From Deltaproteobacteria bacterium (GTDB taxonomy: Bacteria; Desulfobacterota; Desulfobacteria; Desulfobacterales; UBA2156): a stretch of DNA of 64,000 bases. Location of the stretch: positions 2,328 through 66,327 of the forward strand of contig JAFDGC010000002.1 in the NCBI GenBank assembly GCA_019309485.1, read 5' to 3'. The number at the start of each line of letters is the position of its first letter. Positions within the stretch are counted from its first letter, which is position 1. This document shows positions 1 to 64,000 of this stretch, in pieces. The translations under genes were made by a program, and so were the position numbers. The notes beneath the pieces were generated by a model. That model had not been told where the DNA came from and searched no databases. It saw only the letters and a program-made list of their open reading frames with translations.

Positions 1-625
1 TATCGTGAATATTTACGGCCACTTCATCGAGGAGTACGCCGAATTGGCGGCCGTGGTGGATGCCGTGGACGGTATTACCGGCATCGAGGTCAATATTTCC
101 TGCCCCAACATCAAGGCGGGGGGCGTGGCCTTCGGAGTGCGCCCTGAAAGTGCGCACTCCGTCATCGCGGCGGTCCGGAAGGAAACGGAAAAACCGGTCA
201 TTGCCAAACTTTCCCCCAATGTCACGGATATTACCGAAATTGCCAAGAGCGTGGAAGGCGCCGGTGCCGACGCCGTGTCCCTCATCAACACCCTCACCGG
301 GATGGCCGTGGATATCGAAACCCGAACGCCGAGGCTGGCCAACGTTACCGGCGGCCTTTCGGGGCCGGCCATCAAGCCCGTGGCCCTGCGCATGGTGTGG
401 CAGGTCGCCAACAGCGTGCCGATACCGGTCATCGGGATCGGGGGGATCATGACCGCCACGGACGCCCTGGAGTTTCTCGTGGCCGGCGCTTCCGCGGTAC
501 AGGTAGGAACAGCCAACTTCGTGAATCCCCGGGCCACCATGGATATCCTGGACGGCATTGAAGCGTTCATGATCGAAAAAGGAATTGACCGTATTTCACA
601 GATCATTGGTTCTCTTCAGGTTTGA
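1..625 (+). CDS. pyrD: dihydroorotate dehydrogenase catalytic subunit, 5'-truncated by window edge
   Basis: Frame open to window start; motifs NISCPN, LSGPAIKPVALRMV and IGIGGI are typical of PyrD. Confidence 0.88.
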   Translation, partial: IVNIYGHFIEEYAELAAVVDAVDGITGIEVNISCPNIKAGGVAFGVRPESAHSVIAAVRKETEKPVIAKLSPNVTDITEIAKSVEGAGADAVSLINTLTGMAVDIETRTPRLANVTGGLSGPAIKPVALRMVWQVANSVPIPVIGIGGIMTATDALEFLVAGASAVQVGTANFVNPRATMDILDGIEAFMIEKGIDRISQIIGSLQV

Positions 626-669
626 ACGTATCGGGCGGAACGGATTTCCAATATAAACAAGGAGGAGAT

Positions 670-1233
670 ATGCAACGGCTTTTCACTGTGACGATGGTCT
701 TCTTTTTTCTCACCGCCGGTGTTGCCCGGGGTGTGGAAGTGGGGGGCGTGCACCTGCCGGAAACCCTTTCGGCTGGAAACACGCGGTTGATGTTAAACGG
801 CGCCGGCGTGCGGAAAAAGTTTTTCGTCAAGGTTTATGCTGCGGGACTTTATCTGACGCAAAAGAGCAAAGATGCCGCGACCGTTATCGAAACGGATGCC
901 CCGATGGCGATGCGAATGCACTTCATTTATGACGGTGTTACCCCAAAACAGCTCATGGAAACCTTCAACGACGGATTTACCGCCGCCACAGGAGGGAACA
1001 CCGCGCCGGTGCAGAAAAAAATCGATGCGTTCAACGCCTTTTTTACGAAAGAAGCCAAAAAAGACGATCGATACGATTTCATCTATCTGACGGAATCCGG
1101 AGTGACACTTTTTATCAACGAAGCCCGTGTGGGAAGTATTCCCGGGCTCGATTTCAAGAAACTCCTTTTTTCCGTGTGGCTCGGGGAAAAACCCGCGGAC
1201 GACGGCCTGAAAAAAAGGTTATTGGCGAAATAA
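670..1233 (+). CDS. chalcone-isomerase-like exported protein
   Basis: ATG at 670 follows GGAGGAG; N-terminal signal-like MQRLFTVTMVFFFLTAGVARG; VKVYAAGLYL motif of the CHI-like family. Confidence 0.6.
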   Translation: MQRLFTVTMVFFFLTAGVARGVEVGGVHLPETLSAGNTRLMLNGAGVRKKFFVKVYAAGLYLTQKSKDAATVIETDAPMAMRMHFIYDGVTPKQLMETFNDGFTAATGGNTAPVQKKIDAFNAFFTKEAKKDDRYDFIYLTESGVTLFINEARVGSIPGLDFKKLLFSVWLGEKPADDGLKKRLLAK

Positions 1234-1303
1234 AAAAACTGGGACGAAAGACGCACTGTTTGGGGAATGGGATTTTTCTGCCGCGAAAACCTCGGGAGGC
1301 GCA

Positions 1304-1675
1304 ATGCTCCATCGCATGGCGGCGGATCTAGTCGTTGTCCTCCACCTGATTTTCATTCTTTTTGTCGTGTTGGGCGGCTTCCTTGTCCTTCGGCGGCCGT
1401 GGATGAGTCTGGTGCACCTTCCGTCGGCGGCCTGGGGGGCGCTCATCGAATTTACGGGATGGATCTGTCCGTTGACGCCTTTGGAAAACCGATTTCGACG
1501 CCTTGCAGGGGATCAGGGGTATTCCGGCGGTTTTATCGATCATTATATCACCCCTTTGATATATCCGGATTCCCTTTCCCGGGATACACAAATCCTCCTG
1601 GGTTTTTTCGTGATCCTCGTAAACGCCGTCCTTTACGGTGGAATTTTGCTCCGGCATTCCAAGGGCCGGAAATGA
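1304..1675 (+). CDS. small integral membrane protein (DUF2784-like)
   Basis: 123 aa with several hydrophobic helices; the WICPLTPLEN motif is recalled from DUF2784 proteins. Confidence 0.5.
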   Translation: MLHRMAADLVVVLHLIFILFVVLGGFLVLRRPWMSLVHLPSAAWGALIEFTGWICPLTPLENRFRRLAGDQGYSGGFIDHYITPLIYPDSLSRDTQILLGFFVILVNAVLYGGILLRHSKGRK

Positions 1676-1810
1676 TCCGAACAGCGCTTTTCCGGCAAGG
1701 AAAAACGGGGAATATGGCACCGACAAACATGGCCTTGTGGTTTATCTTTGCAAATCACCGAAGAACAGGGGGGTGAATAACATTCTTTTTTTATGAAACG
1801 GAGGATACCC

Positions 1811-1990
1811 ATGGCCGACAAGAAAATGTCCCGTTACCAGAGCCCATGCGCAAAATACGTCTATCATCCTGAGGCAGGGGGTTATGAGCGGAATATCCCG
1901 CCGGGGACGCCTTTCGAGGATCTTCCGGAGGATTGGTGCTGCCCGGAGTGCGGCGCGGAAAAGGAATACTTCGAGCAACTCGAGGATTAA
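1811..1990 (+). CDS. rubredoxin-like protein with atypical first Cys knuckle
   Basis: GGAGG lies 7 nt upstream of ATG 1811; PPGTPFEDLPEDWCCPECG matches the rubredoxin C-terminal half; the N-terminal CxxCG is replaced by SPCAK. Confidence 0.7.
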   Translation: MADKKMSRYQSPCAKYVYHPEAGGYERNIPPGTPFEDLPEDWCCPECGAEKEYFEQLED

Positions 1991-2176
1991 ACGGCGCCGG
2001 CGTCTCGCGACGGTTCCTTCAAGAATCCTTGAAGAAACGACTGTAAAAAGGCTTTTGTGCGCGTCGTTCACGCCTTTCCGGAAAAAGAGAGACAATGGGT
2101 TGCGGTGCGAATAAAATCCGCCTCTTTACGATCCCATCAAAAGTACGACACCTCAAAACACCGAAAAAGGAAAAAA

Positions 2177-4336
2177 ATGGAAAACCTGCACAAGATTTTT
2201 TCCCCCGAATCGGTGGCGGTGATCGGTGCTTCCGCCACCCCGGGGAAAGTGGGACACGACATCTTCGCCAATATCTTGAGGGGCGGGTTCACGGGGGTTC
2301 TTTATCCGGTGAACCCCAAGTCTCGGTCCATTTTGAGCGTCCGGGCCTATCCCCGGATTACGGATGTCCCGGACCCGGTGGATCTGGCCATCGTGATTCT
2401 CCCCCCGGCCGCGGCCCTTTTCGCCGTCGAAGAGGCTGTGGAAAAGGGTGTCAAAGGGATCGTGATCGTCTCTGCTGGATTCCGGGAGATCGGGGGTGAA
2501 GGGCTTGAAATCGAAAACCGGATTGTTGAAATCTGCCGGAAAAAAAGGGTCCGGGTGGTGGGGCCCAACTGCCTGGGAGTGATCAATCCGCTCTCTGCGG
2601 TGCAGCTCAACGCCAGTTTTTCGGCGCGGATGCCAAAGCCGGGCAACATTTCTTTTATCTCCCAGAGCGGGGCGTTGTGCACCGCGGTGCTCGATTTTGC
2701 CGCGGACCGGGATTTCGGTTTTTCCAAGTTCATCTCCATCGGCAACAAGGCCGACGTGGACGAACTCGATCTACTCCAGTATCTGCACGAGGATCCGGAC
2801 ACGGAAGTGATCATGCTCTATCTTGAAGAATTGCGTCGGGGCCCGGAATTCATCGAGACGGTCCGCGACATCACGTCCGGGGTCCGAAGGACGCCGGTCC
2901 TGGTCATCAAATCCGGAAGGACCGGCGCCGGGGCACAAGCCGCGGCCTCCCATACCGGCGCCCTGGCCGGATCCGAAGCCGTATACGACGCTATTTTTCA
3001 CCAGTCGGGCATCATTCGGGCCGACACCATCGACGAGCTTTTCGATTTTGCCACGGCCTTCACCTACAAGACCCAGAGCGCGCTGGGAAAGTCCTGGCGG
3101 AAGATGCCCACCGGAAACCGGGTGGCCATCGTCACCAACGCCGGCGGACCGGGTATCGTGGCAACGGACATGACGGTTTCCTCCGGGCTCCAGTTGGGGC
3201 GTTTTCGGCCGGAAACCATTGATACGCTCGCCGCGCATCTCCCCAAAACCGCCAACCTGCACAATCCCGTGGATGTCATCGGGGACGCATCCCCCGACCG
3301 GTATGAAAAGGCCCTGGATGCCGTGATCAAAGACGACGGCGTGGACGGAGCCCTGGTGATTCTCACTCCCCAATCCATGACCAATGCCCTGGCCACGGCA
3401 GAGGCCATCGTGCGCATCGCCCGGACCTCCCCCAAACCCATCCTGTGTTGTTTCATGGGAATCGTGGATGTCTCCCCCGGCGTAAAATACCTCCAGGCCC
3501 ACGGTTATCCGGTATTCAAGTTCCCGGAAAACGCCGCCAAGGCCTTTGGGGCGTTGCATCGCCATTTCCAGTGGCTCAACCGCGAAAAGCTGGAGCCGTT
3601 CATTTTTGAACACGACCCAAGCCAGGCAGACCGGATCATCCAAGATGCCCTGGCCCGGGGAAAGACGTATCTCGGCGAATTGGAAGGGAACAGGATTCTT
3701 GCCGCCTACGGGTTCCCGGTGTTGCCCACACAACCGGCGGCGGACCCCGAAGAGGCTGTGGCAGCGGCCCGCGGGATGGGATACCCGGTGGTATTGAAGG
3801 TCGTTTCGGAGCAGATCCCGCACAAAAGCGATGCCGGCGGCGTGGTGGTGGGTCTTGAAACCCCGGAAGCGGTCCGGGAAGCCTTTTCCGGGATCGTTTC
3901 CCGGGCACGGGCGTTCCGGGCGGATGCGGTCATCGACGGAGTGCTGGTACAAAAAATGGCCTTACCCGGCACCGAGGTGATTTTAGGAATGAATCGCTAC
4001 CCGGTTTTCGGCCCCCTTCTCATGTTTGGGTTCGGCGGTATCTTCGTGGAGGTGTTCAAAGACGTTTCTTTCCGGCTGGCCCCCATCGGCCGGGCGTCGG
4101 CCCGGCGCATGGTCCGGCAGATCAAGGGGTATCGGCTCCTGGAAGGTTTTCGGGGAAAACCGAAAGACGATATCGACGCCCTCGAGCACGCCCTGGTTCG
4201 ATTGTCGGATCTGGCGGTCAGGCACCCCGAGATCAGGGAACTCGATATCAATCCCATGCTGGCCCATCCGGAAGGGCAGGGCGCCACGGTGGCCGACTGT
4301 CGCATTATTCTGGAGCCCAACGCCTCTGGTCCTTGA
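2177..4336 (+). CDS. ADP-forming (NDP-forming) acetyl/acyl-CoA synthetase, fused alpha-beta
   Basis: N-terminus PESVAVIGAS...GKVG CoA-binding; succinyl-CoA-synthetase-like flavodoxin domains; C-terminal ATP-grasp (GYPVVLKVVSEQIPHKSDAGGV). Internal ATG at 2177 chosen over ORF start 2057. Confidence 0.85.
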   Translation: MENLHKIFSPESVAVIGASATPGKVGHDIFANILRGGFTGVLYPVNPKSRSILSVRAYPRITDVPDPVDLAIVILPPAAALFAVEEAVEKGVKGIVIVSAGFREIGGEGLEIENRIVEICRKKRVRVVGPNCLGVINPLSAVQLNASFSARMPKPGNISFISQSGALCTAVLDFAADRDFGFSKFISIGNKADVDELDLLQYLHEDPDTEVIMLYLEELRRGPEFIETVRDITSGVRRTPVLVIKSGRTGAGAQAAASHTGALAGSEAVYDAIFHQSGIIRADTIDELFDFATAFTYKTQSALGKSWRKMPTGNRVAIVTNAGGPGIVATDMTVSSGLQLGRFRPETIDTLAAHLPKTANLHNPVDVIGDASPDRYEKALDAVIKDDGVDGALVILTPQSMTNALATAEAIVRIARTSPKPILCCFMGIVDVSPGVKYLQAHGYPVFKFPENAAKAFGALHRHFQWLNREKLEPFIFEHDPSQADRIIQDALARGKTYLGELEGNRILAAYGFPVLPTQPAADPEEAVAAARGMGYPVVLKVVSEQIPHKSDAGGVVVGLETPEAVREAFSGIVSRARAFRADAVIDGVLVQKMALPGTEVILGMNRYPVFGPLLMFGFGGIFVEVFKDVSFRLAPIGRASARRMVRQIKGYRLLEGFRGKPKDDIDALEHALVRLSDLAVRHPEIRELDINPMLAHPEGQGATVADCRIILEPNASGP

Positions 4337-4419
4337 ACGCGTGGAATCAACTCGTTAGAATAAATAAACACCGGTTTTTCAAATTGTGGAAGCGTCGTTC
4401 CGTAAAAGGAGGATGCACC

Positions 4420-4881
4420 ATGGCATTGTATCTGGTCCAGCACGGAAAAAGCCTGCCCAAGGAAACGGATCCGGACCCAGGGCTGTCGGATGCGGGAATC
4501 GCCGAAACACGCCGTATTGCCGAAACGGCCGTCCGATATGGGCTGCCGGTGAAGGAAATCCGCCACAGCGGAAAAACCCGCGCGCGGCAAACTGCGGAAA
4601 TCTTTTCCGAAGCCCTTTCGCCGGAAAAGGGGCTCCAGGAGAGGGAAGGGCTCAAACCCATGGACGATGTCACGGTCCTATCCCCGGAACTGAGCCCGGG
4701 GCAGGATCTCATGCTCGTGGGGCATTTGCCCTTTTTATCCAGACTGGCGGCGTATCTGGTCGCGGGACGCACGGAGCCGCCGGTCCTCCGATTCCAGAAC
4801 AGCGGCATCGTCTGCCTGGACAAAGCGCCGGAAGACCCCTGGTGGGTCATGGTCTGGACCCTGATGCCCCGCATCTCCTGA
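4420..4881 (+). CDS. sixA: histidine phosphatase superfamily protein, SixA-like
   Basis: MALYLVQHGKS...LSDAGI (RHG-type motif); about 153 aa; start at the ATG inside ORF 4333..4881. Confidence 0.62.
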   Translation: MALYLVQHGKSLPKETDPDPGLSDAGIAETRRIAETAVRYGLPVKEIRHSGKTRARQTAEIFSEALSPEKGLQEREGLKPMDDVTVLSPELSPGQDLMLVGHLPFLSRLAAYLVAGRTEPPVLRFQNSGIVCLDKAPEDPWWVMVWTLMPRIS

Positions 4882-4910
4882 TCCGCTTGACGGCAGTGGC
4901 GCCAGCGGAT

Positions 4911-6445
<1,535 letters not shown>

Positions 6446-6449
<4 letters not shown>

Positions 6450-8080
6450 GATTTTTCTCCTTGATAGGGTACGCCGCTTCCGTTCGCCGGCGAAACAGCG
6501 GAAAGCTTGTACTGAAAGCTGTCCTCCAGGGCCTTCCAGCTGGCCTCGATGATGTCTTTGGAGACACCGATGGTGCTCCAGATATGATCCCGGTCTCGGG
6601 AATCGATGAGGACGCGGACCTTCGATGCGGTGCCTTCCCGGCCGTCGATGACGCGCACCTTGAAATCCACCAGGTGCATGCCGTCGATCTCCGGGAAGAA
6701 CGTTTGCAAGGCCTTGCGCAGGGCGTTGTCGAGGGCGCTCACGGGACCGTCTCCCTCCGCGGCGGTGATCTCCTGTTTTCCGCCCACCGAAATCTTGATG
6801 GTGGCGTGTGCGGAACACGGTGCATCCCGGTTTTTTTCGATGGTCACCCGAAACGATTCCAGCTCAAACAACGGTCGGAACTGCTCCGTCAACTTCTGGA
6901 CCAGGATCCGAAAAGAGCCTTCCGCCGCATCGAACTCGTAGCCCTCCTGCTCCATTTCCTTGATCTTTGAGACGATTTTCCGGCTGTCGAATCCATTTCC
7001 CCCCAGATCGATCCCCAGTTCTTTCGCCTTGTATTCGATGTTGCTCTTTCCCGAAAGGTCCGAGACCAATACCCGCCGCTGGTTTCCCACGAGTTGTGGA
7101 TCGATGTGCTCGTAGGCGCGGGGATTTTTGGCCACGGCGCTGACATGGATGCCGCCCTTGTGGGCGAAGGCGCTCCTTCCCACGAAGGGACGGCTGTTGA
7201 GGGGGACGATGTTGGCCATTTCGCTTACGAAGCGGGATAACCGTTTGAGTCGCGTCAGGTTTTCAACGGGAACGCAGGGATAATGCATTTTAAGGGCCAA
7301 GACAGGGATGAGGGAGACCAGATCCGCGTTTCCGCAACGTTCCCCGTATCCGTTGATGGTTCCCTGGACCAAGGTGGCCCCCGCCCGTACCGCCGCAAGC
7401 GCGTTGGCCACGGCTAAACCGCAGTCGTTGTGGGTATGGATGCCCAGGATGAACGTATCTTCTGAAACGATCGGGCATTTTTCCGAAAGGCGGCAGCGCA
7501 CCTCGTGGATCACGGCCTCGATCTCGTGGGGAAGGGTGCCGCCGTTGGTGTCGCACAACACCAGGCGCCTTGCTCCCCCCTCCACGGCGGCAAAGAGCGT
7601 TTCCAGGGCATAATCGGGATTGTCTTTGTATCCGTCGAAAAAATGCTCGGCGTCGTAGATGATCTCCCGGCCGGCTTCCGAAAGATATGCCGTGGTGTCC
7701 CGGATCATGGCCAGGTTTTCCTGGGGGGTGTTTTGCATCACCTCTTTGACATGCAGGGTCCAGCTTTTTCCAAAGACGGCGACCACCGGTGTTCCGCTTT
7801 CCAGGAGCGCCTTTAAATTATCGTCGTCTTCGGGTCCGATTCCCGGCCGCCGCGTGGAACCGAAGGCCGTCAGCTTGGCGTTTTCAAAGCGGATCTCTTT
7901 GGCCATTTCGAAAAATTGCCGGTCCTTGGGGTTGGATCCGGGCCATCCGCCTTCGATGTAATGGATGCCGAATCGATCCAGGCTTTTGGCGATGGCCGCC
8001 TTGTCCGCGGCGGAAAAGTGGATGTTTTCCCCCTGGGTGCCGTCCCGCAGGGTGGTATCGTACAAAAGGATCGGTCTCAT
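6446..8080 (-). CDS. cimA: citramalate synthase / LeuA-family (CimA-type)
   Basis: ILLYDTTLRDGTQGENIHFS, GIHTHNDCGLAVANALAAV; about 540 aa long form with a C-terminal regulatory domain, resembling the Geobacter-type CimA class. Confidence 0.78.
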
Positions 8081-8094
8081 CGGGTGCCTCACTT

Positions 8095-8125
8095 GGAAGC
8101 AGGATGGATGAAACGCCCTGCTTCC
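8095..8125 (-). other. 9-bp stem hairpin in the ilvC-cimA spacer
   Basis: GGAAGCAGG (8095-8103) pairs with CCTGCTTCC (8117-8125), 13-nt loop; no U-run follows on the minus strand. Confidence 0.45.
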
Positions 8126-8142
8126 ATCACGTCATAATCGGT

Positions 8143-9195
8143 TCATCGTTTCCGGTTTTCCGGTCTCAGGGCCCGCACGGCGGCTCCGGTCCTCCACATT
8201 TCGGAATCCCGGATGGCGGCAAGCTCTTTATTGAGTTGTTCCCGGTAGTCGGGACGGGAATTGGCCTCCAGGACCCGTTGGGTCTCTTTTCCGGAAACGA
8301 CGTTTTCATAAAGGGCGTCGAAGAACGGGGCCACGGCGTCCCGGAACCGCGGCGCCCAGTCGAGGGCCCCCCGCTGGGCCGTGGTGCTGCAGTTGCCGTA
8401 CATCCAGTCCATGCCGTTTTCCGCCACCAGGCGGATGAGACTCTGGGTGAGTTCCTCCACGGTCTCGTTGAAGGCCTCGCTGGGGCTGTGTCCGTTCTTT
8501 CGGAGCACGTTGTATTGGGCTTCCATGACGCCGGCGAGACAGCCCATCAACACGCCCCGCTCACCGGTGAGATCGCTGAAGACTTCCTTTTCAAAGGTGG
8601 TGGGGAAAAGGTATCCGGACCCGATGGCGATGCCAAGGGCAAGAGCTCGCGCTTCGGCGTTTCCCGTGTGATCCTGGAAAACCGCGAAGCTGGAGTTGAT
8701 CCCGGATCCGTTTAAAAAATTGGTCCGCACGGTGCGGCCGGAACCCTTGGGCGCCACCAGGATGACGTCGACATTTTCGGGGGGCACCACACCGGTCATG
8801 TCCCGGTAGGTAACGGCGAAGCCATGGGAAAAATAAAGGGCGTTGCCGGGTTCCAGGCAGGGCTTGATTTTGGGCCAAAGGGCCATCTGCCCGGCGTCGG
8901 ATAGGAGATACTGGAGGATGGTTCCTTTTCGGGCCGCCTCTTCAAGGTGAAAAAGGGTCTTCCCCGGGACAAAGCCGTCACTGACCGCCTTATCCCAGGA
9001 AGCGGTTCCTTCCCGTTGTCCCACGATGACCCGGATCCCGTTATCCCGCATGTTCAACGCCTGCCCCGGGCCCTGAACGCCGTAGCCCAGCACCGCCACG
9101 GTTTCGTCTTCCAGGACTTCCCGGGCCTTTTCCATTGAAAACTCTTCTGCGGTGATCACCTCTTCCACGGTGCCGCCAAAATCGATTCTTGCCAT
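8143..9195 (-). CDS. ilvC: ketol-acid reductoisomerase
   Basis: VAVLGYGVQGPGQALNMRDNG Rossmann motif and class I KARI length when started at ATG 9195. Confidence 0.92.
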   Translation of the reverse strand: MARIDFGGTVEEVITAEEFSMEKAREVLEDETVAVLGYGVQGPGQALNMRDNGIRVIVGQREGTASWDKAVSDGFVPGKTLFHLEEAARKGTILQYLLSDAGQMALWPKIKPCLEPGNALYFSHGFAVTYRDMTGVVPPENVDVILVAPKGSGRTVRTNFLNGSGINSSFAVFQDHTGNAEARALALGIAIGSGYLFPTTFEKEVFSDLTGERGVLMGCLAGVMEAQYNVLRKNGHSPSEAFNETVEELTQSLIRLVAENGMDWMYGNCSTTAQRGALDWAPRFRDAVAPFFDALYENVVSGKETQRVLEANSRPDYREQLNKELAAIRDSEMWRTGAAVRALRPENRKR

Positions 9196-9279
9196 GCGAT
9201 TGCTCCTTTTTGTGTTTTCTTCCTTTTTTATCGTTTTTTTGGGCAAAGGCCGCTGATCGCCGGGATTGATCCGGTAAGA

Positions 9280-9798
9280 TCAATCCGGTTCCCGGTACAA
9301 GGCGATGGATCCTGTCCGGGCGATTTTTTTGATCCCCATCGGTTTGAGGAGGCTGATCAGCGCTTCCATTTTTCCCCGATCCCCGGTGGCCTCGATGATG
9401 TAATACTGGGGACCCACGTCCACGATCTTGCACCGGAAAATGTCCGCCAGTCGCAGGATCTCGTCCCGGCTTTCCCGCTTGGCCCGGATGCAGATGAGGG
9501 CCATTTCCCGTTTTACCGCCCGGGGACCCGTCATATCCCGGAGCTTGATCACATTGATGAGCTTCCGTAACTGCTTTTCGATCTGTTCCAGGACCAGGCT
9601 GTTGGCCTGGGTGACGATGGTGATCCGGGACACGGCTGGGTCGATGGTTTCAGCGACGCACAGGCTGTCGATGTTGAACCCCTTCCCGCTGAACAGACCC
9701 ACCACACGGGAAAGGACGCCGGGTTTGTTATCCACCAGCATGGTGAGGATGTGCTTTTCTTCGGTTTCGATCATAGCGATGTTTTCCTTTGCCTGCAT
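9280..9798 (-). CDS. ilvN: acetolactate synthase small (regulatory) subunit
   Basis: ACT domain HILTMLVDNKPGVLSRVVGLFSGKGFNIDSL; ATG abuts the ilvB stop (TAAATG). Confidence 0.9.
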   Translation of the reverse strand: MQAKENIAMIETEEKHILTMLVDNKPGVLSRVVGLFSGKGFNIDSLCVAETIDPAVSRITIVTQANSLVLEQIEKQLRKLINVIKLRDMTGPRAVKREMALICIRAKRESRDEILRLADIFRCKIVDVGPQYYIIEATGDRGKMEALISLLKPMGIKKIARTGSIALYREPD

Positions 9799-11490
9799 TT
9801 AAGCCAGCAGCATTTCGGTGATGGGTGCGCCGGCGGGGACCATGGGATAGACACATTCTTCCTTTTCCACCCGGAAATCCATGATCACCGGGCCGGGGGT
9901 TTCCAACCCTTTTCGCAGCACCGGTTCCACCTCTGAAGGGCGTTCGGCCCGGAGGCCGACGGCGCCGTAAGCTTGGGCCAAAAGGACGAAATCCGGGGCG
10001 CAATTCATGCACGTGGCCGCGTATCGTCTGTCATAGAAAAGCTGTTGCCACTGGCGCACCATACCCAGGTAGCCGTTGTTCAGGATCACCACCTTCACCG
10101 GCAGGCCGTGCTCCACGGCCGTGGCCATTTCCTGGATGTTCATCTGGATACTCCCGTCCCCGGCCACGTCCACCACCGGCTTGCCGGGGAACGCGGCCTG
10201 GGCGCCGATGGCCGCCGGGAGCCCGAAACCCATGGTCCCCAATCCGCCCGAAGAAAGAAAGTGCCCCGGTTTTTCGAAGTGATAGTACTGGGCGGTCCAC
10301 ATCTGATTCTGCCCCACCTCAGTGGTGATCAGCGCCTTGCCGTTGGTGAGCCGATACAGACAATCGATAACGTATTGGGGCTTGATGGACCCTTCGGGGT
10401 TTTGATCGTAAGCCAGCTTGTACGCCCGCCTCCATTCCTCGATCTGCCGGAGCCAGGGGTTGCGTTTGGCTTCAAGGTCCCCCAGGTCCGCTTCATCGAT
10501 CATACGGTTGAGGTGCTGCAGGCTGATCCGGCAATCGCCGACCACGGGGACCGCCACGGTGACATTTTTCCGGATACTCGTGGGGTCGATATCAATGTGC
10601 ACGATTTTGGCCTGGGCCGCGAAACAATCCGTCTTGCCGGTGACCCGGTCGTCGAAGCGGACGCCGATGCCGATCAGGACGTCACAAGCCGCCGTGGCCA
10701 TGTTGGCCCGGTAAGTGCCGTGCATTCCGATCATCCCCAGGCTCAACGGATCGTTGCCGGGAAAGGCCCCCAGTCCCATGAGAGACATGGTTACGGGGAT
10801 CCGGATCTTTCGGGCGAAGGTCGTCAGTTCCGCCGAGGCTTTGGAAAGGATCACCCCCCCGCCGGCGAAGATCATGGGCCGGTGGGCCTCTTTGACCAGC
10901 TTCATCACCTTTTTGAGCTGTTTCGTATTTGGCTCATACGTGGGGCTGTAAGAATTGATGGACACCTTCTCGATGGGCTTGTAGTCCGTCTTTGCAACGG
11001 AGACGTTTTTGGGGATGTCCACCAGGACCGGCCCGGGTCTCCCGGACCGGGCGATGTAAAAGGCTTCCTTGAGAATCCGGGCCAAGTCTTCCACGCGGGT
11101 GACGAGATAATTATGCTTGGTGCAGGGGCGGGTGATCCCCACAATGTCGACTTCCTGGAAGGCATCATTTCCGATCAGATGGGTGGGGACCTGTCCGGTC
11201 AACACCACCAGCGGAATGGAATCCATGTAGGCGGTGGCCACACCCGTGACCGTGTTGGTGGCTCCGGGCCCGGAGGTGACAAGACAAACCCCCGTCTTTC
11301 CCGAGGCCCGTGCATAGCCGTCAGCGGCATGAACGGCGCCCTGTTCATGGCGGACCAGGATATGCCGGATGTCGGTCTTGGCCAGTTCGTCGTAGATATC
11401 GATGACCGTTCCTCCGGGGAACCCGAAGATCGTATCGACCCTTTCTTCCTGGAGCACTTTCATGAGAATCTGTGCACCGTTGAGTTTCAT
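9799..11490 (-). CDS. ilvB: acetolactate synthase large subunit (ThDP-dependent)
   Basis: [27 protein letters not shown]; ThDP motif [14 protein letters not shown]...NNGYLGMV; start overlaps the ilvD stop (ATGA). Confidence 0.93.
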
Positions 11491-13181
11491 AAAATCGCCC
11501 CTTCCTTTCGTGCCGGTGATTTGACGATGGCGCCGGCCGCAGCCGAGGACACCATTTTGGCGTACCGGGCCAGATACCCTTTGTCGATTTTCAAAGCGGG
11601 TGCTTTCCAGCGGGATCTGCGCTGCTGCAGAACCTCTTCCGGGACCTGCAGGTCGACCCTTTTACCCGGAATATCGATGCGGATGGGGTCCCCTTCTTCC
11701 ACGAGGGCGATGGGACCGCCCTGCATGGCCTCCGGGGAGATATGGCCCACGGCGGCGCCCCGGGTGGCGCCGGAAAATCGGCCGTCCGTCAACAGGGCCA
11801 CGCGGGCGTCCAGTTTCATTCCGGCGATGGCGGAGGTGGGGGTCAGCATCTCCCGCATGCCGGGCCCGCCCACGGGGCCTTCATACCGGATGACGACCAC
11901 GTCTTTTTCCCTGATTTTTCCGTTCAAGATGGCCTCTGTGGCTTCTTCTTCCGAGTCAAAGACCCGGGCCGGGCCTTCGTGTACCTGCATTGTTTCGGAG
12001 ACCGCCGACTGTTTGACCACGCACCCTTCCGGCGCCAGGTTGCCGAACAGGACCGCGAGTCCGCCCTTTAAATGATACGGTTGATTCAGAGGCCGGATGA
12101 CGTCCGCGTCGAGAACCCTGGCCGATGTCAGATTTTCGGAGACACTTTTTCCCGTTACGGTAAGGGTATCGGGAAAAAGCACACCGGCTTCAGATAGTCT
12201 TTTCATGACCCCGGGGATCCCTCCGGCCCGGTCCAGGTCCTCCAGGTGATGTTTTCCGGCAGGACTCATGGAGCATAAGTGGGGGGCGGTTTCGCTGACG
12301 GTGTTGATCCGATCCAGATCCATGGGGATGCCGGCCTCGTGGGCAATGGCGGTCAGGTGGAGGACGGTGTTGGTGGAGCATCCCAGGGCCATGTCCACGG
12401 CCAAAGCATTGTGGAACGCCTTTTCCGTCAGGATGTCCCGGGGGCGAATCCCTTCTTCAATGAGTCCCACAATCCGCATTCCGGAAGCTTTGGCCAGGCG
12501 GATCCGGGCGGCCATCACCGCCGGGATGGTTCCGTTTCCGGGGAGGGCTAGACCCACGGCTTCGGTCAGGCAGTTCATGGAGTTGGCGGTGAACATGCCG
12601 GCACAAGAGCCGCAGGTGGGGCACGCCGCGTCCTCCACGGCGTCCAGCTGGGCTTCCGTCAAGGTATTGCCCCGTACGGCGCCCACGGATTCGAAGACCG
12701 TGACCAGGCTGATTTTTTCCCCTGTTTCGGGGTGGATGCCGGCGAGCATGGGCCCCCCGCTGATCACGATCGCCGGAAGGTCAAGGCGGGCCGCGGCCAT
12801 GAGCATGCCGGGGATGATCTTGTCGCAGTTGGGGACCAGGACCAGGGCGTCAAAGGCATGGGAAAGGGCCATGACTTCGATGGAATCGGCGATGAGTTCC
12901 CGGCTGGCCAGGGAATATTTCATCCCCACATGGTTCATGGCGAGGCCGTCGCACACCCCGATGACGCCGAATTCCACGGGCGTCCCCCCCGCCATGTAGA
13001 TTCCGGCTTTCACCGCATCAACGATCTTGTCGAGGTGGGTGTGGCCGGGGATGATGGTATTATAGGAATTGGCGATGCCCACCAGGGGGCGATTCAATTC
13101 TTCGGGGGTATACCCCATGGCTTTGAAGAGGCTCCGATGGGGGGCCCGCTCGATCCCTGCTTTCACCTGGTCGCTCTTCAT
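11487..13181 (-). CDS. ilvD: dihydroxy-acid dehydratase
   Basis: [26 protein letters not shown] and [16 protein letters not shown] motifs; AAGGAG RBS before ATG 13181. Confidence 0.93.
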
Positions 13182-13212
13182 CGGTCGTTTCTCCTTGCGA
13201 TAAAATGAAATC

Positions 13213-13251
13213 AAAAAAAAATCCGTTACCGGCCAGGGGCGGGTAACGGAT
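13213..13251 (-). terminator. intrinsic terminator of the ilv leader (attenuator)
   Basis: On the minus strand, AAUCCGUUACC...GGUAACGGAUU (10-11 bp stem) is followed by a 9-U run. It ends about 30 nt before the ilvD start. Confidence 0.7.
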
Positions 13252-13274
13252 TTTGAATTTGTATTTGTGTTGTG

Positions 13275-13373
13275 CTATGCCATTACCAACCCCTGTTCCT
13301 TCCGGCTGCCGATGAGGATTACCGGAAGGAGGAGAATAAGAATAAGGTTGATAATGGCGAACAACGGATTCAC
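13275..13373 (-). CDS. putative ilv/leu leader peptide (32 aa)
   Basis: AAGGA lies 7 nt before the GTG. It translates to MNPLFAIINLILILLLPVILIGSRKEQGLVMA, where 13 of the 15 residues at positions 7-21 are Ile/Leu/Val. Too short to appear in the ORF track. Confidence 0.6.
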   Translation of the reverse strand: MNPLFAIINLILILLLPVILIGSRKEQGLVMA

Positions 13374-13411
13374 AACGGATTCCTTAATCGAAAAATTCCT
13401 TTTATGGACTT

Positions 13412-13440
13412 CAGATAACAGCGGCAAAGGGTGGTGTCAA
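13412..13440 (-). promoter_or_regulatory. candidate sigma70-type promoter for the ilv leader
   Basis: Minus strand has TTGACA (13440-13435), a 17-nt spacer, then TATCTG (13417-12). The -10 element is weak. Confidence 0.3.
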
Positions 13441-13561
13441 GTGAAAAATGACGAAATCGCATGAACCCTTTTGTTCCCGCCGTCCTGCCCGCCCGCCGGG
13501 GGAACCAGTTGCCTTTTTTTTCCGAAAAGGCTTGGACGGCACCCGCAAAAAAAATTAGGAA

Positions 13562-15835
13562 TCAAGATTTTTCCTTGTAAGTGCACCCCGGGGTTCTGCA
13601 GCTGAAAAACGTGCCGTCCCGTTTCGAGGTTTTTTCCACCAAAAAGTCGGCGCCGCACGCGGGGCAGGGTTTGGGAACGGGTTTTTCCCAGAGGGCGAAG
13701 GTGCATTTGGGATACCGGCTGCACCCGTAAAAGAGTTTTCCCCGTCTCGAGGTTTTTTCCACCAGATCCCCGGCGCAGCCCGATTCAGGACATTTCACAC
13801 CTGTTTTTCTCTCCGAATGTTCCGGTGCCACGGATTTGGTGTTTTTACACTCCGGATAACCGCTGCAGGCCAGAAAGTTCCCGTACTTTCCTTGCTTGAT
13901 GCGCATGGGACGGCCACATTTTTCACAGTTTTCGTCCGAAAGTTCCCCTTGGTTCTGGCCGTTGATCTGAATTCGTCCTTTTTCGTCACGCAGATAATTG
14001 GCCGTGAAGGTGCAGGCGGGGTATTGATTGCAGGCCAGAAAGAGTCCGTTTTTTCCCATCTTGATATGAAGCGCCCCGTCCTTGCAACCGGGACAGTTCA
14101 GGCCGGTGGGAACCCCGATCGCTTTCAGGCTCACCATGCCTTGGGCGGCCTGCTGAAAAGAATGCTGGAACTCTTGGTAAAAATTGGTGATCATCTTCAA
14201 GTAGTCCATTTCCGCCGTCTCGATTCGGTCCAGATGATCCTCCATCTTTGCGGTAAAATCCACGTTCACGAGATCCGGAAAGCTTCCCACCACCATATCA
14301 TTGACGATGAAGCCGAGTTCGCTGGGGCGGAAATAGCCTTTCACCAGGTCCACGTATCCTTTTTCCCGGATGGTGGAAAGGATCGCGGCGTAGGTGCTGG
14401 GCCTGCCGATACCGTTTTCCTCCAACTCCTTGACCAGGGAGGCTTCCGAAAAACGGGGCGGAGGCTGGGTAAAATGCTGTTTGGGTTCCAGTTTTTTCAG
14501 GTTAAGGCGCATCCCCCTGGAAAGGGGCGGGAGCGTCTCTTTTTCTTCTTTTTCTTTCATTTCGTCATCGACGGATCGATAAAGGGTCATAAATCCCGGA
14601 AAGCGGATCGTGGAACCGCCGGCCACGAACCGGTAGGGTCCGGCGCCGATGGCGGCGGTGACCTTGTCGATGAGGGCGGGCTTCATCTGGGACGCCACGA
14701 AGCGTTTCCAGATCATCTCATATAGGGCCAGTTGATCCTTGTTCAGAAACGGGGCCACCTTTTCGGGGGTGTTGTATACGGAAGTGGGGCGGATGGCTTC
14801 GTGGGCATCCTGAGCTTTTTTCCGATTCTTGAAGATCCGGGGTTTTTCCATGGCAAAGTCGGGGCCGAAACGTTCCTTGACGAGGGTGATGGCGGCTTCG
14901 GCGGCCTCTTTGTTGATGCGCACCGAATCGGTTCGCATATACGTAATGAGGCCCACCGGTTCTCCCGGACCCAGTTCAATGCCTTCGTAGAGTTGCTGGG
15001 CGAGGATCATTGTCTTTTTGGCTGAAAACCTCAGCTTCCGAATCGCGTCCTGTTGTAATTTACTGGTAATAAAGGGCGGCTGGGGAGCTTGAGAAACGGT
15101 CTTTTTGACCATTTCTTCCACGATAAAGGACCGGTCGTCTAAATCCGCGAGGATCGCCTTGCAGGAGGCGTCGTCGGGAATCCGGATTTTCTTTCCGGCT
15201 TTTTTGGAAAGCTTTGCGGAAAAAGACGGTGGGGCATCCGCCAGAAGGTGGGCGGTAACGGACCAGTATTCTTCCGGTGTGAATGCCTGGATCTGGCGTT
15301 CCCGTTCACAGATGATGCGAACGGCCACGGATTGGACGCGGCCGGCGCTCAGCCCTTGCTTGACCTTCCGCCACAGCAACGGGGAAATGTGATATCCCAC
15401 GAGTCGATCCAGGACGCGGCGGGCCTGCTGGGCTTCGAACTTATGTGGATTGAGGGCTTCCGGGGAGCGGATTGCGGACAGGATGGCGTTTTCCGTGAGT
15501 TCATGAAAGAGCACACGGTGAAAGTGCCTTCCTTTTTTTTCGAGTACCTCCGCGGTATGCCATGCAATGGCTTCCCCTTCCCGGTCCGGGTCGGGGGCCA
15601 GATAGACATCCGTGATGTCTCCGGCGGTTTGTTTGAGGGACCGGATCACCTTTTCTTTCCCGGGGATGGTTTTATAGACCGGTTTGAAGCCGCCCTCGAT
15701 GTCGATACCCATCTCCTTTTTCGGAAGATCCTTGATATGACCGACGGTGGCGGCCACGGCATAGGCGTTGCCGAGATATTTTTTCAAGGTTCTCACTTTC
15801 GTGGGCGATTCCACGATGACGAGGCTCTTTTTCAA
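13562..15835 (-). CDS. topA: DNA topoisomerase I
   Basis: TOPRIM start MKKSLVIVESPTKV; 757 aa; C-terminal Cys4 zinc-ribbon repeats. Confidence 0.95.
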   Translation of the reverse strand: MKKSLVIVESPTKVRTLKKYLGNAYAVAATVGHIKDLPKKEMGIDIEGGFKPVYKTIPGKEKVIRSLKQTAGDITDVYLAPDPDREGEAIAWHTAEVLEKKGRHFHRVLFHELTENAILSAIRSPEALNPHKFEAQQARRVLDRLVGYHISPLLWRKVKQGLSAGRVQSVAVRIICERERQIQAFTPEEYWSVTAHLLADAPPSFSAKLSKKAGKKIRIPDDASCKAILADLDDRSFIVEEMVKKTVSQAPQPPFITSKLQQDAIRKLRFSAKKTMILAQQLYEGIELGPGEPVGLITYMRTDSVRINKEAAEAAITLVKERFGPDFAMEKPRIFKNRKKAQDAHEAIRPTSVYNTPEKVAPFLNKDQLALYEMIWKRFVASQMKPALIDKVTAAIGAGPYRFVAGGSTIRFPGFMTLYRSVDDEMKEKEEKETLPPLSRGMRLNLKKLEPKQHFTQPPPRFSEASLVKELEENGIGRPSTYAAILSTIREKGYVDLVKGYFRPSELGFIVNDMVVGSFPDLVNVDFTAKMEDHLDRIETAEMDYLKMITNFYQEFQHSFQQAAQGMVSLKAIGVPTGLNCPGCKDGALHIKMGKNGLFLACNQYPACTFTANYLRDEKGRIQINGQNQGELSDENCEKCGRPMRIKQGKYGNFLACSGYPECKNTKSVAPEHSERKTGVKCPESGCAGDLVEKTSRRGKLFYGCSRYPKCTFALWEKPVPKPCPACGADFLVEKTSKRDGTFFSCRTPGCTYKEKS

Positions 15836-15862
15836 AACGTCCGATTCCTTTGCTTTACTTTA

Positions 15863-16984
15863 TCACCCGTTGCATCGGATGAACTGTTTCCCGGGCATTT
15901 GCTTCACCTTACCCGTCAATTCGAGTTGTAACAGGATTCCGGCCAGCTTCCCCGGATCCATGGCGAGTTTCCGGACCAGGTCATCGATATGCGTGGGATA
16001 AGGTTCCAGGGCGGCGAGCACTTTTGATGTGTCCGGATCCAGGGATTTCGATGGACGTCCATGTTCGGGACGCGCCGCTTTTTTCCGTTGAATCTCCGGC
16101 GATATTTCGACGCCCACGCGCGGACCGATTTCTTCCAGGATGTCCCCGGCGTGTTCCACCAATTTGGCACCCTGCTTGATGAGGGAATGGGTACCGGCAC
16201 TCTTTTGAGATTGGATGCTTCCAGGGACGGCGAACACCTCCCGGCCCTGTTCCGCGGCCAGCCGGGCGGTGATGAGAGAACCGCTTTTTCGGGCGGCTTC
16301 CACTATCACGGTGCCGAGACTCATCCCGGCGATGATGCGGTTTCGTTTGGGAAAATGGTGCGGCAGCGGTTCTTCGTATAAAGAGAACTCCGAGACCACT
16401 GCGCCGTTTTCGGCGATTTGATCAAAGAGTTTTCGGTTTTCCCGGGGATAGATCCGCTCCAGGCCGGATCCCAGCACTGCCACGGTCCTGCCGCCCCCGG
16501 AAAGCGCTCCCTCATGGGCCGCCGTGTCGATGCCGCGGGCCATGCCGCTGACAACCGTCAGTCCATAGGCGGCGAGTTCCGAACAAAGTTTGCGGGTGTT
16601 GGACAAGCCGTAGGTGGTGGCGTTCCGGGATCCCACCACGGCCAGGCAGGCGGCTTCCCCGTCCAGTTCGCCGCAGCAGTATAAGAACAAAGGCGGGTCC
16701 GGGAGTTCCCGCAGCAGGGCCGGGTACTGTGGATCCTTCAGGGTCAGGATATGAAAATTCTTTTGGATTGCACGATCGATTTCGCGCTTGAGGGTATCCG
16801 ATACCCGGTGGGTCGAAAGGAGTGCGGCCAACGTGGGCGTCATCCCCGGGACTTCCAAAAGTTCCTTTCGGGGGGCTTTAAAAACATGATCCGGAGACTG
16901 GTACCGGTCGATGAGCCGTTTGCACAGCAGGTCTCCGATTCCCGGAACGCTTTTCAGGGCCAACCAAGGCAGGAGGGATTCCAT
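15863..16984 (-). CDS. dprA: DNA processing protein DprA (Smf)
   Basis: LKSVPGIGD HhH motif, Rossmann-like GMARGIDTAAHEGAL, C-terminal wHTH. Confidence 0.9.
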   Translation of the reverse strand: MESLLPWLALKSVPGIGDLLCKRLIDRYQSPDHVFKAPRKELLEVPGMTPTLAALLSTHRVSDTLKREIDRAIQKNFHILTLKDPQYPALLRELPDPPLFLYCCGELDGEAACLAVVGSRNATTYGLSNTRKLCSELAAYGLTVVSGMARGIDTAAHEGALSGGGRTVAVLGSGLERIYPRENRKLFDQIAENGAVVSEFSLYEEPLPHHFPKRNRIIAGMSLGTVIVEAARKSGSLITARLAAEQGREVFAVPGSIQSQKSAGTHSLIKQGAKLVEHAGDILEEIGPRVGVEISPEIQRKKAARPEHGRPSKSLDPDTSKVLAALEPYPTHIDDLVRKLAMDPGKLAGILLQLELTGKVKQMPGKQFIRCNG

Positions 16985-16987
16985 CCT

Positions 16988-18028
16988 TCAGCGCTTTTTG
17001 GGCCCCACTTGGAAGGTCAGAAGGAAGGGACTGGCGATATAGATGGAGGAATACGTCCCCACGATGACCCCCACCAGGAGGGCGAAGGCGAAATCATGGA
17101 TGATACCGCCTCCGAAAAGAAACAGGGCCAAGACAACGATCAATGTCGTCAGGGCGGTCAGGATGGTGCGGCTCAAGGTTTCGTTCACGCTCCTGTTGAT
17201 AATGAATTCGAGAGTGTGTTTGCGATATTTTCTTAAATTCTCCCGAATCCGGTCGAAGATGATGATGGTGTCGTTGAGGGAGTACCCGATGATGGTCAGG
17301 ATGGCGGCGATGATGGGAAGGGAGAATTCCTTGTCGAAAAGGGAGAACAACCCCACCGTGATCATGACGTCATGGACCAGGGCCACGATGGCCCCCATGG
17401 CGTATTTTAAATTCAGCACCCAGAACAGTACCAGCGTGACGATCATGGCGGCCACGATCAGGACGGGGATGCTGACCTCGATCAGGTCGAGGAGATAGAC
17501 GGCGCCGATGAGGACGCCGGCCATGACCCCGCTTAACAGCCATTTGAGCTCGAAACGTCCGGAGATATAGATGGCGATGAAGAGCAGGGAATAGAATATG
17601 GCAAACAGCGCCTTTTCCCTGAGGTCTTTTCCCACCTGGGGGCCCACCATTTCCACACGGCGGATGTCGGCTTCTTGACTGATGGACGATTTCAGGGCCT
17701 TTTGAATTTCACCGGAAAAGGCTTCGGAGGTTGTCACAGCCCGGTCGATACGGATCAAGTATTCATGATCGTCTTTTTCGCCGAAGGTTTGAACCGTGAC
17801 CCCTTCCAGGCCCATGGAGCGGAGTCCGTCCTTGATATCCGAAATGGAAACCGGGGAGTCGAACTTGATCTGGACCACCGTACCCCCCGCAAAATCGATG
17901 CCGAATTTCGGACCCCCATGATAAAGCAGGGAGGCAACGGAGACAAGGATCATGACGGCGGAAAAGATAAAGGCGATCTTCTTCTTGCCGAGAAAGTCGA
18001 TGTTGATGTCCGGTTTGATGAATTGCAT
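16988..18028 (-). CDS. secF: protein translocase subunit SecF
   Basis: MQFIKPDINIDFLGKKK; six-TM SecD/F fold; SLNDTIIIFDRIRE motif. Internal ATG 18028 preferred over 18076. Confidence 0.9.
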   Translation of the reverse strand: MQFIKPDINIDFLGKKKIAFIFSAVMILVSVASLLYHGGPKFGIDFAGGTVVQIKFDSPVSISDIKDGLRSMGLEGVTVQTFGEKDDHEYLIRIDRAVTTSEAFSGEIQKALKSSISQEADIRRVEMVGPQVGKDLREKALFAIFYSLLFIAIYISGRFELKWLLSGVMAGVLIGAVYLLDLIEVSIPVLIVAAMIVTLVLFWVLNLKYAMGAIVALVHDVMITVGLFSLFDKEFSLPIIAAILTIIGYSLNDTIIIFDRIRENLRKYRKHTLEFIINRSVNETLSRTILTALTTLIVVLALFLFGGGIIHDFAFALLVGVIVGTYSSIYIASPFLLTFQVGPKKR

Positions 18029-18156
18029 CGTTATCGTCCTTTGGGGCGCCTGGATCAAAAGGACCGGCGCCTTCAATGACCGGAACGCTTCCCGTACGCC
18101 CTGCCTACCAAGGCGGGGTCGGAGGAAGCGATCTTGAAACGGTTATTTCCCTACAG

Positions 18157-18190
18157 GTCAGCCCCGCCCTTCAGGGCGGGAGGGCTCCAC
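18157..18190. repeat. REP-like GC-rich palindromic element, copy 1
   Basis: GTCAGCCCCGCCCTTCAGGGCGGGAGGGCTCCAC is near-identical to the core at 59123-59157; it abuts the secD stop. Confidence 0.65.
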
Positions 18191-19767
18191 TAAATACTGA
18201 TTCGCTTTACTTTCCGGTTGATTAATAAATAGTCAAAAACCACCCGGGTGAGAATCAGGGCCGTAAAGAGACTGGAGCACACCCCGAGGCTCAGGGTGAC
18301 GGCGAAACCTTTTACCGGGCCGGTTCCGAACTGGAACAGGACCAAAGCGGCGATGAGCGTCGTCACGTTGGCATCGAGGATGGTCAGTGAGGCCCGCTCA
18401 TACCCGGCTTCCACGGAGGCCCGGGCGGTCTTGCCCAAACCCAGCTCCTCCCGGATGCGCTCAAAGATGAGCACGTTGGCGTCCACGGCCATGCCGATGG
18501 TCAAGATGATCCCGGCGATGCCGGGGAGGGTGAGGGTGGCCTGGAAGCCCGCCAGGCCGGCGGCGATAAGGATAATGTTCACGGTAAGGGCCAGATTGGC
18601 GATCAGCCCGGATACTTTGTAATAAACGACCATGAACAAGACCACGATCAATCCGCCGATGGCCATGGAAAGCATCCCCTTACGAATGGAATCGGTCCCC
18701 AGGGAAGGCCCCACGGTCCGCTCTTCGATGATATCCACGGGGGCGGGAAGGGCTCCGGCCCGTAACACGATGGCCAAATCCCGGGCTTCTTCCAGGGTGA
18801 AATTTCCCGTGATGCGGGCCTGGCCGCCGCTGATTTTCTCCTGGATGACCGGAGCGCTGTAAACGTTTTGGTCCAACACGATGGCCAGGCGTTTCTTGAC
18901 GTTTTCCTCGGTGATCCGTTCAAAAATGCGCGCCCCTTTCTTGTCAAAAGAAATGGAGACGTAGGGTTCATTGTACTGGGAATCGATTTCGACCCGGGCT
19001 TCGGTCAGGTAAGCACCGGTGAGCAGGGAACGCTTCTTGACCAGATACGGGGTCCTGAACGTCCGCTGGGTCTTGGGATCGGTCTGCACTTGGTAGAGGA
19101 TTTCCGCCCCCGGCGGAACGGATCCTTTGAGGGCTTCTTCCACGGAATGGGTTTCATCGAGGAGCCGGAATTCGAGGAGTGCGGTTTTTCCGATGAGATC
19201 CTTGGCGCGCTGGGTGTCCTTGATGCCCGGGAGCTGAACCAGGATCCGTCTTTCCCCCTGGCGACGGATATCCGGCTCGCTGACTCCGAACTGATCGATG
19301 CGGTTGCGGATGGTCTCCAAGGCTTGGCTCACGGCCAGTTTCCGGATGTTTTCCTTTTCCTCATCGGGGAGATCCAAACGCACTAAAAGGGCGTCCCCCT
19401 CGCTTCTTCTTTCCAAGATCCGCAACTCTTTGAATTCTTCGTCCAGGAGTTTTTCAAACTCAGGAATCTGTTGCGGCGCTTCGATGCGGACGACAAGAAT
19501 ATCGCCTTTCACCTGCTCGGTGGAAATCCGGCGGATCCCTTCCTTCCAAAGCCGTTCCCGAAGTTCCTGAAGAACCCGTTCCATGGTGCTTTCCACGGCC
19601 TTCTGGGCGTCGACTTCCAGTACCAGGTGCATGCCTCCCTGGAGATCCAAACCCAGATTGATCCGCTTCCGCGGCCACCAATCGGGATTGAGGGTGGGAA
19701 GCAGATATACACAGGCGACGGCGATCACCCCGGCGCTGGCGATCGTTTTCCAAGATATGCGTTTCAA
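18190..19767 (-). CDS. secD: protein translocase subunit SecD
   Basis: 525 aa, large periplasmic loop, GIAGIILTIGMAVDANVLIFERIREE motif. Confidence 0.93.
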   Translation of the reverse strand: MKRISWKTIASAGVIAVACVYLLPTLNPDWWPRKRINLGLDLQGGMHLVLEVDAQKAVESTMERVLQELRERLWKEGIRRISTEQVKGDILVVRIEAPQQIPEFEKLLDEEFKELRILERRSEGDALLVRLDLPDEEKENIRKLAVSQALETIRNRIDQFGVSEPDIRRQGERRILVQLPGIKDTQRAKDLIGKTALLEFRLLDETHSVEEALKGSVPPGAEILYQVQTDPKTQRTFRTPYLVKKRSLLTGAYLTEARVEIDSQYNEPYVSISFDKKGARIFERITEENVKKRLAIVLDQNVYSAPVIQEKISGGQARITGNFTLEEARDLAIVLRAGALPAPVDIIEERTVGPSLGTDSIRKGMLSMAIGGLIVVLFMVVYYKVSGLIANLALTVNIILIAAGLAGFQATLTLPGIAGIILTIGMAVDANVLIFERIREELGLGKTARASVEAGYERASLTILDANVTTLIAALVLFQFGTGPVKGFAVTLSLGVCSSLFTALILTRVVFDYLLINRKVKRISI

Positions 19768-19914
19768 TGGTGTATCCCTTTCGATCGGATCCGATCTTTT
19801 TGAACAAGAAACGCCCCGAAAGGCGGTTTTTCATTCTTTGCGTGCCCGTGTATCCGGTGGACAAAGCGCGCAGAGAGGGTGTTGAAACGCCGTGTTCGGG
19901 GCTTTGTGAACCGG

Positions 19915-20283
19915 CTAGGCGGATTTCTTGTCTGGCTCCTTGGGGGGCGACGGAGCGGCAGCCGCCTGCACCAACGCCGCAACGTTTCCCCGATTCAATT
20001 TGATCCGGACTTTTTCGGCGATTTCCACCGTGAGGGTGTTTTCATCCGCTCCGGTGATTCTCCCGTGGATCCCTCCCGAGGTGATGATCCGGTCCCCTTT
20101 TTTCAGGCTTCCGATCATGGCTCGGTGTTCCTTGCTCTTTTTCTGCTGGGGGCGGATCAGGAGAAAGTAAAAGATGACGAACATTAAAATGAGGGGAATG
20201 AATGCCGTAAATCCGCCTCCGGCCCCTTGTCCTGTGGCTTGGCCTCCCTGGCCCATGGCGTACGCTAAACCAGTCAAAATCAT
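19915..20283 (-). CDS. yajC: preprotein translocase subunit YajC
   Basis: IPLILMFVIFYFLLIRPQQKKSKEHRAMI...KGDRIITSGGIHG; AAGGAGG RBS. Confidence 0.9.
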   Translation of the reverse strand: MILTGLAYAMGQGGQATGQGAGGGFTAFIPLILMFVIFYFLLIRPQQKKSKEHRAMIGSLKKGDRIITSGGIHGRITGADENTLTVEIAEKVRIKLNRGNVAALVQAAAAPSPPKEPDKKSA

Positions 20284-20336
20284 TGCCTCCTTGTGGGATG
20301 GTATGATCCCATCCGTGGGGATGGGGTTTTGGTGTT

Positions 20337-20369
20337 AAAAACAAAATCAAATTCCCGGTAAACCGGGAA
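20337..20369 (-). terminator. intrinsic terminator after the lipoprotein gene
   Basis: Minus strand: TTCCCGG-TTTA-CCGGGAA followed by TTTGATTTTGTTTTT. Confidence 0.7.
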
Positions 20370-20385
20370 AACGCTGAGATTTTCC

Positions 20386-21012
20386 TTAGGGTGCCGACCG
20401 CCATTCCATTTCAATGCGGCCGCGGACCCCGGTGATGCCCATCCGGATGGTCCCCTCTTCGGCCATGGATGGGGCCTTGGGGAAACGGACCCGATAAACG
20501 CTTTTCCATGGACTGATATAGGGGAAAAAATGTTTCATTTTAGCATCCGGCTTTTTTTTCTCGATGGATTCCGCGGGAACCTGAGTCCCGTCTCCCAAAT
20601 CCAGATAGATCTTCCAGGAGGATTCCTCCCGGTTAAAATCATCCCATTTTTTATCCGGGACGTAGGCGGCGATCATAAATTCGTGGAATCTCCGTGCACG
20701 CTCATCCTGTTCGGTTTGCAATTCCGTCGTTTGGGTTTCGTTGAATTGGTACACCCGGGCGTATTCCTTGACATAGGCCGTTCTGAAATCCCCGGATTGA
20801 TACGTGGCGTGGACCAGCAGCTCCAGATCGAGGCCCCGGTAGATCCGGCTTTCCCGGGTCCATTTTTCAAAGACCGGGGGATAGGTCCCCCCTTCGTAGG
20901 GTCCCTCCCATCCAACGAACCGCTTGACGGCACTTTGGCGGGTGCAGCCGGCTGCAAGAAAAAGGCTGACGGCCACCGTCAAAGCTGCCCATCGGTTTAT
21001 TCTAAACTCCAT
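20386..21012 (-). CDS. hypothetical lipoprotein
   Basis: Lipobox LFLAAGC after MEFRINRWAALTVAVS; no family recognised. Confidence 0.55.
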   Translation of the reverse strand: MEFRINRWAALTVAVSLFLAAGCTRQSAVKRFVGWEGPYEGGTYPPVFEKWTRESRIYRGLDLELLVHATYQSGDFRTAYVKEYARVYQFNETQTTELQTEQDERARRFHEFMIAAYVPDKKWDDFNREESSWKIYLDLGDGTQVPAESIEKKKPDAKMKHFFPYISPWKSVYRVRFPKAPSMAEEGTIRMGITGVRGRIEMEWRSAP

Positions 21013-22333
21013 CCGCCTGTTTTTTTCCACGAGGGGGCCCCGCTTCGAAAACACGGTTAAAAATGTGGGGGATATACTTTAAATGATAATTCAGGTCAAA
21101 CAGTTCCTCGATTTTTTTCAAGGAAAGGATCCCTGTGATCCGTTTATCTTTTTGTATCAGGCCCTTAAAGTCTTTTTTCCCCCGCCAGGCGTTCATGGCG
21201 TTTTCCTGCACCCACAGGTACGCCTCTTCACGTGAAGCCCCGGCCTCCACCAGCGCCAAGAGTACCTGCTGGGAAAAGATCAACCCCTTGAGGAGATTAA
21301 GGTTGGCTTTCATTTTTTCCGGATAGACAATCAGGTTTTGAATAATCCCGGTCATGCGGTGGAGCATGTAATCGGCTAGGATGGTGCTGTCCGGTGCGAT
21401 GATCCGTTCCACCGAAGAATGGCTGATATCCCGCTCATGCCAAAGACAGACATTCTCCACGGCGGCAAGGGCGTTGGTGCGCAGGAGGCGCGCCAGGCCC
21501 GAAAGGTTTTCGGATCCCACCGGGTTTCGTTTGTGGGGCATGGCCGAAGAGCCTTTTTGGCCCTTGGAGAAATACTCTTCGGCCTCAAGGACTTCCGTGC
21601 GCTGGAGGTGCCGGATTTCCACGGCCATCTTCTCGATGGACGCCCCCGTGATGGCCAGTGCCGCAAAGTATTCGGCATAGCGGTCCCGCTGGATGATCTG
21701 GGTGGATGCCGGAGCCGGCTTGAGACCCAGCTTTTTACACACGTACGCTTCGATCTCCGGCGCGGTGTTGGCGAAGGTTCCCACGGCGCCGGAAATTTTC
21801 CCGTAGCGGATCCCGTTCACCGCATTTTGGATGCGCTTTTTATTGCGCCGCATTTCATCGTACCATACCGCCAGTTTGAGACCGAAGGTGATGGGTTCCG
21901 CATGAATGCCGTGGGATCGTCCCACCATGACCGTGTTTTTGTGTTCGAAGGCCCGTTGCCTGATGGCCTCCAAGAGGGCGTCCATGTCCTTTAGGATGAT
22001 TTTTCCGGCGTCCTTTAAGAGAACGGCCATGCTCGTATCCAGGACGTCCGACGAGGTCATTCCCATGTGGATGTACCGGGCGTCCGGCCCCACGTGTTCC
22101 GCCACATTGGTGGTGAAGGCGATGACGTCGTGTTTGGTTTTTTCCTCGATTTGGGCGATACGTTCTACGGTAAAGTCGGCGTTCTTTTTTATGGTTTTGA
22201 GCGCCCTTCCCGGGATTTTCCCCATCCTGGCCATGGCTTCACAGGCCAAAATTTCCACCTTAAGCCAGGTCCGGTACTTGTTTTCATCGGACCAGAGGGC
22301 CCCCATGGCCGTTCGCGTGTATCGTGAAATCAT
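21002..22333 (-). CDS. purB: adenylosuccinate lyase
   Basis: MISRYTR..M..LWSDE N-terminus and fumarate-lyase signature GSSAMPHKRNP. Confidence 0.93.
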   Translation of the reverse strand: MISRYTRTAMGALWSDENKYRTWLKVEILACEAMARMGKIPGRALKTIKKNADFTVERIAQIEEKTKHDVIAFTTNVAEHVGPDARYIHMGMTSSDVLDTSMAVLLKDAGKIILKDMDALLEAIRQRAFEHKNTVMVGRSHGIHAEPITFGLKLAVWYDEMRRNKKRIQNAVNGIRYGKISGAVGTFANTAPEIEAYVCKKLGLKPAPASTQIIQRDRYAEYFAALAITGASIEKMAVEIRHLQRTEVLEAEEYFSKGQKGSSAMPHKRNPVGSENLSGLARLLRTNALAAVENVCLWHERDISHSSVERIIAPDSTILADYMLHRMTGIIQNLIVYPEKMKANLNLLKGLIFSQQVLLALVEAGASREEAYLWVQENAMNAWRGKKDFKGLIQKDKRITGILSLKKIEELFDLNYHLKYIPHIFNRVFEAGPPRGKKQADGV

Positions 22334-22442
22334 TTCGCTTTCTTTTCCTTAATTCGGGTTCAGACAAGGGCCTGGATATCCGAAACCCTCGGGGGTGTCA
22401 ACCGTCGGGAGCCACCCTTCGCTTCGGGCACCGGTACGCCTT

Positions 22443-23903
22443 TCATTCGAAAATCAGCTTGCTGTCCCCGGGAACCATGACGGAAGAAGGTTCAATGTGA
22501 ATGGCACACTCGTGCCGGGACTCGATTTCCAGGATCTCTTTGCGTTTCTTGTTGAGCAGGTAAGCCGCCACCTCAGGAGGGAGGAGGGCGCGGATGCAGC
22601 CGCATTTTTCTTTGAGGCTGTCCAGCTGAAGTTTCCGCAAAAATCTTAAGCCCAGCGTCTCCACCGACGGGGTGATCCCCCGGCCGTGGCAATATTTGCA
22701 GGGCTCGTAACTCGTGTATTCGATGGAGGGCCGGACCCGCTGACGGGTCATTTCCAAAAGGCCGAACTTGGAAATGCGGCCCAGGTTGGTTCGCGCCCTG
22801 TCGGCCTTCAGATGGCTTTTCAACGTGCGTTCCACCTGGAGCTTGTGCTTGGCCTCGCGCATGTCGATGAAGTCGATGACGATAAGCCCTCCCAAATCCC
22901 GCAGGCGGAGTTGCCGGGCGATCTCTTCGGCGGCTTCCAGGTTGGTCTGCAGCGCGGTCTGCTCGATGCTCTTTTTTTGGGTGGCTTTTCCGGAATTGAC
23001 ATCCACCGCCACCAGAGCCTCTGTTTGACTGATGACGATGGATCCTCCCGACTTCAGGTTCACGCGGCTTTCAAAGATGGAAGCGATTTGATCTTCCAGC
23101 TCGTCCATGGCGAGGATCGGCTCGGGGCCCTTGTGCAGTTTGACGATATTCCCCTGACGGACCGAGACCATTTTGAGGAAATCCCTGACTTCGTGGAACG
23201 CGGTTTCGTCGTCCACCACGATTTCGGTGACATCCGATGTGAAATGATCCCGGATGGACCGATACACCAAATTCCGTTCCTTGTACAACAGGGCCGGTGC
23301 TTTGCTGTTGATCCCCTTTTTCTTGATGTTTTTCCACAACCGGAGCAGGTATCCCAGGTCTTTGTTCAAAACGGTTTTGGTGCAATCGGTTCCGGCGGTG
23401 CGAACGATCAGGCCGAAGCCTTCGGGGACTTTCAGCTTGTCCACCAGTTCCCGAATCCGATTCCGTTCCGTCTCGTCCTCGATTTTTCGGGAAATCCCCC
23501 GGGTCATGCTTCCGGGCATCAGCACGAGATGCCGCCCAGGAAGGGAAATATAAGTGGTCAGGAGAGCCCCTTTGTGGGCGGAAGGATCCTTGGTGACCTG
23601 AACCAGGAGTTCTTGGCCTCGCTTGACGAGGTTGGCGATGGAACGGTTTCCGGTGTCAATGTCCTGAAAATAATCGCTGTGGATTTCGTGTTTCTGTAAA
23701 AACCCGTGACGTTCCGCCCCGAATTCCACGAAAACCGCCTGCAGGCTCGGGACGACCCGGGACACGACGCCCTTGTAAATGTTTCCTTGAATCGTTTCCC
23801 GGGAGGCGCTTTCAATGTAAAAATCTTCCAGCTTCCCGTTTTTCACCTTGGCGATGCGGTATTCCTCGGGATCCAGGACGTTCATCAGGATTTTGGTACT
23901 CAT
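22443..23903 (-). CDS. rng: ribonuclease G/E family endoribonuclease
   Basis: N-terminal S1 domain GNIYKGVVSRVVPSLQAVFVEFG; VDVNSGK motif; 486 aa fits RNase G length. Confidence 0.87.
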   Translation of the reverse strand: MSTKILMNVLDPEEYRIAKVKNGKLEDFYIESASRETIQGNIYKGVVSRVVPSLQAVFVEFGAERHGFLQKHEIHSDYFQDIDTGNRSIANLVKRGQELLVQVTKDPSAHKGALLTTYISLPGRHLVLMPGSMTRGISRKIEDETERNRIRELVDKLKVPEGFGLIVRTAGTDCTKTVLNKDLGYLLRLWKNIKKKGINSKAPALLYKERNLVYRSIRDHFTSDVTEIVVDDETAFHEVRDFLKMVSVRQGNIVKLHKGPEPILAMDELEDQIASIFESRVNLKSGGSIVISQTEALVAVDVNSGKATQKKSIEQTALQTNLEAAEEIARQLRLRDLGGLIVIDFIDMREAKHKLQVERTLKSHLKADRARTNLGRISKFGLLEMTRQRVRPSIEYTSYEPCKYCHGRGITPSVETLGLRFLRKLQLDSLKEKCGCIRALLPPEVAAYLLNKKRKEILEIESRHECAIHIEPSSVMVPGDSKLIFE

Positions 23904-24208
23904 ATGGATGACTTCCTTTGCAATATAAAAAGAGATTTTTTTCAGATAAAACTACCATAAATCGATCAATTTAGGACTACCATAGTCGCGATTCACCAAG
24001 AAATCAATGCGGGAATGGGATCCGATCCCGTTCAGTTCTTTGTCCCGTTCCCTTGACCCTTATACGGTAAGAAGGAAACGGGGACTTCAAAGCCTGTTGA
24101 CTTTCAAAGGGGTTCCCGCGTACGATTTGCCGACGGGTTGTGTTTTACCTGTATCCACGGCTGGGTCGCCGTTGTTGGGAGAACCCTTCACTGGAATGCT
24201 TCCCCAAA

Positions 24209-24229
24209 GCCCCGCCTTACAGGGCGGGG
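24209..24229. repeat. REP-like palindromic element, copy 2a (core only)
   Basis: GCCCCGCCTTACAGGGCGGGG. Confidence 0.55.
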
Positions 24230-24267
24230 TTAAGGGATGCGACCGGGAAACGGGCATCTTTCTTACC

Positions 24268-24302
24268 GTGGAGCCCCGCCCTTAACGGTGGTTACGGTCC
24301 AC
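24268..24302. repeat. REP-like palindromic element, copy 2b (diverged)
   Basis: GTGGAGCCCCGCCCTTAACGGTGGTTACGGTCCAC; its outer arms GTGGA / TCCAC match the family. Confidence 0.5.
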
Positions 24303-24370
24303 AAAGGATCTTTGATCCGGGCGGGCCATAGAGAGAAAGCGGTCAGACGCAAAGGAAAAGGAGACGGAAA

Positions 24371-25645
24371 ATGAATCGGCAATCTCCGGGGTACCGGTGG
24401 TTCATCTTCTGGATCATCGCGTTGGGGTATGTCTTGGTCTATTTTCACCGCCTGTGTCCGGCTGTCGTGGCGGTGGATATGATGCGGGATCTTCAGGCGG
24501 GAGGGGCGCTGATCGGGTTCTTGGGGGCGGCCTATTTTTATCCCTATGCCCTCATGCAACTTCCCGCCGGACTCTTGTCCGATTCCTGGGGGCCCCGGAA
24601 AACCATCACGTTTTTTTTCATTGTGGCCTTCCTGGGATCCTTGCTCCTGGGGATGGCGTCCTCGGTTTCCTGGGCTATCATCGGTCGCACCCTGGTGGGA
24701 TTCGGGGTGGCCATGCTCTTTGTGCCGGCCATGAAAATTCTGGCGGAATGGTTCACCAAAAAGGAGTTCGCCTTCATGACCGGAATCCTGATGGCCATGG
24801 GGGGGATCGGATCCTTGACTGCGGCCACTCCCCTGGCCCTTTTAAGCGCCGCCATCGGGTGGCGCATGTCCTTTGTGGCGGTGGGGGGGCTCACCCTCCT
24901 GCTGGCCCTTTTCGTATGGCTTTTCGTCCAGGATCGTCCCGATTCCGAAAATGATGTGACCCTCGCCGAAAAACGTGCCGAAGGCCCGGATGTCATCGGC
25001 CTGGTGGAAGGGATCCGGAGGGTGGTGAAAACCCCGGCGTTTTGGCCCCTTGCCGTATGGTTTTTTTTCGATTGCGCCGTATTCTTTTCCTTCGGCGGCC
25101 TCTGGGGCGGTCCTTACCTGATGCACCTTTACGGGCTGAGCCGGGATCAGGCCGGCGGCATCCTCTCCATGCTGGCGGTGGGGATGATCATCGGAAGCCC
25201 GTTTTTAAGCTTTATTTCCAGTTCGGTCTTTAAGGCCCGAAAGCCCGTCATTGTCTTGTCCAGCGTTCTGGTGTTGATCGGCACGGCCTTCCTTGCATTT
25301 ACACCGGATCGCATCCCCTTGTTGGGGCTCTATGGGCTTTGCCTCCTCTTGGGCGTCTTTTCCAGTGCCATTGTGGTGATCGGGTTTACGGCCAACAAGG
25401 AACTTTTTCCCATCAAAATCGCCGGTACGGCGACCGGGCTGGTGAATCTTTTTCCTTTTGCCGGCGGTGCCGTCTTCCAACCCATCCTGGGATACACCCT
25501 GGAACGCTACGGCCGCGTGGGAGGGGACGCCTTCACGGTGCAAGGATACAGCGGGGCGTTTACCATTCTTTTTATCTGCGCGGTCATCGCTTCTCTCTCG
25601 AGTCTTTTCATCAAGGAAACCCTGGGCCGAAAAGACGAGGCTTGA
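24371..25645 (+). CDS. MFS transporter
   Basis: 424 aa, about 12 TM; LPAGLLSDSWGPRK loop motif typical of MFS. Confidence 0.82.
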   Translation: MNRQSPGYRWFIFWIIALGYVLVYFHRLCPAVVAVDMMRDLQAGGALIGFLGAAYFYPYALMQLPAGLLSDSWGPRKTITFFFIVAFLGSLLLGMASSVSWAIIGRTLVGFGVAMLFVPAMKILAEWFTKKEFAFMTGILMAMGGIGSLTAATPLALLSAAIGWRMSFVAVGGLTLLLALFVWLFVQDRPDSENDVTLAEKRAEGPDVIGLVEGIRRVVKTPAFWPLAVWFFFDCAVFFSFGGLWGGPYLMHLYGLSRDQAGGILSMLAVGMIIGSPFLSFISSSVFKARKPVIVLSSVLVLIGTAFLAFTPDRIPLLGLYGLCLLLGVFSSAIVVIGFTANKELFPIKIAGTATGLVNLFPFAGGAVFQPILGYTLERYGRVGGDAFTVQGYSGAFTILFICAVIASLSSLFIKETLGRKDEA

Positions 25646-25701
25646 AAGACCCGCCCGTCCGGATCGATTTTTTCTTGACTTCCCCGCCGGGAGTGATGTA
25701 G

Positions 25702-25723
25702 TCACATTATAGTTAGAATGTGA
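25702..25723. promoter_or_regulatory. operator-like palindrome in an AT-rich spacer upstream of the ACT-domain operon
   Basis: TCACATT-N8-AATGTGA perfect 7-bp arms; it overlaps a TATAGT hexamer at 25708-25713. Confidence 0.3.
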
Positions 25724-25920
25724 TTAACCGCCGAAGCCCTTTAAGAGTCTAACTTCTCAATATTCATATAAATATAGTCTTTTGGAACGTCTGGGGGCTC
25801 CGGGAGAAAACGGACGATTTGCATACGGCGGATGTCAGGGTGCGCGCTTTGTCCGGCCCGTGAAAAATGGATCCCATGGGATTCGAGGCCCAGCGCATAC
25901 CGTAAAAGAGGGGGTGACCC

Positions 25921-26367
25921 ATGAAACTCAAGCAGGTGTCCATTTCCATCGAGAATTCTCCGGCACGGCTTTACGAAGTCACCAAGGCCCTGGGAGATGC
26001 AGGGATCAATCTCAGGGCCCTGACGCTGGTGGAATCGGGCGCGGGGTTCGGGCTATTGCGGCTCCTCGTTTCCGACGTGGCCACCACACGGCGGATTCTG
26101 ATGAAAAAGCATATTCCGGCCCAGGTGAATGATGTGGTGGCCGCTGAAATGGAGGATAAACCCGGAAGTTTGGCCCGGATGCTCAAGCACCTCCTGGATG
26201 CCAAGATCCACACGATTTACATGTACGCCTTTACGGGTTTTTCATCCGAGAAGGCGGTCATGATTTTTCGTTTTACGGACAACGACAAAGCCGTTGAGGT
26301 TCTCCGGAAAAAAGGGGTCCAGGTCCTGGATGCCCAGACGTTCGGGATGCTGGAGGCGGAAAGCTGA
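25921..26367 (+). CDS. tandem ACT-domain protein
   Basis: 148 aa; SISIENSPARLYEVTKALGDAGINL and a second ACT-like half. Confidence 0.75.
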   Translation: MKLKQVSISIENSPARLYEVTKALGDAGINLRALTLVESGAGFGLLRLLVSDVATTRRILMKKHIPAQVNDVVAAEMEDKPGSLARMLKHLLDAKIHTIYMYAFTGFSSEKAVMIFRFTDNDKAVEVLRKKGVQVLDAQTFGMLEAES

Positions 26368-26373
26368 CGCCAA

Positions 26374-26432
26374 TGAACCGTAACAGCGAGCGCATTCCCC
26401 GCAGGTTCTGCCTGACGGCAGTGCTTCGCGGG
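26374..26432 (+). repeat. 59-nt repeat, copy A
   Basis: TGAACCGTAACAGCGAGCGCATTCCCCGCAGGTTCTGCCTGACGGCAGTGCTTCGCGGG matches the reverse complement of 48886-48944 at 55 of 59 positions. Confidence 0.85.
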
Positions 26433-26563
26433 CTGCAGGGAGGCTTCAATACCGGGGGTTTGCCTGGGATCCTAGAAGTGGTTTCAAAACCCCACCTGAG
26501 GCCCAATGGCTGCGTTGCAGGCCTCCGGGGAAGCGGCGGAAGTGGCGCCGGAAAGGAAGGGAA

Positions 26564-27511
26564 ATGAAAAACCAGACGACATTCGAGCCGCGCACTTTCG
26601 GGGTTATCGGTGCCGGACCGGTGGGATGCATCGTGGCGGCCTTCCTGGCAAGGGGGGGGTATGATGTGGCGTTGTGCGACGTCATCCCGGATCTCGTGGC
26701 GCCGGCAGCCGACCGGGGCATTATCATCGAAGGGGCGGAAACCCTCACCCAGCGGGTAAAGCAAACCTGCACCAGCGTGGATGAACTGGCCGGAATGGAT
26801 TGTGACGTGATTTTTATCACCGTTAAAGCCAACGCCCTTCCCCTCATCGTGTCGGCCATCGAAGATTTCCATCAGGAAGGAATGGTCGTGGTGAGCTGGC
26901 AAAACGGCATCGATACGGAGTTGGAGATCGCCGGGGTTCTGGGGAAAAACGCCTCCATGCGGGCGGTGGTCAATTACGGGTGCGGGCTGGCGGGGCCGGC
27001 CCATGTCAAAATGGCCTTCCATCATCCGCCCCATTTTATCCAGGAGCTTGATCCCGTCGCCAGGGAAGCTGCCGTGGCCATCGCCGGGGCGTTGACCCGG
27101 GGAGGCCTCGAAACCCGGCACACGGACCAGATCGTCTCCATGGTCTGGCGCAAGAGCATTATGAACGCTTCCATGAACCCGGTCTGCGCCGTCACCGGCT
27201 TGACCATGGCACAAGCCATGAACGATCCCATTATCTTTAACATCGTCGACGCCCTCGTGAAGGAATGCATCCAGGTGGCCCGTGCCAATGAAATTCCCCT
27301 GGGATGGGAATACTACACCCACGCCATGGATTACATGGGGCACGCCGGAGACCACAAACCCTCCATGTTGATGGATATCGAAAACCAGCGCCGCACCGAG
27401 ATCGATTTCATCAACGGCAAGTTCGTGGAATACGGGGACCGGGCCGGTATTCCAACGCCTTACAACACCACGTTGCGGTCTTTGGTCAAAGGTTTGGAGT
27501 CCAGATTTTAA
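26564..27511 (+). CDS. 2-dehydropantoate 2-reductase family (ApbA/PanE-like) oxidoreductase
   Basis: FGVIGAGPVGCIVAAFLARGG Rossmann motif; ...PSMLMDIENQRRTEIDFINGKFV is a KPR C-terminal-domain signature. Confidence 0.8.
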   Translation: MKNQTTFEPRTFGVIGAGPVGCIVAAFLARGGYDVALCDVIPDLVAPAADRGIIIEGAETLTQRVKQTCTSVDELAGMDCDVIFITVKANALPLIVSAIEDFHQEGMVVVSWQNGIDTELEIAGVLGKNASMRAVVNYGCGLAGPAHVKMAFHHPPHFIQELDPVAREAAVAIAGALTRGGLETRHTDQIVSMVWRKSIMNASMNPVCAVTGLTMAQAMNDPIIFNIVDALVKECIQVARANEIPLGWEYYTHAMDYMGHAGDHKPSMLMDIENQRRTEIDFINGKFVEYGDRAGIPTPYNTTLRSLVKGLESRF

Positions 27512-27563
27512 CCCTACCTGGGCATCTTTTTGGATTGGAATCGATGTGCGGACAAAGGAAGCC

Positions 27564-28394
27564 ATGAGCCCTCCACCGGCAAAGAACGCGGAAGCATCAC
27601 CCCTTTTCGTGGGCGTGGATGTGGGATCTTCCCGGACAAAAGTGGCGATCCTGGACGCGGCGCTGAACCTGATCGGTTACGATGTGCGGAAATCGGGGAC
27701 GGATTTTTCCTTGACGGCGGATGCGTGTCTGAAAAGAGCCCTGGGCATGGCGGGGCGAAAATCCGAAGACGTAGTCCACACCATCTCCACGGGGTACGGG
27801 CGAAAGAACGTGGCCTTTTCCAGGGAAACCCGCACCGAGATCGGCTGTCACGGAAAAGGGTGTTATCACTATTTCCCCCGGGCGGTTACGATCATCGATA
27901 TCGGGGGTCAGGACAATAAAATCATCAAGCTGGATGATGGAGGGCGCCGGCTCAGTTTCAAGATGAACCGCAAGTGTGCCGCCGGTACCGGCGCATTCCT
28001 GGAAGAAATGTCCGCCCGCCTGGACATTCCGCTGGAAGACATGGACGGCCTTGCCAGAAAGTCCAATGACATGGTGAAGCTCGGGAGTTTCTGCACCGTC
28101 TTTTCGGCCACGGAGGTTTTGGAAAATATTCGTGGGGGGAAAAAGATCGAGGACATCGTCAAAGGGCTCTTTTATTCGGTGATCAAACGGGTCCTGGAGA
28201 TGGATTCAATGACCGAAAATGTGGTCATGACCGGAGGCGTGGTGGCGCACAACCCCTATCTGGTGCAGATGACCGAAGAACAGATCGGACGGCCCGTCCT
28301 GATACCCCCGCATCCTCAGTTGACCGGGGCCGTCGGCGCCGCTCTCTATGCACTGGAAGCCGTGCAGGCGGGTGCCGCGGAGGAAAACAACTGA
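27564..28394 (+). CDS. BcrAD/BadFG/HgdC-type ATPase (acyl-CoA dehydratase/reductase activase)
   Basis: VGVDVGSSRTKVAILD, IIDIGGQDNKII, CAAGTGAFLE, VMTGGVAHNPYL: ASKHA-fold activase motifs. Confidence 0.82.
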   Translation: MSPPPAKNAEASPLFVGVDVGSSRTKVAILDAALNLIGYDVRKSGTDFSLTADACLKRALGMAGRKSEDVVHTISTGYGRKNVAFSRETRTEIGCHGKGCYHYFPRAVTIIDIGGQDNKIIKLDDGGRRLSFKMNRKCAAGTGAFLEEMSARLDIPLEDMDGLARKSNDMVKLGSFCTVFSATEVLENIRGGKKIEDIVKGLFYSVIKRVLEMDSMTENVVMTGGVVAHNPYLVQMTEEQIGRPVLIPPHPQLTGAVGAALYALEAVQAGAAEENN

Positions 28395-28477
28395 TCGCCG
28401 GTCGCACCGGTCGTGTTTTTATTCCACGGCGCGGCTGTCCGACGCCGGATCATTAAATACAGGGAAGGAAGGAAAGA

Positions 28478-29725
28478 ATGACACAGGAAAAAGAAATCGT
28501 GATTCGGCGGTTAAAAACCGCCAAGGATTTGGGAAAGTTCATGGCCGATTATTATTATGAGTTGGATGACGCCGCCAAGTCCGGAAAGAAAAAGGTCGCT
28601 TGGTGCACCAGTGTCGGACCGGCCGAAATCCTGAGAGGCATGGGATTCTTGACCTATTTTCCCGAAACCCATTCCGCCATGTTGGGAACCACCCGAATGG
28701 CTTCGGACCTGATTCCCAAGGCCAACGCCATCGGGTATTCGCCGGACATCTGTTCCTATCTCACCGCAGATATCGGTGCCTTTTTAGAAGGGGTGACGCC
28801 GTTGTCCCGGGCGTTTCCGGGCATCGAGAGCGTTCCGAAGCCGGATGTCCTGGTGTACAATACGAACCAGTGCCGGGATGTGCAGGACTGGTTTGCCTGG
28901 TACGCGGATCGCTTCGATGTTCCCCTGGTGGGAGTGGAAACCTACCGGAACGTTCCGGAGGTGACCCCGGCCCATATCACGTCCATTGCCAGACAAATGG
29001 AAAACATCGTGGAGCCTCTGGAAAAGGTGGCCGGCCGGAAGCTGGACATGGACGAATTCAAGAATGCCGTGGCCCTTTCCCGGGAGTGCTCGGATCTTTG
29101 GGAGAAATGCCTGGCGGCTGCCTCCGCAGTCCCGTCTCCTCTGACCTTCTTCGACGGGACCACCCTCATGGGGCCCGCGGTGGTGGGGCGGGGAACCCGG
29201 AAAGCCATTGATGCCTATAATCTGCTCCTGGAAGAACTGGAAGAACGGATCTCTCAAGGGATCGGCGCCATCGAAAACGAGCGGTATCGGCTCTACTGGG
29301 AAGGAATGCCCATCTGGGGGCGGTTGAGCATGCACTCCAAGCTCTTTGCGGGACTCAACGCCAATGTCATCGCCTCCACCTACTGCAGCAGTTGGATCTT
29401 CACCGCCCTGGATCCGGCCGATCCATTTGAAAGCATGGCCCGGGCCTACACGGAGCTTTTTATCGTCCGATCCGACGATTACAAGGAAGAATACATCAAG
29501 AACAAACTGGAATTCTTCAAGTGCGACGGCATCATCTATCATGACGCCAAGACCTGCCCCAACAACACCAATTGCCGGTACGGGATGCCCCAGCGACTGG
29601 AGAAGAGGGCAGGCATGCCAAGCCTGGTCATCAACGGGGATCTCAATGACCTCAGGATGCTGTCGGACGAACAGACCAAGACCAACGTGGAAGCCTTCAT
29701 CGAGCAACTGGAAGAGCGCAAATAG
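28478..29725 (+). CDS. 2-hydroxyacyl-CoA dehydratase / benzoyl-CoA reductase B-C family protein, single subunit
   Basis: 415 aa; KKVAWCTSVGPAEILRGMG, SPDICSY, YHDAKTCPNNTNC match the HgdA/B-BcrB/C family; no second subunit gene adjacent. Confidence 0.72.
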   Translation: MTQEKEIVIRRLKTAKDLGKFMADYYYELDDAAKSGKKKVAWCTSVGPAEILRGMGFLTYFPETHSAMLGTTRMASDLIPKANAIGYSPDICSYLTADIGAFLEGVTPLSRAFPGIESVPKPDVLVYNTNQCRDVQDWFAWYADRFDVPLVGVETYRNVPEVTPAHITSIARQMENIVEPLEKVAGRKLDMDEFKNAVALSRECSDLWEKCLAAASAVPSPLTFFDGTTLMGPAVVGRGTRKAIDAYNLLLEELEERISQGIGAIENERYRLYWEGMPIWGRLSMHSKLFAGLNANVIASTYCSSWIFTALDPADPFESMARAYTELFIVRSDDYKEEYIKNKLEFFKCDGIIYHDAKTCPNNTNCRYGMPQRLEKRAGMPSLVINGDLNDLRMLSDEQTKTNVEAFIEQLEERK

Positions 29726-29753
29726 GCATCGGTGGAGAAGGGGAGGAAAAGTT

Positions 29754-31832
29754 ATGTTGGATGCACTGTTTCGACCCAAGGCGGTGGCCGTCATCGGCGC
29801 ATCGAGTAAGGAGTTATCCATCGGAAACCGAATCATCAAGAACTTGATGGACTTCGGATTCAAAGGCGCTGTATACCCCATCAACCCCAAGGCCGATGAA
29901 ATCCGGGGCCTCAAGGCCTATCCATCCATTCTCGAGTGTCCAGGGGAGGTGGATGTGGTGCATATGGTGATACCGGCCAAGTTCGTCCCCCAGGCCGTGG
30001 AAGACTGCGGGAAGAAAGGGGTCAAGCATATCATCATCAATTCCGGAGGTTTTTCCGAGACCGGACCGGAAGGGGCGGCCATCGAAAAGGATTTCCTGGA
30101 ACGGGCCAAAACATACGGCATCCGGATCTTCGGACCCAACTGCCAGGGCATCATCAACTCGGATCCGGAAATCCGGGCCTACTGCAATTTCACCTTCACC
30201 ATGCCCAATCCGGGATACATTTCCATCGTGGCCTTGAGCGGCGGGGTGGCCGAGGTCATTCATCAAGGGTTTTCCGAAATGGGGGTCGGGACCCGGATTT
30301 ATGCCTCCAACGGGAACGCCTGCGACGTCACCATCCCGGAGATCATCCAATACCTGGGCCAGGATTCAGGGACGCGGGTCATCGTGACTTATGTGGAGGG
30401 CCTGCGGGACCCGGCCAATTTCATGCAGACGGTCCGGGAGGTGGCGGCGAAAAAACCGATTCTGGCCATGAAGGCCGGGCGGACCAAGGAAGGCGCCAAG
30501 GCCGCAGCCTCCCACACCGGCGGGATGGCCAAGGAAGACATGGCCACGGACCTGATTTTTAAAAAGGCGGGGGTCGTGGATTTCCGGGACGAAGGGGAAC
30601 TGATCCAGGCCGCCGTGGCCTTTGCTTCCCAACCCATTCCCAGGGGCAACCGGGTGGGGATCATTACCAACACCGGGGGCCCGGCGGTCATCGCCACGGA
30701 CGTCCTCGTGGGCGCCGGCCTGACGCTGCCCCCCCTTTCCGAAAAGACGGCCGCTTTCCTCAAGGAAAGGCTGTATCCCGAGGCTTCCGTGGGGAACCCC
30801 GTGGATGTGTTGGCCACCGGTACCGCGGCCCATTACCGGGCATGCATGGACGCCATGATGGAAGACGACGCCTTTGATTGCGTCTTTGTCAATTTTGTCA
30901 CCCCGTTTTTCGTGGATAACGAAAGCATCGCCAAGGAAATCGTGGCGGTGAGTCAACAACAGAAAAAACCCATTGTCTGCAACCTCATGACGGACCGCCG
31001 GCAGTGGACGGACGTAGTCCGGATTCTGCAGGAAGGCGGCGTTCCCTGCTTTTCCCTGCCGGGGGCGGCGGCCCGGGCCATGGCGGCCCTGGTGCGCTAC
31101 CATGCCATCCGGAACCGGGAACCCGGGGAAGTGCCGCCTTTCGTCGATGTGGACGCCAGGACCGCCCGCGAAGTCCTGAAAAAAGCGGCGGGGACCGAAG
31201 GCTTTTTGGCATCCGAGGCCGTTTGCGAGATCTTGGGCGCATACCGGATCCCCGTGGCGCCGTGGCGCGTGGCGGCGGATGCCCAGGCGGCGGTGAAGGC
31301 TGCCGACGCAATCGGCTACCCGGTGGTGGTTAAGGCGGAAGCCCCTTCCATCATCCACAAGAGCGACATGGGGGGTGTTGCCCTGGATCTGGGCGACGCC
31401 GAATCCGTCCGGTCCGCCGTGGAAGGGATGCAACGCCGCCTGCAGGCGGAAAATCTGCGCTTTTTCGTCCAAAAATACCTGCCCAAAGGCCTGGAGGTCA
31501 TCCTGGGCGCCAAGGCGGAAGAGGGCTTGGGACACATCGTCATGTTCGGGCTGGGCGGCATCTATGTGGAAATCATGAAGGATGTGGTCTTCAACCTGAC
31601 GCCGGTCACGACGGCGGAGGCCGGGGAGATGCTTTCCGGCATCAAGGGCAAGGCCCTGCTGGAAGGGGTACGGGGTCAGGCGGGCGTGGATCAAAAAGCC
31701 CTTCAAGATTTAATCCTCCGGGTTTCGAAGCTCGTCTCGGACCTGCCCGAGATCGAAGAGATGGACTTGAATCCCGTCATCGCTTATGAAACCGGAGCGT
31801 TCGTCGCCGATGCACGGATCCGCATAAAGTAA
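29754..31832 (+). CDS. ADP-forming acyl-CoA synthetase, fused alpha-beta (second paralog)
   Basis: MLDALFRPKAVAVIGAS...; ATP-grasp GYPVVVKAEAPSIIHKSDMGGV; GGAGG RBS before ATG 29754. The ORF extension to 29346 overlaps the upstream gene. Confidence 0.85.
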   Translation: MLDALFRPKAVAVIGASSKELSIGNRIIKNLMDFGFKGAVYPINPKADEIRGLKAYPSILECPGEVDVVHMVIPAKFVPQAVEDCGKKGVKHIIINSGGFSETGPEGAAIEKDFLERAKTYGIRIFGPNCQGIINSDPEIRAYCNFTFTMPNPGYISIVALSGGVAEVIHQGFSEMGVGTRIYASNGNACDVTIPEIIQYLGQDSGTRVIVTYVEGLRDPANFMQTVREVAAKKPILAMKAGRTKEGAKAAASHTGGMAKEDMATDLIFKKAGVVDFRDEGELIQAAVAFASQPIPRGNRVGIITNTGGPAVIATDVLVGAGLTLPPLSEKTAAFLKERLYPEASVGNPVDVLATGTAAHYRACMDAMMEDDAFDCVFVNFVTPFFVDNESIAKEIVAVSQQQKKPIVCNLMTDRRQWTDVVRILQEGGVPCFSLPGAAARAMAALVRYHAIRNREPGEVPPFVDVDARTAREVLKKAAGTEGFLASEAVCEILGAYRIPVAPWRVAADAQAAVKAADAIGYPVVVKAEAPSIIHKSDMGGVALDLGDAESVRSAVEGMQRRLQAENLRFFVQKYLPKGLEVILGAKAEEGLGHIVMFGLGGIYVEIMKDVVFNLTPVTTAEAGEMLSGIKGKALLEGVRGQAGVDQKALQDLILRVSKLVSDLPEIEEMDLNPVIAYETGAFVADARIRIK

Positions 31833-31845
31833 AAGGAGATCGGAA

Positions 31846-33405
31846 ATGGCTTCCTGGATGAATCTGGGACAGAATCTCAAAGTCAACGCCAAAAAATTTC
31901 CGAATACCGTCGCCCTCAAAGACGCCCGCCGGAGTTTCACCTATCCCATGGTCAACCGCCGGGTGAACCGGCTGGCCCACAGCCTGCTTTCCATGGGATT
32001 GACAAAAGGCGACAAAGCGGCGGTTTTGATGGAAAACAGCATTGAAATCGTGGAGATGTACCTGGCCTGCGCCAAGACCGGGATTATCATCGTTCCGATC
32101 AATTTTCGACTGGTGAGCCAGGAAGTGGCCTACATCCTGGAAAATTCGGACGCCAAGGCCCTCATCGTGCACGATCAGTTCGTCGACATCGTGGCGCCCC
32201 TCCGGGCGGACTTGACGGCGATATTGCCGGAGCGCTACGTGGTGGTGGGAGAGGAAAAAGAGGGGTACCTTTCTTACGAAACGTGGATCGCCGACGCTCC
32301 CGAGACCGAGCCGGACGTTCGCGTGGACCCGGAAGACACCTGGATCCTCATTTATACGTCGGGCACCACGGGAAGACCCAAAGGGGTGTTGCGCTCCCAC
32401 CGGTCCCACATCGCCTTTTATCTCATTAACGGCATTGATTTCGGGTTTTCCCAGCACGACATCTGTCTCAACGTCATGCCCTTGTGTCACATCAACTCCA
32501 CCTACTTCACCTTCACCTTCACCTATATCGGCGCCACGGTCTATATCCACCCGGCCCAGTCCTTCAGGGCCGAGGAGATCCTGGAGATCATCGAACGGGA
32601 AAAAATCACCTTCATTTCTTTGATTCCCACTCATTACAACCTCATTTTGAACGTTTCCGAGGAAGCCAAAAAACGGGATGTGACTTCCATCCGAAAGCTG
32701 TTATGCTCTTCGGCGCCGGTGAGAAAGAGCATGAAATTGGCCATCATGGACTTTTTCCCCGGGGTGGAGTTGTATGAAGGATACGGCTCAACGGAAGCGG
32801 GGATCGTCACCGTCCTCAAGCCGGAAGACCAGATGCGCAAACTCGGATCCATCGGATATGAGTCCCTGGGAACCGACTTCGTCAAGATCCTGGATGATCA
32901 CGGGAATGAAGTCCCCGTGGGCCAGGTGGGGGAGCTTTATTCAAAGGGCCCCATGCTTTTCGACGGATACTACAAGCTCCATGAAAAGACCGCCGCATCT
33001 TTTCACGGAGAATGGTTTTCTGCCGGGGACATGGCGCGAAAGGATGCCGACGGATACTACGAGATTGTGGACCGGAAAGACAACATGATTATCACGGGTG
33101 GAGAACATGTCTATCCCAGCGAGGTGGAGGAGGTGGTGGGGAGCCACGAGTGTGTTTTCGATTGCGCCTGTATCGGGCTTCCGGATGAAAAGTGGGGCGA
33201 AAAGGTGGTGGCAGTGGTGGTCCCTAAACCCGGGGTTGGACCCGGCCGGATCGACGAACAGACCCTCATCGATTGCTGCAAGGACAAAATGGCGGGGTAC
33301 AAACGGCCCAAGCAGGTGATCTTCATCAAGCCTGAAGACATGCCCAGAACCCCCACGGGGAAGATTCTGCACCGCAAGTTAAAGGAAAAATTGACCCAGG
33401 GATGA
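31846..33405 (+). CDS. AMP-forming acyl-CoA ligase (ANL superfamily)
   Basis: IYTSGTTGRPKGV (A3), YGSTEAG (A5), GDMARKDADGYYEIVDRKD (A8), PRTPTGKILHRKL (A10). Confidence 0.87.
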   Translation: MASWMNLGQNLKVNAKKFPNTVALKDARRSFTYPMVNRRVNRLAHSLLSMGLTKGDKAAVLMENSIEIVEMYLACAKTGIIIVPINFRLVSQEVAYILENSDAKALIVHDQFVDIVAPLRADLTAILPERYVVVGEEKEGYLSYETWIADAPETEPDVRVDPEDTWILIYTSGTTGRPKGVLRSHRSHIAFYLINGIDFGFSQHDICLNVMPLCHINSTYFTFTFTYIGATVYIHPAQSFRAEEILEIIEREKITFISLIPTHYNLILNVSEEAKKRDVTSIRKLLCSSAPVRKSMKLAIMDFFPGVELYEGYGSTEAGIVTVLKPEDQMRKLGSIGYESLGTDFVKILDDHGNEVPVGQVGELYSKGPMLFDGYYKLHEKTAASFHGEWFSAGDMARKDADGYYEIVDRKDNMIITGGEHVYPSEVEEVVGSHECVFDCACIGLPDEKWGEKVVAVVVPKPGVGPGRIDEQTLIDCCKDKMAGYKRPKQVIFIKPEDMPRTPTGKILHRKLKEKLTQG

Positions 33406-33454
33406 CCGGGAATCCGGCGCCCGTCGAATCCATTTGAAACGAGGAGGACCGTTC

Positions 33455-34645
33455 ATGTTAAAGAAAGCATTTATTCCGTATCGGGGCTACTATTCAACGC
33501 CGTTCATCCGCTGGCAGGGGAGCCTGGCCAATGAAAACGCCATCTCCTTCGGCGCCGAAACCTCTAAAAGATGGCTGGCGTCCAAAAGCTGGGATCCGAA
33601 GATATTCGACTATGTCTTTTTGGGGTTGACGGTGGGCCAGCCCAAGATGTTTTACGGCGGCCCCTGGGCTTCGGCGCTTCTGGGAGCCGAGGAGACTCCG
33701 GGAATGCTTGTCAGCCAGGCCTGTTCCACCTCCACCACCTGTATTTTTCAGGCCGCCGTCGGCGTGGAAACCGGGCTCTATCAAAACGCCTATGCCCTTA
33801 TGACGGACCGCTGCTCCAACGGTCCCCACACGGTGTGGCCGAACCCCACCGGGCCTGGCGGACAGGTCATATCCGAAGACTGGGTCATGGATCATTTCGG
33901 ATTCGATCCCTGGGGTGGCACCTCCATGATCCAGACCGCAGAAAATGTGGTAAAGGAAACCGGAATCACCCGGGAGCAGTGCGATGCCCTTGCCCTGCGG
34001 CGCTACGAGCAATACAAAGACGCTCTGGAGGATGGCCGGGCCTTCCAGAAACGCTACATGTTCCCGGTGGAGGTGAGGATCTCCAAAAAGAAAACCCTTA
34101 CAATAGAAGCCGATGAAGGGGTCATTGAAACCACAGCCGAGGGACTGGCGGCCCTGAAGCCCGTGCTACCGGGGGGCGCCCACACCTTCGGCGCCCAGAC
34201 GCACCCGGCGGACGGTCACTGCGCCGTCATTGTTACCGGCTACGAGAAAGCCCAGGAACTCAGCGCGGACAAATCCATTAACATTCAGGTCGTCTCCTAC
34301 GGCTACGCACGGGCCAAGAAAGCCCACATGGCCATGGCGGTGCTTCCGGCCGCCAAAATGGCACTCGATAACGCCGGGCTTTCCATCGGCGACATCAAGG
34401 TCCTCAAGACTCATAATCCTTTTGCGGCCAACGATATTTATCTTGCCGATCAGATGGGGATCGACGTCAACGGATTCAACAACTACGGAAGTTCCCTGGT
34501 ATATGGTCATCCCCAGGCGCCCACGGCGGGGCGTTTGATCATCGAAGGCATCGAGGAAGCGGTCCTTTTGGGCGGCGGCTACGTTCTTTTTACCGGTTGC
34601 GCGGCGGGTGACACCGGCGCCGCGATGGTGTTGAAGGTGGAATAA
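33455..34645 (+). CDS. thiolase-family acetyl-CoA C-acyltransferase-like protein
   Basis: Catalytic triad contexts SQACSTS, HNPFA and GCAAGD; GAGGAGG RBS before ATG 33455. Confidence 0.83.
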   Translation: MLKKAFIPYRGYYSTPFIRWQGSLANENAISFGAETSKRWLASKSWDPKIFDYVFLGLTVGQPKMFYGGPWASALLGAEETPGMLVSQACSTSTTCIFQAAVGVETGLYQNAYALMTDRCSNGPHTVWPNPTGPGGQVISEDWVMDHFGFDPWGGTSMIQTAENVVKETGITREQCDALALRRYEQYKDALEDGRAFQKRYMFPVEVRISKKKTLTIEADEGVIETTAEGLAALKPVLPGGAHTFGAQTHPADGHCAVIVTGYEKAQELSADKSINIQVVSYGYARAKKAHMAMAVLPAAKMALDNAGLSIGDIKVLKTHNPFAANDIYLADQMGIDVNGFNNYGSSLVYGHPQAPTAGRLIIEGIEEAVLLGGGYVLFTGCAAGDTGAAMVLKVE

Positions 34646-34705
34646 CTCCATCAACGGAAAGGAAAACATCACCGATCCGGAGAGCCCCTCCCGTCAACAC
34701 CGGCA

Positions 34706-34885
34706 TTCATTCTTTCTGGTGGAGACCCGAACGCCGGGGTACAAGGCCATGAAGCTCCACGGAAAGACGGGGATCCGGGCTTCGGACACGGCCGAGGTGG
34801 TCTTCAAGGACGTCCGGGTTCCGGCGGAAAACCGGGCGGGGAGACAGGGGGAAGGCTTTCACCAGCTCATGGCCTTTTTCAATTA
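34706..34885 (+). pseudogene. acyl-CoA dehydrogenase remnant (middle-domain fragment only)
   Basis: SFFLVETRTPGYKAMKLHGKTGIRASDTAEVVFKDVRVPAENRAGRQGEGFHQLMAFFN* matches the ACAD beta-barrel domain; no start codon; the N- and C-terminal domains are absent. Confidence 0.75.
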
Positions 34886-34962
34886 AACCTTCGTCGGCAC
34901 ACCGGGTCCAAAACGGGTTGATCCGGAGTTTTAAAACCGAGCTTCAATTCACGGCCTTTGCA

Positions 34963-35925
34963 TCAGACGGCTTCCATGGTGGACGGAGGCTTTGGGGCGA
35001 TGTGGTATGTGACGCTCACAATTCCCGGGACGACGGTGATGAGCTCGCCGGCAAGTTTTTCCAGGAGGTCAAAAGACAGTCGGGTAGGTGCGGCGGTCCG
35101 GGCATCAATGCTGTCCCAGCACCGCACTTCGATCTGCTGGCCGAATTCGCGCTTGCCCCTGCGCATCCCCGTGACACGATCTTCATGAAGGATGGCCATG
35201 TATTGGAAAGCACCCGTGTCCTTAAGGAGATTCTCGATGACCGCGGTGGCCTGCCGCACCGTTTCAATCCGTTCCGGGGTGGCTTCTCCGATGACGCGTG
35301 CGGCGAGAGCCGGTCCGGGGAAAGGGATACGCGTAAAAATTTCTTCGGGCAGCCCCAATACTTTACCGATTTTTCGCACCCCGTCTTTTCGAAGCTGGAT
35401 CAACGGTTCCAGGATTCGGTAACCAAAGGCCTCCTGGGGATCGATGCCGAGCTGTTCGAACACGTTGTGCTGGCGCTTGATTCCGGCAACGGTTTCATCC
35501 ACATCCGTCAGGATGGTCCCTTGCAGTAAATATTTTGCACGGCTTTCTTTGACGATGCGGCCGAAAACGGTTTTATAAAACGTCTGGGTAACGGCTTCGC
35601 GCTTTTCTTCCGGATCCCGGATTCCCTTCAGTGCCGCAAAAAACGCTTCTTTTGCATCGATCACGTCAACGGAGACGCCGAGTTTTTTGAAAAGACTCAC
35701 CACTTGTTCCGACTCTTTTTCTCGCATGATTCCGTTTTCGATAAAAACCGTTTTCAACCGGTCTCCCAGGGCCCGGTGCCCGAGCATCGTGACGGTGGAA
35801 GAATCGACCCCGCCGGAGAGGGCATTGATGGCGGTTTCATCTCCGACGGTATCGACGATCTCTTTGACTTTTTCTTCAATGAAATGATCGGGATCAAGAT
35901 TTTCAGCGGTAATTTCCTGAATCAT
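34963..35925 (-). CDS. GMP synthase ATP-pyrophosphatase subunit-like (GuaA C-terminal / subunit B type)
   Basis: PP-loop SGGVDSS; PFPGPALAARVIGE and a dimerisation-domain-like C-terminus; no glutamine amidotransferase domain. Confidence 0.75.
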   Translation of the reverse strand: MIQEITAENLDPDHFIEEKVKEIVDTVGDETAINALSGGVDSSTVTMLGHRALGDRLKTVFIENGIMREKESEQVVSLFKKLGVSVDVIDAKEAFFAALKGIRDPEEKREAVTQTFYKTVFGRIVKESRAKYLLQGTILTDVDETVAGIKRQHNVFEQLGIDPQEAFGYRILEPLIQLRKDGVRKIGKVLGLPEEIFTRIPFPGPALAARVIGEATPERIETVRQATAVIENLLKDTGAFQYMAILHEDRVTGMRRGKREFGQQIEVRCWDSIDARTAAPTRLSFDLLEKLAGELITVVPGIVSVTYHIAPKPPSTMEAV

Positions 35926-36071
35926 AAATTAATCTCCTATGCTTTTTTCTGATTTACCGATATCCATGCGGAATACCGGTCTGTTCAAGCCCAAACGGGT
36001 GATGGGACGGCACCACGGGTTTTCCTGGGGGTCTAAAAGGGCCAAAAGGCGGCGTCATTCCATATCCTTTC

Positions 36072-36525
36072 CTAGGGTTCCTGATCGATCTTGGAAAGTA
36101 TTTCAAGATGCAAGGCTTCCCACTCTGTCAGGCCCTGATACACTGCTTTTTCGGTTTTGTCCCTGGATTTTAGGGCCCGGTCGCGGTAGAGCCGGAGGGT
36201 GGCTTCCTCCATGGACATGGCGGCGGCCTCGAAGGATGCGGCATCGATTTTTTGGGAAAGGGCCCGGGTAAACACCTCGGATGCGATCTTGCCGCCCGAT
36301 TTTCCGGAAAAACAGGCGGAATCGAATGCCCCCCGGCGCTGATACGCCTTGAATTGTTCGGACAGCATATCAATATGGCGCGCTTCCTCTTGGGCCATCA
36401 TCTGAAAAAAACGCCTTGACGGGTTTATTCGACGCGGCCTTGCCGACTTTTTCATAAAACGCTTTTCCGCGTTTTTCCAAAGGAATGGCGTTTTTAAAAA
36501 TGGTCAGCGCTTTGTTTTCTTTCAT
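36072..36525 (-). pseudogene. ferritin-like/rubrerythrin-family gene split by a frameshift in an A7/T7 run
   Basis: The N-terminal frame (ATG 36525, GGAGG RBS) reads MKENKALTIFKNAIPLEKRGKAFYEKVGKAASNKPVKAFF. After the run at 36405-36411 the ORF 36072..36455 continues QMMAQEEARHIDML. Removing one T restores a continuous E..ExxH ferritin-like protein of about 150 aa. Confidence 0.7.
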
Positions 36526-36650
36526 GGTCGGCCTCCGACTTGGGTATTAAATCCATTCCGCAGGAATACTGCGGATCGGTCCCGGACTCAAGCTCGAATC
36601 AAAAAAGATATTTTTTCTATCCGGGAGCGACGCCTCTTAGGTGCGAGCAT

Positions 36651-37493
36651 TCAGGTGCCTGTTGTGATGATGACGATCCCCCCCGCCACCATCGCCGCAG
36701 CGGCGATCCGTGTCTGCCACGGCCGCTCCCCGAAAGCAACGGTACCGATCAATGCGGCCATGATGACGCTCGACTCCCGTAACGCCGAGACCGCGGACAG
36801 CGGGGCAACGTTGGCGGCATAAATGACGATACCGTAGGCGAGAACGGAACTGAAGGCGGTGCCGGTGATACTCTCCCAGTGGGCCCGCCAAGCGGCAATC
36901 AAGCGTCCCCTTCGGCGCAGGAGTGCGAAAACCACCACGGGCCATTCGAAGAAAAAAAGCCAAGCGATAAATCCGAAGGGGCTCCCGGACAAACGCACCC
37001 CGATGCCGTCCGACACCGAATATCCGGCGATGACCGCCCCGGTTCCTGCTGCGTATAAGACGGCAACTTTGTTGAATGTTGCATGGCCCCTTTGCGTCCA
37101 TGAAGTCCCGGCGATACCCGTGGAAGCCAAAACCACCCCGAAAAGGGCGGCGGGGGGCAGGATTTCACCGCCGAAAACGGCGGCACCCCCGGCGACCAGT
37201 ATGGGAGCAACACCGCGGGCAATCGGGTATACTTGGCTTAAATCTCCGAAGCGGTAGGCGTGAAACAAAAAGAAATAATAAAGATAGTGAAACAGGCAGG
37301 AGACGGCGATGGCCGGCCAGCTGGAAGGATCCGGCGGTTTGGTAAAAAAGACCAGGAAGCTGCCGACGATGAACTGTCCCAGAGCCACGGAGGAAAGAAC
37401 GAGCAGTCTGTCGGATGCCTTCTTTACGAGTGCGTTCCAGGCGGCATGCAGAAAGGCCGCACCCAGCACCATGATCGTGATTTCAATGGGCAA
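36651..37493 (-). CDS. EamA/DMT-family transporter
   Basis: 280 aa, 10 predicted TM, duplicated EamA-like halves. Confidence 0.8.
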   Translation of the reverse strand: MPIEITIMVLGAAFLHAAWNALVKKASDRLLVLSSVALGQFIVGSFLVFFTKPPDPSSWPAIAVSCLFHYLYYFFLFHAYRFGDLSQVYPIARGVAPILVAGGAAVFGGEILPPAALFGVVLASTGIAGTSWTQRGHATFNKVAVLYAAGTGAVIAGYSVSDGIGVRLSGSPFGFIAWLFFFEWPVVVFALLRRRGRLIAAWRAHWESITGTAFSSVLAYGIVIYAANVAPLSAVSALRESSVIMAALIGTVAFGERPWQTRIAAAAMVAGGIVIITTGT

Positions 37494-37600
37494 TTATGGA
37501 ATCCATGATGCTGCAGTGTTCACTCCGGTTAAATACCCTCAACGATTTTATCCTCAAATGGAGCCCAATATTTTTCATCTTGAAAAGATCACAAAGGCAC

Positions 37601-37622
37601 TTGATTTTTATTTATAAATCAA
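37601..37622. promoter_or_regulatory. operator-like palindrome in a divergent AT-rich spacer
   Basis: TTGATTT-N8-AAATCAA, between the EamA start (37493) and the start at 37713. Confidence 0.3.
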
Positions 37623-37712
37623 ACGGATAAAGATTGTACGGGGTCGATTGTGAACATACGGAAAAGAATATACATCAATTGAATCAAAAATCAAAGAACC
37701 CAAAGGAGAGGT

Positions 37713-38099
37713 ATGACATGCGATCAATGCGGACCCCTTATTGCGCAAGGAGAAGAACGGGCCCATTTGGGGCGTACGCTCTGTGAGGACTGTTACATGG
37801 ACGTCCTTTCTCCCCAGCGGGCATGTGACCCCTGGGCGGTCCACAGTGCGAAGAGTTTTGAAAACCACTCGGGGGGTCTCGAGACCCTGACTCTTCTCCA
37901 AAATACGATTCTGCAAATTCTAAGGGAAACCGGAGGGGTGGCTCCATCCACGCTTTTGAAGCGGCTGGACGGCAAGACCACCATGAAAGATTTGGAACGG
38001 GAATTCGCTGTATTGCGTCATATGGAAAAAAAAGGGTGGAGAAACGCTGGGCGGAAGTGGTCTGGCGCCTTTGGGGATAGGGGCATCCCCGTATTATGA
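37713..38099 (+). CDS. hypothetical Zn-ribbon plus winged-helix-like protein
   Basis: N-terminus CDQC...CEDC; central LLQNTILQILRETGGVAPSTLLKRL is wHTH-like; AAAGGAGAGG RBS. The C-terminus after the A8 run looks out-of-frame-like. Confidence 0.5.
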   Translation: MTCDQCGPLIAQGEERAHLGRTLCEDCYMDVLSPQRACDPWAVHSAKSFENHSGGLETLTLLQNTILQILRETGGVAPSTLLKRLDGKTTMKDLEREFAVLRHMEKKGWRNAGRKWSGAFGDRGIPVL

Positions 38100-38113
38100 T
38101 TTTGAAAAGGATC

Positions 38114-38150
38114 CGCCCGGCCCCGGGTTCCCGGATCCGGGCGTTTTCAC
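38114..38150 (+). terminator. GC-rich hairpin plus T-run after the gene at 37713..38099
   Basis: CGCCCGG (38114-20) pairs with CCGGGCG (38137-43); inner CCGGG-TT-CCCGG; then TTTTCAC. Confidence 0.5.
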
Positions 38151-38241
38151 GGGTGCGGCAGCATGTGTGCCCGCGCCGGCAAACGGAAGCAACGGGGAGA
38201 CGAGACGCGCCTTCCCCTGATGCGAACTGTGTTTAAACGCC

Positions 38242-38538
38242 TCAATCGCGCAACCCGTAGCGGAACATTTCATAATGGGTCTTGCCGCCGAGGAGGGCAT
38301 CGATTTTTTCCTGAATCGATTGTCGTTTTTTGCTCAACAACCATTTTTCCCAGGCGTCGGCGGTCTCCCATGTGCTGACGACCAAATAGACGTCCGGCCG
38401 GTCGTTGCTTTTCAGGGTTTCACCGGAAATATACCCCGGCTGAGTCATGGCCAGGGACCGCATTTCCTTGAACAGGTCAAGCATTTCTTGTCTTTTTTCC
38501 GGTGGAACCGTACGCGTAATAAATACCTTGACGCTCAT
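38242..38538 (-). CDS. antibiotic-biosynthesis-monooxygenase (ABM, dimeric alpha-beta barrel) domain protein
   Basis: 98 aa MSVKVFITRTV...GYISGETL...VVSTWETADAWEKW; GGAGGAG RBS before ATG 38538. Confidence 0.7.
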   Translation of the reverse strand: MSVKVFITRTVPPEKRQEMLDLFKEMRSLAMTQPGYISGETLKSNDRPDVYLVVSTWETADAWEKWLLSKKRQSIQEKIDALLGGKTHYEMFRYGLRD

Positions 38539-38886
38539 GGGCTCCTCCTTTTCTTTCGGGTTTTCATCCACCAATGAAAACCCCGTGTTAAAATCCACCG
38601 TTGAAACGCGCGTTTCGATGGAGGGTGGATCTCAGATCAATCGAGCTCCGGTGAAAACGGGGCCGACCAGTGACCACAGGAACTCGTCGGCGATGGAAAG
38701 AGGATTGAATCGAGGAGGCGTATACGGCCCAGTAGCAGGGCATGAAACCGAGTATGGCGTTTTGCAGCAGCCAGCGCACATGCCGAATTAAGTACGATTC
38801 TTATAGCATTCAAAAATGGGATTGTCAAGCCGAATCCCGTCCGTACCCGTCGGGTTCATCTTCAACTCTTTTTTTCGGAATCAAAG

Positions 38887-39153
38887 TCATCCGGATCGAG
38901 ACTTAATCAAATGGGCGAAAACCGTTCCCAAGCGCTTTGAAAAATCGTCGGGCACGGGTTCATCCGGAAGCGATTTGCAAAAGGCCACCGTCTGCTTGAG
39001 GGTCTCCAGGCAGATGCTGCACTTGATACAGCGGGCGGCGTGGGTTTCAATCTTTTCACAGGTGCCGGGATCCGATTCCCCGTCAATGTATGCGGAGAGC
39101 TTTTTGAACAACTCCAGGCAATCCGGATCCGGTTCATGGCTGGGGTCATGCAT
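38887..39153 (-). CDS. soluble zinc-binding anti-sigma factor (ZAS, RsrA-like)
   Basis: HAARCIKC is an HX3CX2C motif, with an upstream Cys (PDPDC); no TM segment; its start overlaps the sigma factor stop. Confidence 0.7.
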   Translation of the reverse strand: MHDPSHEPDPDCLELFKKLSAYIDGESDPGTCEKIETHAARCIKCSICLETLKQTVAFCKSLPDEPVPDDFSKRLGTVFAHLIKSRSG

Positions 39154-39814
39154 GGGCCATATATCCTTGCAATTTGTCCCGTAACAAAAGCCTGGCGCGA
39201 TGGAGCCGGACCTTGACATTGGCCGTTGAAATGCCGAGGACCTGGGCCGTTTCTTGGGTCGTCAACTCCTCCATGTCGCGGAGCACAAGGACGACTCGAT
39301 ATCGGGGCGGGAGCAAGGCCACGGTGCGCTTTATGATCTCCGCCAACTCGCTGTCAAGGACCCGGTCAATGGGCTGCCTGGCCCATTTTGGCGTTTCTTC
39401 GGGCGCCTGATTCCGAAACCGGGCGGCCAGATCCTCCAGAGAAAGATTTTGTTCATCAGCCACTGTTTTTTTCCGCCGTTTTTTCAGGCAAACCCGGGCG
39501 GCAATCTTGTACATCCAGTTTGTAAATTTGGATTCGAATCTAAAATTATTCAATGATTTGAATATATTCATAAATGTTTCCTGAACCAAATCCTCGGCAT
39601 CCTGAGCGTTGTTGCACATCCGAAACCCGAAGTTGTAAAGCTTCTGCTCATAGCGCCGGACCAGTTCCGGGAAAAGATCCATGCCGCCCCCGTTGATCGC
39701 CTCGATCAACGGGGCATCCGGGTCCATGTCCTCTTTTTTTTCTTTTTTCGGGCGCATCCGTTTTTGCCGGCCGGGATCTTGCCGCCAACGTTTATTTGAG
39801 GCCTTGAAATCCAT
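39146..39814 (-). CDS. ECF (sigma-70 family group 4) sigma factor
   Basis: Region 2 DAEDLVQETFMNIF and region 4 LTTQETAQVLGISTANVKVRLHRAR. Start is uncertain (39814, 39757 or 39727). Confidence 0.85.
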   Translation of the reverse strand: MDFKASNKRWRQDPGRQKRMRPKKEKKEDMDPDAPLIEAINGGGMDLFPELVRRYEQKLYNFGFRMCNNAQDAEDLVQETFMNIFKSLNNFRFESKFTNWMYKIAARVCLKKRRKKTVADEQNLSLEDLAARFRNQAPEETPKWARQPIDRVLDSELAEIIKRTVALLPPRYRVVLVLRDMEELTTQETAQVLGISTANVKVRLHRARLLLRDKLQGYMAHA

Positions 39815-39853
39815 TCATGTGTTTTTCATCCTACCTTCTTTTTTTCATTTTCG

Positions 39854-40306
39854 TCAACGCCGTTGGATGAAAAGGCCTGCCAAGAGGCTGATGAGCAACC
39901 CCATGACCAGCGACAGATGCGCAAGATCCATGATAATGATCCATGCCGGCGGTACATAGATGCCGGAAAGATTTTTTACGACCAAAAAGGCACCCGTAAT
40001 TACCAGGCCGGAAAGTATCGTCACCCGGATGCCCTCAAGGAGTGTCCAGCCTTGCCTTTTTTTACCGGAAACAAAAAACACCGTCAGGCGGTAGCCTGCG
40101 TATCCGATAAAAATAACGGCAAAAAGGTAATGCATGAAATGGGTCACGTAAAACTCCCCCAGCCATCCCAGTCCCGGGATATCCGCAATATAGTATCTTT
40201 TGAAGATCGGCATCTGGGCAAAACCCGTCAGGACCAACATAAACAGGGTCAGCGAATAAAAACGGCTTGAAACGGATCGATTTTTTATTGTGGTGTTTAT
40301 CGTCAT
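39854..40306 (-). CDS. four-TM membrane protein, possible b-type cytochrome/quinol-interacting partner
   Basis: About 150 aa with 4 hydrophobic helices and His residues in the helices (HFMHYLF, DLAH); GGAGA RBS before ATG 40306; directly downstream of the Tat FeS protein. Confidence 0.45.
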   Translation of the reverse strand: MTINTTIKNRSVSSRFYSLTLFMLVLTGFAQMPIFKRYYIADIPGLGWLGEFYVTHFMHYLFAVIFIGYAGYRLTVFFVSGKKRQGWTLLEGIRVTILSGLVITGAFLVVKNLSGIYVPPAWIIIMDLAHLSLVMGLLISLLAGLFIQRR

Positions 40307-40368
40307 AACTATCTCCATGGCTCATTCAAAGTCATTTTCAAAACAAGGCCGGCCTTTTTACGATTCCA

Positions 40369-41319
40369 TCACCGTTTGACGCTTTTATAAAATTTTCCCG
40401 CGGCGGCGGCGATTCCCGCGATGGGAGCGATGAGCATGGCCGCGGCCAAATGATTTGCATCCGCCATCCGGTCCTTTACGGATTCAAGGTGGGGCTTACC
40501 CTTTCCTTTTTCCATCGCGGCGTTCAGGGTTTCAAACGGTACGGGGCTTACGTACAGGGTATTGGTCCCCCCGTTTTCGTTTTCTCCGTAAACATACCCG
40601 TTGATCTCGTCGGCGATGGCGTGGGCCTTTTCAATGATTTCGTTTCTGGGACCGATGGTTTGCACGCCTTCAGGGCACGCCTCAATACACGCGGGGACAC
40701 CCCCGTCCCGGAGGCGTTCATGGCACCGGTCGCATTTGTACATCACACCGTTTCCGGCAAATGAGGGGAGCAGGTCCAGATAGAGCCCTGTTCCGGTTTG
40801 ACGCTGGGGGATATCCCAGGGGCAGACCTTTTTACACTTGGATCCGCCCAGACAAATCTCGGCGTCGATGCGGGAAAGCCCGTTTCGCTCCTGCCGGGCC
40901 GCACCCCACGGACATAGTTTCACACAAGGGGGATTGACGCAGTGCATGCATCTTCGGGGTAACGTAAACTCGGTTTCTTCACCGTTGACCTCGACGACGG
41001 CATGCTGGATAAACAGCCAGTTGTAGGGCGTGAGGCGGTGGCGGATCTCCTTTTTATCGGACCAGTCTTCCACGGGAACCCGTGAAGGCACCATTTCGGG
41101 AAACGGTTTCTTGGGATCAGGAAACTTGTTTGTATTTGCATCGCGGCAGGCCTCCACGCAGGCCTCGCAACCGATGCACTTTCGAATATCGATAAGGGTG
41201 GCCAGATGGGACCCGGTGTGGGGCGCGACAGCCGCATTGGCGATGTTTCCTGAAGCGAGCGTGCCGGCGGCGGCAGCGCTCCCCTTCAGAAAGGCTCTTC
41301 GGGTGATGGATCGAGACAT
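40369..41319 (-). CDS. Tat-exported 4Fe-4S ferredoxin-type subunit (DmsB/HybA/NrfC-like) with C-terminal TM anchor
   Basis: Twin-arginine signal SITRRAFLKGSAAAAG; four Cys clusters (CIGCEACVEAC, CMHCVNPPCVKLCP, CLGGSKCKKVCP, CDRC...CIEACP); hydrophobic C-terminus. Confidence 0.85.
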   Translation of the reverse strand: MSRSITRRAFLKGSAAAAGTLASGNIANAAVAPHTGSHLATLIDIRKCIGCEACVEACRDANTNKFPDPKKPFPEMVPSRVPVEDWSDKKEIRHRLTPYNWLFIQHAVVEVNGEETEFTLPRRCMHCVNPPCVKLCPWGAARQERNGLSRIDAEICLGGSKCKKVCPWDIPQRQTGTGLYLDLLPSFAGNGVMYKCDRCHERLRDGGVPACIEACPEGVQTIGPRNEIIEKAHAIADEINGYVYGENENGGTNTLYVSPVPFETLNAAMEKGKGKPHLESVKDRMADANHLAAAMLIAPIAGIAAAAGKFYKSVKR

Positions 41320-41553
41320 AATGAGGGACCTCCCGACGGAAAAATTTGGATTTTCTTGTTAAAGAGGATGGGTTCAAAAAAAAGTTACAGGAAAATTGTT
41401 CCCTGAAACGGAGAGAGGGCACGCCTTGACACGATCTTCGAAACGCCCTATAGGATCAAAAAGACAATCTCAAGGAGTCCGTGAAAGACCGAAACGAAAT
41501 CGTCGATTTTTCCTTTCCTTTCTCCGGCAACCTTTCAGCGATGGGAATACCCC

Positions 41554-41784
41554 ATGACCGGCGATAAAGAAAAGGCCCGTCGTCTCACGGCCTTGTTCCT
41601 TCTCGGGAGTGCCCTTTTCACTTATCCTGTCATCTCCCTGTTCAATCTGCCCGTCCTGGTGTGGGGCGTTCCCCTCTTATATGCTTATGTCTTTATTGTC
41701 TGGGCGGTGATCATCTTTCTGATCGCCCTTGTCATGCATAAGGGTTCCCGGCCCGCCGGCAACCGATTTTCAAATCGAGGGTAG
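41554..41784 (+). CDS. small two-TM membrane protein preceding the SSS-kinase
   Basis: 76 aa; its stop lies 2 nt before the kinase ATG, so it is likely translationally coupled. Confidence 0.5.
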   Translation: MTGDKEKARRLTALFLLGSALFTYPVISLFNLPVLVWGVPLLYAYVFIVWAVIIFLIALVMHKGSRPAGNRFSNRG

Positions 41785-41786
41785 GG

Positions 41787-44513
41787 ATGATCGCCACCTG
41801 GATCATTCTCCTGTTCGCCTTCGGCTATGTGGCGCTGTTGTTCGCCATCGCCTATTACGGCGACAAGCGGGCGGATATGGGGAAAAGCATCATCAGCAAT
41901 CCCTATATTTACGCCCTTTCTCTCGCCGTCTATTGCACGGCATGGACATTTTACGGGAGCGTGGGGCGTGCCGCCAGAACAGGCCTGGGGTTTTTACCCA
42001 TCTATATCGGACCCACCCTGACTGCGGCTTTGGGTTGGCTGGTGTTGCGGAAAATCATCCGGATCAGCAAAATCCACCGGATCACCTCTATTGCCGATTT
42101 CATTGCTTCCCGGTACGGCAAGAGCATGACCCTGGGTGGTGTGGTGACCATTATCGCCGTATTGGGGATCATTCCTTACATCTCCTTGCAGTTGAAGGCC
42201 ATCTCCACCAGTTATTTGCTTATCAAGCATTATCCGCAATTCGCCATTGATGTGAATTTTACCCAGATACCCTTTTTGAAAGACACGGCCTTTTATATTG
42301 CGCTCCTGTTGGCCGTCTTCGCCATTTTATTCGGGACACGACACCTGGAAACCACGGAACGGCACGAAGGACTGGTGGCGGCCATCGCCTTCGAATCGGT
42401 GGTAAAGCTGGCGGCGTTCATCGTTCTGGGGGTATTTATCACCTACATCGTTTACGACGGATTCGCCGATATTTTCCGGAAGGCGACGGATTCCCCGGAG
42501 CTCAAACGGCTCTTTGTTTTTGAAGATCGTCCCGGCGCCTTCATCGATTGGGGAATGTATATCTTCCTTTCCATGCTGGCGGTCATGTTTCTTCCCCGCC
42601 AGTTCCAGGTGACCGTTGTGGAAAACGTCAACGAGGAACACCTCAACAAGGCCATCTGGCTCTTCCCGCTGTATCTGCTGGCGATCAATATCTTCGTCCT
42701 TCCGGTGGCCATCGGCGGGTTGCTGCATTTCACCGGCTCCACCGTAGATGCGGATACATTTGTCCTGACACTGCCCATGGCCGAACACAGCCAGTGGCTG
42801 GCGGTGTTGGTCTTTATCGGCGGCATGTCCGCTGCCACAGGGATGGTCATCGTTGAGACCGTGGCCCTTTCCACGATGATTTGCAACGACCTGGTCATGC
42901 CGGTGTTGCTGAGGCGCTTTTCCCGTCAACTCGCCAGGCGAAGCGACATCAGCAATATTTTAATCGTCATCCGTCGCTTTAGTATCATTCTGGTCCTCCT
43001 CGTCGGGTATACCCATTTCCATTTGATCGGAGAATTTTATCCCCTCGTCTCTTTGGGCCTCATTTCTTTTGCGGCCGTGGCCCAATTTGCGCCTGCCATC
43101 CTGGGAGGTATTTTCTGGAAGCGGGGAACCCGGCTGGGGGCTTTGACCGGCCTGATCGCCGGCTTCGTGGTCTGGCTTTACACCCTCGTGTTCCCGTCTT
43201 TGGTGCAGGCGGGGCTCCTTTCCCCGGGGTTTGTCTCGCACGGGCTCTTCGGGGTGAACCTGCTGAAGCCTTTTCAGTTGTTCGGTCTCCAGGGGTTTGA
43301 TCCCATCTCCCACGCCATTTTCTGGAGCCTTTTGCTGAATACGGGATGCTACGTCGGCGTTTCCCTGTTCAACGCCCCCACGGCCTTAGAACACTCCCAA
43401 GCCACCCTTTTCGTGGATATCTTTCGATATTCGGGGGAAATCGAACGACCGGCGCTCTGGCGGGGAAGGGCCACCATACCGGATCTGCGCTCCCTCTTGG
43501 AGGCGGTTTTGGGAAAACAGCGCGTCGATGAGGCCATTTCCGCATATGCCAAGGGACAGGACAAGGACTGGGAACGGACCGTGGAAGCGGAAGCCGGATT
43601 CGTCGGCTATGCGGAAAAACTCTTGGCCGGGGCCATCGGATCCTCTTCGGCCCGGGTCATGGTTTCTTCGGTGGTCAAGGAGGAGCCCTTGGGGATCGAC
43701 GAGGTCATGGACATCCTGGATGAAACCCGGCAGGTGATCATGTACAGCCGGGAACTGGAAAGAGCCACCAATGAACTCAAGACCGCCAACGAACGCTTAA
43801 AGGAACTGGATCGTCTCAAGGATGATTTCATATCCACCGTCACCCACGAACTGCGCACCCCCATCACCTCCATTCGTTCTCTGGCGGAAATCCTTTACGA
43901 TAACCCGGATATCGATATTTTGAGGCGGAAACATTTTTCCGGCATCATCATCCACGAAAGCGAGCGTCTCACCCGGCTCATCAGCCAGGTGCTTGATTTC
44001 CAGAAGATCGAATCCGGGAAGGTAGAATGGCAGGTCACCAATGTGGACATGACCAACGTCATTGACGAAGCACTCATTGCCACGGACCGGATGATCAAGG
44101 ATAAAAAAATAACGGTGGATGTCCAGGTGCCGGACCAGGTGCCCCTGGTGGAAGGGGATCAGGACCGCCTGATACAAGTCATGGTGAATCTCATCTCCAA
44201 TGCCGTGAAGTTCTGCGAAAAGGACGAAGGGGCCATCGCCATTGACCTCACGGTGGAAGAAGACCGGATTCAGGTGGACGTGAAAGACAGCGGGATCGGC
44301 ATCAGCCTGGAAAATCAGAAAATCATTTTCGAGACCTTCCAGCAGGTCCGGGATACCTCCCGGGGAAGACCCCCCGGAAGCGGCCTTGGATTGTCCATCG
44401 CCAAGCGGATCATCGATTTCCATCACGGACAAATCTGGGTGACCAGCGAACTGGGGAAGGGCTCCACCTTTTCCTTCACCATTCCGCTCCCAAAAGAGAA
44501 ATGGGCCCTCTAG
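41787..44513 (+). CDS. sensor histidine kinase with N-terminal sodium:solute symporter (SLC5/SSS) domain, CbrA-like architecture
   Basis: About 500 aa of SSS-type TM helices, then HisKA FISTVTHELRTPITSI and HATPase GSGLGLSIAKRII. Confidence 0.88.
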   Translation: MIATWIILLFAFGYVALLFAIAYYGDKRADMGKSIISNPYIYALSLAVYCTAWTFYGSVGRAARTGLGFLPIYIGPTLTAALGWLVLRKIIRISKIHRITSIADFIASRYGKSMTLGGVVTIIAVLGIIPYISLQLKAISTSYLLIKHYPQFAIDVNFTQIPFLKDTAFYIALLLAVFAILFGTRHLETTERHEGLVAAIAFESVVKLAAFIVLGVFITYIVYDGFADIFRKATDSPELKRLFVFEDRPGAFIDWGMYIFLSMLAVMFLPRQFQVTVVENVNEEHLNKAIWLFPLYLLAINIFVLPVAIGGLLHFTGSTVDADTFVLTLPMAEHSQWLAVLVFIGGMSAATGMVIVETVALSTMICNDLVMPVLLRRFSRQLARRSDISNILIVIRRFSIILVLLVGYTHFHLIGEFYPLVSLGLISFAAVAQFAPAILGGIFWKRGTRLGALTGLIAGFVVWLYTLVFPSLVQAGLLSPGFVSHGLFGVNLLKPFQLFGLQGFDPISHAIFWSLLLNTGCYVGVSLFNAPTALEHSQATLFVDIFRYSGEIERPALWRGRATIPDLRSLLEAVLGKQRVDEAISAYAKGQDKDWERTVEAEAGFVGYAEKLLAGAIGSSSARVMVSSVVKEEPLGIDEVMDILDETRQVIMYSRELERATNELKTANERLKELDRLKDDFISTVTHELRTPITSIRSLAEILYDNPDIDILRRKHFSGIIIHESERLTRLISQVLDFQKIESGKVEWQVTNVDMTNVIDEALIATDRMIKDKKITVDVQVPDQVPLVEGDQDRLIQVMVNLISNAVKFCEKDEGAIAIDLTVEEDRIQVDVKDSGIGISLENQKIIFETFQQVRDTSRGRPPGSGLGLSIAKRIIDFHHGQIWVTSELGKGSTFSFTIPLPKEKWAL

Positions 44514-44566
44514 CCGGTCCATAATCGCAAAGCAACCAAAAAAAAGAGAGGAACCCAAGAAAAGAA

Positions 44567-45772
44567 ATGGCCATTGCAGTCGTAGGAACCTTCGACACGA
44601 AAGCAAAAGAACACCTTTTTCTCAAAGGCCGGATCGAAGCGTACGGATACGATGTCTTCACCATTCATGTGGGCACCCGGCGGCCCGCGCCCTTTCCCGT
44701 GGACCGGGACATATACCGGGAGATCGAAAAAAAAAATCCGTCATTGCTTTCCCGCCGGGACCAGGCCATCGAAGCGGTGCGCACCCTTGCCCGCAAAACC
44801 GTTGCCGCCCTTTACCGGGAGGACCGGATCGAAGGGGTGATTTCGGCGGGGGGCGGCACCGGAACCCATTTGGGGACCGGTATCATGAAAGGACTTCCCA
44901 TCGGGGTGCCCAAAGTGATGGTGTCCACCGTGGCCGCCAAGGACATGGGTTCCGTGGTGGGGACCAAGGATATCACCATGATCCACAGCGTGGTGGACAT
45001 CTTGGGGATCAACAGCATTTCCGGCATGATTCTCGACCGGGCGGCCGGAGCGGTCTGCGGCATGGCAAGGGCCCGATGGAAACCCGAGCGCATTTCTAAA
45101 CGGATCGCCTTGACCTTTTTCGGATTCATCACCGAGGCGGCGGAGCATCTCAAGGATCGTCTCGAAAAATTGGGGTATGAAGTCATTCCCTTTCATGCCA
45201 ATGGCACCGGCGGAATGGCCATGGAAGAACTGGCCGGCGAAGGCGTTTTCGACGGGATCCTGGATCTGGCAACCCATGAATTTGCGGATGCGCTGAAAAA
45301 CGGATACTGCCGCGGAATCGGTCCGGAACGCCTGACGCCGCCTCGCGGAAAAAGCGTGCCCCGCCTTGTGGTGCCGGGGGGCCTCGACTGCGCGGTCCTG
45401 GAGTTCACCCGGGAATCGGTGCCCGAGATCTACCGGGACCGGAAGATCTTTTACTATGACTTCAGGAGTGCGGTTCGCCTGTCCCGGGAGGAAACCCGTT
45501 TGATCGCGGATCAGCTTTCGGAAAAGATGAACCTGAACCCCCGCGGGACCCTGCTTTTAATCCCGTCCCGAGGATGGTCCGAAGCGGACGGGGAGGGCGC
45601 CCCCCTGTATGATCCTGAAGTTGCGTCCGCGTTTGTCAAGCGAATGAGCGAAACCCTGGATCCGCGTATCGAGATCCAAGAAGCGGATCTGCACATCAAC
45701 GAGGCGGCGTTTGCGGATCTGGCAGCCCAAACCATGGACGCCATGGTGAAACGAGGCGCTCTTTCCCGGTGA
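44567..45772 (+). CDS. UPF0261 / Tm-1-like ATP-binding protein
   Basis: MAIAVVGTFDTKAKEHLFLKGRIE N-terminus and about 400 aa length, as recalled for UPF0261. Confidence 0.72.
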   Translation: MAIAVVGTFDTKAKEHLFLKGRIEAYGYDVFTIHVGTRRPAPFPVDRDIYREIEKKNPSLLSRRDQAIEAVRTLARKTVAALYREDRIEGVISAGGGTGTHLGTGIMKGLPIGVPKVMVSTVAAKDMGSVVGTKDITMIHSVVDILGINSISGMILDRAAGAVCGMARARWKPERISKRIALTFFGFITEAAEHLKDRLEKLGYEVIPFHANGTGGMAMEELAGEGVFDGILDLATHEFADALKNGYCRGIGPERLTPPRGKSVPRLVVPGGLDCAVLEFTRESVPEIYRDRKIFYYDFRSAVRLSREETRLIADQLSEKMNLNPRGTLLLIPSRGWSEADGEGAPLYDPEVASAFVKRMSETLDPRIEIQEADLHINEAAFADLAAQTMDAMVKRGALSR

Positions 45773-45800
45773 TCCCAAAGGGGCTAAACCGGATCTTTTC

Positions 45801-47582
45801 TTAGACCTCCCGGAATCCCCATAAGGGATATTCCAGCATATAATCGGCCACTTTCCCCGGATTGTTTTCCCGGCTGGCCACGAGAAATAGCGTGTTTTGC
45901 CGTTCTTTTTCGGAAATGGGATCCAGAGGATCCCAGTCCGGCATCAGGATCATGGCATTATCGGCGCTGTATTCGATATCCCCGGATTCTTTGAAGGCGG
46001 CCATGTCGGGGGTTCGATCGTAGCGCCCACCTTCCCCCCGGGAAAGTTCGGAGGTGACCAGGAAGGTGACGTTCTGCTCATCCCGCATGGATTCCATGTT
46101 CCGCAGCCATTCGTCGATCCCCGTCCGCCGTTCCGAAAGATTTTTAAAAGGGAGTTTGTGGAGGCTGTCGATCACCACAAGGGTGAAATCGCATCCTGTT
46201 TCGTGTTGCAAAAAATCGATCTTCCGCTTCATCAGATCGGGGCCGAGCTTCCGGTCCGTCACGACCCGGAAAAACGGAAGGATGGTTTGGATCCGCTCCT
46301 TTGCGGAATCAAGGCGCATCTGTTTTGCATCGTCCAATTGATCGAGCCGGATTTCTTTTTCCGAAAGCCGGCTCAGGCGGCAAAGGGTTCGGGTGTAGAT
46401 CTTTTGTCTTCCGTTTTCAAAGTCATAGTAGATGACCGGGATGCTGTTTTTTGCCACTTCGGTGGAGATCTGCATAAAAAAACAGGATTTTCCGGCCTTT
46501 GGGGGACCGCCCAGGATATTGATCCCGCGGAGACCGTTGAGCGCCCGGTCCAGTTTTTCGAACCCCGTGGGGATTCCCAAAAGCGTTTTTCCTTTTTCGC
46601 GTTCCAGAAAAGAAATCAGGAGACGGTGTTCTTTTTCCGGGGATGAAAACGGCGAAAAGGCCCTGGATTCCCGGATCATTCGCTCCACGGCCCGGCCGAA
46701 GTTTACACCGGTTTCCCGGGCCAGGTGGTTCAAATGGTAGCCTCTTTTCCGGTGGAAGGGCCATTCGAGGATCCTTGACTTATACCCCAGGCGGACGGCC
46801 AGTGTGCGGGCGGCCTGATGGGCTTCGGGCGAGTGGTTGACGATTAAAAAAATCCGCTCAATGTGCGCCAGTCGCTCCGGTGTAATGACCTCCAGATCCC
46901 CGGCGTGGGGGACGGCGATCCCCGGATACCCGAGTTGCATCAACGTCAACAGGTTGATTTCCCCGTCGGTAATGAACAGGGTTCCGCCTTCGCAGCGTTC
47001 GATTTCCCTGGCATTGTAGATCCGAAAATCCCCCTCGGTGTATGCCGCATCCCCATGCCAGAAGGCGTCGTCTGCCCGCTCCGGGAGGACGCATCGTGCG
47101 GCATAACAGTTGTTGTCTTCCAGAAAATACGGAAAAAGCAGATACCTCCCGTTGTAACCGATCTCCATCTGCTTCACGAGGGGCCGGGAAATGCCGTATC
47201 GCTCAAAATGGGCGTACTGGCTTTCCCCCATGAGGGCCTGAAAACGTGTGATTTCGAGATTGATATTTTTCGTGGACAGGATCGTATCGCGCACGAAGGG
47301 TTCCCGATCCGGGTCGAATCCGGGAACCGAAGCGGGGTCCAGGCCGCGCATCTTGGCGAAAAAAAGCGGAAATCCCCCCGGTGAACATCGCCGGGTGCAT
47401 CGATAATATCCCATGAAAGGACTTTCCGGGTGCAGGTCTACGCGCAACATCCCCTTCGGGTCGGATGCATCCGCGGCGCAAAAGGGGCAGGGAGCCTCCA
47501 GATGGTCCTCTTCCCATCGGTTGTCCGGAAGGTTTTCGAGGTAAAACCGTCGGACGGCTTCCTCACGGCGCATGGCGCTCAC
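45801..47582 (-). CDS. primase-like (Zn-finger + TOPRIM-like) / DnaB-like helicase fusion protein
   Basis: N-terminus CPFC...CTRRC; TOPRIM-like LFITDGEINLLTL. C-terminal DnaB/RepA RecA-fold: GIPTGFEKLDRALNGL, Walker A GGPPKAGKS, Walker B LVVIDSL, ESGDIEYSADNAMIL. Confidence 0.75.
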   Translation of the reverse strand: MSAMRREEAVRRFYLENLPDNRWEEDHLEAPCPFCAADASDPKGMLRVDLHPESPFMGYYRCTRRCSPGGFPLFFAKMRGLDPASVPGFDPDREPFVRDTILSTKNINLEITRFQALMGESQYAHFERYGISRPLVKQMEIGYNGRYLLFPYFLEDNNCYAARCVLPERADDAFWHGDAAYTEGDFRIYNAREIERCEGGTLFITDGEINLLTLMQLGYPGIAVPHAGDLEVITPERLAHIERIFLIVNHSPEAHQAARTLAVRLGYKSRILEWPFHRKRGYHLNHLARETGVNFGRAVERMIRESRAFSPFSSPEKEHRLLISFLEREKGKTLLGIPTGFEKLDRALNGLRGINILGGPPKAGKSCFFMQISTEVAKNSIPVIYYDFENGRQKIYTRTLCRLSRLSEKEIRLDQLDDAKQMRLDSAKERIQTILPFFRVVTDRKLGPDLMKRKIDFLQHETGCDFTLVVIDSLHKLPFKNLSERRTGIDEWLRNMESMRDEQNVTFLVTSELSRGEGGRYDRTPDMAAFKESGDIEYSADNAMILMPDWDPLDPISEKERQNTLFLVASRENNPGKVADYMLEYPLWGFREV

Positions 47583-48564
47583 GGGACTTTTCCCAGACGT
47601 CCGTGTTCACCGTGTGACGGGGGCGGTTTCCCCGGACGTAATCGAGGATCTGGGCGGCGATGCTGCGGCTCATGTTCTTCAGGGCGTCCTCGGTAAAGGC
47701 CGCCGTATGCGGCGTCAGGACCACATTGTCCAGCGTCAAAAGCGGGGAATCAACAGGCGGCTCGTGTTCGAAGACATCGAGGCCGGCGCCGGCGATCCGC
47801 TTTTCCTTGAGGGCCTGATACAAATCGGCTTCCTTGACGATTTCCCCCCGGGCCGTATTGATGAGAAAGGCCCCCGGTTTCATGAGGGAAAGGGTTTTTG
47901 CGTTGATCATTCCCCTGTTTTCCGGGGTGAGGGGAGAGTGGATGCTGACGATATCCGATACGCGAAGGAGTGTTTCCACTTCCATCCTTTCGATACCGTG
48001 GGCGTTGGCAAATGCTTCGGGCCAATAGGGGTCGTAGGCCGTCACTTTCATGTCAAAGCCCTTGGCCCGCCTGGCCACACCTTGACCGATGGCCCCCAGA
48101 CCGATGAGTCCAAGGGTCTTTTGCCAGATCTCCACGCCCATGATCTTGGTATGTTCCCAGCGGTTTTCCCTCAGGGACCGGTCGCAGAAAAGAATTTTCC
48201 GGGCGACGCTGAGGATGAGCGCAAAGGTATGATCCGCAACGGCCTGGGTGTTGGTCCCGGGGGTGTGAAAGACCAGGATGTCCTTTTGGGTTGCCGCGGG
48301 GATGTCGATGGTGTCGAGGCCCACGCCCAGTTTGGCCACTGCCGAAAGCCGGGGGGACGCCTCCAAAAGCGTATCATCCACCCGCAGATCGTTCCCGCAC
48401 AAGACGATATCCGCGGTTTGAAGCGCGGTTGTGAATCGGGAATCGTGGACGCCGGACCCCCGCATATCCGTGAGGTGGAGCCCGGCGGCCTTGAGTTCCT
48501 GCATGGGAGTATCGTCAAAAATACAGAAGGGCCTGGCTTCGATGAGGATGTTCAAGGGGGACAT
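47563..48564 (-). CDS. D-isomer-specific 2-hydroxyacid dehydrogenase family (SerA/GyaR-like)
   Basis: GLIGLGAIGQGVARRAKGFDMKV NAD motif and catalytic-region TPHTAAFT; AAGGAG RBS. Confidence 0.85.
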   Translation of the reverse strand: MSPLNILIEARPFCIFDDTPMQELKAAGLHLTDMRGSGVHDSRFTTALQTADIVLCGNDLRVDDTLLEASPRLSAVAKLGVGLDTIDIPAATQKDILVFHTPGTNTQAVADHTFALILSVARKILFCDRSLRENRWEHTKIMGVEIWQKTLGLIGLGAIGQGVARRAKGFDMKVTAYDPYWPEAFANAHGIERMEVETLLRVSDIVSIHSPLTPENRGMINAKTLSLMKPGAFLINTARGEIVKEADLYQALKEKRIAGAGLDVFEHEPPVDSPLLTLDNVVLTPHTAAFTEDALKNMSRSIAAQILDYVRGNRPRHTVNTDVWEKSRERHAP

Positions 48565-48640
48565 GGATGCGGTGATCTCCTTTCAGGGTTTGTTATCGTT
48601 TTCATTCTAATGGATTTCATCATCGGGACAACCTAAACTA

Positions 48641-48670
48641 CAAAAAATCCTTTGAAAAGTCAAAAGGATT
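48641..48670 (-). terminator. terminator-like hairpin inside the 5' leader of the dehydrogenase/helicase operon
   Basis: Minus strand: AATCCTTTTGA-CTTT-TCAAAGGATT (one bulge) followed by TTTTTTG, about 77 nt before ATG 48564. Confidence 0.45.
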
Positions 48671-48885
48671 CCCGCTTGAAAACGGATAAATCAAAGGCGC
48701 GGTTTCCCTTTGAGGCTTGAAAAAAAACAAGAGATCGCATAGGAAAGGGGCATCCATAGCCGCATCGTTTTTCGGTCATCGGCCCGCCGCCGATGGACGG
48801 CTCTTTTGAAAGGACACCCCCGACGTCCATGGGAGCTTTGAAGCTCCCCGCAGCCCCGAAAGGCCGGATTTCCGTTTCGCTCCAA

Positions 48886-48944
48886 CCCGCGAAGCACTGC
48901 TGTCACGCAGAACTTGCGGGGAATGCGCTCGCTGTTCCGGTTCA
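48886..48944 (-). repeat. 59-nt repeat, copy B (inverted relative to copy A)
   Basis: Its reverse complement matches 26374-26432 at 55 of 59 positions. Similarity resumes (CTGCGGGGAGCTTCAA vs CTGCAGGGAGGCTTCAA) after a roughly 32-nt insertion in copy B. Confidence 0.85.
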
Positions 48945-48990
48945 CGGCCGTGGGGTTGCACCGAATCTTTGACGGGTGCGGAGAAACGTC

Positions 48991-50907
48991 ATGCAAAGAC
49001 TCTTTTCATCGTTTCAGATTAAAGGACTTCATTTCAAAAATCGGATCGTCATGCCTCCACTTGCGTCTTTTCTCCTCGACCGGGACGGAACCGTCACGGA
49101 CAAGGCGGTGGAGCACTATCGCATGCGGGCCGCGGGCGGGCCCGCCATGATCATTATGGAGGCTTGTGCCGTCTCCCGGGAAGGCATCGTTTCATTCCAC
49201 CAGGCGCGCATCGATGAGGACCGTTTCGTGGAAGGGCTGTCCAAAATTGCCCGGGTGATCAAGGCGGAAGGGGCGATCCCTGCGGTGCAGATTCATCACG
49301 GGGGCCGACAGACTTCTGTCAAGGTTATCGGCCGCAACCCTCTGGCGCCGTCCCCCTTGCCGTGCCCTGCCATCCGGGGGGAAGTGGAGGCGCTCACCGT
49401 ATCCGGTATCCGGGAACTGGTGCAAAAGTTCGGGGATGCGGCGGTGCGGGTCCGGGAAGCGGGATTCGAACTCCTGGAACTCCACGGCGCCCACGGATAC
49501 CTCATCAACCAGTTTCTCTCTCCCTTTTCCAATATTCGACAGGATGCATACGGCGGAGACCTGGAAGGACGGACGCGTTTTGCAAGGGAAGTCCTTCAGG
49601 AGGTCCGGCGGCGCCTGGGACCGGATTTTCCCGTTTCCTTTAAAATTTCCGCCCAGGAGTTTGTTCCAAACGGGCTGACGCTTGAAGAGAGTATCGCCGC
49701 CTTGAGGATCTTGATTCCAGAGGGCATCGACATGGTGCAGGTCTCTGCCGGAAATGACGCGACCCCGGAATGGATATGCCAGCCCATGTTCATGAAGAAG
49801 GCGTGTCTGGCCGATTCGGCCCGGGCCGTGAAAAAGGCCGTGAACATCCCTGTGATGAGTGTGGGCCGTATCAATGATCCGTTCATCGCCGAAAGGATCA
49901 TCGCAGAGGAAAAAGCCGATCTGGTGTGCATCGGAAGGGGACTTTTGGCTGATCCGGAGATGCCCAAAAAGGCCAAAGAAGGCCGCTTCGATGACATCCG
50001 CACCTGCATTGCTTGTAATACCTGCATGGAATCGATTTTTAAAAAGGGACGCGTGGAATGTCTGGTGAATCCTACCCTGGGCCGGGAAAGGGAAATGGCT
50101 GTTATTCCCGCGAAACGGATCCGGAAAATCATGGTGGTGGGCGGCGGCCCCGGCGGAATGGATGCTTCCTTGGTGGCTGCCCAACGGGGGCATCGCGTGG
50201 ATCTTTATGAAAAGGGGCCGGTCCTGGGGGGACAGTTGATCCCGGGAAGCGCCACCTCCTATAAGAAAGAAATGCTCAGCCTGATCCGTTTCCAATCCAA
50301 ACAGATGCGCCGATACGGGGTGCGCGTGCATCTGAACCGGGAGATCCAATTGAAAGACGTCCTTTCTGAAAAACCTGACGTGGTCATTGTGGCCACCGGT
50401 TCACTTCCGGCAGTACCGCCCCTGGAAGGGATCGAACACGAGATCGTTTGCTCGTTTTCATCGGTTTTGGACGGGAAACGCCCGCCTCCCCGGGAAACAG
50501 TGGTCATCGGAGGCGGCCCCACCGGATGTGAAGTGGCCTTTCATCTTTCCGAACAGGGATGTCCCGTGACCGTGGTGGAAATGTTGCCCAAGGCCGGAAA
50601 AGGACTGGAGGCCATTACCAAAAAGGTCCTTTTCGAGAAACTTGCGGCAAACGGCGTTCGTTTTTTAACGGGATGCCGGCCCCTTCGCATCAGCACACAA
50701 GGTGTTTGGATAAAGGACGCAGAAGACGGAGAACGCTTTTTACCGGCCGGCCGCGTCGTATTGGCAACCGGCATCCGTCCCAATACCGTCCTTTACGACC
50801 GGATCAAGGACATGGGGTTCGAGGTTTACCGGATCGGGGACTGCCTCGAACCCCGTACCGCCAAAGACGCTATCCTGGAAGGCGCCCGTCTGGGTCGCGC
50901 CTTGTAA
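48991..50907 (+). CDS. Old-Yellow-Enzyme-family flavoprotein with Fe-S and FAD/NAD(P) domains (2,4-dienoyl-CoA reductase / enoate reductase-like)
   Basis: FKNRIVMPPL and HGAHGYLINQFLSP OYE motifs; CIACNTC...C cluster; VVGGGPGGMDAS dinucleotide fold. Confidence 0.85.
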   Translation: MQRLFSSFQIKGLHFKNRIVMPPLASFLLDRDGTVTDKAVEHYRMRAAGGPAMIIMEACAVSREGIVSFHQARIDEDRFVEGLSKIARVIKAEGAIPAVQIHHGGRQTSVKVIGRNPLAPSPLPCPAIRGEVEALTVSGIRELVQKFGDAAVRVREAGFELLELHGAHGYLINQFLSPFSNIRQDAYGGDLEGRTRFAREVLQEVRRRLGPDFPVSFKISAQEFVPNGLTLEESIAALRILIPEGIDMVQVSAGNDATPEWICQPMFMKKACLADSARAVKKAVNIPVMSVGRINDPFIAERIIAEEKADLVCIGRGLLADPEMPKKAKEGRFDDIRTCIACNTCMESIFKKGRVECLVNPTLGREREMAVIPAKRIRKIMVVGGGPGGMDASLVAAQRGHRVDLYEKGPVLGGQLIPGSATSYKKEMLSLIRFQSKQMRRYGVRVHLNREIQLKDVLSEKPDVVIVATGSLPAVPPLEGIEHEIVCSFSSVLDGKRPPPRETVVIGGGPTGCEVAFHLSEQGCPVTVVEMLPKAGKGLEAITKKVLFEKLAANGVRFLTGCRPLRISTQGVWIKDAEDGERFLPAGRVVLATGIRPNTVLYDRIKDMGFEVYRIGDCLEPRTAKDAILEGARLGRAL

Positions 50908-50980
50908 CCCGGCGGGTTGAAATCCCTCTTGAAAGCCCAAACGCCTTCCCTTTTTTCCATTCCCGCGGTGGGCGTTTTGA

Positions 50981-51559
50981 CATTCTGGGCCAGGCATCGC
51001 CTCCGGGGCGCGCAGGATCATCGAAATCCGGGGTAGGGGGCCTTTTCTGGTTTGACACCCAGGGGCGTTTTTTTTATCCTCGTCGGCAGCATCCCGGCAT
51101 TATCAGGGGGCGTGGCTGATCGGAACGATATTTTTCGCCGCCGTCTTTTTGAATCTGAAGTCCCCGCGGTTTTACTTCCGATATGTATGTCCCCTGGGAG
51201 CGCTTTTCGGGCTTTTCACCCGATATTCACTGGGGCGGATCGGAAAAACGGAATCCCCCTGCGCGGCGTGCAACATGCGTGACGCAGATTGCGAAGGGCC
51301 TGTTCCCCGGCGTCTTCCATCGTATGGGGGGAATGCGTGCTGTGCTTGAATTGTATCGGTGCGCATCGGCCCCGCCTTTATCGACCGGGGCCGGTGTCTC
51401 CCCTGGGCCATGGACAAATCCTGCATCGTATGCCAGGAAAACTGTCCAGTTTCCGGAAAGCGGGTCATCCGGGTCAGCGCCGAAAACGAAACGCGGCATC
51501 CAAAACATGCGTTGACCTTTGCAAGAACACACGATAGGCATGCCTTCCTAAAGGGTTGA
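50981..51559 (+). pseudogene. decayed polyferredoxin-type membrane 4Fe-4S protein (NapH/MauN-like)
   Basis: RFYFRYVCPLGALFGLF...CAAC in one frame, ECVLCLNC in a second and CIVCQENCPV in a third; in-frame TGA at 51053; no usable start codon. Confidence 0.6.
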
Positions 51560-51561
51560 AA

Positions 51562-52035
51562 ATGGCGCGAGCAAAAAAACCCCGTCGGCGCGTTCGGTTC
51601 ACCATCGAGAGCCGACTGGAAAACGTTCCTTTGGTCGGTATGTCGGTGAACCGGCTGTGCGGGCTCATCCCGCTTTCCGAAATCGATGCCTGCCGCATGG
51701 AGTTGTGTGTGGTGGAGGCCGTGAACAACAGCATCCTCCATGCGTATGAAAAAAAAGCAGGCGGCGAGGTGGAAGTCGTCTTTTCCTTGTTTTCGGACCG
51801 CCTCGTCATTGAAGTCCTGGACAGTGGAACGCCCATGAGCGAAACCCGTGTTCGTGACAAGGGCCTGTCCTCCCTGGACCACAATACCGTTTCGATCCGG
51901 GATATCCCCGAAAGCGGAAGGGGGATCGGCATCATTCAATCCATCATGGACGATGTCTCCTACGGGACGGATTCTGGGAAAAACTGCTTGACGATGATAA
52001 AAAAGATTGTTCCATCAAAGAAGATGAAATCATAA
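51562..52035 (+). CDS. anti-sigma regulatory factor Ser/Thr kinase (RsbW/SpoIIAB-like HATPase)
   Basis: ELCVVEAVNNSILHAY N-box and GRGIGIIQSIMD G-box. Confidence 0.7.
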   Translation: MARAKKPRRRVRFTIESRLENVPLVGMSVNRLCGLIPLSEIDACRMELCVVEAVNNSILHAYEKKAGGEVEVVFSLFSDRLVIEVLDSGTPMSETRVRDKGLSSLDHNTVSIRDIPESGRGIGIIQSIMDDVSYGTDSGKNCLTMIKKIVPSKKMKS

Positions 52036-52093
52036 AAAGGCCCTGCCTTGAGGCGGGAGTTGCGGGAAGCGTTTCAGCCAACGGATGGATACC

Positions 52094-53080
52094 ATGAAAG
52101 TGCTGATCGTCGGGGGCGCCGGATATATCGGAAGTATCGTCACCCGGCTGCTATTTGAAAAACAAATGGACGTGGTGGTTCTGGACAACCTTTCCCTGGG
52201 ACACCGGAAAGCCCTCCCGTCGGCGGTGCCGCTTATCGAGGGGGGTATGGCCGATGCCGCCTTGCTGGAAAATCTTTTTTCATCCCATCGGTTCGATGCC
52301 GTCATGCATTTTGCCGCCTTTGCCCTTGTGGGGGAATCCGTGGCGGCGCCGCTGGCATACTACCATAACAACGTGGCCAACACGGTGAACCTGCTCAGGG
52401 TCATGAAGGCGTTCGGGGTCCGGCATTTTATCTTTTCTTCGAGTGCGGCGGTCTTCGGAATCCCCCAAAAAATCCCCATCCCCGAGGCTCACCCCAAGGC
52501 GCCCATCAACCCCTATGGATGGAGTAAACACATGGTGGAGCAGGTCCTCGAAGACAGTGCCGCCGCACAAGAGGTCCGCTTCGTTTCCCTTCGATACTTC
52601 AACGCCGCGGGAGCACATCCCGACGGCACCATGGGGGAGGACCACGCCCGGGAAACCCACCTCATCCCCCTGACCCTTCAGGCGATCCTCACGGGGAAGC
52701 CGTTGACCGTTCTCGGGACCGACTACGATACGCCGGACGGCACCTGCATCCGGGACTTTATCCACGTCCTGGATCTGGCCGAGGCCCACCTGCTGGCGTT
52801 GGACTATCTTTTGAATCAAAAAGAAAGCGCCGTTTTCAACCTGGGAAACCAAAAGGGTTTTTCGGTAAAAGAGGTCATCAGCGTGGCGGAAAAAATCACG
52901 GGGAAAACCGTACCGGTCATCCATGGGGATCGACGGCCCGGAGACCCCCCCGTGCTCGTGGCGGGATCGGAGAAAATCAAACGGGCTTTGGGATGGAAAC
53001 CCCGATTCGCGGAGATTGAGACCATCATCGAGACCGCCTGGAACTGGCACCGATCCCATCCCTTTGGATATGCTTCATGA
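52094..53080 (+). CDS. galE: UDP-glucose 4-epimerase
   Basis: MKVLIVGGAGYIGS; YGWSK catalytic motif; DYDTPDGTCIRDFIHV. Confidence 0.9.
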   Translation: MKVLIVGGAGYIGSIVTRLLFEKQMDVVVLDNLSLGHRKALPSAVPLIEGGMADAALLENLFSSHRFDAVMHFAAFALVGESVAAPLAYYHNNVANTVNLLRVMKAFGVRHFIFSSSAAVFGIPQKIPIPEAHPKAPINPYGWSKHMVEQVLEDSAAAQEVRFVSLRYFNAAGAHPDGTMGEDHARETHLIPLTLQAILTGKPLTVLGTDYDTPDGTCIRDFIHVLDLAEAHLLALDYLLNQKESAVFNLGNQKGFSVKEVISVAEKITGKTVPVIHGDRRPGDPPVLVAGSEKIKRALGWKPRFAEIETIIETAWNWHRSHPFGYAS

Positions 53081-53095
53081 ACAGAGGAAAAATCG

Positions 53096-54142
53096 ATGAA
53101 ACACATGCTTGTCACCGGTGGATGCGGCTTTATCGGAGCCAATTTCATCCGTTATCTGTTGGAAGAATCGGATTACGCGGGACGCGTCATCAATGTGGAT
53201 GCCCTGACCTATGCCGGAAATCCGGAGAACCTTGCCGGGATCCCGGAACGGTTTTCGGGGCGTTATCATTTCGTAAAGGCCGATATTTGCGATCCAGAGA
53301 CGCTGAGCGGTGTTTTCGACGCCTATGAGATCGACGCGGTTTGCCATTTCGCCGCCGAATCCCACGTGGACAGGTCCATCGTCCGGCCCGATGCCTTTAT
53401 CCAGACCAACATCGTGGGAACCTTCAATCTGCTGCAGCTCGCCCGAAAACATCAAGATCGGATGGTGCGGTTTCATCACATCAGCACCGATGAAGTCTTC
53501 GGAAGCCTCGGGGAATCGGGTTTTTTCACCGAAACGACCCCGTATCACCCGAACAGTCCCTATTCGGCCTCCAAGGCCGCTTCCGATCATCTGGTCCGGG
53601 CGTTTCACAAAACGTACGGCCTGCCCATCACGATCTCCAATTGTTCCAACAACTACGGGCCGTATCAATTCCCCGAAAAACTGATTCCCCTGATGATTCT
53701 CAATGCCGTGGAGGGCAGGTCCCTTCCCGTTTATGGAGATGGGTTGAATGTCCGGGACTGGCTCTATGTGAAAGATCACTGCCATGCCGTCTGGCGGGTC
53801 ATGCAGTCCGGAAGGGACGGGGAGACGTACAATATCGGCGGAAACAGTGAAATGGAAAACATCCGCATGGTGGAGATGATCTGCGACCTCGTGGATGAAT
53901 CCCTTGGAACGCCCGCCGGCTCGAGGCGGGATCTCGTCACCTTCGTCAAGGATCGGCCCGGCCACGACCGCCGTTACGCCATCGACTTTTCCAAGATTCA
54001 AAAGGAGCTGGGCTGGCATCCCGCCGAGTCCCTTTCCACGGGTCTTCGAAAGACCATTGCCTGGTACCTTGCGCATCGGGAATGGGTGGACCGGGTGAAA
54101 AGCGGAGAATACCAGGAATGGATCCGGGAGCAATATGGATGA
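53096..54142 (+). CDS. rfbB: dTDP-glucose 4,6-dehydratase
   Basis: [14 protein letters not shown]; STDEVFG; [12 protein letters not shown]; [17 protein letters not shown]. Confidence 0.92.
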
Positions 54143-54308
54143 AAGTGCGAATCAAAGGAACGCCGGTTGTCTTCCGATGACCGGCGCCTGATGGATGACT
54201 ACGCCCGGGAAACCGCATTCGATTACCTTGCCGGGTGCACCGCCGTAGGCGAATCCGCCCTCTCCGAGCCGGTTCCGGTGGGGGATATTATAGGGAAAAA
54301 TCGATTCC

Positions 54309-56468
54309 TTAAACGGTTTGAGAGTTTTGACGCTCAGTTGCGATTTCCACCAGGCAACTGTTGCACGGGAAGGCGCCTCCCGGCGACATACGGTCCAGGG
54401 TAAGGACGTTCACGCACCCCCCCTCATCCGTTCCGTCTTCGGCGGGGCGGTACCAGGCGCCGGCATCCAGACTCACGACACCCGGCATCATGTCCGGGGT
54501 GACCTTTACCGGCACACGGGTGCGGCCCCGGTCATTGAAAACCACTACCGTGTCCCCGTCGGCAATCCCCCGGACGGCGGCGTCCTTTGGATGCATCCAT
54601 ACCCGGTCGTCGGCCTTTGCTTTTAAGTGCAAAATATTGTCGAATTGTGAATTGACGCGGGTTTTGGCGTGGGGACTGACCAACTGGAGGGGATACGTGC
54701 GGGATAAGGGATCTCCCGGGCCCTCCCACGGATCCATGTAGGTCGGAACCGGCGGAAGTAACGGATCCTTTTTGGTTGCCATGGTTTCGCTGAAAAGCTC
54801 GATTTTTCCCGACGGGGTGAGAAAGGGATGGTTTTCCGGGTCTTCGATTTGTTCCTTAAAGGCCACCCACGGCAGATTCGTGTCCCGATAAAGGAAGCCT
54901 TCATCCGCAAAATCCGCGAAATCCGGAAGGTCCGGTGTTTTTTCGAGGAATCCTTCCAGCCATTCCCGGTCTTTTTTCGGGTTGTACCCCTTTATCTTTA
55001 ATCGCTCGGCCAGCAACGAAAAGAGATGCAGGTCCGAACGGACGCCTGCCGGCGGATCCACTGCGCGATCCATATGAATCCAATACGGCCCTCCGAGCCA
55101 GGGCAGGCCGATATCTTCTTCTTCCAAATAATGGGTGACCGGCAGGATGATATCGGCAAACCGGGCCGTGGGATTGAGGAAAAGGTCATGCACCACGATG
55201 AAGGGCACCCGGTTCAAAGCGCGGCGCCCCTTGTTCAGGTTGGGAAACTGGTTCAACAGATTGCATCCGACGATGTAAAGGATCTGGATGTCGCTTTGAA
55301 AGCCCCCGGCTTTACCTTCCAGGAGGGCGTCGTAAACCTGGCTGATGTGCACCCGGGGAAAGCGCTTCGGAGAAACCGGAAAAGACGCCCCCAGCCGGCC
55401 CAGGGGCAGGCGATCCGTGCCACCGGCCGCATGGCCGCCGAGGATTCCGATGTTCCCCGTCAACGCGGCCAGGGCCATGGCCGCCCGGTGGAACTGCTCC
55501 CCGAAGGCCGTTCTCCCCGGCGCCCATCCGGTATAAAGGGCCGCCGGCTTCCGGGAAGCGTACTCCACGGCAAGGCTTCGGATAACCTGGGGATCGACGC
55601 CGGTGCGCGCGGCCGCCCATCGGGGGGTTTTGGGCGTTAGGTCCGGACCCCCCAGGACATGGGCTTTGAATGCCTCGAATCCATGCGTGTGGCGTTCGAT
55701 GAATACGGAGTCGTAAAGGTTTTCGGTGATCATCACATAGGCCATGGCCAACAGCATGGCCGTGTCGGTACCGGGCCGGATGGGAATCCAGGGGCAGTTC
55801 AGTCTTCGGGCGGTGTGGTTGCGCCGGGGATCCACGCAGACGATTCTTGCCCCCTTTTCCTTGGCTTTTTTCAGGTAATGCCACGTGTCCGGGCCGAATC
55901 GGGATATGAGAGGGTCCCACCCCCATAAAATAATCATTTGGGAATAAAGGAAGTTGTCCCGGCTGCTACCGGTATACCGGCTCCCGAAGGTGGCCTCCGA
56001 GGCGAGCACGGCGCCTTCCATGGAACTGTTTCCCCATGCACGGGTGCACCCGCCGAAGCACTGGAAAAACCGGAAGGCGGTCCTCCGGGTGCTGTGGAGG
56101 GCTCCTTCGTTGCCGTAATAATCCATCAGGAAAACAGATTCTGGTCCGAGGGTTCCCTTGGCGTTTTTCAACTGTGCCGCCACCGTGTCCAGGGCCTCGT
56201 CCCAGGGTATGGGGACAAAATCCCCTTCGCCCCGTTTCCCGCGGCGCTTGAGGGGGCGGGTAAGCCGATCCGGTGCATGCACCACCGCCTTTTGGGACAA
56301 ACCCCGGATGCAGGGCTTGAGCCGGAATCCGCCCCTGGGATCCGGCGTGATGCGGGTGACTTTACCCTCTTTTGTGTGGACCCTCAAGAGGCAGCGGGCG
56401 CCGCAATCAAAAGCGCACGTGGTTGTCACCGTATGTTCAGGAGTTGCTTTTCCGGGTTTTCGGGGCAA
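54309..56468 (-). CDS. DmsA-type molybdopterin (bis-MGD) oxidoreductase without Tat signal
   Basis: [21 protein letters not shown] is a CX3CX3C motif as recalled for DmsA-type enzymes; MopB core; C-terminal MGD-binding barrel. The only ATG (56666) would overlap glpQ by 184 nt, so TTG 56468 or GTG 56429 is the likely start. Confidence 0.78.
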
Positions 56469-56482
56469 TACGCAGGCCTTTG

Positions 56483-57370
56483 TCAGGGGGACGGATAAAG
56501 GGATCGAAAGACATCCGGCCGGTTGGTGATGATGCCGTCGACATCCATTCCAACCAGGCGTGTGATGTCGTTTCGGTTGTCTGCAGTCCAGGGAAAAACC
56601 TGTATTTCGAGGCCTTGAGCCTCGGCAAGGGCCTGGGGCGTCAAGGAATCGAACCGGGGACCCCACCGCCGGCCCCCGAGGTGATGGATGATTTGTGGAA
56701 TGGAATGTATCTCCTCGCCAGGCAGACCGGATCTCTCGGAATCATTTTCGGAAATTGCGGACCGGATCTTTTCAAGGAAGTTGTCGGCATCAGATAAAAA
56801 GACCACCGGGATTTGGGGATACCGCTTCCGGCAATACACCAGTGCCCGCCAGTCAAAGGAGAGGATATGGGCCCGGGATAAAAAATCTTCGCTTTTCAAG
56901 ACCATTGCCACCGCTTCCACCATTTTCCCGGGATCGGGGGAAAGTTCAGGCGCTTCCGGGGAGGTCTTGATTTCCAGCCAAAGCCCGGTATGGGCGTCCT
57001 TGCGGCCTTTCAAAAGAGCGATGACTTCCGGAAGGGTGGGGATCCGTTCCCCGTCGGCAGGCTGCTGGTCGGGATACCGGCGGGCATACCCGGTGGAAGA
57101 TTTCAAGCGGCCTACATCATAAGATTTCAGTTCCGAAAGCGTCAGCTCCTTGATCGGCTTGAGCTCTTTTTCGGAAATCCAACGGCCGTCGGCAGTCCGG
57201 GTGATTTCCGGTTTGAGAGTGAAATCGTGGTGCACCACCACCTGTTGGTCGGCGGAGAGTTGGACGTCCATCTCGATCCCGTCCACGTTAAATTCCAGTG
57301 CTTTTCGAAACGCTGCCAGGGTGTTTTCCGGGGCCAACCCGGCTGCCCCCCGATGTCCCACAAGGATCAT
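56483..57370 (-). CDS. glpQ: glycerophosphodiester phosphodiesterase
   Basis: [17 protein letters not shown] and [19 protein letters not shown] motifs. Confidence 0.85.
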
Positions 57371-57452
57371 GGCGCCCCCTTTTTCACCCAATCGCTTGGA
57401 CTACATTAAAAAAACCCTTTCCTTGAGTCAAGTCGACACAACCCGTGGGCGC

Positions 57453-58592
57453 CTAAATGATGCCCATTCCTCTGAGTACGGAAAGCATGATGGCCGCGGC
57501 CATGACCGACCCCACCTGGCCGCCGGTGTTTGCCCCCACGGCATGCATGAGCAGGAAATTGTGTTTATCGTATTTTACGCCTTCTTTTTGAACCACCCGG
57601 GCGGCCATGGGATAGGCGGAAATCCCGGCGGCACCGATGAGGGGGTTCACTCTGCCGCCCCCTAAGGCACACATGAGTTTCCCGAACAACACGCCGCAGA
57701 CCGTATCCAGGCAGATGGCGACAAAGCCGAAGGCCAGGATCAGGAGAGTCTGGATTTTCAAAAAGGCCGTGCCTTCCATGGTAGCGCCGATGGAGATCCC
57801 AAGGAGCAGCGTCACCACATTGGCGATTTCGTTTTCAGAGGCCTTGGTCAGGCGGGCAACGGCCCCCGATTCCTTCATCAGATTCCCCAGCATGATGGTT
57901 CCCAAAAGGGGGAGGCCCTGGGGGGCGATGAGGCCCCCGACGACGGTCACGACAATGGGAAAAATGATCCGGGCGGTTTTGGAAGCCGGTTTTGTTTCCA
58001 CATCCATGCGGACGGTCCGTTCCTTCTGTGTGGTCAAGGCCCGCATGATGGGAGGCTGGATAATGGGGACCAGGCTCATGTAGGAATAGGCGGCCACCGA
58101 GACCGCGCCCAAAAGATGCGGGGCGTATTTGGAGGTGACATAGATGGCGGTGGGCCCGTCGCATGCGCCGATGATGCCGATGGCCACCGCGTCGAGTTGT
58201 GGAAACCCGAACAAAAGCGCCAGCCCGATGGTCAAAAAAATTCCGAACTGTCCGGCGCCGCCCAAAAGAAAAATCTTTGGATTCTCCAGCAAGGGGCCGA
58301 AATCCGTCATGGCCCCAACGCCGATGAAGATCAAGAGGGGAAAGAGTTCCGTGGCGATCCCCATCTCGTAGATCACCCTTAAAAAGCCCCCTTCTTCCAT
58401 GAGTCCGGCCGCAGGGATGTTGGTGAGAATGGCGCCGAATCCGATGGGAACCAAAAGGAGCGGTTCGATATCCTTTTTGATGCCTAAAAAAAGGAGGATG
58501 CCGCCCACGGCGATCATTACGGGATTGGACCAATGGAGGCTCACAAATCCGCGGGTAAGTCCGAGAAGCCCATCCACTATGGCTTGAAGCAT
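57453..58592 (-). CDS. Na+-translocating decarboxylase beta subunit (OadB/GcdB/MmdB family)
   Basis: 379 aa polytopic; IGFGAILTNIP, GAAGISAYPMAARV family motifs. Confidence 0.87.
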   Translation of the reverse strand: MLQAIVDGLLGLTRGFVSLHWSNPVMIAVGGILLFLGIKKDIEPLLLVPIGFGAILTNIPAAGLMEEGGFLRVIYEMGIATELFPLLIFIGVGAMTDFGPLLENPKIFLLGGAGQFGIFLTIGLALLFGFPQLDAVAIGIIGACDGPTAIYVTSKYAPHLLGAVSVAAYSYMSLVPIIQPPIMRALTTQKERTVRMDVETKPASKTARIIFPIVVTVVGGLIAPQGLPLLGTIMLGNLMKESGAVARLTKASENEIANVVTLLLGISIGATMEGTAFLKIQTLLILAFGFVAICLDTVCGVLFGKLMCALGGGRVNPLIGAAGISAYPMAARVVQKEGVKYDKHNFLLMHAVGANTGGQVGSVMAAAIMLSVLRGMGII

Positions 58593-58602
58593 ATTTTTCC
58601 GC

Positions 58603-58749
58603 TTATGTTGTTTTTTTGGGGGGCGCTTCCTCCTGGGCCGGGAAGAGCCGTTTTAAAATCGTCATCAGGAAGCTGAACAGGGCAAGGGTGAGCAGGGTGC
58701 CCCCCATTCCGACGACAATGAGTGTGATGGCAAACGTCAGATTGTCCAT
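58603..58749 (-). CDS. OadG-like small gamma subunit (48 aa, not in ORF track)
   Basis: Hand translation gives MDNLTFAITLIVVGMGGTLLTLALFSFLMTILKRLFPAQEEAPPKKTT: a single TM with a GM..L pattern like OadG. It lies 10 nt upstream of the beta subunit. No clear SD. Confidence 0.55.
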   Translation of the reverse strand: MDNLTFAITLIVVGMGGTLLTLALFSFLMTILKRLFPAQEEAPPKKTT

Positions 58750-58792
58750 AGGCGGGAGGGAATTTACGCGAGGAAGGAAAGATTGTCAATTG

Positions 58793-58820
58793 GCATCGGA
58801 TCCTTTGCGGGATCCGATGC
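58793..58820. repeat. perfect 11-bp inverted repeat
   Basis: GCATCGGATCC-TTTGCG-GGATCCGATGC; no T-run on either side. Confidence 0.6.
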
Positions 58821-59122
58821 GGATTAAAAAAGTGTCAGCCGTAAAGCATTACTGCCCGGCAAGGGCCCGGCGGTCGGCCATGTCAATGACAGGGAAGTTA
58901 GAACAGGCACTTTTCGGGTCGGGGAGCGCCTTCCTTTCGGGCATCGGGTGCCGCAAAGGCAAATTTCATATAATTGGGAAGATCGATGATGAAGGAAAGA
59001 ACCCCGAAGGATGTCCAGCAGCGTTTTTTCCAAAAGGCGTCGACGGCCCGAAACAGGTCCACGGCCAAGCTGGCGACGCCGATCCCCAGGGAAGCCACGA
59101 TAAAATGGGCGTTTTTCCCGCC

Positions 59123-59157
59123 GGGGAGCCCCGCCCTTCAGGGCGGAAAGGCTCCAC
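59123..59157. repeat. REP-like GC-rich palindromic element, copy 3
   Basis: GGGGAGCCCCGCCCTTCAGGGCGGAAAGGCTCCAC; three mismatches to copy 1 across the shared 30 nt. Confidence 0.65.
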
Positions 59158-59199
59158 ACTCTTCTCGCCTTCATTTCGGAAACGGGATACTCTCTACGT

Positions 59200-59958
59200 C
59201 TAATCCGGCGACGTGTCAACGGTAAGGAATAATGCCGGGGGAAAATCCTCCCGGCTCCATAGAGGTGGGGTGGCATCTCCGGCCCGGCGGGTCCACGGCC
59301 ATCCTTCCGGAAGCGGAGAGGAAAGGACGATTTTTTCCTGTCGCGTGGGGTGCTGAAAGGCGATCTCCTTCGAAAAAAGGGCGATCCGGCGGAAAAGCAG
59401 AGGCGTCGAAGCGCCGTATCGAACATCCCCTGCAACGGGGTGCCCGATCCGGGCCAGTTGAATCCGGATCTGATGTTTGCGGCCCGTTTCCAGATCGATC
59501 CTGAGCAAGGACCGATTCCCGGTTGCTTCCAAAACCCGGAATGAAAGGCGTGCTTCCCGCACGCTTGTTTGTGTCGATTCTTTTGGGCGCCTTCTTCTTT
59601 TTTCATATTCGATGCAATGGGACAACGCGCCCGACGGAGAGGCCACGCGCCCTTCCACCACGGCCAAATAGCCTTTCCGGACCCGACGATCACGGATCTG
59701 GGCGCTGAGCCGGGAGGCGGCCTTGGAGGTTTTGGCAAAAAGAATGATACCGGCCACCGGACGATCCAGGCGGTGCACCATGCCGAGAAAAACCCGGCCC
59801 GGCTTATGATATCGTTTTTTGATCCACCCTCGGGCCAGATCCAAAAGGCAGGGGCTCCCGGTCTGGTCGCCTTGCATGAGAAGTCCGGCTGGTTTATAAA
59901 GGGAAAGGATATGATTGTCTTCGTAGAAAACGGGCCAGCGGGGATGAAAAAAATGCAT
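59200..59958 (-). CDS. RluA-family pseudouridine synthase
   Basis: VHRLDRPVAGIILFAKT catalytic Asp motif; TGRKHQIRIQLA; start at ATG 59958 inside the long spurious ORF. Confidence 0.85.
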   Translation of the reverse strand: MHFFHPRWPVFYEDNHILSLYKPAGLLMQGDQTGSPCLLDLARGWIKKRYHKPGRVFLGMVHRLDRPVAGIILFAKTSKAASRLSAQIRDRRVRKGYLAVVEGRVASPSGALSHCIEYEKRRRRPKESTQTSVREARLSFRVLEATGNRSLLRIDLETGRKHQIRIQLARIGHPVAGDVRYGASTPLLFRRIALFSKEIAFQHPTRQEKIVLSSPLPEGWPWTRRAGDATPPLWSREDFPPALFLTVDTSPD

Positions 59959-60038
59959 CTCTTTTTCCCAAAAGGCGTGAGTGGCCCTTTCAAAAGTGCT
60001 TTTGAACGTGCCGTCTTTTCTGCCAAACGGATCACGGT

Positions 60039-61514
60039 ATGAACAAATCGCATCCCCCGGCGGCCGATTTAAGCACCCCGGCATCCATGGCAGGCATGGG
60101 CGTCCTTTTACAGAATGCCGGAATTCGGCTTTCGGCTTTTCAACTCCGGCAATTGTGGGCCTATCACACCCTGTTGCGGGACCGCAATCCTGAATTGAAC
60201 CTGACACGGGTGCACCGGTTTTCCGGCATGGTACTGAAGCTCTATCTCGACTCGCTTCTCCCCGCGGTGATGATGGACCTGCCTTCGCCCCTCCTGGACC
60301 TGGGAACCGGCCCCGGAATGCCGGGAATTCCAATAAAGATTTTCCGTCCGGATCTCGAAGTGATTCTGGCGGAAAGCCGGGGAAAACGGGTGGCCTTTTT
60401 AAACAGGGTCATTGAAAGCCTCGAGTTGAAAGGGATCCGAGTCCATGCGGGGCGGATTTCCGCACATACTGAAATACCGGTCAACGGCGTCATTACCCGG
60501 GCCGTGGAGCCCATCGGAGAAACCCTTGGTCGCATTCAAAATGTGCTTCGCCAAAACGGCGCGGCTGTTTTCATGAAGGGCCCCGGATGTGATGCGGAAG
60601 TCGAACAAGCCATAAAGCGTTTCAGGGACCGCTACCTTCTTCTAAGCGATAAACCGTATCTCTTACCCGGAACACGGCACCGACGGCGTCTGGTCGTTTT
60701 CGAAAGGCGGGAGGCCCCGGCATATGCGGTGAGGGAATCGGCGCGGTCTCTGAAGACCCTGCACATGATTTCGAGTCCCCGAAACCCCCTTTTCATCGAT
60801 TTGAAAAAACTTTTGACCGGGCGGGGGATCCGAAAAACGGGAAAAGCATTGGTGAGCGGAACACGACTGGTCAAAGAGATCCTTCAAACCCATCCGAACC
60901 AATGTGCAGCATGGGTCAGTCGGGGAGAACAGGATCTGCCGCCTCCGGGGGCACCCGGGTCGTTAAAATGGTATTGTCTGGCGCCACCCCTTTTCGAAGC
61001 CTTGGATATCTTTGGGACCCACAGTCCCTTATTGGTGATCCGTGTTCCGGAGATGCCTGTCTGGAATCCGGCAGAGGGTTTTCCGCCTGGGTGCACCGTG
61101 ATCCTTCCGTTCCAGGACCCGGAGAACGTCGGGGCCGCCATCCGGTCCGCCGCCGCATTCGGTGCCTCCCGGGCGGTTTTGCTCAAAGAAAGCGCCCATC
61201 CGTTTCATCCCAAATCGCTTCGGGCCTCCGGGGGAACCGTCCTGACACTCCCCTTGTGGCAAGGCCCCCCATTAAATACGATCCCATTGGAGATTCCGAT
61301 CCTCGCCTTGTCACCCAAAGGACGACCGCTGAACACCGTTCGTTTCCCAAAGGCGTTCGGGCTCTTGGTGGGGCTTGAAGGCCCGGGGCTTCCGAGCGTC
61401 TGGGGAAAACGGGCCGTCTCCATTCCTATGGCAAGAAAAGTCGAATCTTTGAATGCCGCCGCCGCGCTTTCCGTGGCCCTTTACGAATGGTCCAGGTGCC
61501 GTGAACACCGATAA
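60039..61514 (+). CDS. fusion of 16S rRNA m7G methyltransferase RsmG (GidB) with a SpoU/TrmH-family 2'-O-methyltransferase
   Basis: Residues about 20-225 carry RsmG motifs (LLDLGTGPGMPGIPIKI, GKRVAFL). Residues about 250-490 carry the SpoU N-terminal L30e-like region plus PENVGAAIRSAAAFG, LVGLEGPGL and ESLNAAAALSVALYE. One uninterrupted 491-aa ORF. Confidence 0.8.
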   Translation: MNKSHPPAADLSTPASMAGMGVLLQNAGIRLSAFQLRQLWAYHTLLRDRNPELNLTRVHRFSGMVLKLYLDSLLPAVMMDLPSPLLDLGTGPGMPGIPIKIFRPDLEVILAESRGKRVAFLNRVIESLELKGIRVHAGRISAHTEIPVNGVITRAVEPIGETLGRIQNVLRQNGAAVFMKGPGCDAEVEQAIKRFRDRYLLLSDKPYLLPGTRHRRRLVVFERREAPAYAVRESARSLKTLHMISSPRNPLFIDLKKLLTGRGIRKTGKALVSGTRLVKEILQTHPNQCAAWVSRGEQDLPPPGAPGSLKWYCLAPPLFEALDIFGTHSPLLVIRVPEMPVWNPAEGFPPGCTVILPFQDPENVGAAIRSAAAFGASRAVLLKESAHPFHPKSLRASGGTVLTLPLWQGPPLNTIPLEIPILALSPKGRPLNTVRFPKAFGLLVGLEGPGLPSVWGKRAVSIPMARKVESLNAAAALSVALYEWSRCREHR

Positions 61515-62355
61515 CTGGCCCTTCCGTGCCGCCGAAATCGAGGTTCCCGGCGGTGTCTATCTTTGTCAGGTGTCCGAACAGGTCTCTTGCGGGGCCTGTT
61601 GCGGTCTTTACAATCGGGTCGATGTTTCCCGGGAAACGCTTTATACGCTCCTGGAAGCGCGCACCCGGCGATTCCGCCGGATTCAACGAACCGCAGAGGG
61701 CATCGAGGCTTTCCGACAAAGAGAAGAGTCTTTGGACTCGGCACCGGGACCGTATCCGGATTTTTATCGGTGTCCGTTTTTGGGTCTTGTGGGCAACGAC
61801 CGGTCGCGCGTGGGGTGCCTGTTGCACCCCTTGTCGGATGGAAACAAAGGGATCGATTTCAGGGGGTTGAGCTTTTACGGCGGTCTGGCATGCAGGAGGT
61901 ATTTCTGCCCGTCCCACCGGAGCCTTGATAAAAATCGAAAACAGATCGTCAAAGCCGTGTGTGCAAACTGGCACCTCTACGGACTTGTGATCCCGGATGT
62001 TGAATTTATCAACGTCGTTTTTTCGGAAATCGAACGGCGAGTGGAACATGCGGTGGAAGCCAAAGAGATTCTGGGAAACACTGCCGCTGCCATGGCCATG
62101 AGGGCGCTGTTTGGTTTTAAGGAGCGCTGGCCCTTCCGTCCGGTCGGATGGAAAGGGCCCGGAAATTATTTTTTCAACGACGCGGCTCATCCCGCGCTTC
62201 CCGTGGATTATCAGCGGCCGGGGGTGGCGCCTTCCGAATACGATGCCTTCTTTCAGGCCCTGGGATCCGAATTCACGTCCAGGAGTGCGTTGGATGCGGC
62301 CGAAGCCATGGCGGCATCGGCCTTTTCCAGGGTAACCCGCTGCATCCAACGATAG
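61501..62355 (+). CDS. Cys-rich YkgJ/UPF0153-like putative Fe-S or zinc protein
   Basis: SCGACCG and CPFL...GCLLHP...CRRYFCP patterns. GTG 61501 chosen to limit overlap with the upstream gene; start uncertain. Confidence 0.55.
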   Translation: MNTDNWPFRAAEIEVPGGVYLCQVSEQVSCGACCGLYNRVDVSRETLYTLLEARTRRFRRIQRTAEGIEAFRQREESLDSAPGPYPDFYRCPFLGLVGNDRSRVGCLLHPLSDGNKGIDFRGLSFYGGLACRRYFCPSHRSLDKNRKQIVKAVCANWHLYGLVIPDVEFINVVFSEIERRVEHAVEAKEILGNTAAAMAMRALFGFKERWPFRPVGWKGPGNYFFNDAAHPALPVDYQRPGVAPSEYDAFFQALGSEFTSRSALDAAEAMAASAFSRVTRCIQR

Positions 62356-62545
62356 GGATCCGATTCGAATTTTCGGGCGGCATATTTGTCGTCCAGGGGT
62401 TGCAGATTCCCCCGGATGAATTCGGTGCAAGGATCCGTAAACCCGCCGCTTTTTACATAATTTTTTTCTTTTTGATGGAATGGCTTGATTCCGGCTTTTA
62501 TACCGTTAGAATGTAGGATCATCCTGAATCGAAAGGACGCAGCCC

Positions 62546-63799
62546 ATGCGCGAAACGATCTTTTTGCAGTTTTTCAATTCGGTCAAAGAATCCTATTTTG
62601 ATTTGTGCAATGGATTCTCGGACACCTACGATCTGTGTAGGGCACGCGGAGACTTTGTCTGGCTGACACACGAAAGGGATACGGACAAATGGTATGATGA
62701 AAAAGTTTACGAAAACAGAACCCTTCCCATTGACGAAGGCGACGTTTATCTTTCCGCCGTATATCTCAACCACCTCTATCAAGCCTATGTGTGGGCGAAA
62801 AATTACCCCAAAATCCGGTTTGTTGTGGGAGGGCCGGTGGCTGCCGAACAGTGCGGCGATAATGACGCCTGGAATCCCATTTATTTCCAGTTGACACCCG
62901 GCATGGTCTTCCCGTCCAATCTAACGATCACCGGGAAAAGCGTGGAAGACTGGTTTGGAATTCCGAATTTTTCTTGTAAATGGAGGCTCGATGTTCCGGA
63001 GGCGGTGCCGTCGAATTTTTCCGTTTACCTTTCCTATACGCTCGACAACCGTTGCTACTGGCGAAAGTGCATCTATTGCAACATAGCCCGCCACGACAGC
63101 ACCCTGGAACGGAAACGGGAAACCTTTGATTTTGAATTCAAGGACATGGCGCACACGGGAAAAAAGATGATCCGGTTGAACACCGGATCCCTGACACCGG
63201 CGCATATCCGCCGTTTATTCCCGAAATTGCCGAAAAGAAAAGACCTGGAATATCGCGTTTTCATGCGGCCGGCCCGCCCCGAAACCACCGCGTTAAAGGA
63301 AGTCCTGGATCGGGGCGAAGAAACATTCCCGGAAATGATGGTCGGTATCGGTGTCGAGTTTCCTTCCAATCGCATGCTGGAATATATGCAAAAGGGGTTT
63401 TGCAAAGAAGAAATGCTCGAAACCTTTTACTTGTGTGGATCCCACGGAATTCGCGTCAACGGAAACTTTATCCTTGGTTGGAACCACCTTCTCGACGAGG
63501 ATCTCCGCGAGCTGGAAGATTTTCTCGAGAAGATGCCGTCCGGAAGCATCGAAGCGATGCAGATGCGCTGGCTTTTTGCCCATCCTTTTACCTCCATCCA
63601 TGACGAATACGAGGGCGCACCCATTCGCATGGGACCGTTTTACGTGGGTTTCAGGGCAAAGGTCGATCCGGCGCAAGTCGAAAAAAATCGGATTGCCGCC
63701 GATCTGGTGGAGAGTTACAGCCGAAAGAAAAAATTTCGACTGGAAGGCATGCGAAACATTCGGCGGCATCTCGCGGAACTCGGAAGGCCGTCGGAGTGA
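62546..63799 (+). CDS. radical-SAM-like protein with B12-binding-like N-terminal region and non-canonical CX4CX2C motif
   Basis: IRFVVGGPVAAEQ Rossmann-like; DNRCYWRKCIYCNI; VGIGVEFPSNRMLEYMQKGF...GIRVNGNFILGW resembles the radical SAM core. Confidence 0.6.
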   Translation: MRETIFLQFFNSVKESYFDLCNGFSDTYDLCRARGDFVWLTHERDTDKWYDEKVYENRTLPIDEGDVYLSAVYLNHLYQAYVWAKNYPKIRFVVGGPVAAEQCGDNDAWNPIYFQLTPGMVFPSNLTITGKSVEDWFGIPNFSCKWRLDVPEAVPSNFSVYLSYTLDNRCYWRKCIYCNIARHDSTLERKRETFDFEFKDMAHTGKKMIRLNTGSLTPAHIRRLFPKLPKRKDLEYRVFMRPARPETTALKEVLDRGEETFPEMMVGIGVEFPSNRMLEYMQKGFCKEEMLETFYLCGSHGIRVNGNFILGWNHLLDEDLRELEDFLEKMPSGSIEAMQMRWLFAHPFTSIHDEYEGAPIRMGPFYVGFRAKVDPAQVEKNRIAADLVESYSRKKKFRLEGMRNIRRHLAELGRPSE

Positions 63800-63809
63800 G
63801 CTGCGGGAT

Positions 63810-64000
63810 TAATCCTCGGAAGAAGGCGGCTCACTTGCATTGCTTCCGGAAATACCGCAGGCCATTTCCCACATGCCGTCTTTTTCCATGAGCTGGAGCA
63901 GGGATTCGGCCAGTTTCTCCCCCACCAGGTTTTCTTCATTGACCAGGATGTCGGCGCCCATCGCCTTGAGGACTCGGCAGGAAATGGCGTACCGGGCCCG
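63810..64000 (-). CDS. 3' end of an unidentified CDS running off the window
   Basis: Frame open from the window end to TAA at 63810-63812: ...LKAMGADILVNEENLVGEKLAESLLQLMEKD... It loosely resembles a glycosyltransferase C-terminus; this is not supported further. Confidence 0.35.

Follow-up and report, generated by a model that had tools for sequence, protein, structure and literature searches.

A ribosome-mediated (leader-peptide) transcription attenuator very probably controls the operon ilvD-ilvB-ilvN-ilvC-cimA-leuA in the stretch of DNA analysed here (the window, 64 kb). This reading was already put forward in the initial annotation of the sequence and is supported by the comparison with other loci: the promoter, an ORF rich in Ile, Leu and Val codons (ILV-rich), the antiterminator pairing and the terminator pairing recur in at least 11 of them with compensatory changes.

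Promoter and leader ORF between topA and ilvD

On the minus strand, 380 nt separate the stop codon of topA (13564-13562) from the ATG of ilvD (13181). The putative attenuator lies in this gap, with dprA-topA as upstream neighbours and ilvD, ilvB, ilvN, ilvC, cimA and leuA downstream; according to profile matches the operon products serve the synthesis of Ile, Leu and Val. Starts of the operon genes were refined with public gene calls and one in-frame ATG, and we set the end of the operon at leuA because convergent plus-strand genes come after it. Two JGI metagenome contigs match the window; in their public annotation the topA-ilvD gap is without any called gene. The coordinates of all features are collected in Table 1.

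Table 1. Features of the leader region and of the downstream operon (positions in the window)
Feature	Position	Strand	Remarks
-35 hexamer TTGACA	13435..13440	minus	read directly in the sequence
Extended -10 element TGtTATCTG	13412..13420	minus	hexamer TATCTG 13417-13412, TG 13420-13419; 17-nt spacer after the -35 hexamer
Shine-Dalgarno AAGGA of the leader ORF	13381..13385	minus	7 nt before GTG
Tandem 11-nt repeat AATCCGTTGTG / AATCCGTTGTT	13360..13381	minus	spans Shine-Dalgarno and start codon; each copy is similar to the 5′ half of R3
Leader ORF MNPLFAIINLILILLLPVILIGSRKEQGLVMA	13275..13373	minus	GTG start at 13373, 32 codons, TAG 13277-13275
R1, protector strand CCAUUAUCAACCUU	13344..13357	minus	Ala6-Ile7-Ile8-Asn9-Leu10 codons; 14/14 pairing with R2
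P1 hairpin UCCUUCCGGU...GCCGGAAGGA	13297..13330	minus	within the ORF; 10 bp; 5′ arm consists of Leu/Pro/Val codons
R2 GGGGUUGGUAAUGG	13280..13293	minus	over the last leader codons; partner R1 or R3
R3 CCGUUACCCGCCCC	13236..13249	minus	antiterminator with R2, or terminator 5′ arm with R4
Intrinsic terminator	13213..13254	minus	hairpin 13254-13218, -22.7 kcal/mol; nine U 13221-13213
ilvD + RBS	11487..13196	minus	TIGR00110, 793 bits; RBS AAGGAG 13196-13191, ATG 13181; first gene of the operon
Operon genes after ilvD (ilvB-leuA)	4911..11490	minus	
ilvB	11490-9799	minus	profile matches and public gene calls
ilvN	9774-9280	minus	profile matches and public gene calls
ilvC	9195-8143	minus	profile matches and public gene calls
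cimA	8092-6446	minus	TIGR00977, 734 bits
leuA	6449-4911	minus	profile matches and public gene calls

The promoter had been described as a weak TTGACA-17-TATCTG site. Both hexamers and the spacer were found as described; the attribute weak was dropped, since a TG precedes the -10 hexamer and makes it an extended -10 element. In 8 of the 11 relatives introduced below a perfect TTGACA precedes the leader start by 50-75 nt, and L006 and L007 have TTGACT instead, so that the hexamer occurs in either form in 10/11; among these 11 loci it was not found in L019. The divergent locus L076 also carries a perfect TTGACA before its leader start, and in most relatives a TG stands one base before a TA-starting hexamer at the same spacing (judged by eye). 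A simple terminator/promoter scanner detected neither element owing to its loop-length and hexamer rules: the hairpin was missed most likely because an internal C.C mismatch gives an ungapped loop of more than 8 nt.

Every count given earlier for the leader ORF could be read back in the sequence, namely the AAGGA Shine-Dalgarno sequence, the GTG start, 32 codons, 16 ILV residues (6 Ile, 8 Leu and 2 Val) and 13 ILV among the 15 residues at positions 7-21. When the gap was shuffled 3000 times with dinucleotides preserved, no ORF reached such a 13/15 window (shuffle maximum 10). The N-terminus of the leader peptide resembles that of L089 (MKNLFAINNL). The density of ILV codons bears on another reading, in which the hairpin is a plain topA terminator, positioned as it is downstream of topA on the same strand, and the ILV-rich ORF a chance frame in a T-rich spacer. 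We regard the probability of this as negligible: the topA stop is more than 300 nt away from the hairpin, with a conserved promoter between them, topA was detected upstream in only 3 of 12 loci, the antiterminator pairing covaries (see below) and the ILV density was never attained by shuffling.

The codons of the leader differ from those of eight neighbouring genes. CTG, which makes up 41% of the Leu codons in these genes, is absent from its eight Leu codons; GTA (5% in the genes) is used for the two Val residues, and ATT (11% in the genes) for three of the six Ile residues. This avoidance of major codons is consistent with a heightened sensitivity to tRNA charging; constraints of RNA structure and AT-richness could be an alternative source of the bias. 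Since Ile, Leu and Val codons are mixed, control is expected to be multivalent, which would suit an operon that combines the shared ilv enzymes with cimA and leuA.

The motif AATCCGTT occurs at 13381-13374 and again at 13370-13363 on the minus strand, within the tandem repeat. An additional pairing of these copies with the 3′ arm of the terminator had been suggested. It is indeed possible, as the repeat region is predicted to form 12 bp with R4 and the U-tract (-15.3 kcal/mol), but we recognized a comparable copy by eye in only one of the 11 relatives (L002).

Alternative RNA structures and simulated ribosome positions

The 216-nt leader folds at -77.5 kcal/mol, compared with -47.2 ± 4.3 kcal/mol for shuffled sequences (z = -7.1). 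Direct reading confirmed the antiterminator pairing: R2 and R3 pair at 13 of 14 positions with 11 Watson-Crick and two G-U pairs, the remaining position being a U.C mismatch. The terminator, whose pattern occurs once in the 64 kb window where 0 occurrences are expected, was verified together with its nine U, two of which are already taken up by the stem AAUCCGUUACC/GGUAACGGAUU. A distance of about 30 nt between its end and the ilvD RBS had been given and had to be corrected: the U-run is separated from the RBS by 16 nt and from the ATG by 31 nt.

While R2, R3 and the terminator were thus retained from the first account of the switch, two parts were missing in it. In the minimum free energy (MFE) fold of the leader R2 is paired not with R3 but with R1, at 14 of 14 positions, and this pairing encloses the P1 hairpin. 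The R1:R2 duplex has an energy of -19.0 kcal/mol, compared with -11.2 ± 2.3 kcal/mol for codon shuffles, and P1 one of -18.8 kcal/mol (z = -4.8). With R1 and P1 added to R2, R3 and R4, the modelled structures make up the complete classic four-segment 1:2 / 2:3 / 3:4 design. Its three states are energetically comparable according to the folding model: -38.0 kcal/mol for the protector/pause structure (1:2 including P1), -19.4 kcal/mol for the antiterminator (2:3) and -22.7 kcal/mol for the terminator (3:4).

Folding of both conformers, suggested earlier as a check, was carried out with a masked ribosome: a footprint of 31 nt was moved codon by codon and the MFE structure was refolded, both for the full leader and for a transcript ending before R4. 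Masking switched the RNA between terminator and antiterminator. On the full-length leader a footprint with the A-site at codons 4-15 flips the MFE structure from terminator to antiterminator, and at all other positions the terminator is retained. Stalls at codons 16-21 still yield the terminator in this equilibrium fold, since the program lets R1 and R2 pair again around the masked ribosome; we assume this to be sterically unrealistic. The transcript ending before R4 is the kinetically relevant one. Here R3 pairs with R2 when the ribosome is anywhere on codons 1-15 and is left free either without a ribosome, when R1:R2 wins, or with a ribosome near the stop codon. In the 12 sequence-related loci and in L076 the pre-R4 antiterminator forms except when the stop or the last 3-9 codons are under the footprint; its formation was not clear for L067 in the same simulation. 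In most relatives the antiterminator is the pre-R4 MFE structure even without a ribosome, and the modelled protector (no-translation) state is well supported in the window and some relatives only.

From these features we infer the transcription start, translation of the leader, a response to stalling and a pausing role for P1 or the 1:2 hairpin. Transcription would start at the TTGACA/extended -10 promoter, and a ribosome would load at AAGGA-GTG and read the 32-codon ORF, where codons 7-21 are nearly all Ile, Leu or Val. With charged Ile, Leu and Val tRNAs plentiful it would reach the TAG, 3 nt past R2, and cover R2; R3 would then pair with R4 on emergence and RNA polymerase would terminate at the U-run (13221-13213). 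If any of the three kinds of tRNA were scarce, the ribosome would stall in the ILV run, over R1 or the 5′ arm of P1; R2 would be free and capture R3 before R4 is made, no terminator would form and the operon would be transcribed. In the case of no translation R1:R2 would close over P1 (-38 kcal/mol) and sequester R2, again with termination as the predicted outcome. That a stalled ribosome frees R2 and a ribosome at the stop masks it had been proposed from the beginning, and the geometry and the footprint simulations agree in this prediction.

Distribution and conservation in related loci

Among 160 ilvD loci, a screen for small ILV-rich ORFs with a terminator behind them gave at least 14 distinct loci besides the contigs of the window itself. 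At least 11 of them belong to the sequence family of the window (L001, L002, L003, L006, L007, L012, L019, L083, L084, L089 and L158), a lower bound, the taxonomic range of the family being under-sampled. The mini-ORF and the hairpins, whose conservation in relatives had been named as a check, are thus present upstream of ilvD in at least 11 further loci. L067 and L076 contain ILV leaders and terminators that are unrelated to the window in sequence and follow the same logic; the end of the ORF in L076 carries GGAAGGGG, identical to the terminator 3′ arm. L140 is a weak match with a hairpin of -9.4 kcal/mol located 186 nt upstream of ilvD. No such element was seen in the other screened ilvD loci, including those labelled Syntrophales, Desulfatiglandales, Desulfovibrio and Bacillota.

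Among the matches listed, the closest IlvD proteins are 62-76% identical to that of the window; they originate from MAGs labelled Desulfobacterales, Desulfobacteraceae, Desulfosarcina, Desulfamplus and, in one case, 'Proteobacteria', the rest being unlabelled metagenome contigs. The order Desulfobacterales is placed within the phylum Thermodesulfobacteriota. ilvB follows ilvD wherever the locus extends far enough, and ilvN is also present in 6 of the 11 relatives. The attenuator element travels with ilvD, whatever gene lies upstream. In the loci examined, the covariance model built here recovered its 12 training sequences and, as a weak match, only the divergent L076 leader; a search of the 64 kb window with this model yielded no second copy. 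A 30-bit match in L009 was rejected as an ordinary terminator after an unrelated gene.

Covariation was assessed on the 12 related sequences with statistics that ignore phylogeny, and most stem positions are invariant, hence uninformative. Within these bounds 90% of the cells are paired for the terminator (23-54% in shifted registers) and 88% for the antiterminator (26-60% in shifted registers), each with changes on both sides at three pairs. Columns 169 and 172 of R3 covary with both their R2 and their R4 partners in the 12 loci. In column 169 the window has C and the others U, accompanied by G for A in R4 and G for A in R2, with the exception of L012, which has C in R2. In column 172, which has G, A or C, most loci carry the matching base in both R2 and R4, the exceptions being L084 and L003 (G.G with R2) and L012 (G.G with R4). 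RNAalifold recovered P1 and the terminator with 7 pairs showing compensatory change. P1 is predicted at this position in 12/12 loci with differing stem sequences (z from -1.1 to -6.8). The best R1 partner of R2 lies within codons 3-14 in all 12 loci; R1:R2 beats codon shuffles at p < 0.06 in seven of them and is no better than shuffles in L002 and L012.

All related leader ORFs are ILV-rich, and those of the 11 relatives start with ATG at the same place; a recognisable Shine-Dalgarno sequence before this ATG is absent in several of them. The peptides are 26 to 33 residues long and vary in sequence outside the composition bias. The stop codon occupies one of three sites in the alignment (columns 121-123, 124-126 or 132-134). 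In 12/12 loci it either falls within R2, which spans columns 116-129, or follows it by 3 nt, and its distance to R3 is 28-42 nt. The R2 block (consensus GGGGYUGAUAAUGG) is read in two frames, one of which supplies UGA or UAA. Because this block is read in two frames with varying stop positions, its conservation is at the RNA level and not at the peptide level.

These observations can be set against the idea that the ORF is a true gene for a small hydrophobic membrane peptide, equipped with a terminator of its own and next to ilvD only incidentally. Such a product would be hydrophobic and long enough to span a membrane, and a promoter and a terminator flank the ORF. We nevertheless consider a membrane peptide very unlikely: besides the variable length and sequence, the conserved nucleotides of R2 read in two frames and the stops at three positions, the acidic residues at the C-terminus seem to fall on the P1 3′ arm CGAGG (read by eye), the element is always found directly upstream of ilvD irrespective of what precedes it, and Pfam and NCBIfam gave no match.

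Relation to known attenuators and an invariant core

The search for leader families in Rfam that had been recommended was carried out and returned no family at threshold, neither for the window nor for 20 related loci. The amino-acid leader families compared were Leu_leader, His_leader, Thr_leader, Trp_leader and Phe_leader together with any ilv motifs in Rfam 15. For the window region at E ≤ 10 the best hit was Phe_leader with 17.1 bits (cutoff 55 bits, E = 7.3), and no T-box match was obtained there or at the gathering threshold in the 20 relatives. Searches of Pfam, whose leader-peptide families we take to be IlvGEDA_leader, IlvB_leader and Leu_leader, and of NCBIfam with four leader peptides gave no relevant match up to E = 10. 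In the searchable literature no leader of this kind was found for Desulfobacterota or delta-proteobacteria; an earlier prediction may exist.

The classic examples of this design are the leader of ilvGMEDA in E. coli and Salmonella (ilvL, 32 residues) and the related ilvBN (ivbL) and leu (leuL) attenuators. These enterobacterial leaders comprise about 30 codons rich in Ile, Leu and Val, sense several amino acids and form overlapping 1:2, 2:3 and 3:4 hairpins. The present element resembles ilvL in the size and composition of the leader, in the three hairpins and in the ilv operon directly downstream; sensing of all three amino acids, as in ilvL, is expected here from the codons. It differs by the lack of any sequence relationship to the E. 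coli leaders in Rfam, Pfam and NCBIfam, by its Desulfobacterales-like rather than enterobacterial host, and by placing ilvD-ilvBN-ilvC-cimA-leuA under a single attenuator whereas E. coli uses three.

The initial annotation had associated this logic with Gammaproteobacteria, which is too narrow. ILV leader attenuators have been described or predicted upstream of S. aureus ilvD (PMC5794164), in Corynebacterium, Leptospira and the ilvB-OMG group (PMC10272879) and in Actinobacteria (PMC1262725). The S. aureus attenuator encodes a 26-aa Ile/Leu-rich peptide and is supported genetically by suppressor mutations that affect either the terminator or the peptide (Kaiser et al. 2018, PMC5794164). As in our case it is located directly upstream of ilvD, the first gene of a long ilv-leu operon, with the terminator in between. 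However, its peptide ends 52 nt before the terminator and its proposed antiterminator sequesters the poly-U tail, whereas in the present leader the stop codon falls within R2 or beside it and the partner of R2 is the terminator 5′ arm; S. aureus also adds control by CodY (PMC5794164), and the two leaders are unrelated in sequence. The Corynebacterium ilvB-II uORF / ilvBNC attenuator, the ilvB-OMG motif and the Leptospira ilvB motif (Narunsky et al. 2023, PMC10272879; PMC11109978; PMC11857589) are likewise lineage-specific combinations of a BCAA-rich uORF, an antiterminator and a terminator before ilv genes, found by comparative genomics. They precede ilvB, the present element ilvD, and no Rfam family, including any of these motifs in Rfam 15, matches the window or the 20 related loci.

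Judged from sequence, the element would represent a new family of a well-known kind of attenuator, in a lineage for which none was found in the searchable literature, Rfam, Pfam or NCBIfam. The understanding of the attenuation mechanism itself is unchanged and a specialist would not be surprised. The putative switch would put the entire Ile/Leu/Val pathway under one control in a Desulfobacterales-like lineage, isoleucine formation via citramalate included. Alignment and covariance model could seed a new RNA family and serve to correct the annotation, as the public contigs carry neither a gene nor any other feature here.

The window and its 11 relatives share a near-invariant terminator, CCGUUAUC...GAUAACGG, in which CCGUUA...UAACGG is identical in 12/12 loci although the IlvD proteins are only 62-76% identical to that of the window. 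This core is better conserved than the mere ability to form a hairpin would demand; in an ordinary terminator stem one would expect the sequence to drift via compensatory changes. Conceivably, the core is additionally recognised by a trans-acting factor (protein, sRNA or ligand), which would add a second input to the ribosome-stalling switch, and we hold this to be improbable. Going further, such a factor might set the same terminator/antiterminator switch wholly or partly by recognising CCGUUAUCAGCCCC / GAUAACGG, with translation of the leader being secondary. This, too, seems unlikely to us: L076 and L067 reach the same layout with unrelated sequences, none of the cases lacks an ILV-rich ORF, Rfam gave no match to a riboswitch, T-box or other family, and the 64 kb window holds a single copy of the motif, so that no regulon is visible.

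The invariance is moreover explicable without a factor, because R3 has to pair with both R2 and R4, R2 also pairs with R1, and R1 and R2 are coding or supply the stop, R1 with the Ile codons AUU AUC. Stacked pairing and coding constraint would be sufficient to account for the core under leader-peptide attenuation. A weaker version would be a 'codon-locked' attenuator, in which the Ile codons AUU AUC of R1 would fix R2, R3 and R4 in turn and R2 would have stops in two frames built in. As a clean natural case, the element would show how an attenuator can be frozen in sequence by the demands of coding combined with those of four-way pairing. One position is a wobble throughout: the R2 U opposite the R3 G forms a U.G pair in 12/12 loci, and because of it R1 (CCAUU) can differ from R3 (CCGUU).

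Stop codons and repeats in the leader

In one reading frame, the conserved consensus of R2, the segment shared by the protector (R1:R2) and the antiterminator (R2:R3), provides the leader stop codon at two positions (UGA or UAA); where a second frame is in use across R2, the stop falls 3 nt beyond it. Thus, the leader ORF ends in or right after R2 at every locus. At the other end of the ORF, both copies of an 11-nt tandem repeat resemble the 5′ half of R3, the 5′ arm of the terminator. The repeat copies together with the SD can form 12 bp (−15.3 kcal/mol) with R4, the terminator 3′ arm, and the U-tract; in the full-length mRNA, this duplex might block access to the leader start. Among the relatives' leaders, as judged by eye, a single similar repeat copy is found in L002 only.

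Features of the leader and of unrelated ILV-rich leaders
Feature	Coordinates	Strand	Remarks
R2	alignment of family leaders (A1), columns 116-129; window 13280-13293	minus	consensus GGGGYUGAUAAUGG
11-nt tandem repeat AATCCGTTGTG / AATCCGTTGTT	window 13360-13381	minus	spans leader SD-start region
L076 leader	2886-2982		covariance-model match; marine-biofilm bacterium
L067 leader	within the ~150 nt that precede ilvD (ilvD start 3001)		'Deltaproteobacteria' MAG

Leaders of unrelated sequence

At two further loci, L076 and L067, ilvD is preceded by an ILV-rich leader ORF and a terminator that show no sequence relationship to the window's family. In L076, GGAAGGGG, the 3′ arm of the terminator, recurs at the end of the ORF. 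One design in unrelated sequences suggests independent or very old origins in these lineages. A weak covariance-model match (30.5 bits) at L009 6539-6658 (minus strand) was rejected as a leader: the matched sequence is that of an ordinary terminator (AACACCUUAUCAG...CUGGUAAGGUGUUUUU) following a 341-aa gene, presumably for an S-adenosylhomocysteine hydrolase judging by its resemblance.

Gene junctions around the operon

Immediately 3′ of the topA stop lies a T8 run followed by a GCCUUUU...AAAAGGC palindrome, and no clear canonical terminator was seen directly after the stop (window 13534-13561, minus strand); therefore, topA transcription may partly read through into the leader. Within the operon, also on the minus strand, the cimA stop (6448-6446) and the leuA ATG (6449-6447) overlap as ATGA (6446-6449), and the ORF coordinates of ilvD and ilvB give a 4-nt overlap (ilvB start 11490, ilvD stop end 11487). 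Both arrangements are typical of translational coupling.

Follow-up and report, generated by a model that had tools for sequence, protein, structure and literature searches.

A conserved Desulfobacterota gene module with a lone alpha-type HGD-D subunit: a putative radical 2-hydroxyacyl-CoA dehydratase system, most likely acting on arylpyruvate and aryllactate

Eight plus-strand features lying together in the window (the whole 64-kb stretch of DNA analysed) contain a module which, on a modest balance of the evidence, we read as a catabolic unit of Desulfobacterota: a 2-oxo or 2-hydroxy acid, with arylpyruvate and aryllactate as the likeliest substrates, would be converted to a 2-enoyl-CoA by radical dehydration with a lone alpha subunit and be carried oxidatively to benzoyl-CoA. 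The cluster is conserved in sulfate reducers and would probably channel phenyllactate-type acids into benzoyl-CoA breakdown. The earlier note had recognized had/fld-like logic built from non-canonical parts, and this description is upheld: a PanE-type reductase, an AMP-forming ligase, an activase and one alpha gene are present here, whereas a canonical relative (locus L090) has CoA-transferase, activase, alpha, beta and 2-Hacid_dh dehydrogenase genes.

All eight features were found at the places and in the order that the note had given, with a purine-rich Shine-Dalgarno (SD) sequence ahead of all starts in the cluster and with gaps between genes of 196, 34, 83, 28, 13 and 28 nt (longest ORFs used). 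The first gene (25921–26367) encodes a protein with a pair of ACT domains (PF19571 ACT_8, E 2e-19), presumed to be a small-molecule sensor or regulator. The second (26564–27511) encodes a PanE/ApbA-family NAD(P)-dependent 2-oxoacid reductase/2-hydroxyacid dehydrogenase, which has both the N- and C-terminal ApbA domains (PF02558, PF08546), passes the subfamily model TIGR00745 (193 bits, cutoff 141) and has ketopantoate-reductase-family entries as its PDB neighbours; it passes no equivalog model among the NCBIfam profiles, including that of 2-dehydropantoate reductase. The third gene encodes an ATP-dependent [4Fe-4S] activase (archerase) of the HgdC/HadI family (BcrAD_BadFG; PF01869, E 5e-48; TIGR00241, 211 bits, cutoff 125). 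Its longest ORF begins at GTG 27546, and the SD-preceded ATG gives coordinates of 27564–28394; HadI (4eht) is its top PDB match (E 1e-54), with the KCAAGTG and CTVF cluster motifs aligned, so that an ATP-dependent activator of the kind used by 2-hydroxyacyl-CoA dehydratases (HADs) is encoded in the cluster.

The fourth gene (28478–29725) encodes the 415-aa HGD-D protein (PF06050, E 3e-62), a putative 2-hydroxyacyl-CoA dehydratase of the alpha/BzdO type. It is followed by an ADP(NDP)-forming acyl-CoA synthetase with fused alpha and beta domains (CoA_binding_2, Succ_CoA_lig, ATP-grasp_5), whose longest ORF runs from 29346 and whose SD-preceded ATG places it at 29754–31832; it scores under all NCBIfam equivalog cutoffs. 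The AMP-forming acyl-CoA ligase (31846–33405; PF00501, E 1e-89), which presumably activates the 2-hydroxy (or 2-oxo) acid, has FadD5, feruloyl-CoA synthetase and anthranilate-CoA ligase among its PDB neighbours. The divergent 3-ketoacyl-CoA thiolase (Thiolase_N, Thiolase_C) has its longest ORF from TTG 33434 and an SD-preceded ATG at 33455 (33455–34645); it shows the QACSTS, GHPQA and GCAAG motifs and scores 174 bits against TIGR01930, under the cutoff of 241. A gene for an MFS anion transporter (24371–25645; PF07690, E 4e-55), also on the plus strand and with an SD, lies 275 nt upstream of the cluster and is probably part of the same unit. Among NCBIfam subfamilies it comes nearest to those for galactonate, phosphoglycerate and lactate transport, each matched under its cutoff, and it is a probable component of organic-acid uptake.

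The eighth feature, counted in the note as a remnant acyl-CoA dehydrogenase (ACAD) gene, is indeed present, but it does not belong to the conserved module. It is a fragment of about 60 residues (about 34710–34886), recognized by a frame-2 match to Acyl-CoA_dh_M (E 3e-6) that covers only profile positions 56–97, the end of the domain, below the gathering score. Since no homolog was found at the matching position in 80 related loci, and homology among these loci ends at the thiolase stop codon, the fragment is best regarded as pseudogene debris of local origin.

The gene neighbourhoods of relatives were surveyed in these 80 loci over +/-10 kb per genome, with denominators varying by gene, and synteny was strongly conserved. 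The arrangement recurs in at least 70 genomes and is therefore far beyond chance. Its core consists of the PanE-type reductase, the activase, the lone HGD-D protein and the AMP-forming ligase, kept in nearly all 80 loci: the activase gene is adjacent in 73 of 76 loci and the PanE gene in 67 of 73, and an ortholog of the AMP-forming ligase is present in 53 of 61. The ADP-forming synthetase (46/71), the thiolase (31/56) and the ACT protein (20/68) are less regular members, and the MFS transporter is adjacent in close relatives only (3/59). The usual partners of the module are indolepyruvate oxidoreductase (IOR; IorA in 37/52 loci, passing its equivalog cutoff with 767 bits against 651, and IorB in 42/59), the phenylacetate-CoA ligase PaaK (40/65), enoyl-CoA hydratase (26/48), 3-hydroxyacyl-CoA dehydrogenase and thiolases. 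Most related loci also contain IOR, PaaK and beta-oxidation genes. The co-location seen in the Desulfobacteraceae aryl-acid cluster (Dmul_24730-24900 in Desulfococcus multivorans), which joins IorAB to a PaaK-type or a second ligase and to hydratase, dehydrogenase and thiolase genes, recurs in most of them but not in this window. Within the 64 kb no IOR, PaaK, hydratase or dehydrogenase gene was found, the thiolase alone being present.

The 415-aa protein is, by sequence and fold, a catalytic (alpha/BzdO-type) member of the HAD/benzoyl-CoA reductase (BCR) family. Its best sequence match is HadB, the alpha subunit of HadBC of Clostridioides difficile (E 8e-63, about 30% identity), and ranking by fold gave HadB > MbdO > BzdO > DCCP > MbdN > HadC > BzdN, with TM values of 0.88–0.91 for HadB and only 0.68–0.70 for the beta subunit HadC. 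HadBC/HadI (3O3M, 4EHT) and the present proteins have in common the HGD-D fold, the three-Cys [4Fe-4S] site, the conserved Glu and Trp and the activase family. BzdO and MbdO (8S02, 9G87) are the second-best neighbours by both structure and sequence. The [4Fe-4S] ligands Cys95, Cys128 and Cys380 and the pocket residues Trp46, Glu65, Tyr97 and Tyr298 described for BzdO (PMC11971306) correspond to C92, C132 and C360 (which also align with the HadB ligands) and to W42, E63, Y94 and Y302, all seven invariant in 193 sequences, as are C43, C204, C303 and C366. The protein thus has the HGD-D-fold catalytic subunit with a three-Cys [4Fe-4S] site and open iron that is characteristic of HADs, and it is a putative dehydratase of 2-hydroxyacyl-CoA. 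It falls below the cutoff of the HadB equivalog model (225 bits, cutoff 750), and we found no enzyme assay for any member of its clade in the literature searched.

Class I BCR was considered from the same residues and models. The position of His131 of BzdO, the acid/base residue, is occupied by Val135, there is no BzdN-type partner with an [8Fe-9S] cluster, one ATPase gene is present instead of two, and the class I models TIGR02260 (147 bits, cutoff 487) and TIGR03191 score far under their cutoffs. The DCCP-type alternative raised in the earlier note was not supported either. Judged from the genes alone, the arrangement is that of DCCP/DCCP-R of Carboxydothermus hydrogenoformans (6ENO, 7YYL), with a single HGD-D gene beside a single archerase gene. 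However, the cysteines of the 415-aa protein (43, 92, 132, 204, 303, 360 and 366) do not fit the spacing of the 7-Cys motif CX19CX18-19CX29CX166-170CX32-34CX32C, which includes six [8Fe-9S] ligands, and the absence of this motif excludes it from the double-cubane proteins. The DCCP equivalog NF040772 gives 62 bits where 350 are required, DCCP aligns with the C-terminal half alone (E 6e-6) at a TM of 0.75, and the CoA-binding catalytic-type features set the protein further apart; a double-cubane identity was rejected on the motif and the equivalog score.

A wider form of this idea, that the protein is a DCCP- or BCR-like, ATP-driven low-potential reductase and not a dehydratase, with C43 and C303 helping to coordinate a second Fe-S cluster or an enlarged one, seems to us very unlikely. 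These two cysteines, which are invariant and extra relative to HadBC, are the positional equivalents of two ligands of the distal subcluster in BzdN and DCCP, with C303 aligned to a cysteine of DCCP; cysteine occurs at 5 of the 6 double-cubane ligand positions, and the lone gene with one ATPase gene is as in DCCP. Nevertheless, one distal ligand is lost, W42, whose BzdO equivalent, Trp46, takes up the room left by the lost subcluster, is among the invariant residues together with the thioester-binding Y94 and Y302, Val replaces the BCR histidine, and a CoA ligase and a 2-oxoacid reductase encoded alongside suit dehydratase logic.

The lone subunit claimed in the earlier note is real and conserved. 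No second HGD-D gene was found in the 64-kb window, and searches with alpha and beta queries found no beta-type gene in the 80 related loci (about 1.2 Mb in total), so that the beta subunit encoded beside alpha in HADs, such as HadC, is absent from both. Phylogenetic placement in an NJ tree put the 415-aa protein outside the heterodimeric clades, in a deep clade of lone-subunit proteins. Each of the eight clade contexts inspected contains one HGD-D gene only, and no linked beta-type gene was found in seven more distant clade members; by contrast, alpha and beta genes are directly adjacent in all three of the contexts inspected from outside the clade. In P0122/L081, a PanE-HGD-D fusion is followed by an activase gene.

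From these data we infer that the lone alpha-type protein is most likely active as a homodimer (alpha2), and if so no beta-subunit relay cluster would be involved. DCCP, which is homodimeric, provides a precedent for alpha2 function. The opposing view, that the enzyme is a heterodimer after all and receives its relay cluster from a beta-type protein whose gene lies elsewhere in the genome and may also serve another HAD/BCR system, is unlikely. In its favour, every HAD and class I BCR characterised so far is heterodimeric (PMC7317905, PMC11971306), the linkage data cover +/-10 kb per genome, and BzS1 is reported with other HGD-like clusters besides its 'singular' FldB-like gene. It is opposed by the consistent lack of linkage in the related loci and distant clade members against the invariable adjacency outside the clade, by the fusion with its activase, which is a self-contained unit, and by DCCP, which shows that the fold works with its ATPase as a homodimer.

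With the alpha2 dehydratase as the central enzyme, the following pathway can be proposed. The MFS transporter would take up the acid, the PanE-type enzyme would interconvert 2-oxoacid and (R)-2-hydroxyacid, and the AMP-forming ligase would make the CoA thioester. The activase, with ATP, would deliver one low-potential electron to the [4Fe-4S] cluster of the HGD-D protein, which would eliminate water via a ketyl radical. The enoyl-CoA would enter beta-oxidation, for which a thiolase is encoded here and hydratase and dehydrogenase beside the module in most relatives, and the ADP-forming synthetase may interconvert acyl-CoA and acid with ATP. For an aromatic substrate, phenyllactyl-CoA would give cinnamoyl-CoA and then benzoyl-CoA and acetyl-CoA. 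The supply enzymes are not those of the canonical HAD set, a family III CoA transferase with an LdhA/HgdH/FldH-type 2-Hacid_dh enzyme; the had system uses an LdhA-type dehydrogenase and the CoA transferase HadA where a PanE-type reductase and AMP- and ADP-forming ligases are found here. The same chemistry, arylpyruvate to aryllactate, aryllactyl-CoA and arylacrylyl-CoA, is carried out by the phenyllactate dehydratase FldABC with FldI of Clostridium sporogenes, the likeness being one of proposed chemistry. Fld is a heterotrimer including a CoA transferase and is reductive and fermentative, whereas the present system has a single subunit and ligases and would probably run on oxidatively to benzoyl-CoA.

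The direction of the pathway is where we depart from the earlier note, which had placed a reductive, Stickland-type metabolism ending in enoyl-CoA reduction here. In that scheme, a 2-oxoacid would be converted via the enoyl-CoA to the saturated acid, with ATP formed through the ADP-forming synthetase. This is the canonical role of had/fld operons, the synthetase is found in 46 of 71 loci, and an ACAD gene is present both as the fragment downstream and, intact, beside the lone HGD-D gene in L083. We nevertheless consider it improbable: the ACAD here is fragmentary and unconserved, no ETF or enoyl-CoA reductase genes are linked, the hosts are mostly sulfate reducers with an external electron acceptor, and a reductive route gives the thiolase no role. 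The genes linked instead, those for IOR, PaaK, hydratase, 3-hydroxyacyl-CoA dehydrogenase and thiolases, suggest that sulfate reducers break down arylacrylyl-CoA oxidatively through beta-oxidation, and the oxidative direction is the best reading.

By analogy with the related loci, arylpyruvate and aryllactate are most likely the substrates; as the window has no IOR, PaaK, hydratase or dehydrogenase gene, this aromatic assignment is borrowed from relatives. The same machinery may instead serve an aliphatic substrate, such as 2-hydroxyisocaproyl-, 2-hydroxybutyryl-, lactyl- or 2-hydroxyglutaryl-CoA originating from amino acids (branched-chain ones among them) or hydroxy acids, a possibility that we hold to be a minor one. 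The best solved relative is the alpha subunit of 2-hydroxyisocaproyl-CoA dehydratase, but HadB is the only one of the HAD alpha subunits whose structure has been solved, and the structural ranking therefore says little on substrate. Some sources name family members 'lactoyl-CoA dehydratase subunit alpha', and the PanE enzyme of Lactococcus lactis acts as a reductase on branched-chain 2-keto acids. The module is also carried by Syntrophobacteraceae, which are not known to degrade aromatic compounds, and their versions, like the window, lack adjacent PaaK and aromatic side-chain beta-oxidation genes. On the other hand, most of the loci whose flanks are long enough have linked IOR and PaaK-type genes, the L081 fusion adjoins an XDH-family enzyme whose domain layout resembles 4-hydroxybenzoyl-CoA reductase, and a cluster of the same layout in Desulfococcus multivorans responds to phenylacetate and phenylpyruvate.

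This D. multivorans cluster (Dmul_24830-24900), annotated in 2016 (Dorries et al. 2016, PMC5109826), had been overlooked in the earlier note. Its order is IorA3B3, ACT (144 aa), 'putative phenylpyruvate reductase' (319 aa), 'R-phenyllactate dehydratase activator' (269 aa), 'subunit alpha' (416 aa) and FadD4 (518 aa) (PMC5109826). It matches the window in gene order and product lengths, a probable orthology drawn from architecture and not from sequence, the species having been absent from the named hits, with the ACT protein at the equal position and the AMP-forming ligase corresponding by position to FadD4. IOR, a second ligase, a TRAP transporter and regulators are present there but missing from the window, and IorA3B3 flanks the cluster as IOR does in loci L012 and L015. 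On this cluster the 2016 paper goes no further than 'phenyllactate to phenylpyruvate' and takes up neither the absence of a beta subunit nor a benzoyl-CoA route (PMC5109826); its authors term the route to benzoyl-CoA 'unclear'. The proteins of the cluster region were formed specifically on phenylacetate and phenylpyruvate, and the strain grows on phenyllactate.

The cluster lies on the plus strand, and all eight plus-strand features described in the earlier note were recovered by ORF listing and profile searches. They encode an ACT pair protein (25921–26367), a PanE/ApbA-family oxidoreductase (26564–27511), a BcrAD_BadFG activase or archerase (27564–28394), a single HGD-D protein of 415 aa (28478–29725), an NDP-forming acyl-CoA synthetase (29754–31832), an AMP-forming ligase (31846–33405), a thiolase (33455–34645) and an acyl-CoA dehydrogenase (ACAD) fragment (approximately 34710–34886) matching only the end of the ACAD middle domain. 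A purine-rich Shine-Dalgarno (SD) sequence precedes each gene, and the starts of the activase, synthetase and thiolase genes were assigned to the ATG with an SD in front rather than to the longest ORF. An MFS anion transporter gene (24371–25645) is located upstream on the same strand, while the downstream genes, e.g. that for a GMP-synthase-like PP-loop protein, are unrelated and on the opposite strand. Tblastn with the 415-aa protein and three beta-type subunits from other loci detected no second HGD-D gene in the 64-kb window. No Rfam match was found within the window, and promoter and terminator scanning gave counts close to those of shuffled sequence and was hence uninformative.

The closest solved relative of the 415-aa protein by sequence is HadB, the catalytic alpha subunit of 2-hydroxyisocaproyl-CoA dehydratase, which matched over its full length (E 4e-54 with the single sequence, 8e-63 with the family profile), followed by the catalytic subunits of class I benzoyl-CoA reductases (BCR), MbdO (E 1e-35) and BzdO (E 5e-26). 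The double-cubane cluster protein (DCCP) aligned with the C-terminal half only (E 6e-6), and the supporting-type subunits HadC, BzdN and MbdN did not match even at E<10. Comparison of the AlphaFold model (pLDDT 79.6, pTM 0.82) with known folds gave the same order: HadB (TM 0.88–0.91), MbdO (0.84), BzdO (0.83), DCCP (0.75), MbdN (0.71), HadC (0.68–0.70) and BzdN (0.68). Among NCBIfam models the HadB equivalog is nearest, yet the score is 225 bits against a cutoff of 750. C92, C132 and C360 do not vary among 193 family sequences and align with BzdO Cys95, Cys128 and Cys380, which bind the catalytic [4Fe-4S]-OH2 cluster as its three ligands (PMC11971306). Also invariant are W42, E63, Y94 and Y302, aligned with BzdO Trp46, Glu65, Tyr97 and Tyr298, residues which in BzdO take up the room left by the lost distal subcluster, act as acid/base and hydrogen-bond to the thioester oxygen (PMC11971306). 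Sequence and model together thus identify the protein as a subunit of the catalytic type, fitted for acyl-CoA binding at one cubane.

The earlier note had considered a DCCP-like, ATP-driven reduction as the alternative, and this did not hold: the 7-Cys motif of DCCP (PMC7317905) is incompatible with the cysteine spacing of the 415-aa protein, the double-cubane equivalog scored 62 bits against a cutoff of 350, and DCCP was fourth by fold. A reductase with a larger cluster is accordingly a very improbable reading. The BCR reading was rejected because the BCR-specific His131 of BzdO is replaced by Val, no partner-subunit gene was found in the window or the 80 related loci, and there is a single ATPase gene.

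Besides the three cluster ligands, C43, C204 and C303 are invariant in the 193 sequences and C366 is 97% conserved. C43 directly follows W42 and C303 directly follows Y302, which should place the two cysteines in the lining of the acyl pocket. Their positions are equivalent to those of BzdN Cys36 and Cys293, two of the three distal-subcluster ligands, and C303 also aligns with a DCCP cysteine. Among 50%-identity representatives the C43 and C303 pair marks the whole lone-subunit clade (see below), whereas V/I/L/S and T/P/S, respectively, stand at these positions in canonical alpha subunits. From the alignment, the two residues may be remnants that were kept or thiols with a function in the pocket. 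In three representatives, P0127, P0141 and P0147 (31–40% identity), the cluster cysteines have been lost, with Ser, Gly, Gln or Asn at positions 92/132/360, and two of them carry N-terminal extensions of 180–360 aa; their HGD-D domains seem to be non-catalytic or to have been repurposed.

Among 1.84 billion representatives at the 50%-identity level, 1,744 relatives were found, of which 278 reached E≤1e-30. The phylogenetic placement proposed in the earlier note, carried out as a neighbor-joining tree without support values, put the window family outside the HadB group, in a sister clade together with P0121, P0122, P0125, P0128, P0130, P0132–P0135, P0142, P0150 and P0189. Eleven genomic contexts were sampled for comparison. 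Within the clade a single HGD-D gene was found each time: with PanE, activase and AMP-ligase in P0150 (L088), with these and an ACAD gene (order PanE, ACAD, HGD-D, activase, AMP-ligase) in P0125 (L083), with PanE and activase in P0130 (L084), with activase in P0133 (L085) and P0142 (L087), and with a synthetase in P0135 (L086). Outside the clade, in contrast, alpha and beta genes occur together, as in P0148 (L082; activase, beta, alpha), P0161 (L089; alpha, beta) and P0236 (L090; CoA-transferase, activase, alpha, beta, 2-Hacid_dh). Therefore, the lone subunit, a PanE-type reductase and a ligase travel together as an alternative to the canonical operon, which bears out the proposal of a had/fld-like logic with a lone subunit and non-canonical parts. 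In the remaining clade member, P0122 of a Myxococcota MAG (L081:8001–10187), ApbA/PanE domains are joined to an HGD-D domain (51% identical to the window protein) in one 728-aa polypeptide. This gene is followed by those for an activase and an XDH-family enzyme, the latter encoded by Fer2, FAD_binding_5 and Ald_Xan_dh genes in a layout like that of 4-hydroxybenzoyl-CoA reductase (HcrCBA).

In the homolog search about 7,700 of 8,000 scored candidates reached E≤1e-10, the top 120 being 75–100% identical to the 415-aa protein, and a second search gave the same picture; judged by sequence, this is a very large family with tight conservation. The clade comprises thousands of database clusters at 70–100% identity, with deeper branches down to about 33–45%. 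Scanning one genome per species identified at least 561 relatives, of which the best 80 loci (69–91% identity) served as the synteny sample. Their hosts are Desulfobacterales, Syntrophobacteraceae, Desulfobulbales-type isolates (Desulfoprunum benzoelyticum), Desulfonema magnum, Desulfosarcina, Olavius symbionts and a few Anaerolineae. Counting only loci with enough flank, the neighbourhood survey suggested in the earlier note found conserved synteny for the activase (73/76), PanE (67/73) and the orthologous AMP-ligase (53/61), and lower values for the ADP-forming synthetase (46/71), thiolase (31/56) and ACT protein (20/68).

All characterised HAD (2-hydroxyacyl-CoA dehydratase) and BCR radical enzymes acting on CoA esters are heterodimers with an electron-relay cluster in the second subunit (PMC7317905, PMC11971306), and a beta subunit encoded elsewhere in the genome would restore this arrangement. 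We consider this unlikely, as no beta-type gene was detected in about 1.2 Mb of related loci with beta queries from L082, L089 and L090. An ORF between the activase and HGD-D genes in L057 and L066 (cluster c61) was tried as a hidden beta subunit and rejected; on reading it showed no HGD-D resemblance, and it was matched by no alpha or beta query. L075 is the sole locus with two HGD-D matches (2046–3263 and 6390–7368, the second fragmented); both are alpha-type and share about 75% identity with the window protein, which suggests a duplication or an artefact of assembly rather than a beta subunit.

In the Anaerolineae MAGs L052, L065 and L069 the module is reordered (HADH-ECH, HGD-D, synthetase, ligase, PanE, activase); the HGD-D proteins of these Chloroflexota bins are about 70–73% identical to the window protein, suggesting horizontal transfer or, possibly, mis-binning. 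The Syntrophobacteraceae loci L020, L022, L024 and L025 have a different upstream region (sodium:solute symporter, cNMP/CBS/DUF294-type protein and exonuclease-like gene) ahead of AMP-ligase, ACT, PanE, activase, HGD-D, AMP-ligase, with IorAB often nearby on the opposite strand.

Clustering of all ORFs in the loci revealed that most Desulfobacterales versions are longer than the window cluster. Their genes are usually arranged as SCPx-type thiolase, DUF35/ChsH2-like protein, enoyl-CoA hydratase (ECH), 3-hydroxyacyl-CoA-dehydrogenase/hydratase fusion or Zn-ADH, IorA, IorB, PaaK-type ligase, PanE, activase, HGD-D, synthetase, ligase and thiolase. IorA (37/52 loci) scores above the indolepyruvate:ferredoxin oxidoreductase (IOR) equivalog cutoff (767 versus 651 bits), and the 448-aa PaaK ligase (40/65) is closest to phenylacetate-CoA ligase; IorB and ECH were present in 42/59 and 26/48 loci, respectively. 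Within the 64-kb window no IOR, PaaK, hydratase or dehydrogenase genes were found. The ACAD fragment, having no counterpart among the 80 loci, was rejected as a pathway member, and with it the reductive Stickland-type direction envisaged in the earlier note loses ground; we regard that direction as improbable.

Loci L012 and L015 match, gene for gene, the cluster Dmul_24830–24900 of Desulfococcus multivorans (PMC5109826), for which a dehydratase alpha subunit only is listed. That region also encodes a TRAP transporter, regulators, a thiolase, a dehydrogenase/hydratase fusion and Hbd5; its proteins form specifically on phenylacetate and phenylpyruvate, the organism grows on phenyllactate, and the route from phenylacetate/phenylpyruvate to benzoyl-CoA without Pad enzymes was called 'unclear' (PMC5109826). 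By architecture the window genes are putative orthologues of these; the D. multivorans protein was not among the named matches listed in the second homolog search. A literature search for single-subunit HADs already characterised, or for an aryl-lactate route described in sulfate reducers, gave this 2016 annotation and a speculative 2026 paper, in which phenyllactyl-CoA dehydratase of sulfate reducers is still hypothetical and a 'singular' FldB-like gene is mentioned; it returned no biochemical characterisation of lone-subunit enzymes. The cluster had been annotated before; new are the recognition of a conserved clade with lone-subunit architecture, the coupling and fusion of this subunit with a PanE-type reductase, and a candidate role in aryl-acid degradation.

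From the parts and their linkage, which were observed directly, we infer the following steps. The PanE-type enzyme would interconvert a 2-oxo acid and the (R)-2-hydroxy acid, and the AMP-ligase would form the CoA thioester; given the PanE-HGD-D fusion of L081, the reductase might instead work on the CoA ester. The activase would deliver an ATP-energised electron straight to the catalytic cluster of an alpha2 dimer, by analogy with DCCP-R, the ATPase acting on homodimeric DCCP, and ketyl-radical dehydration would give the 2-enoyl-CoA, with hydratase, dehydrogenase and thiolase completing one round of beta-oxidation. Phenyllactate would thereby be converted via cinnamoyl-CoA to benzoyl-CoA and acetyl-CoA. 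With IOR in the carboxylating direction, phenylacetyl-CoA could join this route (phenylacetyl-CoA + CO2, phenylpyruvate, phenyllactate, phenyllactyl-CoA, cinnamoyl-CoA, benzoyl-CoA + acetyl-CoA), and each enzyme class induced in D. multivorans would be covered. The ADP-forming synthetase may conserve ATP from IOR-made arylacetyl-CoA or activate acids reversibly, and the ACT protein is probably a metabolite sensor. An aliphatic substrate has a low probability.

Taken together, it is possible, and we propose it tentatively, that the 415-aa protein belongs to a monophyletic, widespread HAD clade of alpha2 homodimers working with an archerase, an extant form intermediate between the homodimeric double-cubane proteins and heterodimeric HAD/BCR enzymes, with vestigial C43/C303 in the acyl pocket, which, with the PanE-type reductase and reverse IOR, constitutes the missing phenylacetate/phenylpyruvate/phenyllactate to benzoyl-CoA route in sulfate reducers. 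A large, conserved clade with the catalytic subunit only would mean that the relay subunit is dispensable and would offer a simpler two-protein system for studies and engineering of ketyl-radical dehydration. The module is also a gene-by-gene candidate for the Pad-independent step in D. multivorans, accounting for the induction of hydratase, dehydrogenase and thiolase on phenylacetate and phenylpyruvate.

Several other genes of the window are worth noting. A second NDP-forming acyl-CoA synthetase (2057–4336, plus strand, 759 aa; CoA_binding_2, Succ_CoA_lig and ATP-grasp_5 domains) is encoded 25 kb upstream of the cluster and followed by a histidine-phosphatase-family gene. The plus-strand gene at 48976–50907 encodes a 643-aa fusion of Old-Yellow-Enzyme and pyridine-nucleotide-disulphide-oxidoreductase domains of the 2,4-dienoyl-CoA reductase/enoate reductase type, enzymes which could reduce cinnamate-type enoates. 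A UPF0261 two-domain protein is encoded at 44567–45772 (plus strand), after a 908-aa histidine kinase; the chance-level matches in the PDB fold search included a UPF0261 protein with acetovanillone bound. On the minus strand are genes for a Na+-translocating decarboxylase beta subunit (57453–58592; OAD_beta, E 3e-147), a type serving glutaconyl-CoA or methylmalonyl-CoA in strict anaerobes, and, nearby, a 785-aa molybdopterin oxidoreductase (54309–56666). Two consecutive HMGL-like/LeuA-dimer genes of the 2-isopropylmalate or citramalate synthase type (4911–8092, minus strand) overlap by about 370 nt as longest ORFs, so that the start of the downstream gene (4911–6818) is probably later; the pair is followed by ilvC and the acetolactate synthase small subunit gene.
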